A DNA stretch of 64,000 bases from Vicinamibacterales bacterium (lineage in GTDB: Bacteria; Acidobacteriota; Vicinamibacteria; Vicinamibacterales; UBA8438), in NCBI GenBank assembly GCA_965247955.1, contig OZ252042.1:1584323-1648322 (forward strand). The letters are read 5' to 3'. This document shows, one piece after another, positions 1 to 64,000 of the stretch. Below the pieces are notes generated by a model. It did no database searches. It had not been told where the DNA came from and worked only from the letters and a program-made list of their open reading frames with translations. A program made the translations under genes and the position numbers. Every line of letters starts with the position of its first letter. The first letter of the stretch is position 1.

Positions 1-601
1 AGAAGGTCATGACGCCGTCACCCAATAGCACAAGACCGGTGACGCCGCTGTCATTCTCGGAGACGAATACTGAACCTTTTGTCATGCGCAGCGTAAAGTC
101 TTCTCCCGGGATAGTTAGGTTGGTCGCGTCATACTGTGTGCGCGGGTCCAGCGTTAGGCTGTAAAGCCCCTCGATAGAATCAATGTTCTCCGCACGGGAA
201 ATTTGCCAGACTTCAGAGTTGCCCTCGCCGGCGTTGTGCTTGACGTCAAGCTCCCAGGTTTGCAACCGGCCTTTCCGATCGGTTTCGGTGAAAACCTCGA
301 CGAGCAACTGATAGCCCGTGTTCTCGGGCACGTCGTCGATTGGGACCAAGAAGCGAATCTGGGCGGCCGCACCCGTCACCGCGCCGCCGCTCAGACCGTC
401 ACGCGCGAACTCTCGGCCTGCCTCGATGTTTGCATCTGGGCTGAATAGAGCCAGAAGACGCTTGGTGTCGGCCGTCTCGACCGCCGTCTGTATCTCGTTG
501 ATGAGCGGGACGAAATCGTTAGTCGAAACGGTCGATTGGCCGAAGGTGGGCTGCGAAACCCCCAGGCAGACAGCAAGCAGAGTGAGCGTTGACCACTTCA
601 A
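1..601 (-). CDS. secreted protein of unknown function, N-terminal part only (gene runs off the left edge)
   Basis: The frame is open from TTG at 601-599 down to base 1. It is absent from the ORF track because it has no stop in the window. My translation starts (M)KWSTLTLLAVCLGVSQPTFGQ, a signal peptide, and GAGG lies about 11 nt upstream. Confidence 0.5.
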   Translation of the reverse strand, partial: MKWSTLTLLAVCLGVSQPTFGQSTVSTNDFVPLINEIQTAVETADTKRLLALFSPDANIEAGREFARDGLSGGAVTGAAAQIRFLVPIDDVPENTGYQLLVEVFTETDRKGRLQTWELDVKHNAGEGNSEVWQISRAENIDSIEGLYSLTLDPRTQYDATNLTIPGEDFTLRMTKGSVFVSENDSGVTGLVLLGDGVMTF

Positions 602-679
602 TCTAAGGGACCTCGTTTTGGGCACGAATCTCTAGCGTGTAGTTTGATGCCTTGCCGTCTTTCACGCAAGCCGAGGGAA

Positions 680-1894
680 TCAGCTCCGGAGGAAATCTCC
701 GGTGAACGCCTCAATAGCGTCACAGAATCGATTTAACTCCGAGGGTGTGGCGAGGAACACGATGCGGAAGAAACCATCCTCAGGCACCATGCCAAAACCG
801 GAACCGTAGACGCATAAAAGACCCGTGGCTCGCAGCAGGCCGAGGACGAAGTCTTCGTCAGTGCGTCCTGCGGGTAGGTCGACTTTTGGCATCGCATAGA
901 ATGCCGCCTGGGGCGGCACACACGATATCCCCGTAATGCCATTGAGCCGCCGCGTCATGACCTCCGCACGTTCGCGTAACTGTCGCCGCATGATGTCCTG
1001 ATGGGATCGGTCGCCGGTTAGCGCAGCCGCAACGGCGTATTGCATCGGTCCATTACTGCACAGGCGGCCATCTGCTAATTCCTTGATCGCCGTCAGCACG
1101 GCGTCGAGTCGTCCTGGGGCTCCGACCGCGAGCCAGCCGGCGCGCCAGCCAGGCGCGGCCCAAGCTTTGGACAGTGACGCGACTGAGATGACTGGTGCGT
1201 CGGGATTCGGTTTGCCGATCGGAGGAACCCGGTCGTCATAGGCAAGATCGGTGTACCCCTCATCCGATAACAACACGAAGTTGTGTTGGTCAGCGAGTTC
1301 TAGCAACGCCCGCCGAACCTCGGGCCCGTAGACTGCACCCGTGGGATTGTTGGGGTCGATGACAACGAGCCCACGAGTACGCGGCCCGATCAAGCTTTGC
1401 ACATGGTCGAGATCCGGCTGCCAACCACGAGACGGGTCGGTCCGGTAAGGGGCTGCGCGAGCGCCGAGCTGACCCAGGACTGCGGTATAGAAGGGATAGG
1501 TCGGTACAGGGACTAACACCTCGTCACCGTGGTCAACCAAGACTCTTAATACGAGCTCGATGCCTTCTGAGGCGCCCGAGGTAAGCACGATGCGATCTTG
1601 CGTCATCGGTACGCCTCTCGACTCAAATTCGGCGGCAACCGCCTCGCGTGCATGCTGGACACCAGCAGCCGGCATGTAGCCGTTGCGACCATCATGCATG
1701 GCCCGTTCGACGGCCTCCACTAGGTGTCTCGGTGTTTTGAAACCGAACAGGATCGGATCCCCGATGTTCAGATACTGGACTTGGAGACCACTGGCCTCGA
1801 CCTTCCGCGCTTCGGTCACGATATTTCGGATCGCGTAGTCAAACCGGTTCAGCTTGTTGACCACGGAGATTGACGGGGGCGTACGAACCACCAT
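680..1894 (-). CDS. PLP-dependent aminotransferase, class I/II (alanine/aspartate aminotransferase-like)
   Basis: 404 aa. It has the SLSKAWAAPGWRAGW lysine motif and NPNNPTG-type (IDPNNPTGAVY) signatures of fold-type I aminotransferases. Confidence 0.9.
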   Translation of the reverse strand: MVVRTPPSISVVNKLNRFDYAIRNIVTEARKVEASGLQVQYLNIGDPILFGFKTPRHLVEAVERAMHDGRNGYMPAAGVQHAREAVAAEFESRGVPMTQDRIVLTSGASEGIELVLRVLVDHGDEVLVPVPTYPFYTAVLGQLGARAAPYRTDPSRGWQPDLDHVQSLIGPRTRGLVVIDPNNPTGAVYGPEVRRALLELADQHNFVLLSDEGYTDLAYDDRVPPIGKPNPDAPVISVASLSKAWAAPGWRAGWLAVGAPGRLDAVLTAIKELADGRLCSNGPMQYAVAAALTGDRSHQDIMRRQLRERAEVMTRRLNGITGISCVPPQAAFYAMPKVDLPAGRTDEDFVLGLLRATGLLCVYGSGFGMVPEDGFFRIVFLATPSELNRFCDAIEAFTGDFLRS

Positions 1895-2047
1895 CCTTTC
1901 ATCTTACCGCACGAACTAGGATGCATATAAATGACGACGGTCTGACCGTTGCGGACAGCGCGGGAGGCTATCAGTCCTGTACCGCGTTCTGGGGGTACGC
2001 TGCTGCCACCGGGACAGGGCACGAAGAATTGCGGTAAGCTCCTCCGC

Positions 2048-2431
2048 ATGGCGATTCGAAGGGAGATCAACCTGAAATTGCAGGATAGTCCAGGTGCGCT
2101 GGCAAGAATCTGCCAGCATCTCTTGGACGAGCGGGTGAATATCCTGGCGTTGTCTGTCGAGAGGGGAGGCACGTTACGGATGGTGGTTGACAACCCGCTA
2201 CACGCCACTGGGCTTCTAGAATCCAGCCAGTACTCAGTGGAAGAACACGATGTTCTCGTCATCCAGTTACCGAACGAGCCAGGCGCCCTGGAGCGAGTGG
2301 CACGGCTACTCGCAAATGCCGGCGTCAATATGGATTATGCGTACGGCTCCGTCGTGGAAGATCACGCGATGGTCGCAGTGGTTGTCGGCGTGGAAGACGC
2401 CCAGCGTGCGGCGATGGCTGTCGGCGTCTGA
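2048..2431 (+). CDS. tandem ACT-domain protein
   Basis: There are two repeats of the ACT signature (DSPGALARICQHL.. and NEPGALERVARLL..). I placed the start at the internal ATG 2048 (MAIRREINL). Confidence 0.75.
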   Translation: MAIRREINLKLQDSPGALARICQHLLDERVNILALSVERGGTLRMVVDNPLHATGLLESSQYSVEEHDVLVIQLPNEPGALERVARLLANAGVNMDYAYGSVVEDHAMVAVVVGVEDAQRAAMAVGV

Positions 2432-2517
2432 TGCGTCTCTACATTCCGCCGATGGATGCCATTTTGGTGGAATTTGATTGTGAGGGACGAGTGAAGTTCG
2501 ACGGGGAGGATTAGAGC

Positions 2518-2622
2518 GTGCCGACACTCCAGGAAATTAGAGCCATTCTCTACGCGGCCAACAACGAGGCCACGGTGCTCCGAGAGCTTATCGATGTTCT
2601 AGAACACGCGTGGAACGAGTAG
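2518..2622 (+). CDS. candidate 34-aa small protein (MPTLQEIRAILYAANNEATVLRELIDVLEHAWNE)
   Basis: GTG start is preceded by GGAGGA with an 8-nt spacer. It is below the 60-aa cutoff of the ORF track, is predicted helical, and has no recognisable family. Confidence 0.3.
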   Translation: MPTLQEIRAILYAANNEATVLRELIDVLEHAWNE

Positions 2623-2627
2623 ATTTC

Positions 2628-3305
2628 TTACGACGAAGAAGTATCCTTCAGTTTGCCGACGGCGACCGAGGCGGCGCGCAGGACTTCTTCACCGACCGTG
2701 TAACCAGGCTTGATCACCTCGATCACGATGCCGTCCTGTGATGCGTCGGTTACCGGGACCGTTGAAAAGGCGTCGTGTTGGTTTGGGTCGAAGGGCTGAC
2801 CGGCTGGCTCGACACATCTTACCCCGTGCCGGCCGAGCGTGGCGAGGAATTGGCCCCGCACGATCTCCAATCCTTTGAGTAATGCCTCGTCACTGGCACC
2901 GGGCCTTGCGGTATCCGCGGCGGAGCCAAGTGCCCGATCCAGGTTGTCCATAACTTCTAGAAAGCTCGCGAGGACGGCGCGCTTTTCCCGTTCCACATCC
3001 TTCGCTAACTCGCGGCGAAGTCGCACTCGGGCTTGCTCGAACTCTGCCGCCTGGTCCTTGTACTGGGCAGCGTAGCGTTTGATGACCTCATCTTTCTCCG
3101 CGATTTGATATTCGAGGTCCTCGATGTAGGATGGCTTCGAGCTACTACTTTCACTACCGTCAGCCTCTTCGTTTCGCGCCCACCACCGCTTGTCGACGAC
3201 GCGAACGTCCGCTTCGCTTTCTAGAGGAGAGGTCTCGTTGTGGACGTGGGAATCAGAATCAGCATCAGGAGTTTCAGGGAAGGTTGGCACCTCCGGTTTA
3301 TTCAC
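2628..3305 (-). CDS. grpE: nucleotide exchange factor GrpE
   Basis: GrpE C-terminal signatures are present (FLEVMDNLDRAL, FDPNQHDAFSTVP, GYTVGEEVLRAASV). The start is uncertain: GTG 3305 overlaps the clpA stop, and the ORF track extends to 3356. Confidence 0.85.
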   Translation of the reverse strand: MNKPEVPTFPETPDADSDSHVHNETSPLESEADVRVVDKRWWARNEEADGSESSSSKPSYIEDLEYQIAEKDEVIKRYAAQYKDQAAEFEQARVRLRRELAKDVEREKRAVLASFLEVMDNLDRALGSAADTARPGASDEALLKGLEIVRGQFLATLGRHGVRCVEPAGQPFDPNQHDAFSTVPVTDASQDGIVIEVIKPGYTVGEEVLRAASVAVGKLKDTSSS

Positions 3306-5649
3306 TGGTGGCCTCCTCGACCGTCGGCCGGGCGACGTCAGAATCGGGCATGTCACCCGAGGGAGTTGGTTGGAAGTCGAACGCCAGCGCGTTGTCCTTT
3401 AGCCAAATTCTGACGGTGCCGCCTTGTTCCAGCTGTCCGAACAAGATCTCGTCGGTGAGTGTGTCGCGGACCTCGGCCTGGACAACACGAGCCAGGGGCC
3501 GTGCCCCATAGACTGCGTCATGTCCCTTGGCCGCAAGCCATTTGCACGCCTCCGGTTCAAGCAGGATAGCGACGCGTCGCTCGGCTAGCTGCGCCTCGAG
3601 TTGCAAGATGAATTTCTCGACGATTGTTTCCACAACTTCGGGTGTTAGGGTTCTGAACGACACTATTGCATCGAGCCGGTTGCGGAACTCCGGGCTGAAG
3701 ATCCGCTCGATCGCCGACTTTACGCGGCCCTTAGCCGAACTCAACGGGTCGTCGCCAAAGCCGATGGCGGAAGCGCTCGCCTCGCGCGATCCGGCGTTTG
3801 ACGTCATGATGAGAACGACATGCCGGAAGTCCGCCTTGCGACCGCTGTTGTCGGTCAGCGTTGCATGGTCCATCACCTGTAACAGGATGTTGTAGACGTC
3901 CTGGTGGGCCTTCTCGATTTCATCGAGCAGCACGACACTGTAGGGGTGCGTGCGAACGGCATCGACGAGTAACCCGCCCTGCTCGAAACCGACATACCCC
4001 GGCGGTGCGCCGATCAGCCGCGCCACGGCATGCTTCTCCATGTATTCGCTCATGTCGTATCGAATAAATTCGTTGCCAAGATGGATAGCCAATTGCTTGG
4101 CGAGCTCTGTTTTCCCGACTCCGCTCGGACCCGTAAAAAGGAAACACCCGGACGGTCGGTCTGGCAGTCCAAGGCCGGCACGAGCACGCTTGATCGCTGC
4201 TACCACCTCACGGACCGCATCCTCCTGCCCGAAAACGACTCGCTGCAGTGCCTCCTCGAGTGTTCGGAGCCGTTCCTTGTCGGACGCAGTGGTTTGTTTC
4301 TCGGGGATACGCGCCATGCGGGCGACGATCCGCTCGATCTCAGCCCCGGTTACTTTCGGAGACTCTGGCTCGCCTGACTGCTCGCGCCCCGCTTCTTGCC
4401 GCTGCAGCGCGAGTACCGCCCCAGCCTCGTCTACGACGTCAATGGCACTGTCCGGAAGCCTGGCATCACGCAGATGACGACTAGCCAGCTTCGCTGCGGC
4501 GCTAAGGGCGTCGTCGGTGTACGTAACCATGTGGTGAGCCTCGTAGCGCGACCGGAGACCCTTGAGGATTTGTGCTGTTTCGTCGATAGTCGGTTCGTTG
4601 ATGACGATTTTCTGTAGGCGGCGCGCGAGCGCGCGGTCCTTTTCGATGTGTTTGAACTCGTCGAAGGTAGTCGACCCGATCACTCGGAGCTCACCTGCCG
4701 CAAGAACCGGCTTGATAAGAGTCGCTAGATCCATCGTTCCGCCGGTAGTGGCCCCCGCACCGACCGCAGCGTGGACTTCATCGATGAATAAAATCGGCAT
4801 CTGATGATCCGAGAGCGCCGTAGTTACGGCCTTGAACCGTTCTTCGAAGTCCCCACGGAACCGAGTGCCGGCCAGTAAGGCCGTGGTATCAAGCGCAAAA
4901 ACCTGCGCACCGCTGAGCCGTGAGGGGACGTCGTCGTCGAGAAGGCGTTTAGCCAGCCCCTCGGCCAACGCGGTCTTGCCGACCCCGGCGTCGCCAACGA
5001 ACACAGGGTTGTTCTTGCGGCGACGGCAGAGAATCTCCAGTGTGCGCTGCAACTCGGCGGTCCGGCCGATAAGCGGATCTAGTTTGCCAGCCCGCGCGCG
5101 CTCCGACAGGTTTACGGTATAGGCCGCGAGCGGGTCGCGTGCCGTCGCTGGGCCCTCCTCGCCCACCCCGGCCTCGGCGGTGTCAGTCTTCGACTCGTTG
5201 TCACCGGTAATGAGTGGGACCTTGGAGATCCCATGTGAGATGAAGTTGAGGACGTCGAGCCTGGTGATCCCTTGTGCTTCGAGGACCTGAGCAGCATACG
5301 TCTTGGGCTGCTGCAGGATCGCAGCGAGCACGTCACCCGAACGGACCTCGTCCTTTCCTGCGCTTTGGACATGTAGAACGGCCGTCTGGAGAACACGCCG
5401 AAACCCGAGCGTCTGGGCAGGCTCGCGCGCGCGTTCGCCCTTGCCGAATGTTTCCAGCGTGCTGAGAAACTCATCGAGCGTCCGTCTTAGTGCGGGCAAG
5501 TCAGCTCCACAGGCAGCAAGGATGCGTTCCCCTTCCGGGTCGTGCGCGAGAGCGTAGAGCAAGTGTTCCAAGGCGAGATAGGTGTGTTTTCTTGAAGCCG
5601 CTTCGCGATACGCGACGTTGAGAATCAGCTCGAGTGAGGCGCTGAACAT
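3298..5649 (-). CDS. clpA: ATP-dependent Clp protease ATP-binding subunit ClpA
   Basis: It has the Clp N-domain (MFSASLELILNVAYREAASRKH), two AAA+ modules (GDAGVGKTA and GPSGVGKTE Walker A) and no ClpB middle domain. The start is at ATG 5649. Confidence 0.93.
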   Translation of the reverse strand: MFSASLELILNVAYREAASRKHTYLALEHLLYALAHDPEGERILAACGADLPALRRTLDEFLSTLETFGKGERAREPAQTLGFRRVLQTAVLHVQSAGKDEVRSGDVLAAILQQPKTYAAQVLEAQGITRLDVLNFISHGISKVPLITGDNESKTDTAEAGVGEEGPATARDPLAAYTVNLSERARAGKLDPLIGRTAELQRTLEILCRRRKNNPVFVGDAGVGKTALAEGLAKRLLDDDVPSRLSGAQVFALDTTALLAGTRFRGDFEERFKAVTTALSDHQMPILFIDEVHAAVGAGATTGGTMDLATLIKPVLAAGELRVIGSTTFDEFKHIEKDRALARRLQKIVINEPTIDETAQILKGLRSRYEAHHMVTYTDDALSAAAKLASRHLRDARLPDSAIDVVDEAGAVLALQRQEAGREQSGEPESPKVTGAEIERIVARMARIPEKQTTASDKERLRTLEEALQRVVFGQEDAVREVVAAIKRARAGLGLPDRPSGCFLFTGPSGVGKTELAKQLAIHLGNEFIRYDMSEYMEKHAVARLIGAPPGYVGFEQGGLLVDAVRTHPYSVVLLDEIEKAHQDVYNILLQVMDHATLTDNSGRKADFRHVVLIMTSNAGSREASASAIGFGDDPLSSAKGRVKSAIERIFSPEFRNRLDAIVSFRTLTPEVVETIVEKFILQLEAQLAERRVAILLEPEACKWLAAKGHDAVYGARPLARVVQAEVRDTLTDEILFGQLEQGGTVRIWLKDNALAFDFQPTPSGDMPDSDVARPTVEEATSE

Positions 5650-5671
5650 ATCATCCTTCGTTCGTTGTACA

Positions 5672-5986
5672 TTATTCCTCTTTGATGCTAGCTTGGAGGG
5701 GAAAACCCTCCCGCGCGGCCAGGTCGCTGACCGCACCTACCTTTGTCTCGGCGACCTCGTAGGTGTAAGTTCCGCAGATGGCTTGTCCCCGGGTGTGCAC
5801 GTGCATCATCAGGCGGAATGCCTCGGCCACGCTCTTCTGAAAAACGTTCTCGAGCACACTGACGACGAACTCCATCGTGGTGTAATCATCGTTCAACAGC
5901 ACCACGCTGTACAATTTTGGCGTCTTGGTTTCTTCCCTTCGTTCCTGGAGGAGAGCGCCGGCCGGTTGTCGCGAATTACTGCTCAT
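5672..5986 (-). CDS. clpS: ClpS adaptor protein
   Basis: It carries the ClpS core [42 protein letters not shown] and lies immediately upstream of clpA. Confidence 0.9.
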
Positions 5987-6097
5987 GGTGCAAAAACGCA
6001 AATAAATGAGACAACGTCTCCACTCAAGCGTACCGACACGAGGGCAGATAGGGCAAGTGGGATGGCCAGGGTATTACACTAGTACGGCTAGGACGCT

Positions 6098-7021
6098 ATG
6101 GAAACGATCACGCGTGGACTGACCTACACTGACCTCAACTTCCTGGGTTTCGAACGCGTCATCGCCACGGCGGTTATCCAAAGCCCTGGTGGTGTCGCCC
6201 TTGTCGACCCGGGTCCATCGAGCTGTCTCCAGACACTGGTGGGAGCGCTCAACGCGTGTGGAATTGCGATTGATGATCTCCGGTGGCTTCTGCTGACCCA
6301 CATCCATCTCGACCATGCGGGTGCCACGGGATCGCTGGTTAAGCAGAATCCAGAGATCACAGTGTATGTTCACGAGCGAGGTGCGCGGCACATGAGCAAC
6401 CCGTCAAAGTTTCTAGCTAGTGCCAGCCGCCTCTACGGTGACGACATGGACCGTCTCTGGGGCGAGTTCCTACCCGTGCCGGAGGCCAATGTGCGAAGCC
6501 TGACTGGGGGCGAGCAGGTCGACGTAGCCGATCGGCAGTTTGAGGTCGCCTATACGCCTGGACACGCGTCACATCACGTCAGCTATTTCGACCGGTCGAG
6601 TGGGGTTGCCTTCGTTGGCGATACTGCGGGCATCCGGCCAGGGACGGCGCTCTTTGCCATGCCGCCGACACCGCCTCCAGACATCGACATCGAAGCGTGG
6701 GTGGAGAGCATCGAGTACATCCGTCACTGGCGACCATCGACGCTGTTCATCACCCACTTTGGACCGCACGAAGACGCCAACGCCCAACTCGAGGTTTTGC
6801 TGATGCATCTCGAGGCAATGAAAGAAATGGCGCGAAAAAGTCTCGAACGGGACGGGACCGACGAAGAGAAAATGCGTGTGTTTGTCGACGAGATGCGTTT
6901 CTATCTGCAACGCGCGCTGCCGCCGGGCGAAGTCGCATTGTACGGTAAGGCCATGCCGTTAAATCTGTGCTGGTTAGGCCTCTCGCGGTATTGGCGCAAA
7001 CGGGGTGTGGGGGTGGAATGA
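6098..7021 (+). CDS. MBL-fold metallo-hydrolase
   Basis: 307 aa with the THIHLDHAG zinc motif and a downstream TPGHASHH. Confidence 0.85.
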   Translation: METITRGLTYTDLNFLGFERVIATAVIQSPGGVALVDPGPSSCLQTLVGALNACGIAIDDLRWLLLTHIHLDHAGATGSLVKQNPEITVYVHERGARHMSNPSKFLASASRLYGDDMDRLWGEFLPVPEANVRSLTGGEQVDVADRQFEVAYTPGHASHHVSYFDRSSGVAFVGDTAGIRPGTALFAMPPTPPPDIDIEAWVESIEYIRHWRPSTLFITHFGPHEDANAQLEVLLMHLEAMKEMARKSLERDGTDEEKMRVFVDEMRFYLQRALPPGEVALYGKAMPLNLCWLGLSRYWRKRGVGVE

Positions 7022-7109
7022 TCGCCCCGCTTTTTAGTCCACGCAGGATTACCGTTGGGGAACCTTCAATCGCTTGCGATTCAAGCGTGTGAAAAGCCAG
7101 GTTTGATCA

Positions 7110-7137
7110 GGCGTCCCTAGAGGACGCCACTTTCTTG
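7110..7137 (+). terminator. intrinsic terminator-like hairpin after the MBL gene
   Basis: GGCGTCC-CTAGA-GGACGCC is a perfect 7-bp stem followed by ACTTTCTT. Confidence 0.5.
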
Positions 7138-7140
7138 AGA

Positions 7141-7608
7141 TTACTCTTCTACGTGTTCTTCGATTTCAATACCAGTGCCTGCACTGAGAGCAATTAAAAT
7201 GCGACGATAATTGTCTTTATCGAGACGGGCGTAGACGAAACCTTGCGGGTACTCGGGTACGTCCTGAAACTCTATCGTCATCCAATGCTTTTTGCCTTTA
7301 GAGAACAACAACCAAGGCGAAAGAATCAACCCCGACTTATATCAACGATGCGATGAACGTTCGTACACGATGTTAGTAATCTTGTTGTACGGAATGACTG
7401 CATAGGTCGCTTTGCTACCACCATTTTTCTCATCAACCAAAGTCAATTCTTGCTTGTCTGGATAGAGCTCAAGTCTGGCATCCCGCTTCTTCTCGTCATC
7501 TCCTTGTGTAACAAAAACATCAACCTTTTTAAAGACAACCTTTTCTGCGGCACTGAGCGGAGCTAGAAACGAAAGAATTACGATAGTTATTACAAGGTGG
7601 GTTTTCAT
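7141..7608 (-). pseudogene. small secreted protein gene interrupted by one in-frame TGA (7342-7344)
   Basis: ORFs 7342-7608 (signal peptide MKTHLVITIVILSFLAPLSA) and 7141-7329 are in the same frame, separated only by TGA: ..YERSSHR-TGA-YKSGLILSPWLLFSKGKKHW... The region is markedly AT-richer than its neighbours. Confidence 0.5.
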
Positions 7609-7609
7609 G

Positions 7610-8968
7610 TCAGAGTTTTCCTCCAGTTTCACTGCCAGGCACGAGATTCCCCGCAATCCACACTGATTCGAGCGTGCGACTGTTGCTGATATCATCGAGG
7701 GGGTTGGCGCCGAGCACCACAAAGTCGGCCCGTTTCCCCATTTCTAGCGTCCCGATCTCGGCTTCCACTTTCATGCACCGTGCGGCGTCTCCGGTCGCCG
7801 ACAGGATCGCCTGCATGGGGGTTAACCCGGACTCGACCATCAAGTCGAGTTCGCCGTGCTCGAAGTATCCCTGGAAGCGCGCGGGTGGCCCAGTGTCTGT
7901 CCCGAAGGCGATCATCACACCACCGTCCGACAGTGCCTTCAGATTGTGTTGGGCCACCCTGAGATCTTCCTTATAATCCGCAGCGCTCTTGTTGTAACTG
8001 TAGAGGACTGTTGAGGACGTTTGGCCACGGGTTCGTTTCAAGTTGTCGATTTTCGCCTCGAGTGCCTGGATGACCCCTGGATCCGCTTCCCGCAGGAAGA
8101 ACGGATCGTCAAACCAATCGGGCCGTTCTTCGTAAACGAACGTCGAGACTTCGCGCATCAGCGTTGGGCAGAGGCAGATGTCTTTCTCAGTCATTAAGGC
8201 GATCAGTTCGTCGTCGATTTCCTTGTCGCGCACACTGTGGGCGATGAAATCAACGTCGGATTCAAGTAGGCCCTTCGCGTCATCTAGGGCGTAAAGATGC
8301 GCCGCAACCCGCAACCCGCGCTCGTGGGCCGTATCGATGACTGCCTTGTAAGTTTCGGGGGACATCTTCTGACTGCCGTTAGACAAGTTGTCGTCGACAC
8401 GAATCTTCACGAAGTTCGCACCACTATCGGCGACCGCGTTGACCTGCTCGACCGCATCTTCTGGCGATGGGCCGGTCACGGTCTGTCCGCCCACGTAAAG
8501 GCGTGCGTGATTCAGGTCGGGCCCCTGCCGATCGCGTACTGCCATACCAGGAGGTCCATCGCCACCCAGGCTAAAGACCGTGGTTACGCCGTAGCGGGCG
8601 TAGAGACCGAGTTGGTTCTCGACATGTTCCTCGGTGTAGAACGCTGGATCCCCCTCGAGCCCACGCACGTCGTTCACGTGCCCATGCGCATTGATCAACC
8701 CTGGAATGATCGTCTTGCCGCTCACGTCGATGACCATAGCGTCGGCCGGTGTCTCAGTTGAGTCTGACTCGCCGATCTTATCGATCCAACCGCCACGCAC
8801 GACAAGTGTTCCGTTCTCGATTACCATGCCCTCGTTGCCGACGATGATCCGACCGCCGGTAAATGCCGTCAGTCCAGGTGTCGGCTCGAGCGGTTCAGAG
8901 GGTGTGGTGCATCCCCAAAGAAAGATAACGATACCTACCGCTAAGCTCGATCGAAAGTTCGTGCTCAT
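7610..8968 (-). CDS. secreted amidohydrolase-family protein
   Basis: 452 aa with an N-terminal lipoprotein-like signal (IVIFLWGCT), the PGLINAHGHV metal-binding motif and a typical FGTDTG motif. Confidence 0.88.
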   Translation of the reverse strand: MSTNFRSSLAVGIVIFLWGCTTPSEPLEPTPGLTAFTGGRIIVGNEGMVIENGTLVVRGGWIDKIGESDSTETPADAMVIDVSGKTIIPGLINAHGHVNDVRGLEGDPAFYTEEHVENQLGLYARYGVTTVFSLGGDGPPGMAVRDRQGPDLNHARLYVGGQTVTGPSPEDAVEQVNAVADSGANFVKIRVDDNLSNGSQKMSPETYKAVIDTAHERGLRVAAHLYALDDAKGLLESDVDFIAHSVRDKEIDDELIALMTEKDICLCPTLMREVSTFVYEERPDWFDDPFFLREADPGVIQALEAKIDNLKRTRGQTSSTVLYSYNKSAADYKEDLRVAQHNLKALSDGGVMIAFGTDTGPPARFQGYFEHGELDLMVESGLTPMQAILSATGDAARCMKVEAEIGTLEMGKRADFVVLGANPLDDISNSRTLESVWIAGNLVPGSETGGKL

Positions 8969-9040
8969 CTATTGCTCCTCAAACTCTTGAACCTAGGCTC
9001 TGATCTTTCGGCTTGGAGAAGGCCCGCCGGCCTGCCTTGA

Positions 9041-11740
9041 TCAATCCTGTTCCTCTTGCATTTGTTCCAACACTTTGCCGAGTCGGTCGATTTGCTCACC
9101 GTACCTGGTCCAATTGCCCTCCCGTTGTGCCTCGAGGGCCAGAGCGTAGTGCTGCTGGGCCTGCAGCGCAAGCGTGTCCGCCATAGAGACACTCGCAGGT
9201 GTCGCTGTTTTGGTCTGGGTGAGATTAGCCACGAACGTTACTGGCGATGACGGGGTTCTGACGGGCGCCGATCCGAAGATGCGGTTCAGGGCATTATCCA
9301 GCGTTTCCTCCATTACGATCTGATTCTGGTAAGCGACGATGACCCGTTTGAGTTCCGGGATGCGTCCCCCGGACGCTCGCAAATAGAGCGGGCGGATATA
9401 GAGCAGCGATTCTTCGATCGGGATGACAAGTAACGTTCCCTGGATCACCTCAGATCCCTGTTGGTTCCAAAGGGTGAGTTGAGGGGAGATCTCCTGATCC
9501 TGGTTGATCCGGGCCACGATTTGTGAAGGCCCGAACACAACCTTCTGCTTGGGGAATTTGTAGACGAGCATCTTGCCGTAGTGCTCGCCGTCGCTGCGAG
9601 CCACCATCCACGCTGCCAGGTTGTTCTTGCCACGCGGCGTAAATGGAAGCATCTGGATGAACTCGGCTCGTTCCTCCGTTGGTAGCTTCATGATCGTGTA
9701 GTACGGCTCCATCTGCTCGTTATCGATCACCGGAACCTCCCACTCGTCTTCCCGGTTGTAGAAGACCGAAGGGTTGGTCATGTGAAAGATGGAGTACATG
9801 GATGTTTGAAGCTTAAAGATCCCTTCTGGGTATCGAAGATGACTCTGAAGTGCTACCGGCATTTCATCTAGCGGCTGCAGAAAATCTGGAAACACTTTAT
9901 CGAGCGTTAAGGCAATCGGATCATCCATCTCAGCCAGGTAGAAGGTCGTAGTCCCGTTGTAGGCATCAATCACAACTTTCACCGAGTTGCGAATGTAGTT
10001 AATTCCTTCGCTGACTGGTGTCGAGTACGGATAGGAACCGGTCGCCGTGTATGCGTCTCGGATCCAGAAAAGGCGGCCGTCCGCGATCACTAGATAGGGA
10101 TCAGAGTCGTACCGTAGAAACGGAGCAATTGTCGTCACTCGATCTGAAATGTTCCGATGGAACAGCAGCACGCTATTCGCGCTTACCTGGTTGCTGACGA
10201 AAATTTCGTAAGAGCGGAAACGCAAACTGAAGAACAGCCGTCTGAAGAAACCGCCGATCTGGAGACCGCCGGTACCATCGTAACGCGTCGAAACATTATC
10301 TTCGCCCTCCGGGTAATGGAACTCATCAGTGCGGGTGTTGACGATCACGTAATCGTTCGAGAGCTCACCGAAGTAGATACTCGGCTGGGTAAGCACGAGG
10401 TCGGTTTCCGACCGCGGCGGTATATCCTTAACGAAGAGCACCGGAAGCCCTTCCGGTGTCACCTGGTTTACAGGTCCAAGCGCGACGCCGAATCCGTGCG
10501 TGTATTGCAATCGTTCATTTATCCACGATCGGTTGGGTAAACTGTTGGAGTTGAGTTCACGACTCGACATCATCGTCTGGCGATACTCTCCGTCCACGAC
10601 ATAGCGGTCGTTGTCGACCGACGCGAACTCGTAGTACGTGCGGATTTCCTGAATTTGCCCGAACGTGTCGAGTAACGGGAGGTGATCCCAGAGCCTGACG
10701 TTGTTGAGGGTTTCGCTGTTTTTCTTGATATCGTCGAGTGTTAGCAAAGCGTCGCCAGATACTTCCCGCTCTTCGATCTGCTCGAGATCGAACGCTAACC
10801 GCGTGGCGGCGATGTTGTTGGCGATATAGGGTGCCTCCTTTGATTGCTCGTCTGGCGTTACCACAAGTTGTTGAAGGAGCACCACTACACCACCCCCGCC
10901 GATCCAGACGAGCAAATACCCGGCGATTGCCAAGGGCATCGGCCAGAGGGCAGAAACAAACGCTGCGTATGTGGCCGCGCCCGCAGCAAGGATCGAGATC
11001 AACATCAGGATGCGAAGAAATGGAAGGCGTGCCATCACATCCACATACGACGCGCCGTGAAAGATTCCAGCTGGCGACATTAAGGTGCGTGGCATATCGA
11101 GAAACGCACTCCAGGCTAGGAGTAGGAAGCCACAGGCTACAAGTAGCGCCAGATGCCGGCGCGGCCGTTCGGTTATCTCCAGCTTCTCAGGATTCAGATT
11201 CACTTGGCCGCTGATTAAATATGCGACGGTCGACCCAATGAATGAGAGTAAGACCATGCCCAGCAGGATGTACCGTGCAAAATCGAGAAATGGTAGTGTG
11301 AAGATGTAAAATGCCGCGTCCCGTCCGAAGAGCGCGTCAGCTTCACCAAAGGGAGTCGCCTGCAGGTACTGTAAAAACACCAGCCATTGGCTCGATGCGA
11401 TGCGGGCCATGAAAAGCGACAGCAGCGCCGAGATCCCAATTGTCAGCAACCCCAGGTGTCGCTTTTCGAGCACGAGGGGTTGGAGGTCACCGCCGCCAGG
11501 AAACACGGTGTACGGACAGTGTAGGCCGCGAAGTGCAAGTCGGAAGTTCGTGAACAAAAAGCCGAAAACCCCGGCGAAAATTACGATACCGAGCAGGCCT
11601 TTAGTCGCGAGGCTCTTCAGAAAGATAGACTGATAGCCGGTTGCGCCGAACCAGAGCCACTCGGTGTAGAGATTGGCAACGTTGGGCAGCACGACCAACA
11701 GTAAGAGCGCAATCAGCGCAAGCGTAATTTTGGTGGTCAT
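9041..11740 (-). CDS. UPF0182-family large membrane protein
   Basis: 899 aa. The N-terminus has LYTEWLWFGATGY and about 7 TM helices, followed by a large soluble domain, as in the UPF0182 family. Confidence 0.8.
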   Translation of the reverse strand: MTTKITLALIALLLLVVLPNVANLYTEWLWFGATGYQSIFLKSLATKGLLGIVIFAGVFGFLFTNFRLALRGLHCPYTVFPGGGDLQPLVLEKRHLGLLTIGISALLSLFMARIASSQWLVFLQYLQATPFGEADALFGRDAAFYIFTLPFLDFARYILLGMVLLSFIGSTVAYLISGQVNLNPEKLEITERPRRHLALLVACGFLLLAWSAFLDMPRTLMSPAGIFHGASYVDVMARLPFLRILMLISILAAGAATYAAFVSALWPMPLAIAGYLLVWIGGGGVVVLLQQLVVTPDEQSKEAPYIANNIAATRLAFDLEQIEEREVSGDALLTLDDIKKNSETLNNVRLWDHLPLLDTFGQIQEIRTYYEFASVDNDRYVVDGEYRQTMMSSRELNSNSLPNRSWINERLQYTHGFGVALGPVNQVTPEGLPVLFVKDIPPRSETDLVLTQPSIYFGELSNDYVIVNTRTDEFHYPEGEDNVSTRYDGTGGLQIGGFFRRLFFSLRFRSYEIFVSNQVSANSVLLFHRNISDRVTTIAPFLRYDSDPYLVIADGRLFWIRDAYTATGSYPYSTPVSEGINYIRNSVKVVIDAYNGTTTFYLAEMDDPIALTLDKVFPDFLQPLDEMPVALQSHLRYPEGIFKLQTSMYSIFHMTNPSVFYNREDEWEVPVIDNEQMEPYYTIMKLPTEERAEFIQMLPFTPRGKNNLAAWMVARSDGEHYGKMLVYKFPKQKVVFGPSQIVARINQDQEISPQLTLWNQQGSEVIQGTLLVIPIEESLLYIRPLYLRASGGRIPELKRVIVAYQNQIVMEETLDNALNRIFGSAPVRTPSSPVTFVANLTQTKTATPASVSMADTLALQAQQHYALALEAQREGNWTRYGEQIDRLGKVLEQMQEEQD

Positions 11741-11881
11741 CGGACGCCTCGCTCCTTCTCCCCTAAGGGGCCGGAGATCCTCGCGAAACCGGCAACCGGT
11801 CTCGCCACTCCTGGAAGGTTATGTGAGCCCGGTGACGAGTGCAACCGACAAACGGGAAACTAGGGTCCTACGCAAAGGAAT

Positions 11882-13195
11882 ATGGAGCTCACGCGCCGTT
11901 CGTTTCTCGCAGCCTGCCTCGCTGCCGAAGGGGCCCGGACATTCGCCCAATCATCCGTGGGCGGACCCAACGCTGCCTGGGAAGCCCTAACAGCACCCTT
12001 AACTGAGCCGGGAAGCGCCGTTGCTCCCCAGGGCTTTCCATGGAATGAGATAGGGCAGTTGCTCAGGGCACGCTACCGCGACCTTAGACGGCATTTCGTC
12101 TTCGAATACTACCCGTGGTACGGCAACGACCCGTTCCGGCACTGGCAGCAGTGGGACCGCGAACCACCAGTCGATATCGCCGCGAGCTCGGTTCCGCTGC
12201 TGGGTCCCTATGATTCCCGCGCTACCGCGGTCATCGAGCAGCACGCGCGCTGGATCGCCGACGCAGGTGTTGGGGTTGTCAACTTGAGTTGGTGGGGTCG
12301 CGGAAGTTTCAGCGACCAGACGACCTCACTGGTCATGGACGTCATGAGTGCACACGATATCCACGTTGCGTTTCATTTGGAACCGTACGGGCCGCAGCGT
12401 GTCGAGCGCTTGACGGAGGATCTCTCGTATCTCTTGACCGAGTTTGGCGAGAAGCGTCGATGGGATTGCTTCTTTTTCCACGAGCGTGCCGATAGATCGC
12501 AGGGACCGGTGTTTAAGCTGTTCCGCACGACCTTGCCGGAACAAATCATCGATTGCCATGGCGAGCGACAGGACATTGCTGACTACACGCCGGACAGTGC
12601 CTGGCGACGAGCGACCGATGCTGCCCGGACAGCGTTCGATGGCACCTTCGACCACCTGACTCTGCTCTCAGACACTTGGGATGCGGCACGAGTCGCGGCA
12701 GCAGGCCTCGACGGTATCGCAATTTACGATCCGGTCATCGAGCGGGAGGAGTGGCTCGACCACGCACTCACTGCCTCACGTCTCGGCTTGGTATATTCCT
12801 TCAACACTAATCCAGGGCTGGACGAAATTGGCAGGCGTGGACTTCCTCCTGACTCCTGTCTTGTGCCGAGGCCTTTCTTGCCGACCGCACCAGATCTGGC
12901 GTGGACCAAGTTCGAAGATCGGGAGCGTTCCAAATTTCTCAGTGAGGCACGTATCCGCGAGACTCTCGAATGGTCCCTGCTACTTCAGATACACCCGTGG
13001 CTCGGGAATGCCAAACACGGCTTCTTCCTTATCTACATCACGTCGTTCAATGAATGGCACGAAGGCCATCAGTTCGAGCCGATGAAGTCGTATGCGGTGC
13101 TCACGCCGGAAGAGCTGGTCCACAACTACCACAATCCGAACGACGGTTTCTACCGACTCGATCAGCTGACCGATCTATTGCGACGTTTACAGTAG
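11882..13195 (+). CDS. GH99-like glycoside hydrolase (endo-alpha-mannosidase-like) with twin-arginine signal
   Basis: It has a TRRSFL TAT motif. FEYYPWYGN, VNLSWWGRG and ITSFNEWHEGHQFEP resemble GH99 signature blocks. Confidence 0.65.
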   Translation: MELTRRSFLAACLAAEGARTFAQSSVGGPNAAWEALTAPLTEPGSAVAPQGFPWNEIGQLLRARYRDLRRHFVFEYYPWYGNDPFRHWQQWDREPPVDIAASSVPLLGPYDSRATAVIEQHARWIADAGVGVVNLSWWGRGSFSDQTTSLVMDVMSAHDIHVAFHLEPYGPQRVERLTEDLSYLLTEFGEKRRWDCFFFHERADRSQGPVFKLFRTTLPEQIIDCHGERQDIADYTPDSAWRRATDAARTAFDGTFDHLTLLSDTWDAARVAAAGLDGIAIYDPVIEREEWLDHALTASRLGLVYSFNTNPGLDEIGRRGLPPDSCLVPRPFLPTAPDLAWTKFEDRERSKFLSEARIRETLEWSLLLQIHPWLGNAKHGFFLIYITSFNEWHEGHQFEPMKSYAVLTPEELVHNYHNPNDGFYRLDQLTDLLRRLQ

Positions 13196-13199
13196 TGAG

Positions 13200-13829
13200 C
13201 TAGCGGTGCCCAAAACCGTAAGCTCCACCAGCGAGAAATCGAACGTGATCGAAGGCATTCGGTGCAAACACTCGCCGGTAGTCGAGTGCCACTCGGGCGG
13301 ACAAATTCCTGCCTAGCCACACATCGACACCACCACCCACCTGTAGGACCATATGTGTTTCTTTGAATTCTCCAGTGCTCGGAAAGAGGAACACGGTCGC
13401 CACGCGCGTGATGATCCGCTCGGTGCCCACTAAGATCTGCGTGAATGGGCGTAGTTGCCGCTTCGGTAAGGCGAGCTTAGCGCCGCCTAGGACGGCCATG
13501 AAGTTGGCTTCGACTTGCAGCAGAACGTTTGGGTCAGGAAAACGAATCTCGCTATCAAGGAAGCCAATGGCTTGGTAAGTGTTGTTTCCGCCAGCTTCAC
13601 CGGCGAGCGCGAGCCAGTCGTTGAGCGCCCATGCCGTCGAACCAAACCAACCACTCCCAAACATGTCACTGAGCGATCCACCGCTTAAGGAGGTGTAACC
13701 ACCAGCCACCTCGACGACTGGGGCACCCTGGGCCACGGCGGGTGCCGGTTTGGCGACAAGCACTATGCTGATCAAACAGGCTGATACCCACCAGGCACCG
13801 CCGACGGGATGAAGCATGGTTAAGGGCAT
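13200..13829 (-). CDS. outer-membrane beta-barrel protein (porin-family small OMP)
   Basis: It has a signal peptide ending AVAQG and an alternating hydrophobic beta-strand pattern that is Gly/aromatic-rich. Confidence 0.65.
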   Translation of the reverse strand: MPLTMLHPVGGAWWVSACLISIVLVAKPAPAVAQGAPVVEVAGGYTSLSGGSLSDMFGSGWFGSTAWALNDWLALAGEAGGNNTYQAIGFLDSEIRFPDPNVLLQVEANFMAVLGGAKLALPKRQLRPFTQILVGTERIITRVATVFLFPSTGEFKETHMVLQVGGGVDVWLGRNLSARVALDYRRVFAPNAFDHVRFLAGGAYGFGHR

Positions 13830-13940
13830 AGTAGACCGGGTCTTTCACGATCGGCAATAATTGAGAGGAAGGCGCGACCGACGTGGGCAATAGCGTGGAT
13901 CTTTGGCCTAGCTGCCGAAGGAATAGTTTAAAGCCTGGGA

Positions 13941-14171
13941 GTTCGCGGTTCGCCAATCCATCTTTCTATCTCATGATTTCTAGGCAGGTCGTTATAGCTC
14001 GCGAACTGTCCGGATAATTTACAATCGAGCGGCGCTGATGATTTGGAAGATACTTTCGAAGAAATCGATCGAGACTGCATAGGTGATTCTCTGCACGACT
14101 AACGTGTGAGTTATCGCGAACGCTCCTAGAATTTTTGATAGACCAGTATCCGAATTTAGCGAAACGCGAAC
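13941..14171. promoter_or_regulatory. cluster of four CGCGAAC motifs in a 375-bp AT-rich spacer
   Basis: The copies are GTTCGCG at 13941-13947 (inverted), TCGCGAAC at 13999-14006, TCGCGAAC at 14114-14121 and ACGCGAAC at 14164-14171. The outer pair shares GCGAA-N-CGCGAACTC. Confidence 0.3.
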
Positions 14172-14219
14172 TCTGTTACGGCTAGACAAACATCACGCAA
14201 AGGAGTGGATCGGGTAGTG

Positions 14220-14651
14220 ATGACTAGGAAATATCAACAGCGTGGTTATCAAGACGCCGACCGCGCGCCAGAGGGGAAGCGTCAACCAAGTGACGAAAAG
14301 CGCGAGCGTGGTCCAAGACGCGGGTACGGCCCGCGCGAACCGCGCAAGGTTAACATGCCTGGCTTCCGCGACGTGCTGAGATGTGCGCGTTGCGGGACGA
14401 TGATTGGCTTACCCATCCTGTTTGACACCCAGTGCCCCAAGTGTGTGAGCGATCTCCATAGTTGCGCCCAATGCACGTGGTTCGACACCGGAAGCCGATT
14501 CGAGTGCACTCAGCCAATTCCTGAACGCGTCCTACCGAAAGACTCTCGTAATACCTGCACCTCCTTTGAAGCACGCGTTACCGTCGAACGGGAGACCCAC
14601 TCAGCCGGCCCGCGAAACGCGCGGGAGGCATTTGATGACCTATTTAAATAA
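14220..14651 (+). CDS. Cys-rich zinc-ribbon protein with basic N-terminal tail
   Basis: It has CARCG..CPKC..CAQC cysteine pairs and an Arg/Lys/Glu-rich N-terminus. The start could be GTG 14205, GTG 14217 or ATG 14220. Confidence 0.65.
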   Translation: MTRKYQQRGYQDADRAPEGKRQPSDEKRERGPRRGYGPREPRKVNMPGFRDVLRCARCGTMIGLPILFDTQCPKCVSDLHSCAQCTWFDTGSRFECTQPIPERVLPKDSRNTCTSFEARVTVERETHSAGPRNAREAFDDLFK

Positions 14652-14714
14652 GGACACAACAGGTAGGAATTAGGAGGCCTTCCACCTCAGATTTCCGCCC
14701 TCAGAGAATTCTTG

Positions 14715-15340
14715 ATGGGTACTCCAGACGACATTGCTGCTCAACTAGCCGCGTTATCAGCTCCGGTGCGACTCGTTTTCTTCACCCAGACGTTCGGCTG
14801 CAACACTTGTTTGACGGCACGTCAGGTCGTAGATCAGATCGCAAGTCTTTCAGAGCAGATCACAGTCGAGGAACACAACATCGTCCTCGACAAGGAAAAG
14901 GTCTCGGAGTACGGCATTGAACGTGTGCCGACCCTCGCCATTGTAGGAGAGCACGACCCCGGCATTTGCTACTGTGGCGTGCCCGCCGGTTACGAACTGG
15001 CGTCGATCGTCGACGCGATTATGCTGGTGGCTCGCGGAGAGGCAGGGTTGACCAAGGAGAGTCTGGCCTCGCTGGCAGCCCTCGACCGGCAGGTCGAGGG
15101 CAAGGTCTTTGTCACCCCGACCTGAACGTTTTGTCCCCAGGGGTCAGTCTGGCTTATCGGCTCGCGGCCGCAAGTCCTTTGGTTCGCGCGACAGTGATCG
15201 AAGCCACGGAGTTTCCGGACCTCGTCCAACGCTACAAGGTCACCGGCGTTCCAAAGACCGTCGTCGATGACCAGGTCGAGATTCTTGGAGCACAGCCCGA
15301 AGAGGTCTTCGTGCAGCAGGCTTTGCAGACGGCCGAATGA
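14715..15340 (+). CDS. glutaredoxin-like protein disulfide oxidoreductase (two thioredoxin-fold units); second active site reads TGA-T-F-C and a 1-nt frame change follows
   Basis: Unit 1 has FGCNTC. Unit 2 reads KVFVTPT-TGA(15123-15125)-TFCPQ, then continues in the other frame as VSLAYRLAAASP..IEATEFPDLVQRYKVTGVPKTVV. The frame change lies in the CCCCAGGGG run at 15135-15143. Confidence 0.6.
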
Positions 15341-15586
15341 GACTATCGTCCCGGAGCAGGGTGCCCGCACGCCCGATCGTTTTGGCCGCTCTGCTGTCTG
15401 TGCCTGGTACCCTTACGGTAGGCTGACCTTGGTGCACTGGTCGGGCACTGACTATTCGTCGGATAGTTACACGGTTTCCCGTGTCCGGCTCGTGACCATG
15501 GAATCAACAGCCGGTCCCTTCACGCCTGTACAACGAGCTTTCCCCCAGCATTGTCTAGGGAGCAAGCAGTAGGAGAGATGCTTCTT

Positions 15587-16321
15587 TTAGAATCTTGCCA
15601 CCACTGCAGCCGACACCTTGACGTCGGTTTTCTCAAATCCAGGTACTGGGTCGTTCAGGAACGAGACCTGGTACGACAATTTCAAGGATAGAAGGTTGTT
15701 AAGTCCTGCTAAGAGTGAGAAGTCATTCATCAAGCGCCAATATTTTTGATCACGGACGCCCACGGTCGTCGACAGGTCGTTGGTGAGCGCGCTGTTATCG
15801 GAAAAAGCCCAGGCGTAGGTGGCTGAGACGTTGGCGGTCGACAGGCTGCGATTCTCGGTGGTCGCCCTGAACTCCAGCGTTCCGCCGATTCCACCTCGTG
15901 CTGTGAGGATGTGAGACCCTTCAGGGATTGCACTGTACGAGATTCCCCCCTCCACGGCGTACCGACCATCGATGCCGGCGAACCGATCGCTCAGATACTC
16001 TCCCTTGGTATACACGCCGAATCGCTCGTGTAGGGCTCGGGTCCCTCGGAACTTGGCGTCGAGCGATCGGGCATTGATAGCATCGTCGGCTTCGCTACGG
16101 ATGAACGACACTCTAATTTCGGTCAGCCACAGCCTGGGAGCGTAGTCGAAGCGTGCTCCTAGGCCCAAAGTCTTCGTATTGGAGTTCCCAGATGTTCCGA
16201 CGAATGACACCTCAACCTCTCCCGACCACGTCCGTCCCTCCTCCTCCTGCGCATATACGAGGCACGGGACCAGCTTGAGGATTAAGGTGGTGACCAGCAA
16301 AATTAAGTAGGTGCGTGGCAT
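15587..16321 (-). CDS. DUF481-family outer-membrane protein (YdiY-like)
   Basis: It has a signal peptide, then W.GEVEVSFVGTSGNSNT and a beta-barrel repeat pattern ending in F. Confidence 0.7.
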   Translation of the reverse strand: MPRTYLILLVTTLILKLVPCLVYAQEEEGRTWSGEVEVSFVGTSGNSNTKTLGLGARFDYAPRLWLTEIRVSFIRSEADDAINARSLDAKFRGTRALHERFGVYTKGEYLSDRFAGIDGRYAVEGGISYSAIPEGSHILTARGGIGGTLEFRATTENRSLSTANVSATYAWAFSDNSALTNDLSTTVGVRDQKYWRLMNDFSLLAGLNNLLSLKLSYQVSFLNDPVPGFEKTDVKVSAAVVARF

Positions 16322-16350
16322 AGACTGATCATTGGAGGATTCTGTCGTGC

Positions 16351-18840
16351 ATGGCGATTATTGATGGTCGATACGACTATGATCATTCTAGAAGCATGAA
16401 GGTCGAAACACGCGATCCCGTCTGCGGGATGGAGGTTAATTCCGAGACAGCCAAGCACGCCTACGATTACCAGGGGACCCAGTATCTCTTCTGTTGCGAA
16501 GGGTGCAAGACGGCATTTGCGCATGACCCCGATCGATTTCTCGGCGGCAAACCGGTGTCTGCATGCCACCACCATACGCCAGCTCGTAGTTTTAAGTCTC
16601 CAGACCTCGCGGGGACCACCTATGTGTGCCCCATGTGTCCAGACGTGCGCGAGACCGAACCGGTCCCGTGTCCCAGTTGTGGAATGACGCTCGAACCAGC
16701 CGTTACCGCCGACGCGGTGACGGATATCGAATACACCTGCCCGATGCACCTGGAGATCGTCAAGGTCGAAGCTGGTGCCTGTCCGGTCTGTGGGATGGTA
16801 CTCGAGCCCCGCAGGGTGGGGTTGCAAGAAGCACCAAACCCGGAGCTGACTGACATGACGCGGAGGTTCTGGATCGGTGCAGGAATGGGGTTCCCAGTGT
16901 TCGTGCTAGCAATGGCCGAAATGGTGATCGGTAACCGCCTGAGCGATCTGATTCCCCACGTTACATCAAATTGGATCCAGCTCGTTTTCGTTACGCCGGT
17001 TGTGTTGTGGGCTGGCCGGCCGTTCTTCCAGCGCTGCTGGGCGTCGATTTTGAACCGCAGCCCAAACATGTTTACCTTGATCGGGCTCGGAGTCGGATCT
17101 GCTTATCTCTACAGCGTTGCTGCGACCATTGTTCCAGAGTTCTTTCCGGAAGGTTTTCGAAGTGGCGCCCATGTTGAGCCTTACTTCGACACGGCGGTCG
17201 TCGTCATCGTCCTCGTGCTTCTCGGGCAGGTGCTTGAGTTAAAGGCGCGTCACCGCACAGGAAAGGCGCTCCGTGAACTGTTGAGCCTCACGCCTGCAAT
17301 TGCGCATCGCCTGCACGAGGGCGACGAGAAGGATGTGACCCTCGACGAGATCCAGGTCGGCGATATTCTCCGCGTGCGACCGGGGGAACGGATCCCGACC
17401 GACGGGGTTGTCATCGATGGTCATAGCACGGTCGACGAATCGATGATCAGTGGCGAGTCGATTCCGGTGGAGAAGACCTCAGGCACGCAGGTGATTGGCG
17501 CGACTGTTAATGGCACCGGGAGTCTCACGATGCTGGCCGACCGGGTCGGCACGGAAACGCTGCTTGCACAGATCGTTCGGATGGTAAGCACGGCGCAACG
17601 AAGCCGCGCACCGATTCAAAGGCTTGCCGACCGATTAGCAAGGCATTTTGTGCCAGCTGTCGTATCGGTTGCGATCGTCGGATTCGTGGCGTGGAGTGTG
17701 TGGGGGCCTGAGCCTCGTTTAGCGCTGGCACTGACAAGCGCGGTAGCCGTGCTAATTATCGCCTGCCCGTGTGCCCTCGGGCTGGCGACACCAATGGCGA
17801 TCATGGTCGGCACCTGGCGCGGTGCAACGGCCGGTGTGCTCATCAAGAACGCCGAAGCACTCGAGACACTTGAGCGGGTAGACACACTCATCGTCGATAA
17901 GACGGGAACGCTAACCGAAGGCAAGCCGCGTGTCCAAACGGTGACCGCAATATCGGGTGTTCGGGAGGACGAGCTGGTCCGTCTAGCCGCTGGGTTGGAG
18001 CGGTTAAGTGAGCATCCGTTGGCGGATGCCATCGTTGAGGAGGCAGAGCGGCGTGGCTTATTGCTTCCCTCCGTCACCGGTTTCCAGTCGGAGACTGGCC
18101 GAGGTGTTACGGGGAGTGTCGATGGGAGACCTGTCGTCCTGGGGACCCGGAGTCTGGTTGAAGATTGCGGGTTCGACGTCTCGTCGCTGGCCGACCAGGC
18201 CGAGGCACTACGCCACCGTGGTGAGACGGTCATATTTGTGGCAATTGGTGGACGGACCGCTGGTCTGTTAGGGGTGGCCGATCCGATCAAAGATTCGACA
18301 CCAGAAGCTATCCGGCTCCTGCGTGCCGATGGGCTTCGGATCGTAATGGTCACCGGCGACAGCCGCCAGACGGCCGAAGCGGTGGCCGCCGGCGTAGGGC
18401 TCGACACTGGTGACATCATTGCAGAGGTGTTGCCGTCCGACAAACGGCGCCTCGTGGCGGAGTGTCAGGCGTCCGGTCAGGTAGTCGCGATGGCGGGTGA
18501 TGGAATCAACGACGCACCGGCTCTGGCCGAAGCGGCTGTTGGGATCGCTATGGGCACTGGAAGCGACGTTGCGATGGAGAGCGCCGGTATCACGTTGGTT
18601 AAGGGCGACCTGCGTGCGATTGTTCGCGCGCGCCGGCTGAGCCGTGCCACGATGCGGAACATCCGGCAGAACTTGTTTCTTGCCTTCGTCTACAACGCGC
18701 TCGGTGTGCCGGTGGCTGCCGGTCTCCTCTACCCCGTAATAGGGCTCATCATTAGTCCGATTTGGGCTAGTGCAGCGATGACGATGAGTTCACTTTCCGT
18801 TATTGGTAACGCTCTTCGTTTGCGGCGCGTCACCCTGTAG
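16351..18840 (+). CDS. copA: Cu(I)-translocating P1B-type ATPase with TRASH/YHS and two CPMH/CPxC metal-binding modules
   Basis: Motifs present are DKTGT, the CPC in TM6 ([13 protein letters not shown]), YN and MSS TM motifs, and GDGINDAP. The N-terminus has [29 protein letters not shown] and [14 protein letters not shown]. Confidence 0.9.
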
Positions 18841-19000
18841 TTCGACACTGTCCAAACAGTCGAGCAGTCCCAGGTCGGTCTGGTGGTTAACGGCGCAATG
18901 ATTTATTAGGACGTTCACTGGGTCGGTGTGGCAGCGGAGGTCGCGCGCACCACGTGTGTCCCTTACCGATTCGATACTATCTTGAGCACTCAGCAGGACA

Positions 19001-19372
19001 CTAATGCGGAGGCCTCCACACTTGGCGCTCCTCTGTTCGACGGAAGTTCCCGATGAACATAGAGACCATTCCGACGAGCAATGCCCCCAAGATTGCCCAA
19101 CCAAGACCACGGACCACGAACCCGGGCACTACCCATGCCGTGAGCGCAAAGGCTAGGCCGTTGACGACGAAGTAGAACAGGCCGAGCGTCACGAACGTTA
19201 TCGGTAGCGTCAGCACGACGAGAATTGGCTTAACGACTGTGTTGATTAACCGGAGCACGAGTGCAGCGACCAACAGGGCAGGCACGGAAGCTACTTCCAC
19301 GCCGGGCAGAACCCAGGCGGCAACACCAAGAGCTAGGGCAGTCGTGAGCCAATGGGCGAGGAAGCGATTCAT
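19001..19372 (-). CDS. DUF360 / phage-holin-4-family small membrane protein
   Basis: 123 aa with four hydrophobic helices, a LINTVVKPILVVLTLPITFVTLGLF core and VVNGLAFALTAW. Confidence 0.75.
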   Translation of the reverse strand: MNRFLAHWLTTALALGVAAWVLPGVEVASVPALLVAALVLRLINTVVKPILVVLTLPITFVTLGLFYFVVNGLAFALTAWVVPGFVVRGLGWAILGALLVGMVSMFIGNFRRTEERQVWRPPH

Positions 19373-19794
19373 AATGGCGATGAGGTCGATGTTGGGAACA
19401 AAATACCCGGTACGATTCTACCCTTCGGGGTCAGTGCCGCCTTAAACGCCCGCACTTGGGAGTTCCCTCCCAGTCGTACACCGCTCGAAGCAACGCCTGC
19501 TTGACTGAATTTTGGCCACCATCGTGCTCAGCGAGCGGACAGCTGTCCAAGCTTACGGTCTCCCACCCACATTCAAGGAGAGTTTCTTTCCTCTGTGCGA
19601 AAGCTTCCTTCAGAACCACGAGTGGGACGCTTGGCGGGACGGTCGCTGAGCACAGCGACGTCGACCCCACCTCTCGAAGCCGCACAGTTTCGTTTCCGGT
19701 GGCATGACATCGGGCGGGGCATTAGAGGCGGACGGCATGGTAGGGTGGGGAATCCGAGGTCAAAGTCAGAGGCCAGGGTCGAAAGGCGAGGCTG

Positions 19795-20823
19795 ATGCCT
19801 GTATCGTTTCGTGTGCTTATCAGTATTGTCGTAACGCTGTCGTGTAATAGCGTCGTATCGGCGCAGGACGACGGTAAAGTCATCGCGCAAGTGGGCGACA
19901 CGGCGGTTACGCTGAGGGAGATCAACGAGGCCTGGCACAGCCAGGATCCATTCTCGCGGATCCGGATGCTGCAACAGTTCTACGATACGCAGCGGCGCGT
20001 GCTGGATATCGTCATCGGCGAGCATTTGATCGAACGAGAGGCGGCCAAGAGTGGGATTTCCCTCGATGAGCTCTTGGCGGCTGAGTTACCCTCGCGGACC
20101 CAGCTCGTGACCGACGCCGAGGTCGATCAAATTTACGAACGGAACCGCGACCGGCTTGACGGGAACACTCTGGAGGAGATGCAGCCCGAGATCAGACAGA
20201 TGCTCGAACAACAACGGCCTACAAAGGCCCTGCATCAATACATGAGCGAGCTCCGCGCTGCTGCTACTGATGTTTTCGTTCTGCTTGATCCTCCGCGCCA
20301 GGAGATCACGACACTGAAGCTCGATCCAGTTCGCGGGCCGGATGATGCACTTGTGGAGATCGTTGAGTTTTCCAACTTTCAGTGTCCGTTCTGCCTGCGT
20401 GCCTCCGAAACGCTAACTACGCTGCGCAACCGGTACGGTAGCCAGATCCGTTTCGTCTATAAAGACTATCCCCTGCCGAGTCACGCCGATGCGTTCAAGG
20501 CAGCCGAGGCTGGTAATTGCGCAAATGAGCAAGGCAAATTCTGGGAATTCCACGACAAGCTGTTCGAGAGTCAGAGCGCACTGGACGTGATGACGCTCAA
20601 AGAATATGCCGGAGAACTCGGTCTCGACGAAACGGCCTTTGCCAGCTGTCTTGACAGCGGGCGGTTTGCCGGCGAGGTCCAGCGTGACATCGCGATCGGC
20701 CAGTCGTACGGTGTGTCAGCCACCCCAGCCTTCTTTATCAACGGTCGTGCGGTGATGGGTGCGGTGCGCCTGGACTTGTTCGATCAGATCGTGCGCGAGG
20801 AGATCGCGGCCGCCGAGCGGTAG
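19795..20823 (+). CDS. secreted DsbA-family thiol:disulfide oxidoreductase with N-terminal SurA-like extension
   Basis: It has a signal peptide, a FSNFQCPFC CxxC site and a GVSATPAFFINGR cis-Pro loop region. Confidence 0.85.
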   Translation: MPVSFRVLISIVVTLSCNSVVSAQDDGKVIAQVGDTAVTLREINEAWHSQDPFSRIRMLQQFYDTQRRVLDIVIGEHLIEREAAKSGISLDELLAAELPSRTQLVTDAEVDQIYERNRDRLDGNTLEEMQPEIRQMLEQQRPTKALHQYMSELRAAATDVFVLLDPPRQEITTLKLDPVRGPDDALVEIVEFSNFQCPFCLRASETLTTLRNRYGSQIRFVYKDYPLPSHADAFKAAEAGNCANEQGKFWEFHDKLFESQSALDVMTLKEYAGELGLDETAFASCLDSGRFAGEVQRDIAIGQSYGVSATPAFFINGRAVMGAVRLDLFDQIVREEIAAAER

Positions 20824-20999
20824 TATCCACGGGTTCTGACCAAGAATTTGCACGCTTTCCTAATAAAACGGACACGAAGCGCTGGGTCATCCGGCGTGCT
20901 CATGAGTGCCCGTACAGTCGCATCGGTGGCCAATGGAGAGTTGCGCAGGGGGCGTTTGGCTAGGGTGCGCTCGAGCACCCGTGGCGCGCGGGTAGCACG

Positions 21000-21024
21000 A
21001 AAAAAATTGGGTCTCGGAGAACCC
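21000..21024 (-). terminator. intrinsic terminator after the cox operon
   Basis: On the minus strand, GGGTT-CTCCGA-GACCC is followed by AATTTTTTT, about 35 nt after the coxB stop. Confidence 0.55.
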
Positions 21025-21058
21025 GCCTGTACCTGTCTGTATCTGAAGACGCGACCTG

Positions 21059-21799
21059 CTACTCCAGGAGGGCCGCCTCCTCAGCTAACCACGTATCGAA
21101 GTCTGCTTGCGTCTGGACTGTGACGGCCCCGCGCATCCGGTAGTGACCAAGACCGCAGAGCTGGGAGCAGTTGACTTCGAAGCTGTCAATGACGGTTGGT
21201 ACCCACCACACCGGAATCTGCATCCCCGGGATGGCATCCTGTTTAACCCGCATCTCCGAGATACCCATACTGTGGATGACATCCTGCGTGGACAAGTAGA
21301 CGATGACCGGCTTGTCGACCGGGAGGTTCATCTGGTTGATCGTGTGAATGTCATCTGCCCCATTGGGATCGCTCCGATCGAGGCCGATGCCGTTCGTCGC
21401 GGTGATCAGGCTGATATCGCGACGGCCGAACCGGCCATCCGCACCAGGATAGTGCGTGTGCCACTCGAACTGTTTCGCGATCATGTGCACGACCGTTGAC
21501 TCTTCCTCTGGCGGGAACTCATTGACTCGGTTGGCCCACGCCGGAATAGCGAACCCGACGAGCAGCACCGCTTCGATGACAGCAATTGCGATCTCCAGAT
21601 AGCTCGACGTGTGGCTCTTGACACCCGCGTAGTCGGCTGTAGGATTGGCCGCGGCACGGAAACGAATGAGGGTGTAGATGAAGAACACGCCCCAGCCGAC
21701 GAACAAAAGGGCCATCACCCAATGAACCAGGACAATCATTTGATCGATCTCGCCCGCGTGGGCAGACGCCTGGATCGGCAGCCCTAGTAGCTCCTGCAT
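21059..21799 (-). CDS. coxB: cytochrome c oxidase subunit II (CuA subunit, no fused cytochrome c)
   Basis: There are two N-terminal TM helices. The CuA ligand set is H-x34-C-S-Q-L-C-G-L-G-H-Y-R-M, preceded by DVIHSM. Confidence 0.9.
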   Translation of the reverse strand: MQELLGLPIQASAHAGEIDQMIVLVHWVMALLFVGWGVFFIYTLIRFRAAANPTADYAGVKSHTSSYLEIAIAVIEAVLLVGFAIPAWANRVNEFPPEEESTVVHMIAKQFEWHTHYPGADGRFGRRDISLITATNGIGLDRSDPNGADDIHTINQMNLPVDKPVIVYLSTQDVIHSMGISEMRVKQDAIPGMQIPVWWVPTVIDSFEVNCSQLCGLGHYRMRGAVTVQTQADFDTWLAEEAALLE

Positions 21800-22087
21800 C
21801 TACGATCTCCCTTCACGCCCGCCGGGCCGGGTGATGTCGCCGACACCTTCGTGGACCAGCGCGTGCCTCGAGCGCTTCAGCAAGTGAAAGATGAACCCAA
21901 CGAACCCGCTCAGCACACCGCCGGTTACCCCAAGCAACGTGAACACCGCCCAGTTGACGCCCTGCGCGATCGGCGAGTCGGGGTCGCCGCCGAAACAGAT
22001 CGGACAAGCCCAGCTTAACGCCGGCGCAACTAGCACGAACACGCCAGCAATCAGTGCAATTCGACACGCACTTCCTAGTTTCATCAT
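21800..22087 (-). CDS. small membrane protein with CPICFG motif, inside cox operon
   Basis: 95 aa with a signal or TM segment, then WACPICFGG and a second TM helix. Its stop abuts the coxB ATG. Confidence 0.5.
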   Translation of the reverse strand: MMKLGSACRIALIAGVFVLVAPALSWACPICFGGDPDSPIAQGVNWAVFTLLGVTGGVLSGFVGFIFHLLKRSRHALVHEGVGDITRPGGREGRS

Positions 22088-22102
22088 TGCTTTAACCCAA
22101 CC

Positions 22103-22312
22103 CTATTCCATTCCAATTTCTCTCGTCTTCCGCACGAATTTCGCTAGGTACACTGCCATGATCGTGCCAGCCAGCAGCGACCCGCCGCCGAACAGCAGGT
22201 GTCCGAACAAACCGCGCCCCGAGGTGTACATCCCGATGCCCCAGACCGTCACTACCAGCGTCATCACGATCGACGACACGATGAAAACGATGTGAATGGC
22301 ACGCAGCGACAT
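22103..22312 (-). CDS. small 2-TM membrane protein, inside cox operon
   Basis: 69 aa with two hydrophobic helices, tightly packed between the subunit IV gene and the CxxC ORF. Confidence 0.45.
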   Translation of the reverse strand: MSLRAIHIVFIVSSIVMTLVVTVWGIGMYTSGRGLFGHLLFGGGSLLAGTIMAVYLAKFVRKTREIGME

Positions 22313-22317
22313 TGGGC

Positions 22318-22671
22318 TCAGTGCGCCTCGTCCGCCGGCGCGTTGGCGTTCGGTAGCGTCATGTGCTCGCCGACCTTGTCGGCGAGTCCAAGAAGCGGGA
22401 TGAACATCAGCACGAGGAAGAAGAGGGCGGTCACCAGCAGTCCCACGTAGATCTCGCGCCGTTCATCAATCAGGTGCATGAAGTAGCTGGCGACGAGCGA
22501 GGCCTTCGCGGCGGCGATGATGAGCGCAATCGTTACTGCCAGTGGAACTGCCACGGAAATTCCGTATACCGTAGGCATGTACCACGCCAAGACGGTTACC
22601 ACCGTCAGCACCAGCAATGCGCCACTGACCCTCAGGTAGATGGCGATGTGACTCTTGACGTCTTCGCTCAT
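22318..22671 (-). CDS. cytochrome c oxidase subunit IV (prokaryotic COX4 family)
   Basis: 117 aa with three TM helices. The start SHIAIYLRVSGALLVLTVVTV is typical of the family, and GGAGG lies upstream. Confidence 0.7.
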   Translation of the reverse strand: MSEDVKSHIAIYLRVSGALLVLTVVTVLAWYMPTVYGISVAVPLAVTIALIIAAAKASLVASYFMHLIDERREIYVGLLVTALFFLVLMFIPLLGLADKVGEHMTLPNANAPADEAH

Positions 22672-22690
22672 TTAGCCTCCAACCGATCCG

Positions 22691-22719
22691 CGAACTCTGG
22701 AACCCTGGAACTCTGAACC
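22691..22719. repeat. copy a of short interspersed repeat (tandem GAACTCTGGAACC units)
   Basis: CGAACTCTGGAACCCTGGAACTCTGAACC lies between coxC and the subunit IV gene. Its reverse complement contains CAGAGTTC twice. Confidence 0.5.
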
Positions 22720-22721
22720 TT

Positions 22722-23312
22722 TCAGAGAAGGTAGAGCACTGGGAACAGGAAAATCCACACTAGGTCGACAAAGTGCCAGTACAGACCTGCTGCTTCGATG
22801 CGATTGATGAATTGTTCGCGGGACGTACCGAACATAGCCGAGCCTGGCCCGAGGAAGTAGCTATTAACGATAACGCCGCCAACGATGTGCAGCCCGTGCA
22901 AGCCCGTCAGCGTGAAATAGATGGCGAGATACGTGCTCGCCGCTGGGAGATCGCCATGCGAGAACTTCTCGTAGTACTCGTAGCCCTTGACGACCAGGAA
23001 CACCAAAGAGAGGCCGATGGTCGACCCCAGATACAGCTTGAACTTACCGAAGTTGTTTAGCTTGAGCGACGCGAAGGCCATGACCATCGTTACACTCGAC
23101 GTGATCAGCACGACCGTGTTGAAGGCACCGATCGGGACGCTGAGGATGTCCGAACCAGTAGGCCATTCAACCGCGCTGACGCGCAGAAGGACGTAAGCCG
23201 AGAACAGGCCTCCGAAGAGCATGACCTCAGACGCGAGGAACAGCCAGATGCCCAGCTTGACATTGTTCAGCCCGGTATCGGGCCGTTCGTTGACGGTATA
23301 CGGAATTTCCAT
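22722..23312 (-). CDS. coxC: cytochrome c oxidase subunit III
   Basis: 196 aa, a short 5-TM form, with LFLASEVMLFGGLF, GLHGLHV-like (TGLHGLHIVGG) and YWHFVDLVW motifs. Confidence 0.9.
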   Translation of the reverse strand: MEIPYTVNERPDTGLNNVKLGIWLFLASEVMLFGGLFSAYVLLRVSAVEWPTGSDILSVPIGAFNTVVLITSSVTMVMAFASLKLNNFGKFKLYLGSTIGLSLVFLVVKGYEYYEKFSHGDLPAASTYLAIYFTLTGLHGLHIVGGVIVNSYFLGPGSAMFGTSREQFINRIEAAGLYWHFVDLVWIFLFPVLYLL

Positions 23313-23317
23313 CGCGT

Positions 23318-25114
23318 CTACACCTTAGCGGGCTTGGCCTGTGACCTGTCCGCCTCGCCCTGCATGATGAAATCGGTCGTCGCGCCTGGCACGCTGTATT
23401 CATAAGGCCCGCGGTAGACCTGCGGCGGTGTCAAAAAGTTGCCATGCGGCGGCGGCGACGGCGCTTGCCATTCGAGCGTAGTGGCGTCCCATGGGTTCGC
23501 CGACACTTTTCGCCCCTTCTTGATACTCAGGAAGAAGTTGATGATGAAGAAGATTTGGAAGAAGGCTAGGGTCCAAGCGCCCCAGGAGATGACCGTGTTC
23601 CATACCAGCACGTCCTGGTTCATCATGTAACTTACCCCGCCATCAGCTCCTCGCCGGTTCATGCCCGAAAGCCCTTGGATGAACATCGGCATAAAGACGA
23701 CGTTGATGGCGAGGAATGAACCCCAGAAGTGAATTTTACCGAGCAGGTTGTTCATCTGCCGGCCGGTCGCCTTCGGGAACCAATAGTAGATGCCGCCGAA
23801 GAGTGCCAGCAAGGTTCCAGGCGCCACCACGTAATGGAAGTGGCCGATCACGTAGTACGTATCGTGCAGATGAATGTCAGGCGCAGCCAAGCCGAGCGGT
23901 AGACCGGTCAGTCCGCCGATGCCGAACATTGGGATGAACGCCAACGCGAACAGCATCGGCGTCGTGAAACGCATCGAGGCACCGTACAAGGAGAGGAACA
24001 TCGCCGAAAGAATCACGATCGACGGAATCGAGATGATCATCGTGGTCGTCTGAAAGAACGAACTCATCGTCGTGCCCATGCCGGTTATGAACATGTGATG
24101 GGCCCAGACGACGAACGACATGAAACCGACGAAGATGAGCGACGCAACGAGCACCCGGTAGCCCCAGATCGGTTTTCGGGTGTTGTTTGCCAGGATCTCC
24201 ACCACGATACCCATCGCCGGCAGGATCAGCACATACACCTCTGGATGTGCGAGAAACCAGAAGAGGTGCTGCCAGAGCAGAGGGCTACCACCGCCGGTGA
24301 AGTCAGCCGGCGCATCGGCGTAGACAAGACCGCTCGGCATGAAGAAGCTAGTTCCCGCGACGCGGTCCATTAGTTGCAAGACGCCGGCCGCCTCGAGCGG
24401 CGGGAACGCCAGGAGTAGGAGAAATGCGGTGACCAACTGAGCCCAGACAAAGAACGGCAGACGCATGAAGCTCAACCCTGGTGCTCTGAGCTGAATGGTG
24501 GTGACAATGAAATTGATTGAGCCGAGAAGTGACGAAGTAATCAGAAAGATCATTCCCACCAGCCATATTGTCTGACCGGTGGTAGCGAAAACCGAGAGGG
24601 GGGCATACGATGTCCAGCCTGAGTTTGCGGCCCCCCCTGGCACAAAGAAACTCGAGAACATGACTACGCCGCCAAGGAAGAACGACCAGTAGCTCGCCAT
24701 GTTGAGGCGCGGGAAGGCCATGTCTGGAGCGCCGATCTGGAGCGGAAGGACGAAATTGCCGAAGCCACCAACAGCCAGCGGAACCACCCCCATGAACACC
24801 ATTATGGTGCCGTGCATCGCGCCAAGCTGATTGTAGAATTCAGGCAGCATGATGCCGTCTGGCGTCCGGCTTGCCCCAAGCCACGCACCAATCAGTGGGA
24901 TTTCCTGGAAGGGGTAGGCGATCTGCCAGCGCATGAGCATCATTAGGCTGAAGCCGAACAGCAGGAAGAGCAGGCCGGTGATCGCATACTGGATTCCGAT
25001 CACCTTATGGTCGACGGAAAAGACGTAGGTTCGCCAGAACCCTTGGTCCTCGTGACCGTGCTCATGTGCGTGCCCGGTATGGGCTACGTGCTCGGTCGTC
25101 GTCACTTCAACCAA
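23318..25114 (-). CDS. ctaD: cytochrome c oxidase subunit I (haem-copper oxidase catalytic subunit)
   Basis: 598 aa with WFLAHPEVYVLILP, HHMF and GHFHYV signatures. The N-terminus has a His-rich tail, HVAHTGHAHEHGHED. Confidence 0.95.
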   Translation of the reverse strand: MVEVTTTEHVAHTGHAHEHGHEDQGFWRTYVFSVDHKVIGIQYAITGLLFLLFGFSLMMLMRWQIAYPFQEIPLIGAWLGASRTPDGIMLPEFYNQLGAMHGTIMVFMGVVPLAVGGFGNFVLPLQIGAPDMAFPRLNMASYWSFFLGGVVMFSSFFVPGGAANSGWTSYAPLSVFATTGQTIWLVGMIFLITSSLLGSINFIVTTIQLRAPGLSFMRLPFFVWAQLVTAFLLLLAFPPLEAAGVLQLMDRVAGTSFFMPSGLVYADAPADFTGGGSPLLWQHLFWFLAHPEVYVLILPAMGIVVEILANNTRKPIWGYRVLVASLIFVGFMSFVVWAHHMFITGMGTTMSSFFQTTTMIISIPSIVILSAMFLSLYGASMRFTTPMLFALAFIPMFGIGGLTGLPLGLAAPDIHLHDTYYVIGHFHYVVAPGTLLALFGGIYYWFPKATGRQMNNLLGKIHFWGSFLAINVVFMPMFIQGLSGMNRRGADGGVSYMMNQDVLVWNTVISWGAWTLAFFQIFFIINFFLSIKKGRKVSANPWDATTLEWQAPSPPPHGNFLTPPQVYRGPYEYSVPGATTDFIMQGEADRSQAKPAKV

Positions 25115-25195
25115 CGTCGTGGCTCCTTCCCTGGATCATTAGACATCTGGAACCCACTCATCCTGTATCTGTACCACTGCGAGCGAGGGGGGACC

Positions 25196-25216
25196 TGTTC
25201 TTGTACAGTAAGAACA
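25196..25216. promoter_or_regulatory. inverted repeat TGTTCTT-N7-AAGAACA upstream of cox operon
   Basis: It has perfect 7-bp arms, lies about 85 nt upstream of the ctaD start, and sits in the divergent spacer shared with the TVP38 gene. Confidence 0.3.
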
Positions 25217-25352
25217 CCGCTGACCTGCGAGTTGGAATCGAAGCCAGCAAGGTCGTGAGAATTCTAATCCGGGGCGTCGAAGTGGCGCAACTACGCTAGC
25301 GGAACCCCTTGGCTTGCAGGTGCATCTTAACGAGTAGAACCGGAGGACGTGC

Positions 25353-26087
25353 GTGAGTGATACGGTGAACCCGAGGATGGAAAGCACTCCAAAACTAATT
25401 ACCCGATTACCCATCGGACGCGTGCTCACTCTTATCTTCGCGATGGTTGCGCTAGTTGCCGTCGGCCGAGAGTTCGGTGGTTTACTTCTGCAGTTTGCAA
25501 TGTGGGTCGACGGGCTCGGTTTCTGGGGCCCGTTGGTGTTTATAGCCGGATACGCTGGTGCGACCATGGCTTTTGTTCCTGGATCGGTTTTGTCGCTTGC
25601 AGCCGGGGCTATCTTCGGGTTAAGCAAGGGAGTGGCCTATGTGTGGACGGCCGCGACCATTGGAGCATCGCTGGCGTTTCTAGTGACGCGATACGGTGCC
25701 CGGAGTGCGATCGAGCAGCGGCTGGCAGGCAATCAGCGGTTTGCAGCCATCGACCGTGCGATTGGCGAACAGGGGCTGAAGATTGTAATGTTGCTCCGGC
25801 TCTCGCCGGTCTTTCCGTTCAACCTGCTCAACTACGCTCTCGGTCTGACTAAGGTCCGCTTCATCGACTATTTGATCGCGTCGGTCGCCATGCTTCCCGG
25901 AACTCTGCTCTACACCTATTACGGCAAGCTTGCCGGGGATGTCACGCGACTAGCTAGTGGCGCAGCGCCGGAGCGTGGCGGCGAGTACTACGCGGCACTC
26001 GTCCTAGGTCTCGCCGCCACTATCGCTGTAACCACGGTCGTGACCCGAACAGCCCGGCGCGCTCTCCGTGAGGCAACCGGAAGCTGA
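25353..26087 (+). CDS. TVP38/TMEM64 (DedA-related) membrane protein
   Basis: 244 aa with the family core MLLRLSPVFPFNLLNYALGLT. Confidence 0.85.
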   Translation: MSDTVNPRMESTPKLITRLPIGRVLTLIFAMVALVAVGREFGGLLLQFAMWVDGLGFWGPLVFIAGYAGATMAFVPGSVLSLAAGAIFGLSKGVAYVWTAATIGASLAFLVTRYGARSAIEQRLAGNQRFAAIDRAIGEQGLKIVMLLRLSPVFPFNLLNYALGLTKVRFIDYLIASVAMLPGTLLYTYYGKLAGDVTRLASGAAPERGGEYYAALVLGLAATIAVTTVVTRTARRALREATGS

Positions 26088-26142
26088 ACGGCTGTCACGT
26101 GTGGGCTCAAAGCTCTGGGCCCGTGGACGCTATACTCGGCAG

Positions 26143-26229
26143 ATGGCGCGCACGTACATTGCTGTCATCGTGGTCTTCATGAGCGTACTGGTTGCCCTCT
26201 GGCTTCTTTCAGCGCACTACGGCTCATGA
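26143..26229 (+). CDS. candidate 28-aa single-TM peptide (MARTYIAVIVVFMSVLVALWLLSAHYGS)
   Basis: ATG is preceded by TATACT 7 nt upstream, which could be a leaderless arrangement. It lies 47 nt upstream of the symporter gene and is below the ORF-track cutoff. Confidence 0.3.
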   Translation: MARTYIAVIVVFMSVLVALWLLSAHYGS

Positions 26230-26276
26230 CCGCAGTCACGCCAGAAACTCGGATCCCAAGATCTAGGGTCTGACCG

Positions 26277-27956
26277 ATGCATCCACTTGACTGGGCCATT
26301 ATCACCGCTTACCTGGCTTGGGTCCTGTACGACGGGGTGAAGCGCACCAAAGGTGCGCACACCGTTGAAGGCTATTTCCTTGCGTCTCGAACTCTGCCAT
26401 GGTGGGCGGTGGGTCTCTCTGTGATGGCGACCCAAATGAGCGCGATCACCCTGGTTGGGACTACCGGGCAGGCGTACGCTGATGGCATGCGGTTTGTCCA
26501 GTTCTACTTTGGGCTCCCGCTTGCAATGATCATCCTCTCCGTCACCTTAGTGCCGTTCTTTCACCGTGCCAAGGTGTACACCGCGTACGAATATTTGGAG
26601 CAGCGATTCGATGCGAAGACGCGTGCCCTGGCCAGTTTGCTATTCCTCATCTCACGGGGCCTCGGTGCCGGCGTTATTATTGCTGCGCCGGCGGTCATTC
26701 TCTCGATCGTCCTCGGCTGGAGCCTGCCTCTAACCATCCTTGCCATCGGAATCCCGACCACTGCTTACACAATGCTTGGCGGCGTGCAAGCCGTCGCCTG
26801 GGCCGACGTCAAGCAGATGATTGTGATCGCAGTGGGAGTAACGGCGGCGGTCGTTGCCTTGATCGCCGGCCTGCCGGATGCTGTCAGTGTCGAGCCGGCA
26901 TTGCACGTTGCTGGTGCCATAGGCCGACTCCAGACGATCGACTTCACCTTTGATCTGAACGAGACCTACACCTTCTGGTCTGGGCTCATTGGCGGGCTGT
27001 TTCTGGCGCTCGGATATTTCGGCTGCGACCAGAGCCAGGTGCAGCGGTATTTGGCGGCGCGGTCGGTTAACGCGGGTCGGCACTCGCTGCTGATGAGTGC
27101 GTTCGCCAAGATCCCGCTGCAGGCATTAATTCTCCTGATGGGCGTGCTGGTCTTCTGCTTCTATCTGTTTACTGAGCCGCCGATGGTCTTCAACGACGTG
27201 CACCTAGATCAGGTCAGGGCCAGCGGGCGATTGACGGACTACCGCACGCTCGAGGATGAATTTCAAATGGCTTACGAGACCCGCCGGCAAGCCGCTACTG
27301 CTATCGTCACTGCCCGCCAGGTTGCGGATGAAGCTGGTGCCGGAGCCGCCACGGCTGCCTTCGTCGAGAGCAACCGGCAACTGGACGACGTTCGCGACCG
27401 TGCGGTGACGTTGATTAAGGACGTAACCGGAGACCAAGGGTACACCGACATTAACTACGTCTTCCCGATCTTTATTACCGAACAGTTACCGATCGGGTTG
27501 GTCGGTCTGTTGCTCGCAGCGATCTTTGCAGCCGCGATGTCAAGTGTCGCAGCAGAGCTCAACGCGCTGTCGACCGCGACGGTCATGGACTTCTACCGGC
27601 GCCACTACCGAAAGGAAGCACCCGACAGTCACTATCTCCGGGTGTCCAAGATCGCAACCGCCTTCTGGGGTATTTTTGCTTCGATCGCAGCGTTCTACGC
27701 GGCCGGCCTGGGCTCACTCATCGAGGTGGTGAACCTTTTCGGTTCGTTCTTCTACGGATCGCTGCTCGGGGTTTTTATCCTAGCCGTTGGCGTCAGGCAG
27801 GCCACGGCCGCCGGTGCGTTCTGGGGACTGCTCGGAGGGATGGCCATTGTAGCGGTTGTCGCGACGACAACCTCTATTTCCTACCTGTGGTACAACTTGG
27901 TCGGTGCGGCGGCCGTCTTTCTCCTTGGGACGCTGCTCAGCCAGAAATCCACCTAA
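26277..27956 (+). CDS. sodium:solute symporter family transporter
   Basis: 559 aa with about 13 TM helices, SSF-type N-terminal blocks ([24 protein letters not shown]) and a large cytoplasmic loop. Confidence 0.88.
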
Positions 27957-28019
27957 GGCGTAGTCACGCTCCTTCCCTGTCTGTAGCAGTAGCAAGACCA
28001 GAGAAATGGTGTAGTATTT

Positions 28020-28044
28020 ATATGCGACCTTTTTTATCGTATAT
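28020..28044. promoter_or_regulatory. imperfect inverted repeat ATATGCGA-N9-TCGTATAT upstream of sufB
   Basis: 7 of 8 positions in the arms are complementary. It sits in an AT-rich patch about 20-40 nt upstream of the sufB ATG and could be an operator or promoter element. Confidence 0.25.
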
Positions 28045-28061
28045 CTCCCGAGGCCAGAACG

Positions 28062-29504
28062 ATGAGCACAGCCACCCAGACCATCGAGAAGCTCACGAAC
28101 CGCGAATATAAATACGGCTTTGTGACTGATGTTGAGGAAGATCAGATTCCACGCGGGCTTACCGAAGACACCATCCGTCTAATTTCGGCCAAGAAGCACG
28201 AACCGGATTGGTTGCTCGAGTGGCGGCTCAAGGCGTTTCAGATTTGGCAGACGATGACACAGCCGAAGTGGCACAATGTCACGTTTCCGCCAGTCGATTT
28301 TCAGAACATCATTTACTACTCGACCCCCAAGCAGAAAGCGAAGCTCAACAGCCTCGACGAGATTGAGCCTGAGATTAAGGCTACGTTCGACAAACTTGGG
28401 ATTCCGCTGGAAGAACAGAAGGTTATGGCCGGAGTCGCGGTCGACGCAGTGTTCGACAGTGTATCGGTCGGCACGACGTTTAAGGAGAAACTGGCGGAGC
28501 TAGGCATCATATTCTGTTCGTTCTCCGAGGCGGTGCAGGACCATCCAGAGCTCGTGCGTCAGTATCTCGGCTCTGTCGTCCCGGCGTCCGACAACTTCTA
28601 CGCGGCACTTAACTCAGCGGTCTTCAGTGATGGCTCTTTCGCATACATCCCAAAGGGCGTCACCTGCCCGATGGAGCTATCGACCTACTTTCGGATCAAC
28701 GCAGCGCAGACCGGACAGTTTGAGCGCACGTTGCTCGTCGCCGATGAAGGGGCGGCGGTGAGTTATCTTGAGGGTTGTACGGCGCCAATGCGGGACGAGA
28801 ATCAACTACATGCCGCGGTCGTCGAGCTCGTGGCACTCGACGATTCCACCATCAAGTATTCGACCGTCCAGAACTGGTATCCAGGCGACAAGGACGGGAA
28901 GGGTGGAATCTATAACTTTGTGACTAAACGCGGGAAGGCATTCACTAACGCGAAGGTCACCTGGACTCAAGTCGAGACCGGTTCAGCCATCACCTGGAAA
29001 TACCCTAGCTGTATTCTGCAGGGTGACAATTCGGTGGGCGAGTTTTATTCGGTGGCGGTTACGAACAATCACCAGCAGGCTGATACTGGCACGAAGATGA
29101 TCCACCTCGGTAAGAACACGAGGAGCACGATTGTCTCGAAGGGGATCTCAGCTGGGTACGGGCAGAACACCTATCGTGGGCTCGTGCGAATTGGTAAGAA
29201 CGCCAAGAAGGCACGAAACTTCTCGCAGTGTGACTCGCTCTTGATCGGCGACAAATGCGGCGCGCACACCTTCCCATATCTTGAGGTCCGAAACACTTCG
29301 TCCCAGGTTGAGCACGAGGCATCCACAACAAAGATCGATGAGGACCAAATCTTCTACTGCCGGCAGCGGGGACTGCCGACCGAGGATGCTGTCAACATGA
29401 TCGTCAATGGTTTCTGTAAGGAAGTTTTCCGAGAGTTGCCAATGGAGTTTGCTGTTGAGGCGCAGAAACTGCTTGGCGTGAGTCTCGAGGGGAGCGTGGG
29501 GTAG
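28062..29504 (+). CDS. sufB: Fe-S cluster assembly scaffold SufB
   Basis: 480 aa. It has the typical SufB N-terminus ([14 protein letters not shown]) and the C-terminal block [27 protein letters not shown]. Confidence 0.95.
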
Positions 29505-29512
29505 GTGCATCC

Positions 29513-29584
29513 CTGGAGGCAGGAGAGAATAGAGATTTTCGGCGCCCTTAGAGCCGGTTAAGCCTCAGGTTGTCTACTGCCTCC
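29513..29584 (+). other. 72-nt structured element in the unusually long sufB-sufC spacer
   Basis: TGGAGGCAG (29513-29521) is perfectly complementary to CTGCCTCCA (29576-29584). Confidence 0.35.
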
Positions 29585-29616
29585 AACTTCCTTCCTACGA
29601 GAAAGCAAGAACACCG

Positions 29617-30378
29617 ATGTTGGAAGTTAAGAATCTACACGCACGCACGGGTAAGCGGCAGATCCTCAAGGGCATCGATTTATCCGTAAAAGCGGGTCAA
29701 GTGCACGCCGTTATGGGGCCAAATGGCTCTGGCAAGAGCACGCTGGCCAGCGTGCTCGTTGGTCGGGATGATTACGAGGTGACCGAAGGCACGGTTACCT
29801 TCAACGGGCAAGACCTGTTGGAAATGGAACCAGAGGAACGAGCCCTCGCTGGCTTATTCCTTGCGTTCCAGTATCCAGTGGAGATCCCTGGCGTTAACAA
29901 CGCGTATCTGCTCAAGGCCGCATTCAACGAGTTTCGCAAACATCGAAATGAAGCCGAACTCGACGCAATGGAGTTCATGACGTTCATCAAGGAACGAATG
30001 GAGCTCCTTGGCATCGATCAGAGTTTTCTTAAGCGGCCGGTCAACGAAGGGTTCTCTGGTGGCGAAAAGAAGCGCAATGAGATTTTCCAGATGGCCGTGC
30101 TCGAACCAAAGCTTGCCATCATGGACGAGACCGATTCTGGACTTGACATCGACGCGCTCCAGATCGTCGCGAGTGGTGTCAACGCCATGCGCACGCCCGC
30201 TCGTGCGTTTATTGTGGTCACTCACTACCAGCGGCTCCTTAACTACATCGTGCCAGACATTGTCCACGTGCTTTCCGACGGCCGTATCGTTAAATCTGGT
30301 GGCAAGGAGCTCGCCCTTACGCTTGAAGAGAAGGGCTACGGTTGGATCGAGGGTGAGACCGCGCAGGTAGGCGCGTGA
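29617..30378 (+). CDS. sufC: Fe-S cluster assembly ATPase SufC
   Basis: It has Walker A GPNGSGKST, the ABC signature FSGGEKKR and Walker B AIMDETDSGLD. Confidence 0.95.
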   Translation: MLEVKNLHARTGKRQILKGIDLSVKAGQVHAVMGPNGSGKSTLASVLVGRDDYEVTEGTVTFNGQDLLEMEPEERALAGLFLAFQYPVEIPGVNNAYLLKAAFNEFRKHRNEAELDAMEFMTFIKERMELLGIDQSFLKRPVNEGFSGGEKKRNEIFQMAVLEPKLAIMDETDSGLDIDALQIVASGVNAMRTPARAFIVVTHYQRLLNYIVPDIVHVLSDGRIVKSGGKELALTLEEKGYGWIEGETAQVGA

Positions 30379-31730
30379 CAGAGAGGCCTATGGCCGAACT
30401 CGCCGAAAGCCGCGACATCTATCACACCACGTTTGAGCAAATGCAGCGTGACCTACCGATGCCGGCGTTTGCTTCCGACCTGCGCGAGCGCGCCTTTGCC
30501 CGTTTTAACGACCTGGGCTTCCCGACGACCAAGCACGAGCGGTGGCGCTTCACGAATGTGGCCCCGATTGTTGGTACACTCTTCGTCCTAGCGCCGCAGG
30601 TCAAGGTCCCGGCCGCGCTGCTCGCGCCGTATCAACTTGCAAGCGTTCCGGGTCCACGTCTCGTCTTCGTGAACGGCCGATACGCCGCCGAGCAGTCGGC
30701 GATCAACGATCTTCCCGTGGGTCTGGAGGTGCGAAGTCTCGCCGAGACGTTGGCAATCGACGCAGGCGTTCTCGAGCCTTGGTTTGGCAGGGTTGCTGCG
30801 TTCGACAACGAAGTCTTTACCGCCTTAAACACCGCATTGCTGCACGATGGTGCCGTCGTGCGGGTATCCGCCAACACCGTGGTCGAGTCGCCGGTCCATC
30901 TATTGTTCGTGTCGACGGCTTCCGATAGCGATGCTGCTACCGCGATGAGTCACCCACGAGTGTTGGTGGAAGCCGGGGAAAACAGTCAGATCCGGATCAT
31001 CGAGAGCTACGCGGGAGTAAATAACGCCTGCTACTTCTCGAACGGGGTGACCGAAGTCGTGGCCGGTCCCAACGCGGTCGTTGATCACTACAAGCTGTTG
31101 CGTGACAGCATGCTAGCGTTTCACATCGCTAGCATGCAGCTGCAGCTAGCCCGGAGCGCGAACTTCTCATCGCACTCGATTACACTCGGAGGCGCGCTGG
31201 TTCGGAACGATGTTGACGCGCTGCTTAACGGTGAGGGAATTGAGTGCACCTTGAACGGGTTGTATCTGGCGAATAACCAACGGCTGGTCGACAATCACAC
31301 CACGATCCATCACGCGAAGCCGCACTGCGCCAGTCATGAGTTCTATAAGGGCATCATCGACGACCAGGCTCACGCCGTCTTTAACGGGAAGATAATCGTT
31401 GAGATCGATGCGCAGAAAACCAACGCCAAACAAACAAACAAAGCGCTGTTGCTCTCAGAGGATGCCCAGATCAACACAAAGCCAGAGCTGGAAATCTTTG
31501 CAAACGACGTGAAATGCACACACGGAGCGACGGTCGGTCAGCTCGACGAAAAGGCGCTGTTCTACCTTCGGTCTCGTGGACTTGGGAACGATCAAGCTCG
31601 AAGCGTGCTTATTCACGCGTTCGCGAGCGATCTACTGAACCGGATCGCTATTGATCCGCTCCGGGTCAAACTCGAGGCATTGCTGCTCCAACAGCTGCCT
31701 GGCGCCGCCGGCAGGACATTTCATGGGTAA
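30375..31730 (+). CDS. sufD: Fe-S cluster assembly protein SufD
   Basis: 451 aa with a SufB/D beta-helix C-terminal block ([23 protein letters not shown]). Its start overlaps the sufC stop. Confidence 0.9.
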
Positions 31731-32979
31731 CGCGACCGCGTTTCCGTTGGCGATCGAGCCACTTGACATCGACAAGATCAGGGAGGACTTTCCGATCCTC
31801 AAGCGCACGATCCGCGGCAAGCCGCTCGTCTATCTCGACAACGCCGCGACGACACAGAAGCCTCGGCCGGTGCTCGACCGGCTCGCGCACTACTACGCCC
31901 ACGAGAACTCCAACATACACCGTGGGGTGTACGGCCTTAGCGAGGAGGCGACGCGCGCCGTGAGCATAGCGCGCAATAAGGTGCAGGCCTTTCTGAACGC
32001 CCGCGCTTGCCAAGAAATTATTTTCACACGAAATTCCACCGAGAGTATCAACTTGGTTGCGCAGAGCTTCGGCTCCAGCAATGTTGGTCCTGGTGACGAG
32101 ATCTTAATCACCCACATGGAACACCACTCAAACATCGTACCGTGGCAGCTGCTCTGCGAACAGACCGATGCGGTGCTACGGGTGGTGCCGATAGACGACC
32201 GCGGTGAGCTCATGCTTGACGAGTTCGAGAAGCTGCTTGGACCGCGTACGAAGCTGGTGTCGGTCGTGCATTTGTCCAACTCGCTCGGGACCATCAATCC
32301 GGTGGCCGAGATTGTGCAGATGGCTCACGCGCAGAACGTCCCGGTCCTGATTGATGGATCTCAGGCTGCCTATCACATGCCGGTTGACGTCCAGGCGCTG
32401 GGCTGCGACTTCTACGTCTGCACGGGTCACAAGATGTACGGCCCGACTGGTATCGGAGTACTCTACGGTCGCGAGGAGCTACTGGAAAAAATGCCGCCCT
32501 ATCAGGGCGGCGGCGACATGATCCGCTCGGTGACGTTCGACAAGACGACCTACGCCAAACTGCCCTACAAGTTTGAGGCCGGGACGCCGCATATTGCGGG
32601 TGTCATTGGTTTGGGCGCTGCGGTCGATTACATCACTAGCATCGGATTCTCTAGGATCGGCGCTCACGAGAAGGAGCTACTGGAGCGCGCTACTGCGGCG
32701 CTCTCCGACGTGAAAGGGCTCCGTGTCATCGGAACAGCGCGTCAGAGGGCGAGCGTAATCTCGTTCGTCATCAAGGGCGCACATCCTCACGATGTTGGCA
32801 CGATCGTCGATACTGAGGGAGTGGCAGTCCGGACGGGCCACCATTGCACCCAGCCAGTCATGGAGAGATTTGGTGTGCCTGCGACGGTACGTGCCTCGGT
32901 GGCCATGTACAACACCCACGAGGAAATCGACGCTCTGGTCAGCGCCCTCGAGCGTGTGCGGGAGATGTTTCCGGCATGA
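31723..32979 (+). CDS. sufS: cysteine desulfurase SufS (group II)
   Basis: It has the [11 protein letters not shown] start, [12 protein letters not shown]-type lysine ([12 protein letters not shown]) and RTGHHCTQP active-site loop. ATG 31723 overlaps the sufD stop. Confidence 0.93.
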
Positions 32980-33425
32980 ATGATCTACGCGAGCTCTATC
33001 AAGAGGTCATTCTTGACCACAATAAGACCCCGCGGAACTTCCGGTCGCTCGACGGCGCCGACCGGCACGCGGACGGCTACAACCCGCTATGCGGTGACCG
33101 ACTTTCGGTTTACATAAATCTCGACGGCGACACTATTACCGACGTGAGCTTTATGGGCTCTGGGTGCGCCATCTCGAAGGCGTCGGCGTCGTTGATGACC
33201 GATGCAATTAAGGGAAAAAGCTTGGCCGACGCGCGACGTCTCTTCGAGCGGTTTCACGCTATGGTCACTGATGACACGGCGCCATCAGACCTAGAACATC
33301 TCGGTAAGCTGGCAATCTTTGCCGGAGTGCGCGACTATCCCACCCGGGTCAAATGTGCGAGCCTCGCGTGGCACACGCTGCGTGCAGTGTGTGATGACCG
33401 TAACGAACTCGTGACGACGGAGTGA
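32976..33425 (+). CDS. sufU: SufU/IscU-like sulfur acceptor (SUF-type NifU family)
   Basis: [29 protein letters not shown] and KCASLAW motifs are present. The start forms an ATGA overlap with sufS. Confidence 0.88.
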
Positions 33426-33928
33426 TCATGATGATTTTTGACAGAAGTAGTGTTTCACCACCGAGGCCGAAGTCGGCTAAAGAACCAGTAGAGCCAGAAA
33501 TTGCAACACCGGTCGCGCCAGTGCCGGCTTCCGAGACGGCCTTAGACACAAGCGCATTCGCTGCGCCGTCCTCTCCCAAGGCAGAGTCAGCACCGCCAGT
33601 GGTAGCTGATCCGCTCAAGACGCTCGAGTTCAATCCGAAGATCATCGAGGAGCTGTCGACCGTCTACGATCCGGAGATCCCAGTGAACATCTATGAACTA
33701 GGCTTGATTTACGACGTTGTGGTCGACAAAGACGGTCTTGCTGTGATCAAAATGACGTTGACCGCACCGGGGTGTCCAGCCGCCGTCACTCTCCCGGCCG
33801 AGGTGCAGGGGAAGGTAAAGGCAATCGATGGCATTAACGATGCTCGTGTCGATCTGGTATGGGAACCGCCGTGGTCGAAGGATCGGATGTCAGAAGCGGC
33901 GAAATTACAGTTGGGGATCTTCGATTAA
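33422..33928 (+). CDS. DUF59/SufT-like Fe-S assembly protein with Pro/Ala-rich N-terminal extension
   Basis: It has the C-terminal core VYDPEIPVNIYELGLIYDV..TLTAPGCPA, preceded by about 70 aa of low-complexity sequence. Confidence 0.8.
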   Translation: MIMMIFDRSSVSPPRPKSAKEPVEPEIATPVAPVPASETALDTSAFAAPSSPKAESAPPVVADPLKTLEFNPKIIEELSTVYDPEIPVNIYELGLIYDVVVDKDGLAVIKMTLTAPGCPAAVTLPAEVQGKVKAIDGINDARVDLVWEPPWSKDRMSEAAKLQLGIFD

Positions 33929-34030
33929 GAGTTAGGAAGTGGGAGGCGAGAGGAAAGAGGAAGCCAAGTGTTTCTGGAAGTCACGAAAGGTCTCCGGTTT
34001 CCTGCTACCCACAGCCCTCCTTTCTAGCTA

Positions 34031-34828
34031 TTAGCGTTGCAGCGGTTCTACGCTGATGTTACTGATGACGACTGTGGACAGCAGCTCCATCTCCTCAGCC
34101 ACATAATCCGGCAAGAGTGTATCGACTGGGACCTTCCCACCGTTAACCGCATAGTTCTCCTGGTCGGAGAAGAGCATACCACCAACCCGGTTGAACGCGA
34201 TCGCTTTCCGAAAGCGAAGCCCGCCATCGAAGTCATAGCCGAACTGCTCCATGCGTCCGGTGTCTGGATCAAACCAAAAAGTGTAGCCGTCATCTGCATC
34301 ATTGCTGGTGCCGGGTGTGAAGCTGACTCTCACACGCCGTAGCTCCCGGTTGTCCCAGGTTTCTAGACCACGATCCTTGAATTGGATGTTTCCGCCCTTA
34401 AGCGTGTAAGGCAGTAACGGAAAGAAGACCCGCGCGTTGGCAAAGGCTCGAGCCAAGCGTTCGCCCTCTGTGTCCAGCTTGGTCTCGACTCCGTCCCGCC
34501 ACTCCTGGACGGTATCGTTCGTTAGTCTGACCCTTCGCTCAACGGAGTTGTCCAAACCCACCATGCCAGTCACAACGTACTCGAAGTTACCCCCGTCACG
34601 CGTGGCTTCGATCAGAAAGCTTCCTGACAGTGACGTGATCGTTATGACTATCTGGGAGTGCTCGTACAGGTCACCGCCATGAAAGTCGATTGCTTTTGCG
34701 ACAATCTCCGGAAGAGACGGCTCGGTAGCCGTCGGTATTTGGTCCGAAGTATCGGAAAGTGTTTCAGCTGGAGAACAAGCCCCCAGTGCGGCGATCACGA
34801 AGAACGAAGTCAATAAACACATGCGCAT
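34031..34828 (-). CDS. lipoprotein of unknown function
   Basis: It has the lipobox MRMCLLTSFFVIAALGAC at the internal ATG 34828. I recognised no family. Confidence 0.6.
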   Translation of the reverse strand: MRMCLLTSFFVIAALGACSPAETLSDTSDQIPTATEPSLPEIVAKAIDFHGGDLYEHSQIVITITSLSGSFLIEATRDGGNFEYVVTGMVGLDNSVERRVRLTNDTVQEWRDGVETKLDTEGERLARAFANARVFFPLLPYTLKGGNIQFKDRGLETWDNRELRRVRVSFTPGTSNDADDGYTFWFDPDTGRMEQFGYDFDGGLRFRKAIAFNRVGGMLFSDQENYAVNGGKVPVDTLLPDYVAEEMELLSTVVISNISVEPLQR

Positions 34829-35117
34829 GGGAACCTTCCTCTCAACACAGAAACGTAACGAAACAGCGCTCACTGACGCACACCAAAGTCACGGAGGCTT
34901 CCATTCTACTGTCGACACCAGGCGTGAGGGGAGTAGTTTTTCTGAATCAAAATTGAAGCAGACATGTTTCCCCCTGAAATCGACCGCGGCCCTATGCACA
35001 GCCACGTAATTTCATACGGCCGGGAACCTTTAGCCGCGCAGTTCACGAGAAACGCGGGATCCCTCCCGACGATGTTATTCATGGCCTCCGTAGTTGCAGA
35101 CTGTATAGTTTCTAAAT

Positions 35118-36059
35118 ATGAGCCGCCGCATTCGCGTGTTCGCTCCAGCCTCTGTGTCGAACCTCGGCCCCGGCTTCGATGTCCTTGGACTCGCGCTGGA
35201 GCGTCCTGGGGACATTGTAGAAGCGGAAGCGCGTGCGTCAGCCGGTGTGGAGATTGTCGAAGTTACGGGCGAGTCGTCCCTGAGCACGAGCCCGGAAGAG
35301 AACGTTGCGGGCGTTGCGGCATCGGCGACACTCAGACGCTTGAATGTCGGAGCATCGTCTGGCGTTCGGTTGTGGGTCCACAAACAGATGCCACTGGCGA
35401 GTGGTCTCGGCGGCTCGGCAGCCAGCAGTGTCGCGGCTGCTGTCGCCGTTAATATACTCTTCGACGCACGTCTTTCCTCCCAGGCGATCATCGCCAGTGC
35501 ACTGGAGGGTGAGACGGCTGCGTCAGGAACTGTACATGCAGACAACGTGGCACCGAGCGTCCTCGGTGGGATCGTCTTAATCCGAAGCTACGACCCACTC
35601 GATTTCATCCAGCTACCGGTACCGGCTGCGCTTCGCGTCGTCGTCGTTCATCCCCACGCCGAGGTCGCGACCGTTGAGGCACGGCGTCTTGTCGCAGAGC
35701 AGCACTTCGGCATTACCCAGGCGGTTGCCAATCTTGGTAACGTCGCCGCACTCGTCAGTGCGCTGCACAGCGATAACCTCGCGCTCTTCGGACGGAGTAT
35801 CCAGGACGCACTGGTCGAACCAATCCGCGCGCCGTTCGTGCCTGCGTTTGCTGAAGTCAAGCAAGCCGCACTCGCAGCCGGTGCGCTTGGGTGCTCTATT
35901 TCCGGTTCCGGGCCTTCGGTTTTTGCCTTCACCGACCAGGACAGTATTGCGCTGTCTGTTTCTGACGCCATGCAAGCAGCCTTCCTGGCAGGCGGCCTCG
36001 AGAGCGATCCATATGTGGGACTGGTCAACACCCGGGGCGCTTGCATGGTCACCGACTAG
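35118..36059 (+). CDS. thrB: homoserine kinase
   Basis: It has VFAPASVSNLGPGFDVLG and the GHMP motif PLASGLGGSAASSVAA. Confidence 0.9.
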   Translation: MSRRIRVFAPASVSNLGPGFDVLGLALERPGDIVEAEARASAGVEIVEVTGESSLSTSPEENVAGVAASATLRRLNVGASSGVRLWVHKQMPLASGLGGSAASSVAAAVAVNILFDARLSSQAIIASALEGETAASGTVHADNVAPSVLGGIVLIRSYDPLDFIQLPVPAALRVVVVHPHAEVATVEARRLVAEQHFGITQAVANLGNVAALVSALHSDNLALFGRSIQDALVEPIRAPFVPAFAEVKQAALAAGALGCSISGSGPSVFAFTDQDSIALSVSDAMQAAFLAGGLESDPYVGLVNTRGACMVTD

Positions 36060-36768
36060 GAGCCAAGGAGCGTGGGCGCTCCAGAAACAAAAAACAGGCC
36101 GCCGAGATCCCAGCGGCTCCGAACAGCATGGCCATCACCATAATCTGGTAGCGGACTGCGATTAGGGGCGGTACACCCGAGAGAATTTGCCCGGTCATCA
36201 TCCCTGGGAAGGCGACAAGTCCGACCGCAAACAACGAATTAATCTGTGGGATCAACGCGGTCCGAAGTGCGATTTGTCGCGCGTCCGCATGCCAGACCTG
36301 GCGATGAGTTTCCGCGCAATAACGTTCGACGGCTAGGCTGACCGTATTCATCGACGCGGCGAAGCTCATACCCGCTAACGGAATAACGACGCGCGCTTCG
36401 TGCCAGACGTCGATGGCCAATACGGCTTGCGTGACCAGCGCTAATGTCGTTACACCACCGAGACCAATCGAAACAAGAACCTTTGGATACAAGCTGATTC
36501 GATCGTGCGCGACTGGGCGGAGCGCGATCCAACTAGCGATCAGCAACATGGCGGCGAGCGTGGCCAGCACACCCCTTGCCTCGTTGGCTCCGAAGATAAA
36601 GGTAAGCACATAGCCGACGGCTAGGAGTTGCAACACCATCCGGCTGACCGCGTATGCGGCCGTTCGTCCCTCGAGAGTCCAGCGATACAGAACACCAACC
36701 ACAACCAGGGCGGGAACGAATGAGAGACCAATGTTTAGCAGAGGGATGACATCTAAGGATGAGTCCAT
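36049..36768 (-). CDS. FetB/YbbM-family (UPF0014) ABC-type permease
   Basis: About 240 aa from ATG 36768, with 7 TM helices and VLQLLAVGYVLTFIF and GMMTGQILSG blocks. Its 3' end overlaps the thrB 3' end by 11 nt. Confidence 0.75.
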   Translation of the reverse strand: MDSSLDVIPLLNIGLSFVPALVVVGVLYRWTLEGRTAAYAVSRMVLQLLAVGYVLTFIFGANEARGVLATLAAMLLIASWIALRPVAHDRISLYPKVLVSIGLGGVTTLALVTQAVLAIDVWHEARVVIPLAGMSFAASMNTVSLAVERYCAETHRQVWHADARQIALRTALIPQINSLFAVGLVAFPGMMTGQILSGVPPLIAVRYQIMVMAMLFGAAGISAACFLFLERPRSLAPSR

Positions 36769-36775
36769 GGTGACC

Positions 36776-37333
36776 TCACGAATTGTTTGGATGTGTCTCA
36801 CCCTGCGCGATCCAGTCTTCGCGTCGCAGTCTGAACAAGCGAAGAGCTTGTCCGGCAAATCGCGAGGGGGGGCGAGCGTGGTGGATTTCTTGGTCGACGA
36901 TGAAGCCCGCTTTCTCGAGGACGTGGCACGCAGTGGGATTCTTCTCCAGGCAGGCCGACTCGAGGGTGCGAAGGTGCAACCCTGCAAATGCAAGAGCTAT
37001 CACGAGCCTGACAGCCATGGTCGCGTACCCACGTCCCCAGAACGGAACAGCGATCCAGTAGGCTAGCTCAGCGGAGCATCGCTTTTGGTCTATAGCGTTT
37101 AGACTCATCACGCCGATGAGCTCTCCGCTGGTGAGTACCGCCAATGGATAACTGGCGCCTGTCTCTTGGTCCATAAGACGTTCCTGTACGAACATCTTTC
37201 CGCCGTTGGTCGGGTACGGGTGTGGGATGTTACAGATGGCAGCCAATCTGGTATCAGAGGCGTAGTGCTGGATCATTGTGGCGTCGTCATACTCGAGCGG
37301 TCGAAGGGAAACATCTGGGTTCATGGTCGCCAT
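36776..37333 (-). CDS. GNAT N-acetyltransferase (RimJ/RimL-like)
   Basis: It has a WIAVPFWGRGYATMAV acetyl-CoA binding motif. The start could be 37336, 37333 or 37324. Confidence 0.85.
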   Translation of the reverse strand: MATMNPDVSLRPLEYDDATMIQHYASDTRLAAICNIPHPYPTNGGKMFVQERLMDQETGASYPLAVLTSGELIGVMSLNAIDQKRCSAELAYWIAVPFWGRGYATMAVRLVIALAFAGLHLRTLESACLEKNPTACHVLEKAGFIVDQEIHHARPPSRFAGQALRLFRLRREDWIAQGETHPNNS

Positions 37334-37842
37334 CACGGGCTACTCAGAAACTTTTCGATCATGATCTCATCGATGTAGTGCTGGTCAATCTTAGCGTGGC
37401 GTTCTGCGGTCCCGATGACGCGAAAACCCTGGCTGAGATACGCCTGCAAAGCCCCGTCGTTATCGGCTCGAACGAGCGTGAATATCTTCTCGTATCCCTT
37501 GCGCGTCGCAATCGCAAAGGTCGCAGCGAATAGTAGGTTGCCCACCCCTTGCCGGCGGCACTCAAGGTCCACGAACGTGGCGAGTTTGCCGACGTGGTCG
37601 AAGGCGTGCGTATGCGGACCAAATGGTTCCAGGAGCTGAAAACCGAGAAGTTTCTGATCTGATCGGCGAATGGCCACATGGAACACGCCCTTCGACGGAA
37701 AATTAGAAATGAAATCCCGTTCGGACTCGACCGAGAACGGCGTATCGAATGCCGTATAGATACGTGCTTCGATGATCGGGTTCAGAACGCCAACAATGTC
37801 TTCAGCGTCATCGAGTCGCGCATCCCGTATCGTGAGTTCCAC
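37333..37842 (-). CDS. GNAT N-acetyltransferase (phosphinothricin-acetyltransferase-like)
   Basis: It has VDLECRRQGVGNLLF (the R/Q-x-x-G-x-G/A motif) and an IRDARLDDAEDI start. Confidence 0.85.
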   Translation of the reverse strand: MELTIRDARLDDAEDIVGVLNPIIEARIYTAFDTPFSVESERDFISNFPSKGVFHVAIRRSDQKLLGFQLLEPFGPHTHAFDHVGKLATFVDLECRRQGVGNLLFAATFAIATRKGYEKIFTLVRADNDGALQAYLSQGFRVIGTAERHAKIDQHYIDEIMIEKFLSSP

Positions 37843-38327
37843 GTCGCTATGGGGAAATTGCCATCTGGGATTAGCGGCTTATCGTGTAGAGGAGCACGTT
37901 GATGTCAAAATGTATGTACCGGATGCTGTCATAAACGAACCTACAAGAGGCGATATTACGATCCGACTTAAACGGCTGAGGATAGCACCGAGGCTCTTTG
38001 CATTCATCCGCGCTCCAACCTCAGCGCCATTGCGCGTAGCCTACCGCCACGAGATTGACGACATTGCGGCGAGACAGAGGATAAGCTTCCTCATTGTCTT
38101 CACCTAGCGTATCGCAACTGAAGGCGATATGTCTTACCGTTGTGTTATCTGTGGCGTCTTAACACCTCAGGAAATCTGGTTCTTCGGTTTGCGAGCCAAA
38201 GCCCAAGTGATGAAGTCAACGAATGACGGATTAATTTCGCAGTCATGGACACGCACTGTAAGGATTTTCTGCATTCACCTATGCTTTCAGCGTCCTCCTC
38301 CCTGGTTTAATATGGAATCGTGTAACA

Positions 38328-39200
38328 ATGGCTTCTTCGACGGGAGGGCCGCTAGTGTGCGCCAAACGTAATACTTCGCGCCCGGTCTCTCTTGTGCCGC
38401 GTTGGGTACTTCCCGCCGTCGCTTTCGTTGCACTGTCCGGGAGTGGCTGGGTGCTGTGCGTGGCGATGTTAGCGCTCGAGAACATCACGGCCCAAGACGT
38501 GTCCCGCGTGGTTTCAACCCTGCGCGTCGATGTTGTACGCGAATTCCCACATGACACGAACGCTTATACACAGGGACTGCTCTGGTGGCAGGGCAAGCTG
38601 TACGAGAGCACTGGTCGGTATGGTGCCTCGACGTTGCGACGTATTGACCCTGAGACAGGTAACGTGGAACAGCGAGTCGACATTAACCCGAACCTTTTCG
38701 GTGAAGGGTTGGCACGGGTGGACGATCAGCTGATTATGCTGACGTGGAAGGCGCAACTCGCGTTCGTCTTTGGTCTCGATCGGTTGGACGAGCGCCGCAC
38801 GTTCCGGTATCGCGGTGAGGGGTGGGGGATTTGCTACGACGGCACGCAACTGGTCATGAGCGATGGGTCGGACGTGCTGACGTTTCGAGACCCAGTGTCA
38901 TTCGAAGGCATCGGATCGTTAGCCGTCATCCTTGAGGGTCAGCCTCAGATGCGCCTAAACGAGCTGGCGTGCGTGGGAGATGAAATCTACGCAAACATCT
39001 GGGAGCGTGACTACATCGTTCGGATCGATTCACACACCGGGCTGGTTACCCATCAGATCAACGCGGGCGGTCTCCTGACCCGAGACGAAGCCCGCGGGGC
39101 TGACGTGCTCAACGGCATTGCCTACAAGCCGGAAACGGACACCTTCTTCATCACGGGCAAGTGGTGGCCGAAAATGTTTGAGGTGAGATTCGTCGAGTAG
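38328..39200 (+). CDS. glutaminyl-peptide cyclotransferase (beta-propeller type)
   Basis: It has YTQGLLWWQGKLYESTGRYGASTLRRIDPETG and NGIAYKPETDTFFITGKWWPKMFEV, with an N-terminal TM anchor. Confidence 0.85.
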   Translation: MASSTGGPLVCAKRNTSRPVSLVPRWVLPAVAFVALSGSGWVLCVAMLALENITAQDVSRVVSTLRVDVVREFPHDTNAYTQGLLWWQGKLYESTGRYGASTLRRIDPETGNVEQRVDINPNLFGEGLARVDDQLIMLTWKAQLAFVFGLDRLDERRTFRYRGEGWGICYDGTQLVMSDGSDVLTFRDPVSFEGIGSLAVILEGQPQMRLNELACVGDEIYANIWERDYIVRIDSHTGLVTHQINAGGLLTRDEARGADVLNGIAYKPETDTFFITGKWWPKMFEVRFVE

Positions 39201-39356
39201 AGATCAACGGTCAGAGGCCATCGGGGTATTGTGCTATCACATAACCTTGACGTCACCACCGACTAGGGATGGGAGGGGCAAGATTGCATGTTCTTCCGCC
39301 GCTTCGCGGTCAATGTTTACGCGTTCGGCATTTACGTAGTACGTCGCGCCATAAAC

Positions 39357-40673
39357 TCACTGAGGCCTCCGCGGTTTCGCCGTGCGCCTCTGGCTCGACC
39401 CGCCGCGTGAATACCCGCTAGGCGACGCAACTCCATGGTTACTGGTTGTGCCAGACGAACCAGAGCGTGTCGAGTTATTGCCTGCGCTGCTGCCACGCGA
39501 TTTCGCACGCCGACCCGTCGTCGTTCCGCCGTCGCCAGACACTGACGGTGGTACACGCACGACGCGTGTGTATCCATGGCTCCGAACGGCTTGGCCTGCC
39601 AGATCGCTTACGTCGAGCTGGACTGGCACCGCTATAAAAGGTGCCGCACCGATCAGATAAGGATTGTAACCGCGCAACCAGTACCTTGAGCCGAACGGCG
39701 TGACGTAGTACGGATAGAAGTCGCTATACCAAATCGGATCGTAGAAACGACGCAGTCCGCCGGCGCTCCACGAACTGTTCGACCAGCCGCCATTGCGATC
39801 TCTCCGTTCCACGCTGAACTGTTCTGGGTAGGCGAGGGCCACCATTAGATCGATCACAGCCGCGTCGACGCCAGCGTCGTCGAGCCCGATTAAGGACTTG
39901 CTGTTGAGTGCCAGTCGGGGCTCTGTTTCCATGAGCATCGCCTCAACGATTGGAGGCGCGGTTTTCTCGCTCACCTCTATCAAGTCCTCGACTGTCACTG
40001 TCTCGGTAACAGCAGCTCGAGCTGCCCTGATCTCGGCCGGGTCAACCGGGAGCAAGAAATCAGCACCCAGCAGTTCGTTGCGGCGCTCGGTGGAGACCGG
40101 GTTGTAACGGCGGATCTCAACGTACTGGCGAGATCCAACCTCGATGATCTGAATATCTGTCCAGATCGACGGTGAAGTTAGGATGCTCACTCCTTTGACC
40201 GTTCGCTTAGGCTGGTCGCTGCATGTCAGCTCTGCGTGCGTGAAGAGCCGATGGGTGTCGGTGGCCCACTCGTTCTGCTCCCAGCCCTCGCAGTTTGGCT
40301 CGTTGACGTCACGCCGTTGTCCGTCTGCGATCAGGGTCCGTTTAGTTAGGATTCGTTCGGCGGTAGCCGCCGTCAGTTCTACTCCAAGTCCGGTTGCAGA
40401 TGGGGTTACGCAGACGAGAGCGCGATCGACAAAGTCGTTAGTCTTGGCCTTAGCTTCAGTTTGTTCAGAAAACCCGTGACCGGGGTTCAATGGCGTCCCC
40501 CGTTGTTCTTCCCACAGCTGCCAGCATCCGAGCCAGGGAAACCAGCGGGCGTCGAGGGACTGAACCGACCTGCTACGAGGCGCCGCGTCTTGCGCCAGTG
40601 CTACGGGTAACAGGGTCGTGCCTGACAGAACTACCGCAACGGTGACAGTCACGATTGTCATCTTGATCCGCAT
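39357..40673 (-). CDS. secreted protein of unknown function with Ser/Gly/Arg-rich C-terminal tail
   Basis: It has a signal peptide ending VALAQD and a 70-aa low-complexity basic tail. It lies directly downstream of an OMP gene on the same strand. Confidence 0.6.
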   Translation of the reverse strand: MRIKMTIVTVTVAVVLSGTTLLPVALAQDAAPRSRSVQSLDARWFPWLGCWQLWEEQRGTPLNPGHGFSEQTEAKAKTNDFVDRALVCVTPSATGLGVELTAATAERILTKRTLIADGQRRDVNEPNCEGWEQNEWATDTHRLFTHAELTCSDQPKRTVKGVSILTSPSIWTDIQIIEVGSRQYVEIRRYNPVSTERRNELLGADFLLPVDPAEIRAARAAVTETVTVEDLIEVSEKTAPPIVEAMLMETEPRLALNSKSLIGLDDAGVDAAVIDLMVALAYPEQFSVERRDRNGGWSNSSWSAGGLRRFYDPIWYSDFYPYYVTPFGSRYWLRGYNPYLIGAAPFIAVPVQLDVSDLAGQAVRSHGYTRVVRVPPSVSGDGGTTTGRRAKSRGSSAGNNSTRSGSSGTTSNHGVASPSGYSRGGSSQRRTAKPRRPQ

Positions 40674-40706
40674 GCCGTATTCCTCCGCGTTCTCTTTGCG
40701 TTACAG

Positions 40707-41468
40707 CTAAAACGCGAATTGCACTCCTGTCGTGATCCGAAGCCCAGATAGGTCAATCTTATCGAATCCGACGAAATCTTGCGTGAGCTCGGCATCTGCC
40801 CAAACATATCTCGCCTCGGTGCTTAGATACAGCCGGTTCGTGAGTTTAATGTCCACGCCGCCAAAGACGTGCGTGCTCAGGGTCCAGCCGCTCGACTGCA
40901 ACTGGTCGCTAAAGATCAACAGGTCGAAAAAATCGACGAAGTCGCCTTCTTGTTCGAACTGGTACCTGAGAAAGCCACCACCACCACCCATATACGGGAC
41001 CACGGAGCTTGGGATCCATGTGAACTGTCCGATCTCACGACCGCGTGGAATGAGAGCGAGTTCAACGCTACCAGTCAGGTGTATCTGTGCGAGCCTGGTC
41101 TGCTGCTTGATCGGCAGATCGTTCGCATCAGTGAAGTCACGGTATTCCGAGCGAGCGAAGGCACGCGTGAAATCGAACCCGACCAATGCGTCGAGGCGCG
41201 ACCCCAGTGGCACGCTAAAATCAAGGCCGATCCCTGGCGCATTGAAGTCGGCCTTCTCGAGTGTCAGTAGGTCGTTTGTGAAGTCGAAGATCTCACTGTC
41301 GGCGTGGGCCAAAAGCCATTCACCTCGCACACCAATCGACCCACGTGGATGACCAAAGAGAAAGTCCGGTGTCTGGCTGGACGGCTGCGCCTCTCCAGCA
41401 ATCGGGACCCCTAGACAGATCAGCCCGGCCAGAACAATGACGCCACCCCAAGAAACACCAGTGCCCAT
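40707..41468 (-). CDS. outer-membrane beta-barrel protein
   Basis: It has a signal peptide, alternating beta-strand periodicity and the C-terminal TTGVQFAF. Confidence 0.7.
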   Translation of the reverse strand: MGTGVSWGGVIVLAGLICLGVPIAGEAQPSSQTPDFLFGHPRGSIGVRGEWLLAHADSEIFDFTNDLLTLEKADFNAPGIGLDFSVPLGSRLDALVGFDFTRAFARSEYRDFTDANDLPIKQQTRLAQIHLTGSVELALIPRGREIGQFTWIPSSVVPYMGGGGGFLRYQFEQEGDFVDFFDLLIFSDQLQSSGWTLSTHVFGGVDIKLTNRLYLSTEARYVWADAELTQDFVGFDKIDLSGLRITTGVQFAF

Positions 41469-41568
41469 AATTATGGAAAATATAGAGATACCAATACTAC
41501 CGACTCAGGATTTACTATGTGTGTTCATCAGATAAGTAACACCAGGTCGAGACGGTGTCCACTAGAAA

Positions 41569-41576
41569 GCAGTTTT
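41569..41576. repeat. target-site duplication, left copy (GCAGTTTT)
   Basis: It is identical to 44552-44559 and directly abuts the left terminal inverted repeat. Confidence 0.8.
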
Positions 41577-41593
41577 GGTAGTGTCTCAGTTTG
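41577..41593. repeat. left terminal inverted repeat GGTAGTGTCTCAGTTTG
   Basis: Its reverse complement is at 44535-44551 (16/17). The transposase stop codon (41586-41588) lies inside it. Confidence 0.85.
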
Positions 41594-42446
41594 CCTGAGC
41601 CACAGGCTGAGGCGGTTCGACCTCTTCCAGTAGTCGGACCACATCTTCCATGTCCAACACCCGATCCGTCAGGCCAGCGGCCTGAGCCGGCGTCGTCCGC
41701 AACGTCTTGTGGATCTTCGTGAAATTGTAGAACACCGTGTAGAGCGCCACCATGTGGACGTGGTTGATAAGTTTCTTGGAGAATCCATTCGTCAGGCGCG
41801 TGAACCGTCGCATGTGCATCCGCATTGTGAGGTTCTGGCGCTCCACGCAGGACGTGGAGATGTGCTTCGCGTCCGGGTCACCTGCGATTCTCTTCGAGAG
41901 GCACCTGATGCACTTGGCCGGGCTGTAGCGAGTTTCATTCTCGTCCGATGCGCCGTAGAGCTTCACAAGCTGTGCGAAGTCCACGTCAGAGCCGAACACG
42001 TCCTCGACCGCCTCGACGTAGAGCATCAGTCCGTCTGACGTGAGCTGGACGCGGTTCGCAAGACGCACCTTTAGGTCACTGACGAAGGTGAACGCCGAAC
42101 CAGCGTCACGCGGCCCAACGAGCCACGAGACGATCAGCTTCGAGTCCGCATCGAGGCCGGTCCACGTCCACGTATCGCCGGCTCCGACAGGTGCCTTCTT
42201 CGCGGTCGGAACGTTTTTGTCCTTCGCGTAGGTGAAGCTCCAAATCTCATCGAGTTGCACCCGCCGAGCCTTCACGCCGCGCACCTGATCATCGTGGAAG
42301 GCTGCACAGAGCCGCCCAGCGTCCACCAGGAGCTTCGAGACGGTGTTGATCGACACGTCGGCCAGCCGGGACACCGCCCGCATCGAGGTTCCCTCGCAGA
42401 GCAGCGAGAGGATCTGAGCGCGTTTGGCGACAGGCAACTTATTCAT
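41586..42446 (-). CDS. IS1-family transposase (single-ORF type)
   Basis: 286 aa with the N-terminal HTH KRAQILSLLCEGTSMRAVSRLADVSINTVSKLL, the DEIWSF motif and a DDE-type core. Confidence 0.75.
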   Translation of the reverse strand: MNKLPVAKRAQILSLLCEGTSMRAVSRLADVSINTVSKLLVDAGRLCAAFHDDQVRGVKARRVQLDEIWSFTYAKDKNVPTAKKAPVGAGDTWTWTGLDADSKLIVSWLVGPRDAGSAFTFVSDLKVRLANRVQLTSDGLMLYVEAVEDVFGSDVDFAQLVKLYGASDENETRYSPAKCIRCLSKRIAGDPDAKHISTSCVERQNLTMRMHMRRFTRLTNGFSKKLINHVHMVALYTVFYNFTKIHKTLRTTPAQAAGLTDRVLDMEDVVRLLEEVEPPQPVAQAN

Positions 42447-42558
42447 GCCCCATTATATGAACTTTATTGCTTAGCGTCAAGTATTAAAGTTCTGTATTGT
42501 CAGAAAGTTTCTTGCTTAACGGTCAGAAAGTATATTGCTATGCGGCGCGAGGTGGTCA

Positions 42559-43713
42559 ATGAACTTTAGAACGCCAGTGCTTACCGAGACTGAGCTTAAG
42601 GTGCATCTATCCATTGATGAACTTAGGGTAAAACTCAGCTATGCGGTTCCATCGCGCCGCTGGCTCGGTCTCTTGAGTCGCGTCCTGAGAGCAAGAGCCA
42701 TCCAGGGTTCCAACAGCATCGAGGGCTACAACGTGACGATGGAAGATGCGCTTGGCGCTGTGGACGGCGAAGAACCGTTGGATGCGTCCAGCGAAACCTG
42801 GATGGCCGTAACCGGCTACCGGGACGCAATGACCTACGTGCTGCAATTGGCCGATGATAAGCATTTCGGGTATTCCACCGATTTGCTCCGAAGTCTTCAC
42901 TACACCATGACGAAGCACGACCTCAGCAAACATCCAGGTCGGTGGCGACCCGGAACCATCTTCGTCCAGAACGAAGCGACGCAGCAGCGAGTCTACGAAG
43001 TCCCCGACATTGACATCGTGCCGGCGCTCATGGGTGAACTCGTGGCCGAATTAAATTCACAGGAATCGCCACTCGCTATGGTGACAGCAGCGATGGCGCA
43101 CCTAAACCTGGTCATGATTCATCCGTTCTCGGATGGAAATGGCCGAATGGCGCGCTGTTTACAGAGTCTCGTGCTGGCCCGTGACGGAACCCTGGCCCCG
43201 CAATTTTCAAGCATCGAAGAATATCTTGGCAGAAACACCCCCGCGTACTACGACGTGTTAGCGAGTGTCGGCCACGGCAACTGGAATCCAGAACGGGACG
43301 CGACCGACTGGATTCGATTCTGCCTCACAGCCCACTTCAGGCAGGCTGTTACTCTCTTGCGTCGTGTGAAAGAACTGGGTCGAATGTGGGATGCGTTGGA
43401 GGAAGTTGTTGCCCAGCGAAGGCTTCCCGAACGGGCTGTCTTTGCGCTAGCTGACGCGGCGCAAGGATTCCGTGTGACAAATTCGCGGTATCGCAGCGTT
43501 GTAGAAGTCTCACAGAACCTTGCCAGTCGCGATCTGTCCCATTTTGCTAAAGCCGGACTGCTTGAGCCGCACGGTGAACGACGTGGTCGATATTACATAG
43601 CATCTGCCTACACGACAGCGATCCGACAGAAGACGAGAGAACTGCGCACGCCGATTCCAGATCCGTTCACCGAGAACCAACTAGACTCACAGGTGGCGCT
43701 TTTTGCCGGGTGA
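42559..43713 (+). CDS. Fic-family protein (AMPylase-type) with N-terminal inhibitory motif and C-terminal winged-helix
   Basis: It has the catalytic HPFSDGNGRMAR and an S-x-x-x-E-G inhibitory motif in GSNSIEGYN. I placed the start at ATG 42559 after GGTGG. Confidence 0.9.
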   Translation: MNFRTPVLTETELKVHLSIDELRVKLSYAVPSRRWLGLLSRVLRARAIQGSNSIEGYNVTMEDALGAVDGEEPLDASSETWMAVTGYRDAMTYVLQLADDKHFGYSTDLLRSLHYTMTKHDLSKHPGRWRPGTIFVQNEATQQRVYEVPDIDIVPALMGELVAELNSQESPLAMVTAAMAHLNLVMIHPFSDGNGRMARCLQSLVLARDGTLAPQFSSIEEYLGRNTPAYYDVLASVGHGNWNPERDATDWIRFCLTAHFRQAVTLLRRVKELGRMWDALEEVVAQRRLPERAVFALADAAQGFRVTNSRYRSVVEVSQNLASRDLSHFAKAGLLEPHGERRGRYYIASAYTTAIRQKTRELRTPIPDPFTENQLDSQVALFAG

Positions 43714-43941
43714 TCGATGCCATCGCGTCTTGGCCGCCATCTTGGCGATCTGCTCACGCTTCGATGCAGACAGGGTTTTCGCTCGTGCGAGGCCACCCTT
43801 GCGGCCCAGTTCGACGGCGGCCTTGTTCTTCCCGTCCTCAGTCAGCAACTCTTCGATCTCGCCCGTGGCGATCTTCATCACCGTGACGGCATTCGAGATA
43901 ACATCGGCGGGGCGTTTTTGACCTTTCGGACCTTTTGGCAT
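43687..43941 (-). CDS. small basic protein (KGG..ARA..AAKTRW-type C-terminus), function unknown
   Basis: 84 aa with the MPKGPKGQKRPADVISNAV start. Its 3' end overlaps the fic 3' end by 27 nt. Confidence 0.5.
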   Translation of the reverse strand: MPKGPKGQKRPADVISNAVTVMKIATGEIEELLTEDGKNKAAVELGRKGGLARAKTLSASKREQIAKMAAKTRWHRSPGKKRHL

Positions 43942-43984
43942 ATGCTTTGCGCTAAGTATAACACGTTTGCATGGAGGTGTTTCA

Positions 43985-44155
43985 ATGGCAATAGACCCAG
44001 CGTTTCACTCTGCCTTGGTATCAGATCGGAACGTCTACCACGATAGCAGTCTCTGCACGGAAGGGAACAACATCGAAGCGAAGAACCGGCGGAGTGGCAC
44101 TGGTGGACGTCCGCGCTGCGAACGGTGTATTGACAGGGAAAAGCAGGCTAAGTAA
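43985..44155 (+). CDS. small Cys-containing protein (YH..C.EGNNI..GTGGRPRCERC), function unknown
   Basis: 56 aa from ATG 43985. The ORF track opens at 43967. Confidence 0.4.
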   Translation: MAIDPAFHSALVSDRNVYHDSSLCTEGNNIEAKNRRSGTGGRPRCERCIDREKQAK

Positions 44156-44513
44156 TACGTCCGTTAAACTCGACTTCACGCTGGAGCCGTTTCAGCGGCC
44201 GTTCCCAAAACGTCAATTCCCACTGAGGCCCGACTGGTTCGCCGTCTTGCACGCTCCACACCCGGCGAAGGTCTTTGACCGGAAGGCCGAAGGACTGCGC
44301 GATCCCAAGCGCCCGGAAGCCCTCGCACTGCTTGCCGTGGAAGCGGACAGCCGGTTCTCGATACGAATGCCCTGGGCCACCCTGACATGCTTCGTACGTC
44401 TCAATCCCGCTGTCTCGAAGTACCTTGACGGCATAGCTGATCCACCGATCGAGCGGACTCTCAGCATCTAACTCTCGGCAATATACAAGCCGTTTCTCAA
44501 GACTCAGAACCAC
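44148..44513 (-). CDS. hypothetical protein, 121 aa
   Basis: It has a GTG start. I recognised no family. It is the last passenger ORF before the right terminal repeat. Confidence 0.45.
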   Translation of the reverse strand: MVLSLEKRLVYCRELDAESPLDRWISYAVKVLRDSGIETYEACQGGPGHSYREPAVRFHGKQCEGFRALGIAQSFGLPVKDLRRVWSVQDGEPVGPQWELTFWERPLKRLQREVEFNGRIT

Positions 44514-44534
44514 GGCATGAGGCCCTTACCTGTC

Positions 44535-44551
44535 AAACTAAGACACTACCG
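44535..44551. repeat. right terminal inverted repeat CAAACTAAGACACTACC
   Basis: It is the reverse complement of 41577-41593 with one mismatch. Confidence 0.85.
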
Positions 44552-44559
44552 CAGTTTTT
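44552..44559. repeat. target-site duplication, right copy (GCAGTTTT)
   Basis: It is identical to 41569-41576. Confidence 0.8.
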
Positions 44560-44624
44560 CATCAGTGGAAGAAAAAAGGCTAAACTGACTTACTGCGAAT
44601 CGCTTAGCGCAGATCGTGAGCCGC

Positions 44625-44652
44625 CTGGCAGCGCGTCTGCCAGCATTTTCTT
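44625..44652 (+). terminator. orphan intrinsic terminator-like hairpin
   Basis: CTGGCAG-CGCGT-CTGCCAG is a perfect 7-bp stem followed by CATTTTCTT. No plus-strand CDS lies upstream outside the IS element. Confidence 0.4.
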
Positions 44653-44819
44653 CATTGTCCTGCTTGTTTGGGTGGTTAGATTTTTCCGCGCACGTACCTT
44701 CGGGGCTGGGGAATGCACGCATATCGCGCTATCATCATCGTCGTGTACGAGATGACGCACTGAAACGAAGAAGCTAGAAGCGAGAAGATAACAGCTCCCA
44801 ATCCCCAACCCCTGACGTT

Positions 44820-45515
44820 TTGTTGACCAGTACAGCCCATTTAGAGACCCTCGAGATTGAACCAAAGGCGCCAGCCACGGCAACCATCATCTGGATGCAC
44901 GGGTTGGGTGCTGATGCCCAAGACTGTTATTCCTTTCCACCGCAGCTCGGGTTATCTCCAGAGGTCCATATCCGGTATGTCTTTCCGAATGCACCGAAGA
45001 TTCCAGTGACGATCAACATGGGGCTCATCATGCGGGCCTGGTATGACGTGACCGGGGTTGAAGCTCGTGGAGAAGACGAGAAGGGGATTCGGAAGTCGGC
45101 TGCTCGGATCAATCAGCTCGTCACGCGGGAAGTAGGGCGCGGTGTTTCGACGGACCGGATCGTGCTGGCTGGTTTCTCACAGGGTGGGGCGATGGCTCTT
45201 TTCTCAGCCCTTCGCTACCCGGAGGCCCTCGCTGGTGTCCTGTGTCTTTCAGGGTACCTCTTGCTGCAGGAGACACTCGAGGCCGAGGTGACCACGTGTA
45301 ATTCTAAACTCCCGATCTTTCAGGCGCATGGCACACACGACGACATTGTTCCCTACACGCTCGGACGTGGGAGCCACGACCGGCTCCAAGAGATTGGATA
45401 CCCTGTTGACTGGCACGAATATCCGATGGCGCACCAGGTCTGCATGGAGGAGCTTCGCGACATCGGCGACTGGCTCACGAGCCTGTTTACCAGGAAACAG
45501 ACGAACAATGTGTAG
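44820..45515 (+). CDS. carboxylesterase / lysophospholipase-like alpha/beta hydrolase
   Basis: 231 aa with the GFSQGGAMAL nucleophile elbow. WMHGLGAD and HG.HD..V blocks match the phospholipase/carboxylesterase family. Confidence 0.85.
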   Translation: MLTSTAHLETLEIEPKAPATATIIWMHGLGADAQDCYSFPPQLGLSPEVHIRYVFPNAPKIPVTINMGLIMRAWYDVTGVEARGEDEKGIRKSAARINQLVTREVGRGVSTDRIVLAGFSQGGAMALFSALRYPEALAGVLCLSGYLLLQETLEAEVTTCNSKLPIFQAHGTHDDIVPYTLGRGSHDRLQEIGYPVDWHEYPMAHQVCMEELRDIGDWLTSLFTRKQTNNV

Positions 45516-45615
45516 CTTTAGACCAGCCATGGACACAACAAAGTCGGAACTATCCCCGCACTATCAAGCAGCGCTATTTCCGGCGAGTAGAATGGACGAT
45601 CTCACTAGCCTGAAG

Positions 45616-45635
45616 CCAGAGGCCTAAGACTTGGG
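45616..45635. repeat. copy e (partial) of short interspersed repeat
   Basis: CCAGAGGCCTAAGACTTGGG aligns with CCAGAGCCCAAGGCTTGG of copy b at 15 matched positions with one indel. Confidence 0.3.
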
Positions 45636-45660
45636 CCGCTGAGGGGGTGCGTCGTTGCGC

Positions 45661-47814
45661 ATGAGTCAGTCTGTTAGACTGCCTGCTTCCGGGTTACTCG
45701 CGAGGTATCCGCGAAAGCCTCCGATCACTAAACTCGCTCGACTTGTGACCTCACTCGTCGTAATCGGCGCACTTTGCGCGTGTGGCAGAGAGGAGCAGGG
45801 CATAATTGTGTTGCCACCGCCGCCTACTGAGGTCAAGCACGTCGTCGACACCCTGCACGGCGTCGAGGTTATCGATCCGTATCGCTGGCTCGAGGACCAA
45901 GAAACGCCGGAGACACGTGCCTGGATAGACGCACAGAACGACTACACTGATTCGCTGCTCGAACAGTTGCCCGGCCGGGTTCACCTGCGGAAAGTCACGA
46001 CGCGCGTGCTCGAACGAGATGTAATAGACCTACCAATCGAGCGTGGTGGGCACTACTTCTTTAGTAAACGACTTGCCGGGCAGGACCTCGCGGTTATCTA
46101 CGTTCGTGACGGGGTTGACGGAGAGGATCAAGTACTGATCGACCCTCATCCGATGAATGAGCACCACACGACAAGCGTAAGTCTCAGAGACATTTCAGAG
46201 GATGGCACTGTTATCGTCTACGCGGTTCGCGAGGGTGGCGTTGATGAAGTGTCGCTTCATCTAATAGACATCGCTACTCGAGAAAATCTTCCGGATGTGC
46301 TGCCAACCGCGCGCTATGGCCAGGTTTCGCTTACACCGGACAAACGGGGTTTCTATTATGAGCGGTATGGCGACGTCACGCCGCGCGTTATGTATCACGA
46401 AATTGGCTCGGAGCCATCAGAGGATCGGATGCTCTTCGGCGATGGCTACAAACGGCACCACATACCGGTCACGTTGCTCTCGGCAGACGGACGATGGCTG
46501 TTGGTCCATATTATCGAAGGATCCTCTGGCCCAACGGAGATTCACGTAAAGGATTTGGCGAACGACGGCCCGTTTGTTACGGCGATTGCGGACGGAATCT
46601 CAGAATCCTGGGCAGATTTCGCTGGCGATCAGCTCATCATCACGACGAATCTCGACGCGCCCAACCGACGAGTGATGCTGGCCAACCCTGCCGATCCGTC
46701 CGTCGAACACTGGCGAGAGGTTGTACCGGAACGCCGGGACGTCGTAATCCAGGAAGCGAACGGTCTCGGTGGCCTGATTGCTGTGCGCTACCTGCAGGAC
46801 GTACAGTCGCGCGTAGCCATTTATGATCTGTCAGGAAGCCACGTTCGTAACATTACTTTCGACACGATTGGTTCGGTCGGCGGCGGCTCGGGGAGGTGGG
46901 AGAGCCAGGAAGCATTCTTCACCTTTCAGACTTTTTATGTACCGAGCACCATTTATCGCTATGACCTCAAAACGGGAGACCTAACGGTCTGGGCCAGCGT
47001 GGACGTGCCGGTTGACCCCGAACGTTACGCGGTTAAACAGCTCTGGTACACCTCGAAAGATGGCACTCGTGTACCGATGTTCGTGGTGCACGCTAAGGAC
47101 ATGGTGCGGGACGGCACGAACCCGACACTACTTACCGGCTACGGAGGCTTCAACATCAGCCTAACGCCTGCGTTCTCGACACAGGGCACTGCGTGGTTGG
47201 AAGCTGGTGGTCTCTTTGCCGTGGCAAACATCCGAGGCGGTGGAGAGTTCGGCGATGAGTGGCACCAGGCGGGGATGCTCGAGCGTAAGCAGAACGTTTT
47301 TGACGACTTTATCGCAGCTGCCGAGCACTTGATTGCCGAAGGATACACAAGAACTGAACACCTCGCGATTCAGGGTGGAAGCAACGGCGGCCTTCTGGTA
47401 GGAGCAGTTTCGAATCAGCGGTTGGATCTGTTTGGAGCCGTTGTGTGCGGTTATCCGCTTCTCGACATGGTTCGGTATCAGCAATTTCTTGTGGCTGGTT
47501 TCTGGGTGCCGGAATATGGCTCGAGCGATGACCCAGACCAATTCGGCTACATTCATGCGTACTCGCCGTACCACAACGTGACCGACGGAGGAGAATATCC
47601 CGCGACCCTCTACATCTCCGGTGATGGCGATACCCGGGTTGCCCCTCTCCACGCTCGGAAGATGACGGCGTTGATGCAGGCGAAGAACGGATCGGAAAAT
47701 CCGATCCTACTTAGGTATCACACTCAGGCCGGACACTCCGGCGGCCAGCCGGTCAGCCAGCAGATTGACGAAATAGTCGATACCTTGAGCTTCTTGTTGT
47801 GGCAGGTGGGATAG
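45661..47814 (+). CDS. prolyl oligopeptidase (S9A), lipoprotein-type signal
   Basis: It has DPYRWLED, the GGSNGGLL nucleophile, and the beta-propeller plus catalytic domain length. The start could be 45655 or 45661. Confidence 0.9.
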   Translation: MSQSVRLPASGLLARYPRKPPITKLARLVTSLVVIGALCACGREEQGIIVLPPPPTEVKHVVDTLHGVEVIDPYRWLEDQETPETRAWIDAQNDYTDSLLEQLPGRVHLRKVTTRVLERDVIDLPIERGGHYFFSKRLAGQDLAVIYVRDGVDGEDQVLIDPHPMNEHHTTSVSLRDISEDGTVIVYAVREGGVDEVSLHLIDIATRENLPDVLPTARYGQVSLTPDKRGFYYERYGDVTPRVMYHEIGSEPSEDRMLFGDGYKRHHIPVTLLSADGRWLLVHIIEGSSGPTEIHVKDLANDGPFVTAIADGISESWADFAGDQLIITTNLDAPNRRVMLANPADPSVEHWREVVPERRDVVIQEANGLGGLIAVRYLQDVQSRVAIYDLSGSHVRNITFDTIGSVGGGSGRWESQEAFFTFQTFYVPSTIYRYDLKTGDLTVWASVDVPVDPERYAVKQLWYTSKDGTRVPMFVVHAKDMVRDGTNPTLLTGYGGFNISLTPAFSTQGTAWLEAGGLFAVANIRGGGEFGDEWHQAGMLERKQNVFDDFIAAAEHLIAEGYTRTEHLAIQGGSNGGLLVGAVSNQRLDLFGAVVCGYPLLDMVRYQQFLVAGFWVPEYGSSDDPDQFGYIHAYSPYHNVTDGGEYPATLYISGDGDTRVAPLHARKMTALMQAKNGSENPILLRYHTQAGHSGGQPVSQQIDEIVDTLSFLLWQVG

Positions 47815-47841
47815 AGCAGGTAAAGCTATGAGCTTAGTGTC

Positions 47842-49497
47842 ATGACGAGATGTGTTTTTGGCGTTTTGGTTGTTACCTTGATGGTTGCATGTGGTGGGAT
47901 GCCGAGGGAGGAGGCTGCGCCAGACAGGGGTGCTACCGAAGCAAGGGCAGTCGACATCAGCGCCGAAACGCTGCTGGCGGAGATCGAGATGCTGGCTTCA
48001 GACGAATTCGAGGGTCGTATGCCAGGCTCGCTCGGTGAAGAGAAGACGCTCGCTTACCTGACAGAACAATTCTCGGCTTTAGGGCTTGTGCCAGGCAACC
48101 CGGATGGCACCTGGGTCCAGAACGTACCACTAGTGGGCATAACCCCTCAACCGGGCGACGTTCTCAGTGTTACCAAGGACGGTGACATGCGAACCCTGCA
48201 GCCTGGGGCCGACTATGTCACGGTGACGAAACATGTCGTCGATGAGGTTACCGTTGATGCCGAGTTCGTTTTTGTTGGCTATGGGGCAGTTGCACCGGAG
48301 TACGACTGGGACGACTTCGGTGACGCTGATGTCGATGGGAAGATTCTACTTTTCCTTGTCAATGACCCCCCGCTTGATGATGCCTTTGGCGGTCAGGCAA
48401 TGACCTACTATGGGCGCTGGACCTATAAGCATGAAATCGCTGCCGAAAAGGGCGCGGCCGGCTCACTTGTCATTCACGAAACTGGGCCTGCCGGCTACCC
48501 GTGGGAGGTCGTTGGGAGCGCGCCACATGTGGAATCGTTTAACTTAGTAGCCGCGGACAAAAACCTCAGCCGCGCGACGATCGAGGGCTGGATCCAGCGG
48601 TCCACTGCCGAGACGCTTTTCGAGATGGCCGGTATCGATTTCGAAGAATCTAAACAACGAGCGGCTGACCGTTCGTTCCAACCGATTTCACTCGGTGTGA
48701 CCGGCCGCACCCGCGTGCGGAACACACTGCGCACCATCGATTCACAGAACTTTGTCGCAAAATTCAAAGGGACTAAAGCGCCAGATGAGGTCGTGATATT
48801 TGTTGCGCATTGGGATCACCTTGGCAAGGATGAAACGTTAACGGGGGATCAGATCTTCAACGGAGCTGCTGACAATGCGACTGGGACCGCCGGTTTGATT
48901 GAATTAGCACGTGCTTTTACCAAGGCGGCCGAGCCGCCTCGTCGTTCGGTCGTCTTCCTTGCCGTGACCGCTGAAGAGCAGGGCCTCCTCGGGTCCAAGC
49001 ACTACGGTCTAAACCCGCTCTATCTACCCGCGCAGACAGTCGCGGCGCTCAACATGGATGTACTGAATCAGTGGGGGCGGACGCGCGACATAACCATCGT
49101 GGGTATAGGACAGTCTGAACTGGACCAGTTCGCCTTTGAAGTGGGTGAACAACTAGGGCGAACGTTGAATCCCGATCCCGAATTAGAGAAGGGGTTCTAC
49201 TATCGCTCAGATCATTTCTCGTTCGCCAAAGTGGGGATTCCCGCATTCTACGCCGGCGCAGGTATCGAGTATCTTGACAAGCCGAAGGATTACGGCATCG
49301 CAAAGCGTGTGGAATACACCACCCAGGATTACCACAAGGTGTCTGATGAGGTGAAACCGGACTGGGATTTATCAGGGGCCGTTGAAGATCTGACGTTCAT
49401 GTATCACATGGGGAAGCAGCTGGCGTTCGGCGATAAGTGGCCGGCCTGGAGTGCGAAGAGTGAATTCAGAGCGATCAGAGAAGCTCAAGGACGCTAG
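47842..49497 (+). CDS. M28-family aminopeptidase with PA domain
   Basis: It has a signal peptide, AHWDHLG, NGAADNATG, TAEEQGLLGS and YHKVSD blocks. Confidence 0.85.
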   Translation: MTRCVFGVLVVTLMVACGGMPREEAAPDRGATEARAVDISAETLLAEIEMLASDEFEGRMPGSLGEEKTLAYLTEQFSALGLVPGNPDGTWVQNVPLVGITPQPGDVLSVTKDGDMRTLQPGADYVTVTKHVVDEVTVDAEFVFVGYGAVAPEYDWDDFGDADVDGKILLFLVNDPPLDDAFGGQAMTYYGRWTYKHEIAAEKGAAGSLVIHETGPAGYPWEVVGSAPHVESFNLVAADKNLSRATIEGWIQRSTAETLFEMAGIDFEESKQRAADRSFQPISLGVTGRTRVRNTLRTIDSQNFVAKFKGTKAPDEVVIFVAHWDHLGKDETLTGDQIFNGAADNATGTAGLIELARAFTKAAEPPRRSVVFLAVTAEEQGLLGSKHYGLNPLYLPAQTVAALNMDVLNQWGRTRDITIVGIGQSELDQFAFEVGEQLGRTLNPDPELEKGFYYRSDHFSFAKVGIPAFYAGAGIEYLDKPKDYGIAKRVEYTTQDYHKVSDEVKPDWDLSGAVEDLTFMYHMGKQLAFGDKWPAWSAKSEFRAIREAQGR

Positions 49498-49551
49498 CGA
49501 GGAACCGACTCATCGTGTGCACGAGGACGGCTTCGAAAGCTGCTGTATTCT

Positions 49552-49586
49552 CCCAGAGCCTAGAGTTCAGCGTCCAGAGTTCGAAG
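49552..49586. repeat. copy c of short interspersed repeat
   Basis: The sequence is CCCAGAGCCTAGAGTTCAGCGTCCAGAGTTCGAAG. The last about 7 codons and the stop of the M48 gene are encoded by it. Confidence 0.5.
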
Positions 49587-50804
49587 AACAATAATCCTGC
49601 GCAACACCGGCGGATGCGAGTAGCTCAGGAACACATGGAGCGGATGCGGCGTCAGGTGCGCCAGACTATCGGCCGAGAGTTTTTTTAGCGCACTAATTAA
49701 CGGATCGCTGCTGCCGGTCGTCGTTGCTGAAAACTTGTCCGCTTCGAATTCGTTTCGGCGTGAGAAAGCATTGACGAACAGCGATAGCGCCAGTTCAACC
49801 GGTGTGAACAGCAGACCGAAGAACAAAAGACCTGCGTAGATAGACTGCGAGCTCATGTAGAACGCCTCAAACAAACCTGGTTGTTCCAAGAATAGCGACA
49901 TTACAAAGAAGACCACGCCTAGATGGGCGATCTCAAGCACCATCCCCTTCGAGATGTGCCGGTGTTTGTAGTGACCGATCTCGTGTGCCACGACCGCTAC
50001 AACTTCAGGCACGGTATATTTCTGCACGAGCGTGTCGAACAGACCGATCCGTTTGTTCGGACCAAACCCGGTAAAAAAGGCATTCGCCTTTGACGATCGC
50101 CGAGAGCCGTCTACGACGAAGAGTCCCTTGATCGGAAAGTGTGTCGATTTTGCGTACGCCAGAATGGCTTCGTGCAGGTCACCCGTTTCGAGTGGCGTAA
50201 ATTTGTTAAAGAGCGGCATGATCCATGTAGGCGCGACGAAGTGTACGATCAGCAGGAACAACGTGGCTGCCAGCCAACACCAGAGCCAGGCGAGCGGTCC
50301 GGCCCACTGGAAAAAGAGCAGGACAACGGAGAGTAGCACGCCGCCGAGAAGGATCCCGAGCACCAGGCTCTTTAGCAGATCGGCAACAAACGTGGCGGAG
50401 GTAGTTCGGTTAAAGCCATAGCGCTCTTCGATGACGAAGGTCGAGTAAATACCAAACGGTAGACTGAGGACCGTGGAGAACAAACTAAGGCTACCAATAT
50501 AGAGCAAGCCAGTAATCACCGGACCGTAGTTGAGCTCTCGAAAGCTCTGGTCGAGCCATTCGAAGCCTCCAAGTTGCCACCAGCCGAGCATGAGCAACAA
50601 GCTGACCGTGGATCGGAACAGACCGAAATACGTCCGTGTCCTGGTGTAGTCTTGGCTCTTCTCGTACTTCTCCGGATCGAAAACACCATCGAACTCCGAG
50701 GGTAGAGCCGAGCTGAGCGAGCGAAGGTTCAACGCGCTCGACAGCACTGACAGCGTGTACTCGGTTAGCAACGCGACAAGAATAATGACGGCGTACAGAT
50801 TCAT
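49560..50804 (-). CDS. M48-family zinc metalloprotease (Ste24/CAAX-protease-like)
   Basis: 414 aa, multi-TM, with the HEIGHYKHRH HExxH site and a YSHPP C-terminal block. Confidence 0.88.
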   Translation of the reverse strand: MNLYAVIILVALLTEYTLSVLSSALNLRSLSSALPSEFDGVFDPEKYEKSQDYTRTRTYFGLFRSTVSLLLMLGWWQLGGFEWLDQSFRELNYGPVITGLLYIGSLSLFSTVLSLPFGIYSTFVIEERYGFNRTTSATFVADLLKSLVLGILLGGVLLSVVLLFFQWAGPLAWLWCWLAATLFLLIVHFVAPTWIMPLFNKFTPLETGDLHEAILAYAKSTHFPIKGLFVVDGSRRSSKANAFFTGFGPNKRIGLFDTLVQKYTVPEVVAVVAHEIGHYKHRHISKGMVLEIAHLGVVFFVMSLFLEQPGLFEAFYMSSQSIYAGLLFFGLLFTPVELALSLFVNAFSRRNEFEADKFSATTTGSSDPLISALKKLSADSLAHLTPHPLHVFLSYSHPPVLRRIIVLRTLDAEL

Positions 50805-50827
50805 AGGAGGTTTAGAATTTTATAGTA

Positions 50828-50850
50828 CCAGAGTTCAGACTATACCAAGG
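50828..50850. repeat. copy d of short interspersed repeat
   Basis: CCAGAGTTCAGACTATACCAAGG is the copy. A related GAGTTCTGGAACC lies at 50881-50893. Confidence 0.4.
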
Positions 50851-50934
50851 CAGCCATGCCACCAGTAACACTAAAACCCTTGAGTTCTGGAACCGGTCTC
50901 TTGCAGGGGACCAACTAACGCCTACGAGGGACAC

Positions 50935-51543
50935 ATGCCGACAACGAAAACTCCCACGCAAACCATGACCATCGCAGGGCATCCGACGATCACTGAAATG
51001 ACCGACCGACTTTCCTACGTGGCCACGGAGCTCGCATCCGGCTACGATGATCTCGGGTTACTGCCGGTCCGCGTACTGCTCCATAACGTGCGTAGTCTCT
51101 ATAACGTTGGTGCGTTCTTCCGGACGGCTGATGCGGTTGGTGTTGAGACGATATGCCTCGCTGGAATTACTGGCCATCCCCCGCAGAAAAAAATCGCGAA
51201 GACGGCATTGGGCGCCGAGGCGCACGTTTCGTGGGAATCGTGCTCGTCCGAGGGTATTGAAGCATATCTTAACACCCTCCGTCAGCGCAGCTATGAGTTG
51301 GCTGCGGTCGAGACAAGTCCGCATGCCGTCGATCTGTTCGACTGGCGTCCCTGTTTTCCAGTTTGTCTATTGTTCGGCCATGAGGTCAATGGGCTCGACC
51401 GGACCGTGCTCGAACGGTGCGATATTCAGATCCGTCTCCCAATGCGTGGTGTCAAGCACTCGTTGAACGTGGCAACTTCTGGCGGCGTGGTGCTCTACGA
51501 GTTGCTCCGGAAGTATCGGCATCTATACGGCGCCAAGGATTAG
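50935..51543 (+). CDS. SpoU/TrmH-family RNA 2'-O-methyltransferase
   Basis: NVGAFFRTADA, LLFGHEVNGL and HSLNVATSGGVVLYE motifs are present. Confidence 0.85.
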   Translation: MPTTKTPTQTMTIAGHPTITEMTDRLSYVATELASGYDDLGLLPVRVLLHNVRSLYNVGAFFRTADAVGVETICLAGITGHPPQKKIAKTALGAEAHVSWESCSSEGIEAYLNTLRQRSYELAAVETSPHAVDLFDWRPCFPVCLLFGHEVNGLDRTVLERCDIQIRLPMRGVKHSLNVATSGGVVLYELLRKYRHLYGAKD

Positions 51544-51632
51544 AGTCCATAGCCTGACGCCAAACGTCTGGTGTCCAAGCGTCCTGCAGTACAATGAGGT
51601 GTTCTACTCTGCGCGCAGGGACTGCCTGAGAC

Positions 51633-53273
51633 ATGTCCGAGTTCCAGTACCAGCCGATCTTCGAGTTGGAGCCAGACGAGACGTCCTATCGTCAGCTGCC
51701 GAGTGACGGCATTTCTACTATTCGGTCCTATGGTGGGGATTTTCTAAAGATCGAGCCGGAGGTGCTACGCACGGTCGCACGCGAGGCATTCGACGACATG
51801 GCACACCTACTTCGGCCGAGCCATTTGGCTCAGTTACGCAAGATTTTAGATGACCACGAAGCCTCGCCAAACGATAAATTCGTAGCCCTCGAGCTCCTTC
51901 GTAACGCCAATATTTCCGCTGGGCGTGTCTTGCCTGGATGTCAGGATACCGGCACGGCGATCGTGATGGCCCATAAAGGTGAACGTGTCATGACGGCTTC
52001 CGATGACGCAGTGGCGTTGTCGCACGGAATATACGATGCTTATCTTCAGCGGAACCTGCGCTACTCACAGCTGGCGCCGTTAGATATGTACACGGAAACG
52101 AACACCGGCTCTAATCTGCCGGCGCAGATCGAAATCTATTCGGAGCCGGGGGACGTGTACGAATTGCTCTTCATCGCCAAGGGCGGCGGGTCAGCAAATA
52201 AAAGCTTTCTCTACCAGGAGAGCAAGACGCTTCTAAACCCGACATCATTACTCAATTTCGTGGAAGCAAAGTTGAAAACGATTGGGACATCGGCGTGTCC
52301 GCCGTACCACCTGGCGCTGGTCATCGGCGGCACTTCGGCCGAGTTCACGCTCAAAACGGTAAAGCTTGCAAGTGCGAGGTATTTGGACGGTCTCCCTACC
52401 ACGGGGAACACGTATGGCCGCGCATTCCGCGATCTGGACATGGAACGGCAGGTGTTGGAGATCGCCAATGGCATTGGGGTCGGCGCGCAGTTTGGCGGCA
52501 AATATTTCGCGCACGACGCTCGCGTCATCAGGTTGCCACGTCACGGTGCTTCCTGTCCGGTTGGTCTTGGGTTGTCGTGTTCAGCGGACCGGCAGGTGCT
52601 GGCCAAGATCACATACGAAGGCGTGTTCCTCGAGCAGCTCGAGGAACACCCGGCGCAGTACCTACCAGAGGTTACCGACGATGAATTACAGGGTGATGTC
52701 ATCAAGATCAACCTCGATCGACCGGTGAAGGAAATCCTGACCGAGTTGAGCCGGTATCCGGTCGCCACCCGCCTCTCGCTCACGGGTCCGATGGTGGTAG
52801 CTCGTGACCTCGCGCACAGCAAGCTGAAAGAACAGCTCGACCGAGGAGAGGACCTACCAAAGTATTTTAAGGACCACATGATCTACTACGCGGGCCCAGC
52901 CAAGAAACCAGAAGACCGGCCATCGGGGTCCTTCGGCCCGACCACGGCAGGTAGGATGGATTCGTACGTTGAGCTTTTCCAGTCGCGCGGCGGGAGCCTG
53001 GTGATGCTAGCTAAGGGGAACCGTTCGCGACAGGTGACCGAAGCCTGCGGCCGTTACGGTGGGTTCTATCTAGGGTCGATCGGAGGACCGGCTGCGCGAC
53101 TGGCGGACCACAGTATCAAGAAAGTTGAAGTGCTCGAGTACCCGGAGCTCGGAATGGAGGCCATCTGGAAGATTCGAGTCGAAGATTTTCCAGCATTCAT
53201 AGTGATTGACGACAAGGGCAACGATTTTTACGCTCAGCTGATGGAAGCTAAGCCGGCCTCATTGATCCGATGA
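51633..53273 (+). CDS. class I (Fe-S dependent) fumarate hydratase, single-chain
   Basis: 546 aa with [19 protein letters not shown] and GPTTAGRMD blocks of the fused alpha/beta class I fumarase. Confidence 0.9.
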
Positions 53274-53314
53274 TTGCCCTAAGTCGATGTTTGTGACGCA
53301 ATGGAGGAGGGGAA

Positions 53315-53938
53315 ATGCGCGTAACGACTATTCTAAGCGTGTTGGTGACGTTCATCGTGACAGCGACTGTCGTGGAAGGACAGACACGACGCTTAAGCCC
53401 CAGGGGGCAGGCGTCGACACAGGTCGGCGGGAGTCTGAACGCCGATGGGAAATACGACGGCGGAAAATGGATCGATATAGAGTACGGTCGACCGATTTTA
53501 CGTGGTCGTGAAAATATCTGGGGCTCCGGAGACGATTACGGACAGAGATTCCTGCAGGGCTCTCAGGTTTGGAGGATCGGTGCAGACGAGTCGACTCGGT
53601 TCACAACGGAAACCGATCTGGTATTGGGTAATAACCAACTCAAGGCTGGTGAGTACACCATCTTCGCCGAGACCACGAGTCCGAGCGAATGGACATTGAT
53701 CTTCACGACCTGGGGTGTCAAGCAGTCTTTCCGGGAAGAGAACGACGCTGCGCTCTGGGGTTCGTACGACTACACGCCAGTCAAGGATGTCCTGCGTGCG
53801 ACGATGGGAGTGCAGCAGATCGGGAGGTCAGCCGACCAGCTCATCATCGCCTTCACCAACATGACGCAACAGGGCGGTGACTTCACGATCTGGTGGGATG
53901 ATCAAGTCGCGACGATTCCATTCACGGTGGCGAATTAG
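53315..53938 (+). CDS. DUF2911-domain secreted protein
   Basis: It has a signal peptide. IEYGRPILRGRE..VWRIGADEST..LKAGEYTIF matches the DUF2911 pattern. Confidence 0.7.
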   Translation: MRVTTILSVLVTFIVTATVVEGQTRRLSPRGQASTQVGGSLNADGKYDGGKWIDIEYGRPILRGRENIWGSGDDYGQRFLQGSQVWRIGADESTRFTTETDLVLGNNQLKAGEYTIFAETTSPSEWTLIFTTWGVKQSFREENDAALWGSYDYTPVKDVLRATMGVQQIGRSADQLIIAFTNMTQQGGDFTIWWDDQVATIPFTVAN

Positions 53939-53944
53939 TGTGCA

Positions 53945-54090
53945 GTGCCAGAAGTTTATTGCCTACGTACAGGACGGGGTATCCCGACTGGTAGCGTTGC
54001 TCCGTAGTTCCAAGTGTCAGGTTTGCTCTCTCGTCGCACCTTGACAGTCGGGTGGCACGTTCTGGGACATAGGTAACAAACTTCTGGCAC
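53945..54090. repeat. 146-nt extended imperfect palindrome (long hairpin / MITE-like)
   Basis: The outer arms GTGCCAGAAGTTT and AAACTTCTGGCAC are perfect over 13 bp and match about 20/23 when extended. The inner arms CCCGACTG (53983-53990) and CAGTCGGG (54045-54052) are perfect over 8 bp. Confidence 0.6.
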
Positions 54091-54100
54091 GAGATCCCAG

Positions 54101-54152
54101 AGGCTGAGGTCGGAATGGAGAGCGCTTACGCACCAGGCGCTGGCCTCAGCTT
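54101..54152 (+). promoter_or_regulatory. second structured hairpin in the MFS leader
   Basis: AGGCTGAGG pairs with CCTCAGCTT (9 bp including one GU). It encloses AGCGC..GCGCT, is followed by TCGTAATT, and ends 28 nt before the MFS ATG. Confidence 0.35.
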
Positions 54153-54173
54153 TCGTAATTGCCAGCAGCCTGA

Positions 54174-55775
<1,602 letters not shown>

Positions 55776-55879
55776 ACGAGACTGGATACTTGATCGCGCA
55801 GTCTTGTCAGGACATAAAACTCAAAGGTTTGGATTCTCGGTGCTCGTAAAATGACATATGACTCGCACGCATAGTCTCA

Positions 55880-56055
55880 CTGGCGAACGGGGTCTCGGGT
55901 GATCTTAAGGTTAACGCCGTCTGTCCCGGCTGGATCCGAACCCGATGGGCGGCAGGGGGCTGATTGGTGGCGTGGAGTATGCGGTAGAGACAATCGTCCT
56001 TTCAACCTACGGTTCGAATGACAGGTTCTTCTGTGATAAGAAACGGAGCGCTTGA
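55880..56055 (+). pseudogene. relic of the C-terminal ~58 codons of a short-chain dehydrogenase/reductase
   Basis: It reads LANGVSGDLKVNAVCPGWIRT, then after a 1-nt frame change in a CCC run reads PMGGRGLIGGVEYAVETIVLSTYGSNDRFFCDKKRSA-stop. No N-terminal part is present. Confidence 0.55.
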
Positions 56056-56085
56056 TAGGCAAACAGGGAAAAGGAGTTCGTTCCT

Positions 56086-57444
56086 ATGAGGTCCCGTTTT
56101 CGGACTGTGGTATTCGTCTGTGCGTTCGCTTTGAGCCTTGGCTGGCTAAGTTCGACATACGCGGAAAACGATCGCCAGGATCGGCACCGTATTCCCGCAG
56201 AGCATATGAGTTTTCGTGGCGCCCAGTGGTTGGAGCGCGATGGGCGAGTGGCCGAGGAACGACCAGAGGCCGTGCTTGACGCGATGGCGCTCGAGCCGGG
56301 TGATGTCGTCGCCGATATAGGCTGCGGGTCGGGCTTCTACGCGCGCCGGATGGCTCGTCGCGTTCAGCCTGGGGGGACTGTCTACTGTGAGGACATCCAG
56401 CCGGAAATGCTTGAGATCATGCAACAGTTAGCCGATGCCGAGGAGGTGAGTAGCATCGAATCCGTGCTTGGCACCTTCACTGATCCCATGCTGCCTGCGG
56501 GTGAGATCGACTGGCTCATCATCGCCGACGTCTATCACGAGATGTCAGACCCAGAGCCGATGCTCGCCAATATCCGTGAATCTCTTTCACCCGAAGGACG
56601 TGTAGCTCTGCTCGAGTATCGTGTTGAGGATGGCACGGGTGATCGGATCAAGGCCGACCACACGATGTCAGTGCGTCAGGTGTTGCGAGAATGGAAGGCA
56701 GCCGGATTCGAGCTCGTTGAGCTCCACAATTTCTTGCCAGGTCAGCATCTCTTTTTTTTCCGCTCGGCTGGAAGTGAATTCGAAGGCGAAGTCCTGCACG
56801 ACCACGATCTCTTTGAGGCGATCGAGAACGGTCTTGTTGAAGCCGAGGCAGTCGGCGCCGGCGAGGATGCCGTCACCGTTCAAATCAGACGAACTGTGGA
56901 TATCCCGATAGTCATTACCTCTCCTGTTGGTGCGTACTTCAGGGGTGGCGGAAACACTCGTGACATGATCGCGCGGCGTGACGGTTGGATCCAGCTAGCC
57001 GACGACGATTGGCACGCTTGGTCGATTCGGACAGTCGGCCGGCAATGGGACCGAGATGCGCCAAAGAGTGATGACGAATTAGAGGTCCTGTTGCCAACAA
57101 CGGCGGCAAAACTCGAAGAACTAATGTATAGAATCCAGGTTGGTACCTACACGGTTGCCGATTCACCCACGCTGTACCCCCCCAGAACGCACGCGGTCGA
57201 GCAGGCGGCTATTTGGGTTGCCGAGTCCAACCTGTCCTACGACGAACTTTCATCCAAGCTTAAGGATCCGCGCATTCCACCACAGTACACAGTAGCGTTC
57301 GCGCTTGTTTTTCTCGATCTCGCGGGGATCGATGTGACCGACCGGCGCCTGTGGAACGATCGCGAGCGAGTGTTCGGTGTACTCCGAGACCAAGGGTTGT
57401 CCGTCTGGTATCAGATTAAGACGACCGAAGCATTCTCACGCTGA
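56086..57444 (+). CDS. class I SAM-dependent methyltransferase domain with N-terminal signal/anchor and ~230-aa C-terminal domain of unknown function
   Basis: It has the VADIGCGSGFYARRMA motif I, an MRSRFRTVVFVCAFALSLGWLSSTYA N-terminus, and a C-terminal half with no family I recognise. Confidence 0.75.
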   Translation: MRSRFRTVVFVCAFALSLGWLSSTYAENDRQDRHRIPAEHMSFRGAQWLERDGRVAEERPEAVLDAMALEPGDVVADIGCGSGFYARRMARRVQPGGTVYCEDIQPEMLEIMQQLADAEEVSSIESVLGTFTDPMLPAGEIDWLIIADVYHEMSDPEPMLANIRESLSPEGRVALLEYRVEDGTGDRIKADHTMSVRQVLREWKAAGFELVELHNFLPGQHLFFFRSAGSEFEGEVLHDHDLFEAIENGLVEAEAVGAGEDAVTVQIRRTVDIPIVITSPVGAYFRGGGNTRDMIARRDGWIQLADDDWHAWSIRTVGRQWDRDAPKSDDELEVLLPTTAAKLEELMYRIQVGTYTVADSPTLYPPRTHAVEQAAIWVAESNLSYDELSSKLKDPRIPPQYTVAFALVFLDLAGIDVTDRRLWNDRERVFGVLRDQGLSVWYQIKTTEAFSR

Positions 57445-57641
57445 GTCTGCGCGTTTGAGCTGGGGATTTCTGGTTACAGATTTTCGGCTAAAACGAGGCA
57501 TCTTATAAAAAGCGTGGTATTCAGTTTGGAATTCGTGGTGACGTTTCAAGCTGCATTCGCAGTTGGCGATGATCGACGATCTCACGATAAATGAAGTCCA
57601 GGCGGACAAGGAGTCGTGGCCATGACTTGGAATTTGGCGTC

Positions 57642-58772
57642 CTACGGGACGGACAGGTTCTTAGCTCGCGTGGTCAAATTCTCTACTCGGTCACGGTCGA
57701 TCTCAACACCGATTCCTGGCACATCCACGGGCACGGCAACGTTGCCATTTTCATCCATGGTCCATTCGGGTGTCACGATGTCGTGGTCCCAATAGCGGGC
57801 GCTCGGACTAACGTCACCTGGCAGGGTGAAGTTTGGGAGCGACGCTAGCGCAACGTTGTATGCTCGGCCGACGCCGCTTTCCAGCATACCGCCGCACCAA
57901 ACCGGGACACCGTTATGGAGGCAGAGGTTGTGGATGGCTTTGGCCTGAGCGAATCCACCAACTCGCCCTGGCTTAATGTTGACGACACGGCCACTTCCGA
58001 GCGCCAACATGTCCTGTGCGCGGTCCACGTTCGTGATTGACTCGTCGAGACAGATCGGCGTCGAAATCAGGTCTTGAAGCTGCGCGTGACGCCGGAGGTC
58101 GTCATGCGCGAGCGGTTGTTCGATCATCATCAGCTTAAATGGATCCAACTCCGCCAGATGATCGGCCTGACTCAGACTGTAGGCGCTGTTGGCGTCAGCC
58201 ATGAGCGGCGCTTTTCCCCCAAGTTCCTCGCGAACGGCGGCGATGTATTCAAGGTCTGCACCCGGCCTGATCTTGATCTTGATCTTACGGTACCCCGCGG
58301 CGAGGGAAGCGCGCGCACTCGCCACGAGCGTTTCGTGGCTGTCCTGGATACCGATCGAAATGCCGGTCGCGATCTGAGTTCGTTCACCTCCGATCAGCCT
58401 GGAGAGGCTCGTTCGATCTCGCGTGGCCCAGAGTCCCCAGATGCCCATTTCAACCGCGGCTTTCGCCATGAAGTGCCCGCGGATGCTGCGGCTGAGGCGC
58501 GCGTCTATCCCAGACGGATCGGCGATTCCGTGGGCGAGTGCCCAGGGCCCGATCCACTCCGTGATGGCCAACCATGCCGTGTCAATCGTTTCGGCCGAGT
58601 AGTTGGGGTGCTCGCCGGCGACGCACTCGCTCCATGCCGTGTGGCCGTCTCTGTCTTCCAGCTCCAGGAGTAAGATGCGTCGAACGGTTGTTAGGCCGGA
58701 CGAGATTTGAAACGGTTCACGAAGTGTGAGCTGGATTTCACGAAGCGTAATACGGGTCACTCGGAGTGACAT
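57642..58772 (-). CDS. enolase-superfamily o-succinylbenzoate synthase / N-acyl-amino-acid racemase family enzyme
   Basis: It has the KxK motif (YRKIKIKIRPG), metal ligands in DANSAY, IEQP and LDES, and a second catalytic Lys in NIKPGRVGG. I placed the start at ATG 58772. Confidence 0.85.
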   Translation of the reverse strand: MSLRVTRITLREIQLTLREPFQISSGLTTVRRILLLELEDRDGHTAWSECVAGEHPNYSAETIDTAWLAITEWIGPWALAHGIADPSGIDARLSRSIRGHFMAKAAVEMGIWGLWATRDRTSLSRLIGGERTQIATGISIGIQDSHETLVASARASLAAGYRKIKIKIRPGADLEYIAAVREELGGKAPLMADANSAYSLSQADHLAELDPFKLMMIEQPLAHDDLRRHAQLQDLISTPICLDESITNVDRAQDMLALGSGRVVNIKPGRVGGFAQAKAIHNLCLHNGVPVWCGGMLESGVGRAYNVALASLPNFTLPGDVSPSARYWDHDIVTPEWTMDENGNVAVPVDVPGIGVEIDRDRVENLTTRAKNLSVP

Positions 58773-59611
58773 TACAACTCTGCCTGGTTGGTCACGAAAT
58801 AGTAGGCGTGGCCTGCATCGGGTACTGGTTGAAAGCCACTGACCCGATAGCCGTGAGCGAGATACCACTGAAACGCGTGCCTAGTCATAAGCTGCCAGAG
58901 CCGTGCGTCGTCGAGGGCCGTCACCTTGACCTGGTCGATATCCAATGGCACCACGATCCGAACCCAGTCTGTTGTGGGTAGTGAGGGGCTTTGCACGTGG
59001 GGTGATTCACCGGTAATCGCATCAGAGTTTACGACTGGTGCTTCGAGTGCCGCCGGTGGGAGGGACTGGGACTTTCCCGTCAGAGCTCGTTCGACGTGCG
59101 AAGCCGTTAGTCGCCACTCGACGATGAAGCGGTCGGTGTCGAGGCCTCTGTGCAGCGTACCGCCGGTGTTGCCATACATATTAACAAGGTACTCGACCGG
59201 AACCGCGCCAAGACCGTTCAGGTTTAGATTTGCGTTTCGGCTGACTAATGGGTCATAGGTCCAGTAGGCCACTTGGATATCCTGTTTGAGCAAGAGCTCC
59301 CGCTGAAATAGCTTAATGCGCTTGCCAAGACCGAGACCGCGGACCTCCGACCTGACAGCCAGCATGTCCGACCAGTGCACCAGCTCGCCATCGCGCACGC
59401 CGCTCATGCCAAAAACAAAACCTAAAAGCCGGCCGTTCGCATCGAAGGCCCCAGCCGTGACACCGCCCACGCGCTGCGCCACCATCAGGATCGTCGCGGG
59501 TACGATGTCGAGAAAGTTCTGACCCCAGGTCTCTCGCTGGAGACGCACACATGCCTTGTATTCGTCTGGTGTTTCGAGTTTTCGCAGAGTGAGGTCGGAA
59601 AGAGTAACCAT
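58772..59611 (-). CDS. GNAT-superfamily acyltransferase-like protein (two-domain)
   Basis: It has VRSEVRGLGLGKRIKLF (R-x-x-G-x-G motif). Its stop overlaps the racemase start (TAATG). Confidence 0.6.
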   Translation of the reverse strand: MVTLSDLTLRKLETPDEYKACVRLQRETWGQNFLDIVPATILMVAQRVGGVTAGAFDANGRLLGFVFGMSGVRDGELVHWSDMLAVRSEVRGLGLGKRIKLFQRELLLKQDIQVAYWTYDPLVSRNANLNLNGLGAVPVEYLVNMYGNTGGTLHRGLDTDRFIVEWRLTASHVERALTGKSQSLPPAALEAPVVNSDAITGESPHVQSPSLPTTDWVRIVVPLDIDQVKVTALDDARLWQLMTRHAFQWYLAHGYRVSGFQPVPDAGHAYYFVTNQAEL

Positions 59612-59803
59612 GGTGCTAAGGGCGCCTAGAATTCCATTGTCTTCAAGCTCGCTGGGTATTGCTCTTCGAAAGTTGTCACCACGTCGCTGTCTCTGATCGC
59701 GCCTGATCTATTGGACCAACACTGGCTTGCACATCGTTGAAATGACAGATCTGGCTAGGTCTAGCTTTAGTAGACGAGCGGTCGGGCCATCAGAAACGCC
59801 AAA

Positions 59804-59831
59804 GGCCAGGTTCCCAAGGGGTAGCCAGGCC
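59804..59831 (-). terminator. hairpin downstream of the 86-aa ORF
   Basis: GGCCAGG and CCAGGCC arms pair at 6 of 7 positions. On the minus strand they are followed by TTTGGCGTTTC. Confidence 0.35.
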
Positions 59832-59886
59832 TTTTCCTTAGTCTCGGTGCGGCTGAAACTGTACGCTGCCAGGTTTCTGCGAAATG

Positions 59887-60147
59887 CTATTTCTTGTCTT
59901 GGGCTTCCAGTTCAGCAGCTTCCTTGGCCTTTTGCTCTTCCTCGAAGAACTCCTTCTGCCAAGCGGGAGGATCCTGTGGACCAGCGACGAAATTAGCGAT
60001 GTCTGGGTCGTGATCGGTTGGCCGCGGCGGAGCCTCAGCGCGCCGAGCTTTAGTCTCGGCTCGCTTTGCCACCTTTATCTTTGCCCGCGTGTGGCGATCC
60101 CGTTCGCGTTGACGTTTCGTCTGTGTTGGACGGCCCCGATTTGCCAA
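59887..60147 (-). CDS. small highly charged (Lys/Arg/Glu-rich) protein, function unknown
   Basis: 86 aa with a basic N-terminal half and an acidic C-terminal half. I recognised no family. Confidence 0.4.
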   Translation of the reverse strand: MANRGRPTQTKRQRERDRHTRAKIKVAKRAETKARRAEAPPRPTDHDPDIANFVAGPQDPPAWQKEFFEEEQKAKEAAELEAQDKK

Positions 60148-60212
60148 GGTCCCTCCTTGCTGCTGTGGGGTCTGGCGCGCACCAGCGAAAAACCTGCTTA
60201 ATATTACCTAGG

Positions 60213-60245
60213 CCCAGAGTTCAGAGTCCAGAGCCCAAGGCTTGG
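60213..60245. repeat. copy b of short interspersed repeat
   Basis: CCCAGAGTTCAGAGTCCAGAGCCCAAGGCTTGG is about 20/27 identical to copy c. It ends in the palindrome CCAAGGCTTGG. Confidence 0.5.
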
Positions 60246-60454
60246 ATCCTACAGCTTTATTTCTTCCGCGAGCCTGTCAAGAAACATGACCGTGCTGCCG
60301 CTCCACTCGTTAGCCGAAACAATCGAATCGGCCGGACAAGTTATGATTCGGTACTCATTAGCATAGTTAGGAAGACCGAAAAGATGGTGGGCGACAGGAG
60401 ACAGCATGTCATGGACGAGCTTTTTCCAGAATGTCCAGGCCTTGGACGGTAGTT

Positions 60455-60485
60455 AATAGAATAAAGGGTCCGGAGTCCTCGGCCC
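60455..60485 (-). terminator. intrinsic terminator after the RRM gene
   Basis: On the minus strand, GGGCCG-AGGACTC-CGG(A)CCC is followed by TTTATTCTATT. Confidence 0.5.
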
Positions 60486-60507
60486 AGGAACTTCCAATGC
60501 CGCGCTG

Positions 60508-60816
60508 TTACCAGCGTGGCTCGCGAGGCCCGCCGTCGAAATCACCCGGGCCGGGGCCTGGCCGTGGAGCGCGCGGCCGCGCCTCGTTCACCGTTAGCTG
60601 GCGACCTTGAAACTCCGTCTGATCGAGCTCGCTAATTGCTTTCTGTGCGTCTTCGTCACTTCCCATCTCGACAAACGCAAAACCGCGGGGGCGTCCCGTG
60701 GCCCGGTCGGTCACGACGTGAATCGACGCGACTGTGCCCACTGCCGAGAATAGCTCCTGGAGCTCGGTCTCTCCGGCCGCGAACGGTATATTGCCAACGT
60801 AGAGCCTGTTACCCAT
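60508..60816 (-). CDS. RRM-type RNA-binding protein
   Basis: It has RNP2 LYVGNI and RNP1 RGFAFVEM, with a Pro/Gly/Arg-rich tail. Confidence 0.9.
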   Translation of the reverse strand: MGNRLYVGNIPFAAGETELQELFSAVGTVASIHVVTDRATGRPRGFAFVEMGSDEDAQKAISELDQTEFQGRQLTVNEARPRAPRPGPGPGDFDGGPREPRW

Positions 60817-61358
60817 TCAATGCACCCCTTGTTTAATCCGGTCTCGTCCGACGAAATGTATTACTGCCAAGCGGCCTGGGACCCACCTGGAACGCGGCCG
60901 ACACTAGCCTGAGCGACGATCACTCTCTTCGCTGCGGAATCACGTGGGAGGCTGTGCTTACGGGCTTGTTAGCTCTCGACGTGGCTGAAGCAAGCGGGCT
61001 AGAACCTCGATTCGCGTCAGCATTACATAGGTTGGGCGAGATTGTAAAGAAAACACCGGCCAAGGACTCTAGCCGTCCGATGTCTCCCGTTGGGTGGTAA
61101 CCCTTTCCATCAATTGCCCGAAGCGGGGATTGGTTCGGTTCTTTTCGAGCAGTTAATCCCAGGCGTACTTTTAAGGAGCGGAGAGCTGATGAAACTGCGA
61201 CTTACCATATGGCGTAGCTAATCGAACGCCTTGGTCGTCTAGTCGAAAAGCGCGTAACTCTGCGACGCCATCCATGGATACTGAGGAATCAGCGTGCGAT
61301 ACTTGATCGTAGCCCCTTGTTTTCTAGGTATGATTTGAAACAGAGGGAGGGCATCGGA

Positions 61359-61853
61359 ATGCGAGCGACGGTCGCAAGTATTTCATTGGTGGTCGCCTTA
61401 AGTGCCGGATGCAGCCATATACCGAAAGAGCCACCGTTCGAACCGGTCGCTGACATCAACCAGCTCATGACGATGATGATTGACCCAGCCGCGGACGCCG
61501 TTTGGGAGTCGGTCGGCATGATCCTAGACGAAAACGGTATCAACGAATGGTACCCAAAAACCGACGAGGAGTGGGCCGTTGTTATGAACGGAGCAATCAC
61601 GATCACCGAGAGTGGCAATCTCCTGATGATTGGCAACCGCGCTCGAGATCAGAGCACATGGATACGCATGGCGCAGGGGATGGTTGAGGCGGGCCAAGCG
61701 GCTCTCGCTGTCGCCGAATCGAGGGATCACGAGGCGCTTTACGAGGTCAGCGAACAGGTCTATAGCGCCTGCGAGAGTTGCCACAATCTGTACTGGATCG
61801 GTGACAAGGACCGCGGGCGTATTCGGGACGAGAATCCCCAACCGCCGAACTAA
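61359..61853 (+). CDS. lipoprotein with single C-terminal CxxCH (class II, cytochrome c'-like four-helix haem protein)
   Basis: It has the lipobox LSAGCS, CESCH near the C-terminus and a helical pattern. GGAGG lies 8 nt before ATG 61359. Confidence 0.6.
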   Translation: MRATVASISLVVALSAGCSHIPKEPPFEPVADINQLMTMMIDPAADAVWESVGMILDENGINEWYPKTDEEWAVVMNGAITITESGNLLMIGNRARDQSTWIRMAQGMVEAGQAALAVAESRDHEALYEVSEQVYSACESCHNLYWIGDKDRGRIRDENPQPPN

Positions 61854-62060
61854 ATCTCTTGCCTTACGGTGTCTGCAGAACGCGGTAGTCGTGGGATGCG
61901 ATCGGCCAGTACGCTTCTCATGTGGGTGATGATGCTATATGTAGAATGCTTGACACGCGATGTGATAGTTGGTGCGTTGATTGCCTCTGTCGTCAGAACC
62001 CCAACACTAATCCCTGCTCAATCCGCCGATGTCATCTTCTCGACTTGGACAACCTGCAGG

Positions 62061-62420
62061 TTACTGGTTGGCGAAGTCCCGAAGGAAATTGATGGTGTTC
62101 CAGATGTCGTCGTCGGTGATCTTTCCATCCCACGAGTCCATAAAGTAATCAGGTGGAATTCCTTCCTTGATAACCTTGAAAATCTCGGCGTCGCTGCTAC
62201 CGTAGTCCCACTTATCATCGACGAGGTTGGCCGGGTTTGAACCGGGCACTGCGGCCGTCCCGCGACCATCGGCGTTCCGCCCATGGCACGAACGGCAAAA
62301 GCGTCCGTAGGTTGCTCTGCCTGACTTAACCGAATCCTCGGACATCGGGACGGGGTTCTCTTGGAGCGTAAAGCCCATCGACGCTATCAGGGCACACAGG
62401 ATCGAGATGTAACGCAGCAT
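62061..62420 (-). CDS. class I c-type cytochrome (monohaem)
   Basis: It has a signal peptide, CRSCHG haem site and a distal Met region (DYFMDSW). AGGAGG lies 9 nt before ATG 62420. Confidence 0.8.
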   Translation of the reverse strand: MLRYISILCALIASMGFTLQENPVPMSEDSVKSGRATYGRFCRSCHGRNADGRGTAAVPGSNPANLVDDKWDYGSSDAEIFKVIKEGIPPDYFMDSWDGKITDDDIWNTINFLRDFANQ

Positions 62421-62613
62421 ACTCACCGGCCTCCTCTTTCTGTTAAGAGTACCCAGTATATCCCCATGCGGTAGGCACACTAACAAGCAAGTCTTGTGTT
62501 TATCATATCTTGACCCTGTTTAAAACTGTGGAGTACACTGCGCCTTCCCTGAACAAGGCTCGGGAGTCGAAAGCTCCGCGGTCAGAGTATTCACTTATGC
62601 ACGGAGGAGTGCG

Positions 62614-63123
62614 ATGCGAGTGCTGGGTGTAGTTCTAGGAATGGTTCTCGCTGTTGGAGTCGCTGTTGCACAGGCGCCATCGACCGAACCGTTTGGAGAC
62701 CTTGCCGAGGTAATGCGCGGCATCCTCTTTCCTAATTCAAATTTGATATTCGACGCACAAACCCGGGATCCAGGCGCCCCTCGTGACCTCTCAGTTGGCG
62801 ACACGGTCACCGTAACATTCTCAAACATCTACAGCGGTTGGGAAATCGTTGAAAACGCTGCCGTGGCGCTGGTAGAAGCCGCCAACCTCATAATGCTTCC
62901 CGGCCGGCTGTGTGAGAATGGCCGGCCGGTTCCAGTGGAGCAAGTCGAATGGAGTAAATACGTCCAGGGACTCAAAGTTGCAGGAGAAATCACCTACAAG
63001 GCGGCCCGCGCTCAGGATCAGGACGCCGTCATCGAGGCCACTAATGACGTTGTTGGGTCGTGCGAGAACTGCCACATCGTCTATCGCGATAAGCCTGGAG
63101 ACGCACCGCGGTGTGTTCCATAG
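62614..63123 (+). CDS. secreted protein with single C-terminal CxxCH (class II, cytochrome c'-like)
   Basis: It has a signal peptide ending VAQA and CENCH near the C-terminus. Its architecture matches 61359-61853. Confidence 0.6.
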   Translation: MRVLGVVLGMVLAVGVAVAQAPSTEPFGDLAEVMRGILFPNSNLIFDAQTRDPGAPRDLSVGDTVTVTFSNIYSGWEIVENAAVALVEAANLIMLPGRLCENGRPVPVEQVEWSKYVQGLKVAGEITYKAARAQDQDAVIEATNDVVGSCENCHIVYRDKPGDAPRCVP

Positions 63124-63135
63124 GAACTCCCACTC

Positions 63136-63663
63136 ATGTCACTCAGGAGTTTATTCGAGTGGGTTAACGTCCTTCCGAGTAGCATCGCCCTTCGTGAATC
63201 GCTCAACGCATACCCCGTCATATTGACGGCGCACGTCGTGAGTATGTGCTTATTCGCGGGGTTGATCATCTTTTGGGACATGCGCCTTGTTGGCCTGGCG
63301 CTGAAGCCTGTTCCAGTCTCAAATATCCCGACCCGAATCTTTCCATGGGCGATGGTTGGATTTACCATCAGCGCCGTTACAGGGTTCTTATTGTTCTATA
63401 GCCAACCGATGCGGTACTACGGCAACTTCTATTTTTGGGTGAAGAACCTGATGATGATTCTGGCGGGTGTAAACGCGCTTGTCTTTCATCTGACCACCTA
63501 CCATTCGGTGGCCACGTGGGATCGCACGGCGATAACACCTGTCGCAGCTAGAGTAGCCGGCATTGTGTCGCTGGTGCTCTGGGTCGGCATCGTGGTGACC
63601 GGGCGAATGATCGCCTACAGTGGACTGGTGCCGGCCTGGTGGGTTGGCTTGAACCTCGAATAG
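63136..63663 (+). CDS. integral membrane protein, paralogue 1 (family unknown)
   Basis: 175 aa with 4-5 TM helices. It shares the motif AH-x10-G-x5-D-x-RL-x-G with the next gene. Confidence 0.65.
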   Translation: MSLRSLFEWVNVLPSSIALRESLNAYPVILTAHVVSMCLFAGLIIFWDMRLVGLALKPVPVSNIPTRIFPWAMVGFTISAVTGFLLFYSQPMRYYGNFYFWVKNLMMILAGVNALVFHLTTYHSVATWDRTAITPVAARVAGIVSLVLWVGIVVTGRMIAYSGLVPAWWVGLNLE

Positions 63664-63674
63664 GAGCCGAGCCA

Positions 63675-64000
63675 ATGTCCTTGTTGCCATTCTTCGAGTG
63701 GATGCAAAGCCTTGCAGTTAGCGAATTCTTTCTCGAGACAACTTGGTCGACTCCCATCATCCAGTGTGCGCACCTGATCGCGTTGACGGTATTTTCAGGC
63801 GCCATTTTGGTAGTCGATGTGCGTCTTCTGGGGCAGGGGTTGACCCGAACGCCAGTCGCGCAGTTATCACGGGACGCGGAGCCGTGGTTGATTTGGAGTT
63901 TCGTTTTATTGGTCGTCACTGGTATGCCTCAGCTTGCGTCGACCGCACTAAAGCAGTATTACAGCCCATTTTTCTGGGGTAAGGCGGAGCTTCTTCTTCT
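63675..64000 (+). CDS. integral membrane protein, paralogue 2 (partial, runs off the right edge)
   Basis: It is not in the ORF track because there is no stop in the window. My translation from ATG 63675 reads MSLLPFFEWMQSLAVSEFFLETTWSTPIIQCAHLIALTVFSGAILVVDVRLLGQGL.. and stays open to base 64000. AGGAG lies 8 nt upstream. Confidence 0.6.
   Translation, partial: MSLLPFFEWMQSLAVSEFFLETTWSTPIIQCAHLIALTVFSGAILVVDVRLLGQGLTRTPVAQLSRDAEPWLIWSFVLLVVTGMPQLASTALKQYYSPFFWGKAELLL

Follow-up and report, generated by a model that had tools for sequence, protein, structure and literature searches.

A predicted selenocysteine-encoding protein disulfide oxidoreductase family in Vicinamibacterales and its probably disabled, frameshifted allele in one strain

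In a 64,000-nucleotide stretch of Vicinamibacterales DNA (hereafter the window), a gene for a protein disulfide oxidoreductase (PDO) carries an in-frame TGA at the first cysteine position of its second redox motif. We regard it as likely that this gene represents a Vicinamibacterales selenoprotein family with recoding of UGA, and that the window copy is a recent, strain-specific loss-of-function allele created by a one-nucleotide deletion. Judged from its sequence, the gene is a new member, from Vicinamibacterales and broken in the window, of a selenoprotein family that is already known; the known mechanism is left unchanged by these findings. Vicinamibacterales are abundant in soil and sea and appear to use selenocysteine (Sec) routinely for a cytoplasmic thiol-disulfide oxidoreductase (TGA in 62 of 80 species representatives). 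The features discussed here are collected in Table 1.

The open reading frame that begins with the ATG at 14715, the start codon also used by relatives, reads MGTPDD...FGCNTC...KVFVTPT up to the TGA at 15123-15125 and then TFCPQG. The part upstream of the TGA encodes the first thioredoxin-fold unit, at the N-terminus, together with the opening strand of the second, and the two Cys codons of FGCNTC in the first unit lie at 14799-14801 and 14808-14810. Past the TGA the same frame runs on as TFCPQGSVWLIGSRPQVLWFARQ until another TGA, at 15195-15197. What is conserved, VSLAYRLAAASP...TGVPKTVV...QTAE, continues in the -1 frame between about 15143 and the stop codon at 15338-15340; this conserved remainder reads VSLAYRLAAASPLVRATVIEATEFPDLVQRYKVTGVPKTVVDDQVEILGAQPEEVFVQQALQTAE followed by the stop, with its end at 15340. 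An earlier note on this DNA had placed the TGA at the first Cys of a second CxxC motif, and the reading frame, its translation and an alignment to the Aquifex PDO bear this out. Its descriptions of a first thioredoxin-fold unit carrying FGCNTC and of a conserved continuation in another frame were likewise accurate. Both Cys of the first motif are invariant in all 85 related loci.

Table 1. Coordinates of the PDO gene, its recoding site and its surroundings in the window.
Feature	Position	Strand	Basis or remark
Upstream block region (block absent from window)	13830-14204 (L001 3579-9403)		comparison with syntenic contigs
Cys-rich gene, 148 codons, several CxxC pairs	14205-14651	+	directly upstream of PDO gene
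PDO-type oxidoreductase gene, 5' part	14715-15125	+	136 codons and in-frame TGA; ORF, translation
First CxxC motif, C29-N-T-C32, N-terminal unit	14799-14810	+	both Cys invariant in 85/85 relatives
Codon 85 TGC (Cys), window-private substitution	14967-14969	+	Arg in 83/85 relatives; other samples have C at 14967
Codon 129 GGC (Gly), window-private substitution	15099-15101	+	I, L, V or M in 85/85; other samples have T at 15100
TGA codon 137, predicted Sec codon, first (attacking) position of U-T-F-C	15123-15125	+	TGA 67/85, Cys 18/85
TGT, resolving Cys of UxxC	15132-15134	+	invariant in relatives
SECIS-like hairpin remnant	15137-15152	+	5' arm CCAGG without sixth base, loop GGUCA, 3' arm GUCUGG
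1-nt deletion site, C missing between two G (GCG, Ala codon 143)	15141-15142	+	alignments to relatives
C-terminal 65 codons of second thioredoxin-fold unit and stop TGA	15143-15340	+	-1 frame relative to start; ORF 14966-15340; Pfam Thioredoxin_3
Premature TGA in original frame	15195-15197	+	translation
M61 peptidase gene between PDO and DUF481 genes (absent in window)	15341-15586 (L001 10624-12524)		comparison with syntenic contigs
Terminator-like hairpin with T-rich tail, 19 nt past stop codon	15359-15374	+	consensus match only; not above shuffled expectation

We searched protein families with a mended protein in which the TGA was read as Cys and one base was restored. This query scored 227 bits, against a cut-off of 185, on the NCBIfam model TIGR02187.2 ('PDO_seleno_TRX, protein disulfide oxidoreductase'), residues 6-205 aligning with positions 7-208 of the 209-position profile, and Pfam Thioredoxin_3 matched it twice. 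In a phmmer search of the PDB, entries 2ywm, 2ayt, 1j08 and 1a8l were matched at 1e-36 to 1e-30 over residues 14-205; taken together, the solved PDOs of Aquifex, Pyrococcus and Aeropyrum matched at 1e-36 to 5e-24. The four entries, PDOs of Aquifex aeolicus and Pyrococcus, share with the mended protein two tandem thioredoxin-fold units with a CxxC motif in each. TGA-ACG-TTT-TGT at 15123-15134 aligns to the CGYC of the Aquifex PDO 2ywm, the TGA occupying the column of the first Cys. Solved PDOs have Cys (CGYC or CPYC) at the place where the Vicinamibacterales lineage is predicted to have Sec (UTFC).

The N-terminal domain of AhpF has the same two-unit fold with an active CxxC in the second unit, but in AhpF it is fused to a flavoprotein reductase domain that is absent from the window gene. 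Its matches were weaker than those of the PDOs (PDB 1zyn and 1hyu at 1e-8; TIGR03143 at 8e-30). We rejected an identity with AhpF because the scores fall far below the AhpF family cut-offs. The gene is predicted from these matches to encode a cytoplasmic thiol-disulfide oxidoreductase with two thioredoxin-fold domains, of the type seen in PDOs and in the AhpF N-terminal domain. Reductase or isomerase activity belongs to the solved PDOs and is a prediction for the window family.

TIGR02187 is listed as a UxxC selenoprotein family in two reviews, PMC13188914 among them, and traces back as such to a 2006 survey (PMC1794560), in which Acidobacteria are also reported, at phylum level, to have selenoproteins. 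The genes described here resemble that family in scoring above its curated cut-off, in the position of the predicted Sec, which is the first of the second redox motif, and in the coexistence of Cys-form homologues with Sec forms. They differ in coming from Vicinamibacterales (Acidobacteriota) and, for the window copy, in being frameshifted. Our literature search found no paper linking Vicinamibacterales to the TIGR02187 selenoprotein family.

The codon at the TGA position was compared across 85 related loci, five from contigs found by protein search (L001-L005) and 80 from a scan of GTDB species representatives, almost all of the latter labelled Vicinamibacterales or Acidobacteria. The protein search itself returned full-length Cys homologues at no more than 69% identity and three proteins of 136 aa, 81-99% identical, that stop precisely at the TGA codon. 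Two of the five contigs (L001 and L002) are syntenic with the window, and the first 136 residues of their proteins are 82% and 81% identical to it; the other three (L003, L004 and L005) show 99% protein identity, L003 being the nearest relative. All five have TGA at codon 137, after which the frame is kept up to the stop codon that they share. Across the whole set the codon is TGA in 67 loci and TGC or TGT in 18; among the 80 species representatives alone the counts are 62 and 18. The alignment of orthologues that the earlier note had proposed thus resolves this codon into TGA or Cys in every case. The position of the TGA is far beyond chance.

Every TGA copy that could be read to its end (66 of 66) has at least 68 further in-frame codons, typically 71, and the predicted Sec-site peptide of the TGA form reads FVTPT-U-TFCPQAVSLAYR. 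None of the 67 TGA copies carries any other lesion; scattered additional lesions, which the earlier note had named as one of three signs that together would point to a pseudogene, did not appear. Downstream of the TGA, the window lineage differs from L001 or L002 by 17 synonymous and 7-8 non-synonymous codon changes, which indicates that this stretch is translated and constrained. We infer that the TGA is not a lesion but the Sec codon of the family, presumably read by SelB-dependent Sec insertion. For the gene family, the selenoprotein reading first put forward in the earlier note is borne out by TGA in 67 loci, purifying selection downstream, a SECIS-like hairpin and the match to TIGR02187. 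In public protein sets, gene callers report the gene in two pieces, one of 136 aa and a fragment of about 50 aa. For annotation, the value of these results is that in most Vicinamibacterales the gene is to be called as one selenoprotein of 209 codons and not as a stub plus a fragment.

The SECIS element of Escherichia coli fdhF occupies nt 15-31 counted from the U of the UGA, i.e. it begins 11 nt after the UGA. In the intact Vicinamibacterales copies, nt 15-31 form a 17-nt hairpin, CCAGGC-GGUCA-GCCUGG. Across the intact relatives it has a 6-bp stem (CCAGGC/GYCUGG) that begins 11 nt after the UGA, a 5-nt GGUCA loop and 17 nt between UGA and loop. Its predicted free energy in intact copies is -8.8 to -11.5 kcal/mol, and 64 of the 67 TGA copies reach -7.5 kcal/mol or lower (median -11.5). 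Published rules for bacterial SECIS elements (bSECIS) call for a loop of 3-9 nt, a stem of 4-16 bp, a G in the first two loop positions, a spacing of 16-37 nt and a minimum free energy of at most -7.5 (PMC13188914), and the hairpin of intact copies lies within all of these constraints. The minimal E. coli SECIS is a 17-nt upper stem-loop (PMC11431864), which in fdhF is GGUUGCAGGUCUGCACC; the E. coli element, given as GGTTGCAGGTCTGCACC, has GGUC in its loop (PMC10945757). The Vicinamibacterales hairpin resembles the fdhF element in being a 17-nt stem-loop with GGUC in the loop, but its stem sequence is unrelated, it has no bulged U and its loop is 5 nt long (GGUCA); binding of SelB is predicted.

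The hairpin is also supported by its pattern of variation. Among 60 distinct TGA forms, 96.9% of cells are paired and two of the pairs show compensatory changes: C16-G30 has become A-U in six sequences, where Lys AAG replaces Gln CAG and the Leu codon has changed from CTG to CTT, and C20-G26 has become U-A in one sequence. In locus L045 (10403-10450), from a single species, Ala GCG has become Val GTG and Ser AGC has become Asn AAC; these two changes turn the closing C-G pair into U-A, and the hairpin is kept at -9.5 kcal/mol. The covariation score was reached by none of 500 shuffles, and slid controls fell to at most 51% paired. Whole-stretch folding z-scores were uninformative in this GC-rich coding sequence, and we therefore relied on comparative counts instead.

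Folding to at most -7.5 kcal/mol is also seen in half of the Cys forms. Because the peptide PQAVSLA itself forces part of the pairing, comparison of Sec with Cys forms is the better test. The Pro codon is CCC in 55 of 60 Sec forms versus 4 of 18 Cys forms (Fisher 2.5e-8; the figures are inflated by sequence relatedness, the direction is clear), and all six stem pairs are formed in 52 of 60 versus 3 of 18, counts that relatedness likewise inflates. From these counts, the hairpin is SECIS-like and appears to be maintained at synonymous sites that Cys forms do not use. The contrast between Sec and Cys forms within one order offers a clean natural data set on a SECIS overlaid on coding sequence, in which synonymous sites are put to use and a change from Gln to Lys is compensated by one from CTG to CTT.

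In intact copies, recoding of the UGA would follow the standard bacterial pathway: with the UGA in the A site, the hairpin 11 nt downstream (6-bp stem, GGUCA loop) would bind SelB carrying Sec-tRNA(Sec), and after Sec insertion translation would go on for 71 codons. The attacking residue of the second redox motif would then be selenocysteine (U-T-F-C) in the Vicinamibacterales lineage. In the window copy, the loss of one C six codons past the UGA most likely represents selenoprotein loss in progress.

At the deletion site the window reads CCCCAGG-GGTCAG, versus CCCCAGGCGGTCAG in L003, L004 and L005 and CCCCGGGCGGTCAG in L001 and L002; at the window's CAGG-GGTC, all five close relatives have CAGGCGGTC or CGGGCGGTC. 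The lost base is the C of an Ala codon GCG, after 15141 and six codons past the UGA; in the hairpin it is base six of the 5' arm. The deletion is unique to the window copy among 68 TGA copies, and the uninterrupted frame of the second unit that it abolishes is present in all 66 other readable ones. The deletion causes a frameshift with a premature stop at 15195 and the loss of the closing hairpin pair, and the allele can therefore yield only truncated protein. If the UGA terminates, the product is the first unit, of 136 aa. If Sec is inserted, it has 160 residues (136, Sec and 23 more), the last 17 being the out-of-frame tail SVWLIGSRPQVLWFARQ, and lacks most of the second thioredoxin fold. 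The best hairpin left in the window copy has 5 bp, a 6-nt loop and a free energy of -5.4 kcal/mol, outside the -7.5 rule, and this remnant is absent from the minimum-free-energy fold of the 65-nt stretch. The earlier note had seen here a weak CCAG/CUGG stem 18 nt after the UGA that loosely fitted SECIS geometry; that stem is what is left of a good 6-bp stem that starts 11 nt after the UGA. The alternative offered in that note, a pseudogene with two lesions, is right in that the copy is damaged by a 1-nt deletion and wrong in counting the TGA, which leaves one lesion.

Contigs assembled separately from three sequencing runs (X1, X2 and X3) cover 14700-15400 with no differences and no gap. They are 5.6-8.6 kb long over the site, with a word depth of 4-9 per run, and 31-mers spanning the deletion occur in these three runs only. 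Contigs from four runs of other samples (X4, X6, X8 and X9) have a C put in behind 15141. The same gene carries two further changes private to the window, R85C and V129G. Comparison with the outgroups L001 and L002 places both changes in the window lineage, and the sister L003 lacks any such unique change. Arg85 is also present in the Aquifex PDO, and residue 129 is the first residue of the strand leading into the active site. These replacements fit relaxed constraint; they are two events only, and the upstream neighbouring gene too has two window-derived amino-acid replacements. We consider it highly probable that the deletion is real and lies in the DNA rather than in the data, in which case it offers a minor instance of a selenoprotein being lost in a natural population.

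It is possible, though improbable in our estimate, that the window holds an intact selenoprotein gene and that the C is missing through an error of sequencing or assembly in one data set. The base is intact in all 67 other TGA copies, including the relatives at 99% protein identity, and the evidence for its loss consists of assembled contigs at low depth from runs of one sample (S1), from which the window itself was probably built; read errors of a systematic kind, or an intact allele present in S1 as a minority, may be involved. Nevertheless, the three separately built contigs agree exactly and run unbroken across the site, the same gene has its two private changes at near-invariant residues, and no broken genes occur elsewhere in the window: the 40 other ORFs scanned are either full length relative to Pfam profiles or have no hits, which indicates that the assembly is not riddled with indels. 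The homopolymer miscall suspected in the earlier note also finds no footing, as the lost base is a C flanked by Gs, outside any homopolymer run, and its absence recurs in the contigs of all three runs. Alternatively, a real deletion might be rescued if, after Sec insertion, tRNA-Gly slipped by -1 on G-GGG (15140-15143), so that two recoding events would take place within 20 nt. Re-pairing of the GGG at 15141-43 with 15140-42 would be perfect, GTC would come next in the conserved frame, and the product, ...U-T-F-C-P-Q-G-V-S-L-A..., would differ from relatives solely by Ala143Gly. If this were true, UGA-to-Sec recoding and a frameshift would occur in one short stretch of mRNA and the full-length enzyme would still be made. 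However, there is no X-XXY-YYZ heptamer and no strong structure 5-9 nt downstream, and the SECIS stem is itself weakened, to the -5.4 kcal/mol given above. No other copy needs a frameshift; because the allele is unique among the 68 and the G-GGG run exists only through the deletion, nothing has selected for slippage. We hold such a rescue to be extremely improbable, and a programmed -1 ribosomal frameshift was rejected because the frameshift site is not conserved among relatives.

That the TGA is a true stop everywhere, in a split or decaying gene family, or a reassigned sense codon, is in our judgement very improbable. Such a stop would agree with the two pieces called by gene finders and with the lack of visible Sec machinery in the sequence searched, i.e. 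the 64-kb window and the flanks of the 85 loci. Against it stand the retention of TGA at the same codon across 67 loci, which represent more than 60 species, without any other lesion, purifying selection on a downstream frame without a start codon or RBS requirement of its own, and a SECIS-rule hairpin kept at synonymous sites only in TGA forms. As for reassignment, TGA ends 13 of the 33 window ORFs of at least 250 aa, and the PDO gene itself ends in TGA in the window and in all five close relatives aligned (L001-L005), which excludes a reassigned code. Genome-wide reassignment of UGA (codes 4 and 25) was rejected accordingly; TGA is an ordinary stop in the window and the code is standard.

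None of selA, selB, selD or a gene for tRNA-Sec was found in the 64-kb window or the 85 flanks searched. By ARAGORN, the window has no tRNA and the 60 related loci scanned have no tRNA-Sec; tblastn with two queries, SelD and SelA of E. coli, gave no match in the window or the 85 loci, and a Pfam scan of 40 window ORFs showed no Sec-machinery gene. Two 94-nt 'tRNA-Arg (tcg)' calls by ARAGORN about 2 kb downstream of the PDO gene, in L057 (12333-12426) and L059 (12295-12388), were rejected as probable false positives; they have no Rfam tRNA or tRNA-Sec match at E <= 1 and lie in GC-rich, coding-like sequence. A crude scan of the window for other genes with in-frame TGA yielded only noise from long spurious ORFs in GC-rich DNA and no second selenoprotein candidate, and a peroxiredoxin gene near the orthologues in L001 and L002, checked for Sec, has an ordinary Cys.

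The gene directly upstream of the PDO gene encodes a Cys-rich protein whose N-terminus is basic and probably disordered; it reaches the cut-off of no Pfam or NCBIfam family. In 83 of 85 loci, in Sec and Cys forms alike, a homologue of it lies upstream, ending 15-250 nt before the PDO match; it is on the same strand as the PDO gene in 82 loci and inverted in L082. No terminator-like site was found between the two genes. They look like a conserved two-gene unit and are probably co-transcribed as one operon, and from this conserved position the Cys-rich protein may be a functional partner of the PDO. Loci L008 and L084 carry the Vicinamibacterales-type PDO and Cys-rich pair in records labelled Alphaproteobacteria and Bifidobacterium, and are probably mis-binned or mislabelled MAG contigs. 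In a hydrothermal-vent metatranscriptome run (X13), a 167-nt contig is identical to 14758-14923, with the window-type alleles at 14846 and 14885, and ends short of the deletion site; the gene is therefore transcribed in a near-identical strain.

Around this unit, gene content differs between the window and the syntenic contigs L001 and L002. An upstream block of about 5.5 kb (SnoaL-like, peroxiredoxin, MacB-type ABC exporter and RND adaptor) is absent from the window, as is the M61 peptidase gene listed in Table 1. In L004, from the 99% lineage, a gene on the minus strand lies about 460 nt past the PDO gene, where the window has DUF481, which suggests that L004 shares the compact arrangement of the window. 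In L001, the M61 peptidase gene (10624-12524) and an FAD-oxidase gene (16178-16851) are each called in two pieces, and both are single genes in L002; the contig names give depths of 9x and 6x. The split genes of L001 are probably indel errors of that assembly, though its PDO gene is intact. Elsewhere in the window, genes for cytochrome c oxidase subunits and a complete SUF iron-sulfur assembly cluster (SufB, SufC, SufD, SufS, NifU-like and FeS_assembly_P) lie in 21059-25114 and 28062-33928, all of them ordinary and intact, a gene content that fits an aerobic lifestyle.

Follow-up and report, generated by a model that had tools for sequence, protein, structure and literature searches.

A cargo-carrying transposon, very probably of a divergent single-ORF IS1 branch, with exchangeable cargo and a proposed small regulator

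We analysed a 64-kb stretch of DNA (hereafter the window) in which the spacer between two divergent host genes, encoding a 253-aa outer-membrane-like protein and a carboxylesterase, is the insertion site of a mobile element (Table 1). A first-pass annotation had placed a Fic gene and three small ORFs inside this element, and all four are present. The transposase gene lies at the left end, as had been read, and its ORF coordinates put the stop codon (TCA on the + strand, 41586-41588) within the proximal terminal repeat. Its helix-turn-helix (HTH) and DEIWSF motif are likewise confirmed, the latter at residues 66-71. At the other side of the Fic gene, the 3' end of the small gene o84 overlaps that of fic by 27 nt. 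A compositional anomaly was considered and rejected, with 56.7% GC in the element and 56.9% in the window. The window contains no tRNA genes and no Rfam matches, and an exact-sequence look-up of its transposase and esterase returned no record.

Table 1. Coordinates of the element and its features, counted from the first nucleotide of the window.
Feature	Position	Strand	Description	Source or note
Element	41577-44550		2,974 bp; one intact IS1-family copy	between 8-bp duplications
Target duplication, left copy	41569-41576		GCAGTTTT	identical octamer abuts both repeats
Proximal terminal repeat	41577-41593		GGTAGTGTCTCAGTTTG; starts GGTAGTG	adjoins transposase 3' end; IRR in ISfinder orientation
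Transposase	41586-42446	-	IS1-family DDE transposase, single ORF, 286 aa, N-terminal HTH	Pfam, NCBIfam, BLASTP
Transposase promoter	42452-42480	-	TTGACG-17-TATAAT	11/12 consensus matches
Palindrome, candidate operator	42467-42484		ATACTT-GACGCT-AAGCAA	overlaps -35
Direct repeat	42499-42539		GTCAGAAAGTTTCTTGCT / GTCAGAAAGTATATTGCT	cargo-specific DNA upstream of fic
fic	42559-43713	+	cargo; Fic-domain protein, SoFic-like, 384 aa	Pfam, PADLOC, PDB
o84	43687-43941	-	backbone gene; 84-aa basic (pI 10.7) helical protein	same strand as transposase
Palindrome, second copy	43942-43959	-	ATACTT-AGCGCA-AAGCAT	directly upstream of o84 ATG
o62	43985-44155	+	variable cargo; small Cys-containing ORF, 56 aa from ATG	ORF opens at TTG 43967
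o121	44148-44513	-	variable cargo; 121-aa alpha/beta protein	between distal repeat and o84
Distal terminal repeat	44534-44550		CAAACTAAGACACTACC	IRL in ISfinder orientation
Target duplication, right copy	44551-44558		GCAGTTTT	abuts distal repeat on outside

The distal 17-bp repeat is the reverse complement of the proximal one at 16 of 17 positions, so that GGTAGTG stands at both element ends, and the same octamer lies outside both repeats. The inverted repeats and the perfect 8-bp target duplication of the first-pass annotation are thus confirmed. With repeats and abutting octamers located, the limits of the element follow as listed; the left-hand coordinates of the annotation hold, whereas its right-hand ones were 1 nt too high, and the length of 2,975 bp that it gave is corrected to 2,974 bp. 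The octamer occurs once more in the window, at 55412. A search of the window for the 17-mer terminus with up to three mismatches found only the two known copies (0.17 expected by chance) and no internal copy near the transposase start, where the annotation had also seen none. This single element copy gives no indication of current activity in the genome.

One could read the block differently, as an IS1-like element of ~0.9 kb lying beside unrelated genes, with the far repeat and octamer a solo end or a chance match. Classical IS1 is only about 0.77 kb long and the block has just one transposase gene, both of which fit that reading, yet we consider it virtually discounted. The internal terminus that should accompany a short element is absent beside the transposase start, dozens of relatives share the same long layout with perfect 8-bp duplications, and the reading is already refuted by an empty site. 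Using the flank protein P0241 (96% identity), we located that site in two metagenome contigs, L085 (ENA) and L086 (JGI), from a strain 96-97% identical, in which the flanking genes are 438 nt apart. The window flanks align contiguously with both contigs at 96-97% identity across ...CCACTAGAAAGCAGCTTTTCATCAGTGG..., and the relatives lack exactly 41577-44558, keeping a single octamer copy, GCAGCTTT, that differs by one SNP from the predicted empty site. Scanning JGI metagenomes for the exact predicted sequence gave no match; the true site carries the octamer SNP. A further flank homolog (L087, 83% identical) was set aside as uninformative, its esterase side not being syntenic. The uninterrupted site with its single octamer indicates that the whole block transposed as a unit, as the first reading had proposed and as its suggested check in relatives now bears out. 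Judged from these alignments, the entire 2,974-bp unit inserted intergenically and duplicated 8 bp. Within its clade, the element in the window is unremarkable, a recent insertion.

The transposase supports membership in the IS1 family together with the ends and the target duplication, in keeping with the initial assignment to an IS1-family element with intact ends. The IS1 signal of the protein itself is weak. It scores 24.6 bits against Pfam PF03400, marginally above the gathering cutoff of 24.1, and matches NCBIfam transpos_IS1 at E=5.5e-15, with 55.8 bits against a cutoff of 100. BLASTP aligns it to the E-region of InsB (36% identity over only 39 aa) and to the HTH of InsA. Its homologs number more than 8,000, many of them named 'IS1 family transposase' at source. 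Residue invariance points to D66 (in DEIWSF), D138 (in TSDG) and E202 (in ERQN) as candidate catalytic residues. The ends of IS1A of E. coli K-12 read GGTAATG/GGTGATG against GGTAGTG here, and both fit GGnnnTG; IS1 usually duplicates 8-9 bp of target. As far as sequence can tell, this DDE transposase would recognise the 17-bp GGTAGTG... ends and insert the whole unit.

Other hallmarks of IS1 are missing. The transposase is an uninterrupted 286-aa ORF in place of insA and insB' joined by a programmed -1 frameshift. Its alignment to InsA is limited to the HTH; it has neither a Cys-rich N-terminus nor an InsA-type zinc finger. The element measures 2,974 bp with four non-transposase ORFs, where the compact cargo-free elements of the classical group span about 0.7-1.2 kb. 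The single ORF and the lack of a zinc finger show that this is not a classical IS1, and are compatible with the single-ORF subgroups of the family. The same features, along with InsA/InsB similarity confined to the HTH and E-region, an NCBIfam score far under its cutoff, an extra conserved gene and obligate cargo, could alternatively set the clade apart as an IS or transposon family of its own, with only a distant resemblance to IS1. We find this improbable, since the ends fit GGnnnTG, the 8-bp duplication falls within the IS1 range, PF03400 is matched above its gathering score, public annotation consistently says 'IS1 family transposase', and ISfinder already holds single-ORF IS1 subgroups of up to 4.6 kb. 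We treat the element as part of a divergent branch within IS1.

To place the element among its relatives, we delimited 36 related elements in a first survey and six more later, the latter including elements on plasmids of cultured Acidiphilium multivorum and Mesorhizobium loti. Perfect 8-bp duplications flank 31 of the 36, all with different target sequences, and 8-bp duplications also accompany the six later elements. The delimited elements are 2.0-4.3 kb long (median about 2.95 kb) and share with the proximal end of the window element the terminus GGTAGTG.CTCAGTTTG(AAAT). Across ~90 sampled relatives, the DNA between the distal repeat and the transposase typically amounts to 1-3.5 kb. The two short copies examined, L081 (955 bp) and L091 (1,563 bp), have 5'-truncated transposase genes. 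L081 was considered as an ancestral plain IS and rejected: the promoter of its transposase gene is missing together with roughly 29 codons at the start, which identifies it as a deletion derivative. The shorter copies examined are internal-deletion derivatives. The window element had been called an unusual cargo-carrying IS; with cargo the norm among these relatives and the short copies truncated, that description does not hold. The clade comprises thousands of copies in Acidobacteriota, Alphaproteobacteria and other phyla from soil, freshwater and marine habitats.

Pairwise homology between elements is confined to three parts: the distal repeat, the 5' region of o84, and a transposase stretch that starts about 35-48 nt upstream of the ATG and runs through the proximal repeat. 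The resulting layout of the clade is distal repeat, optional slot, o84, variable cargo slot, promoter, transposase and proximal repeat. In the window, the optional slot holds o121 and o62 and the variable slot holds the SoFic-type fic gene. The annotation's count of four passenger genes is accordingly reduced: the 84-aa ORF belongs to the conserved backbone, which leaves fic and the o121/o62 pair as the only variable cargo. Cargo and transposase have separate histories in these comparisons: among pairs with transposases at least 90% identical, only 6 of 18 share cargo, and the same cargo families recur with transposases just 53-60% identical. These patterns indicate that backbones swap their cargo without regard to how their transposases are related; the most likely route is homologous recombination within the conserved flanks, at o84 and at the transposase.

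The slot between o84 and the transposase promoter carries a SoFic-like Fic gene here and Rosmer, PD-Lambda-2-like or RhuM genes elsewhere. Matches to defence models comprise PD-Lambda-2_B (11 ORFs), RmrA (8-10), RmrT (4) and RhuM/PDC-S05 (2), and further cargo includes an nSTAND NTPase, an AAA_21 ATPase, a methylase-HNH fusion and a HigB toxin. Known defence models account for only about a third of the cargo sets; many consist of P63C-domain proteins, SDH-type proteases or small ORFs of unknown function. The cargo thus often appears to be a compact anti-phage defence or toxin-type module, and a host that retains the element would benefit from it.

The Fic protein of the window has an intact active-site motif, HPFSDGNGRMAR (aa 188-199, nt 43120-43155), which fits HxFx(D/E)GNGRxxR, and the N-terminal inhibitory motif SNSIEG (nt 42709-42726). 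It matches Pfam Fic at 3.2e-13 and the PADLOC SoFic model at 4.3e-49 over residues 37-355 of 384, near its full length. By motif and by this near-full-length match we assign it to the SoFic type, with a putative role in defence. Compared with SoFic of Shewanella oneidensis (3EQX/3ZCN), it shares the Fic and inhibitory motifs and a similar protein size, but is distant in sequence (about 5e-11 against the PDB SoFic chains; 55.7 bits against NCBIfam SoFic, whose cutoff is 550). Homologous Fic cargo was found at only one of the other loci, L059, with 55% identity.

The second cargo pair is found together at one other locus, L062, which alone holds homologs of o62 (at 4000-4164, 46% identity) and o121. 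Beyond these loci, o121 has 947 homologous cluster representatives at E<=1e-3. It has no Pfam or PDB match, and its confident AF2 model (pLDDT 91.4) gave no significant Foldseek match.

By tblastn, at least 68 of 83 loci have the remaining backbone gene, o84, on the transposase strand and upstream of the transposase gene, and in every complete element examined o84 is present at least as a remnant. Its homologs number about 7,000 and form no Pfam family. When contexts were sampled starting from o84, all four proved to be within elements bounded by inverted repeats. Codon positions 1, 2 and 3 differ at 0.20, 0.18 and 0.49 in close pairs, which indicates purifying selection on o84. Its AF2 model has three helices at moderate confidence (pLDDT 70.6). 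Profile searches gave no Pfam, NCBIfam or PADLOC match, the PDB no sequence match and Foldseek no significant match; a weak match links it to a PHROG of unknown function. It shows no similarity to InsA (BLASTP E=8).

Upstream of the transposase gene, DNA conservation among relatives is limited to a block of ~45 nt at the promoter. The -10 of this promoter stops 5 nt short of the ATG, which predicts a leaderless transposase mRNA. Across the clade, the palindrome at the promoter has the consensus ATGCTT-N6-AAGCAT; of 81 transposase promoters, 49 contain the half-sites GCTT-N6/7-AAGC (up to one mismatch), versus 2% of background. The second copy overlaps a -10-like TATACT, and the palindrome (up to one mismatch) recurs upstream of o84 in 16 of 68 regions against a background of 4%. 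On this distribution, o84 may be the element's own DNA-binding regulator, acting at the palindrome that recurs at the transposase promoter and ahead of o84 itself. Against this proposal count the moderate confidence of the o84 model, the lack of a fold or family match and the presence of the upstream palindrome in only about a quarter of loci. It would then be a functional analogue of IS1 InsA, by analogy only and not as a homolog.

In the competing account, o84 plays no part in transposition or its regulation and merely hitch-hikes as a frequent passenger, perhaps a small protein of nucleoid-associated or anti-defence type; the transposase or a host factor would then bind the palindrome. Several observations lean this way. 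In L059, o84 is reduced to its N-terminal part, yet a perfect duplication flanks the element, so o84 may be dispensable in cis. The motif at the C-terminus of o84 is a mobile module, seen too in the phage family phrog_2384 and at the start of P63C-domain cargo proteins, and no DNA-binding fold could be assigned. We nonetheless hold this account to be unlikely, though a serious competitor: o84 keeps its position and strand while its surroundings vary, recurs at least as a remnant in every complete element examined, is under purifying selection and has upstream of it a palindrome that also stands at the transposase promoter.

The 10-bp direct repeat between transposase and fic, which the first-pass annotation had singled out as a possible regulatory or binding site, fares less well. 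The repeat exists (GTCAGAAAGT at 42499 and 42522, positions 1 nt from those first given) and extends to 18 nt at 16/18 identity. It falls outside the conserved backbone and the conserved transposase promoter, is cargo-specific, and is absent from the fic-transposase spacer of L059, the other Fic-carrying element. It is possibly a promoter or operator of fic. The conserved regulatory candidate suggested by these comparisons is not the direct repeat but the palindrome, which the transposase promoter shares with the region ahead of o84.

Taken together, positions 41577-44550 very probably constitute an intact cargo-carrying transposon, or 'transporter IS' (tIS), of a divergent single-ORF IS1 branch, with the standard layout of its clade, exchangeable cargo and o84 as proposed regulator. 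More tentatively, and with somewhat less than even confidence, we suggest that the clade is an undescribed dedicated shuttle for compact defence and toxin modules, in which o84 regulates through the shared palindrome, the transposase gene is leaderless and recombination replaces the contents of a defined cassette slot. In that case, the many uncharacterised cargo families, namely the P63C-domain, SDH-protease-like, DUF6941 and DUF7689 proteins and the o121/o62 pair, would be strong candidates for new systems directed against phages or mobile elements.

It is the clade rather than the copy in the window that matters, in that the smallest class of DNA transposon can be organised as a backbone with an exchangeable cargo slot. 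A stretch of 1-3.5 kb between two easily recognised conserved genes offers a compact 'guilt-by-embedding' handle. About 7,000 o84 and >8,000 transposase homologs in public data make this handle usable for mining small defence and toxin systems, with uncultured soil and aquatic bacteria as targets. In addition, o84 and its candidate operator provide a testable case of transposase control without the IS1 frameshift.

Classical IS1 has two ORFs joined by a -1 frameshift, an InsA zinc finger and no cargo. Like E. coli IS1A, the window element has GGnnnTG ends, a target duplication in the 8-9 bp range, a DDE transposase with DE.W and ER.NL...R...FSK motifs and an InsA-like HTH; the small regulator InsA is a conceptual parallel to o84. 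It differs in its one-ORF, 286-aa transposase without a zinc finger and in a 2.1-kb non-transposase segment, IS1 being 768 bp in all. The single-ORF IS1 subgroups of ISfinder, among them the 'ISMhu11' subgroup listed at 900-4,600 bp, are also similar, with single-ORF transposases and lengths well above 1 kb that imply passenger DNA. Literature searches on ISMhu11, on IS1 with passenger or cargo genes and on IS1 with defence systems found no account of this architecture, and for the single-ORF subgroups we found no description of a conserved small ORF, an exchangeable slot, defence cargo or a shared palindrome. The clade is apparently a large, undescribed group.

A tIS, a concept cited in PMC9330008, is an IS derivative with passenger genes inside its terminal repeats; the passengers can be lost only through transposition-independent events. 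The window element agrees in having one transposase, one repeat pair and one target duplication around its passengers, but it belongs to a clade of thousands in which cargo is the rule, and its backbone has a dedicated second gene. The backbone-and-slot organisation also resembles Tn7-like transposons and integrons. Tn7-like transposons and integron cassettes carry defence systems, according to Benler et al. 2021 (PMC8649781), and share with the clade a conserved mobility backbone and cargo that varies widely, with an enrichment of defence and toxin-antitoxin genes. In contrast to them, the elements of the clade are far smaller (2-4.3 kb), rely on a single DDE transposase, insert into diverse targets without a sequence-specific attachment site and usually carry one module each.

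We delimited the window element by its terminal repeats and target duplication. Because the octamer (GCAGTTTT) directly adjoins both repeats on the outside, the element spans 41577-44550 (2,974 bp); the first-pass annotation had described this sequence correctly in content, with 1-nt shifts in some coordinates. The terminal 17-mer (GGTAGTGTCTCAGTTTG) occurs only twice in the window when up to 3 mismatches are allowed, versus 0.17 copies expected by chance, and a 3-mismatch search of the window found no internal terminus near the transposase start. The GC content of the element (56.7%) is indistinguishable from that of its surroundings (56.9%), and the whole window (1-64000) contains no tRNA genes and no Rfam families above threshold.

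Features of the window element (o84, o62 and o121 are small ORFs named by their length in amino acids)
Feature	Position	Strand	Remark
Target duplication octamer, GCAGTTTT	41569-41576 and 44551-44558		directly adjoining the outer side of both repeats
Proximal terminal repeat, GGTAGTGTCTCAGTTTG	41577-41593		at transposase 3' end
Distal terminal repeat	44534-44550		reverse complement of GGTAGTGTCTCAGTTTG at 16/17
Transposase, 286 aa	41586-42446	minus	stop codon within terminal repeat
Transposase promoter	42480-42452	minus	TTGACG-17-TATAAT
Imperfect palindrome, ATACTT-N6-AAGCAA/T	42467-42484 and 43942-43959		first copy over transposase -35, second abuts o84 start codon
Direct repeat	42499-42516 and 42522-42539		fic-specific DNA, outside conserved block
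Fic protein	42559-43713	plus	
o84, 84 aa	43687-43941	minus	
o62, 56-62 aa	43985-44155	plus	end at 44155
o121, 121 aa	44148-44513	minus	

The 253-aa gene flanking the element has a homolog (P0241, 96% identical) on two independent contigs from metagenomes, L085 (ENA) and L086 (JGI), where only 438 nt separate this homolog from the carboxylesterase gene. The left and right window flanks align contiguously to these contigs at 96-97% identity, and the junction, CCACTAGAAAGCAGCTTTTCATCAGTGG, contains the octamer once. This is the empty site predicted by the first-pass annotation, one SNP apart, and because of that SNP an exact-pattern scan for the predicted site gave no match. The whole block transposed as one unit, and the insertion duplicated the window lineage's own octamer. 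Since the site is uninterrupted in related strains, the insertion took place later than their divergence.

The IS1 signal in the transposase sequence is weak. The protein clears the Pfam DDE_Tnp_IS1 cutoff only narrowly (24.6 versus 24.1 bits) and matches NCBIfam transpos_IS1 with E=5.5e-15, at a score under that model's cutoff. Its alignments to E. coli IS1A fall in the HTH of InsA and the E-region of InsB, and D66, D138 and E202, the likely catalytic triad, are invariant across 82 relatives; many of its >8,000 homologs carry the annotation 'IS1 family transposase'. The terminal GGTAGTG follows a GGnnnTG pattern, seen as GGTAATG/GGTGATG in IS1A, and the 8-bp duplication is within the IS1-family range, whereas the insA/insB' frameshift and the zinc finger of classical IS1 are missing. 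We conclude that the window element is a divergent, single-ORF IS1-family element.

We surveyed 80 loci from species-representative genomes, with transposases 60-88% identical to that of the window, and delimited elements by their repeats. The 36 delimited elements are 2.0-4.3 kb long, with a median (~2.95 kb) equal to the size of the window element, and have the terminus consensus GGTAGTG.CTCAGTTTGAAAT; perfect 8-bp duplications flank 31 of them, with a different target sequence in every one. Six further elements, some of them plasmid-borne in the cultured Acidiphilium multivorum and Mesorhizobium loti, show the same structure. No intact cargo-free member was seen among the delimited relatives. 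Cargo carriage is the rule in this clade, and what had been called an unusual cargo-carrying IS is rated here as a typical member. Both of the shortest copies, L081 (955 bp) and L091 (1,563 bp), have 5'-truncated transposase genes; we rejected L081 as a plain short element, as it is a deletion derivative in which the promoter and roughly 29 initial codons are missing. Also rejected was a single 4.8-kb element at L021:3111-7888, which consists of two related elements in tandem; their internal proximal and distal repeats are separated by 8 bp. Several clade elements have other defence or toxin genes as neighbours, which suggests insertion in or close to defence islands. In L092 (402-4149) the neighbours are a SMODS/CBASS-like gene, QueC and a PIN protein, and in L083 (5383-6221) a RES-Xre pair borders the repeat on its outer side.

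The window Fic matches the PADLOC SoFic model nearly over its full length (4.3e-49) and retains the HPFSDGNGRMAR active site and the SNSIEG inhibitory motif, but is no more than a distant relative of the SoFic with a characterised structure. Among known defence or toxin families, the other elements carry PD-Lambda-2_B-like HTH-M78 proteins and partners, including HigB (11 ORFs), Rosmer RmrA (8-10 ORFs) and RmrT (4), and RhuM/PDC-S05 (2 ORFs). Also recognisable as cargo are an nSTAND NTPase, an AAA_21/AAA_15 ATPase, a methylase-HNH fusion, a ParA-like ATPase, P63C-domain proteins and SDH-type proteases, along with several small ORFs without assigned function. Known defence models account for only about one third of the cargo sets, which makes defence or toxin cargo a well-supported tendency rather than a rule.

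Using pairwise DNA comparison of elements with closely related transposases, we mapped the backbone to two homologous stretches, one comprising the distal repeat and the o84 5' region and the other running from ~35-48 nt upstream of the transposase ATG through the proximal repeat. Between these stretches, the DNA of the compared elements is unrelated. Cargo is decoupled from transposase phylogeny: only 6/18 transposase pairs of at least 90% identity have common cargo, and identical cargo families accompany transposases only 53-60% identical. Other IS are nested in the cargo slot at L010:5570-6856 (Mutator-family transposase) and L040:3930-5492 (DDE_3 transposase). A second, smaller slot, between the distal repeat and o84, is filled in the window by o121 and o62. 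Among the fetched elements, this pair recurs only in L062 (4000-4513), where it follows the transposase stop and precedes the proximal repeat; the window pair adjoins the distal repeat. In both, it sits directly inside a repeat, at opposite ends, and o121 reads inward from that repeat. For o121, whose family comprises 947 cluster representatives, the alpha/beta model is confident (pLDDT 91), and no relatives with a known function were detected.

By tblastn, 68/83 loci have an o84 homolog that lies upstream of the transposase gene and on its strand; in most loci without a match, the upstream sequence is too short to judge. A diverged copy is present in L071 and a truncated remnant in L059, and from the o84 side, 4/4 sampled contexts lie inside repeat-bounded elements. 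The family has ~7,000 members, one annotated 'histone H1', and no Pfam family. Codon position 3 is ~2.5x more variable than positions 1 and 2, indicating a protein under purifying selection; it is very basic (pI 10.7), with three predicted helices and no detectable relatives of known structure. These patterns argue that o84 is a backbone gene of the clade, not one of four passengers as originally counted. Its C-terminal motif, GG.ARA..L...R..IA..AA..RW (residues ~46-76), behaves as an independent small module and also occurs in other proteins, at the N-termini of P63C-domain/RhuM cargo ORFs (L019, L024, L027, L029, L058, L073) and in phage family phrog_2384, of unknown function. Fic cargo seems to encroach on o84: in L059 (2600-2854, 2810-3982), the only other element with a Fic gene, the Fic 3' end extends over o84 and takes the place of its C-terminal half, and in the window the two convergent genes share 27 nt.

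Upstream of the transposase gene, a near-consensus promoter is the only non-coding block that is conserved. Since its -10 ends 5 nt ahead of the ATG, the transposase mRNA is predicted to be leaderless; a Shine-Dalgarno sequence is absent (window 42444-42480, minus strand), and a spacing of 5-7 nt is conserved in relatives. A palindrome (clade consensus ATGCTT-N6-AAGCAT) overlaps the -35. With at most one mismatch, it is found at the transposase promoter in 49/81 cases versus a 2% background, and upstream of o84 in 16/68 across all loci versus 4%; members of the window's subclade have a further copy directly before the o84 ATG. We infer a candidate operator common to the transposase and o84 promoters. 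Because the transposase must recognise the terminal repeats, whose sequence is quite unlike the palindrome, o84 would be the most economical candidate for the binding protein. Both window copies have the same half-site deviation (ACTT for GCTT). A promoter-like TTGACC-17-TATGCT facing o62 (43918-43946, + strand; 9/12 matches) may be due to chance; as its -10 falls within the o84-proximal palindrome, o84 and o62 could be divergently transcribed under a single operator. The direct repeat, earlier proposed as a regulatory or binding site, lies in fic-specific DNA outside the conserved block and is absent from the other Fic-carrying element.

ISfinder includes an IS1 subgroup with elements up to 4.6 kb long, so that an IS1 relative with cargo is in itself nothing new. 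Passenger-carrying IS elements form a recognised category, 'transporter IS' (PMC9330008). In the literature searched, we found no description of a conserved accessory gene, of a defined exchangeable slot with defence cargo or of a palindrome common to both promoters. The main interest of the clade is that it could serve the discovery of small defence systems in uncultured bacteria; relative to known elements, we rate its organisation as the new part, not the carriage of cargo by an IS1 relative.
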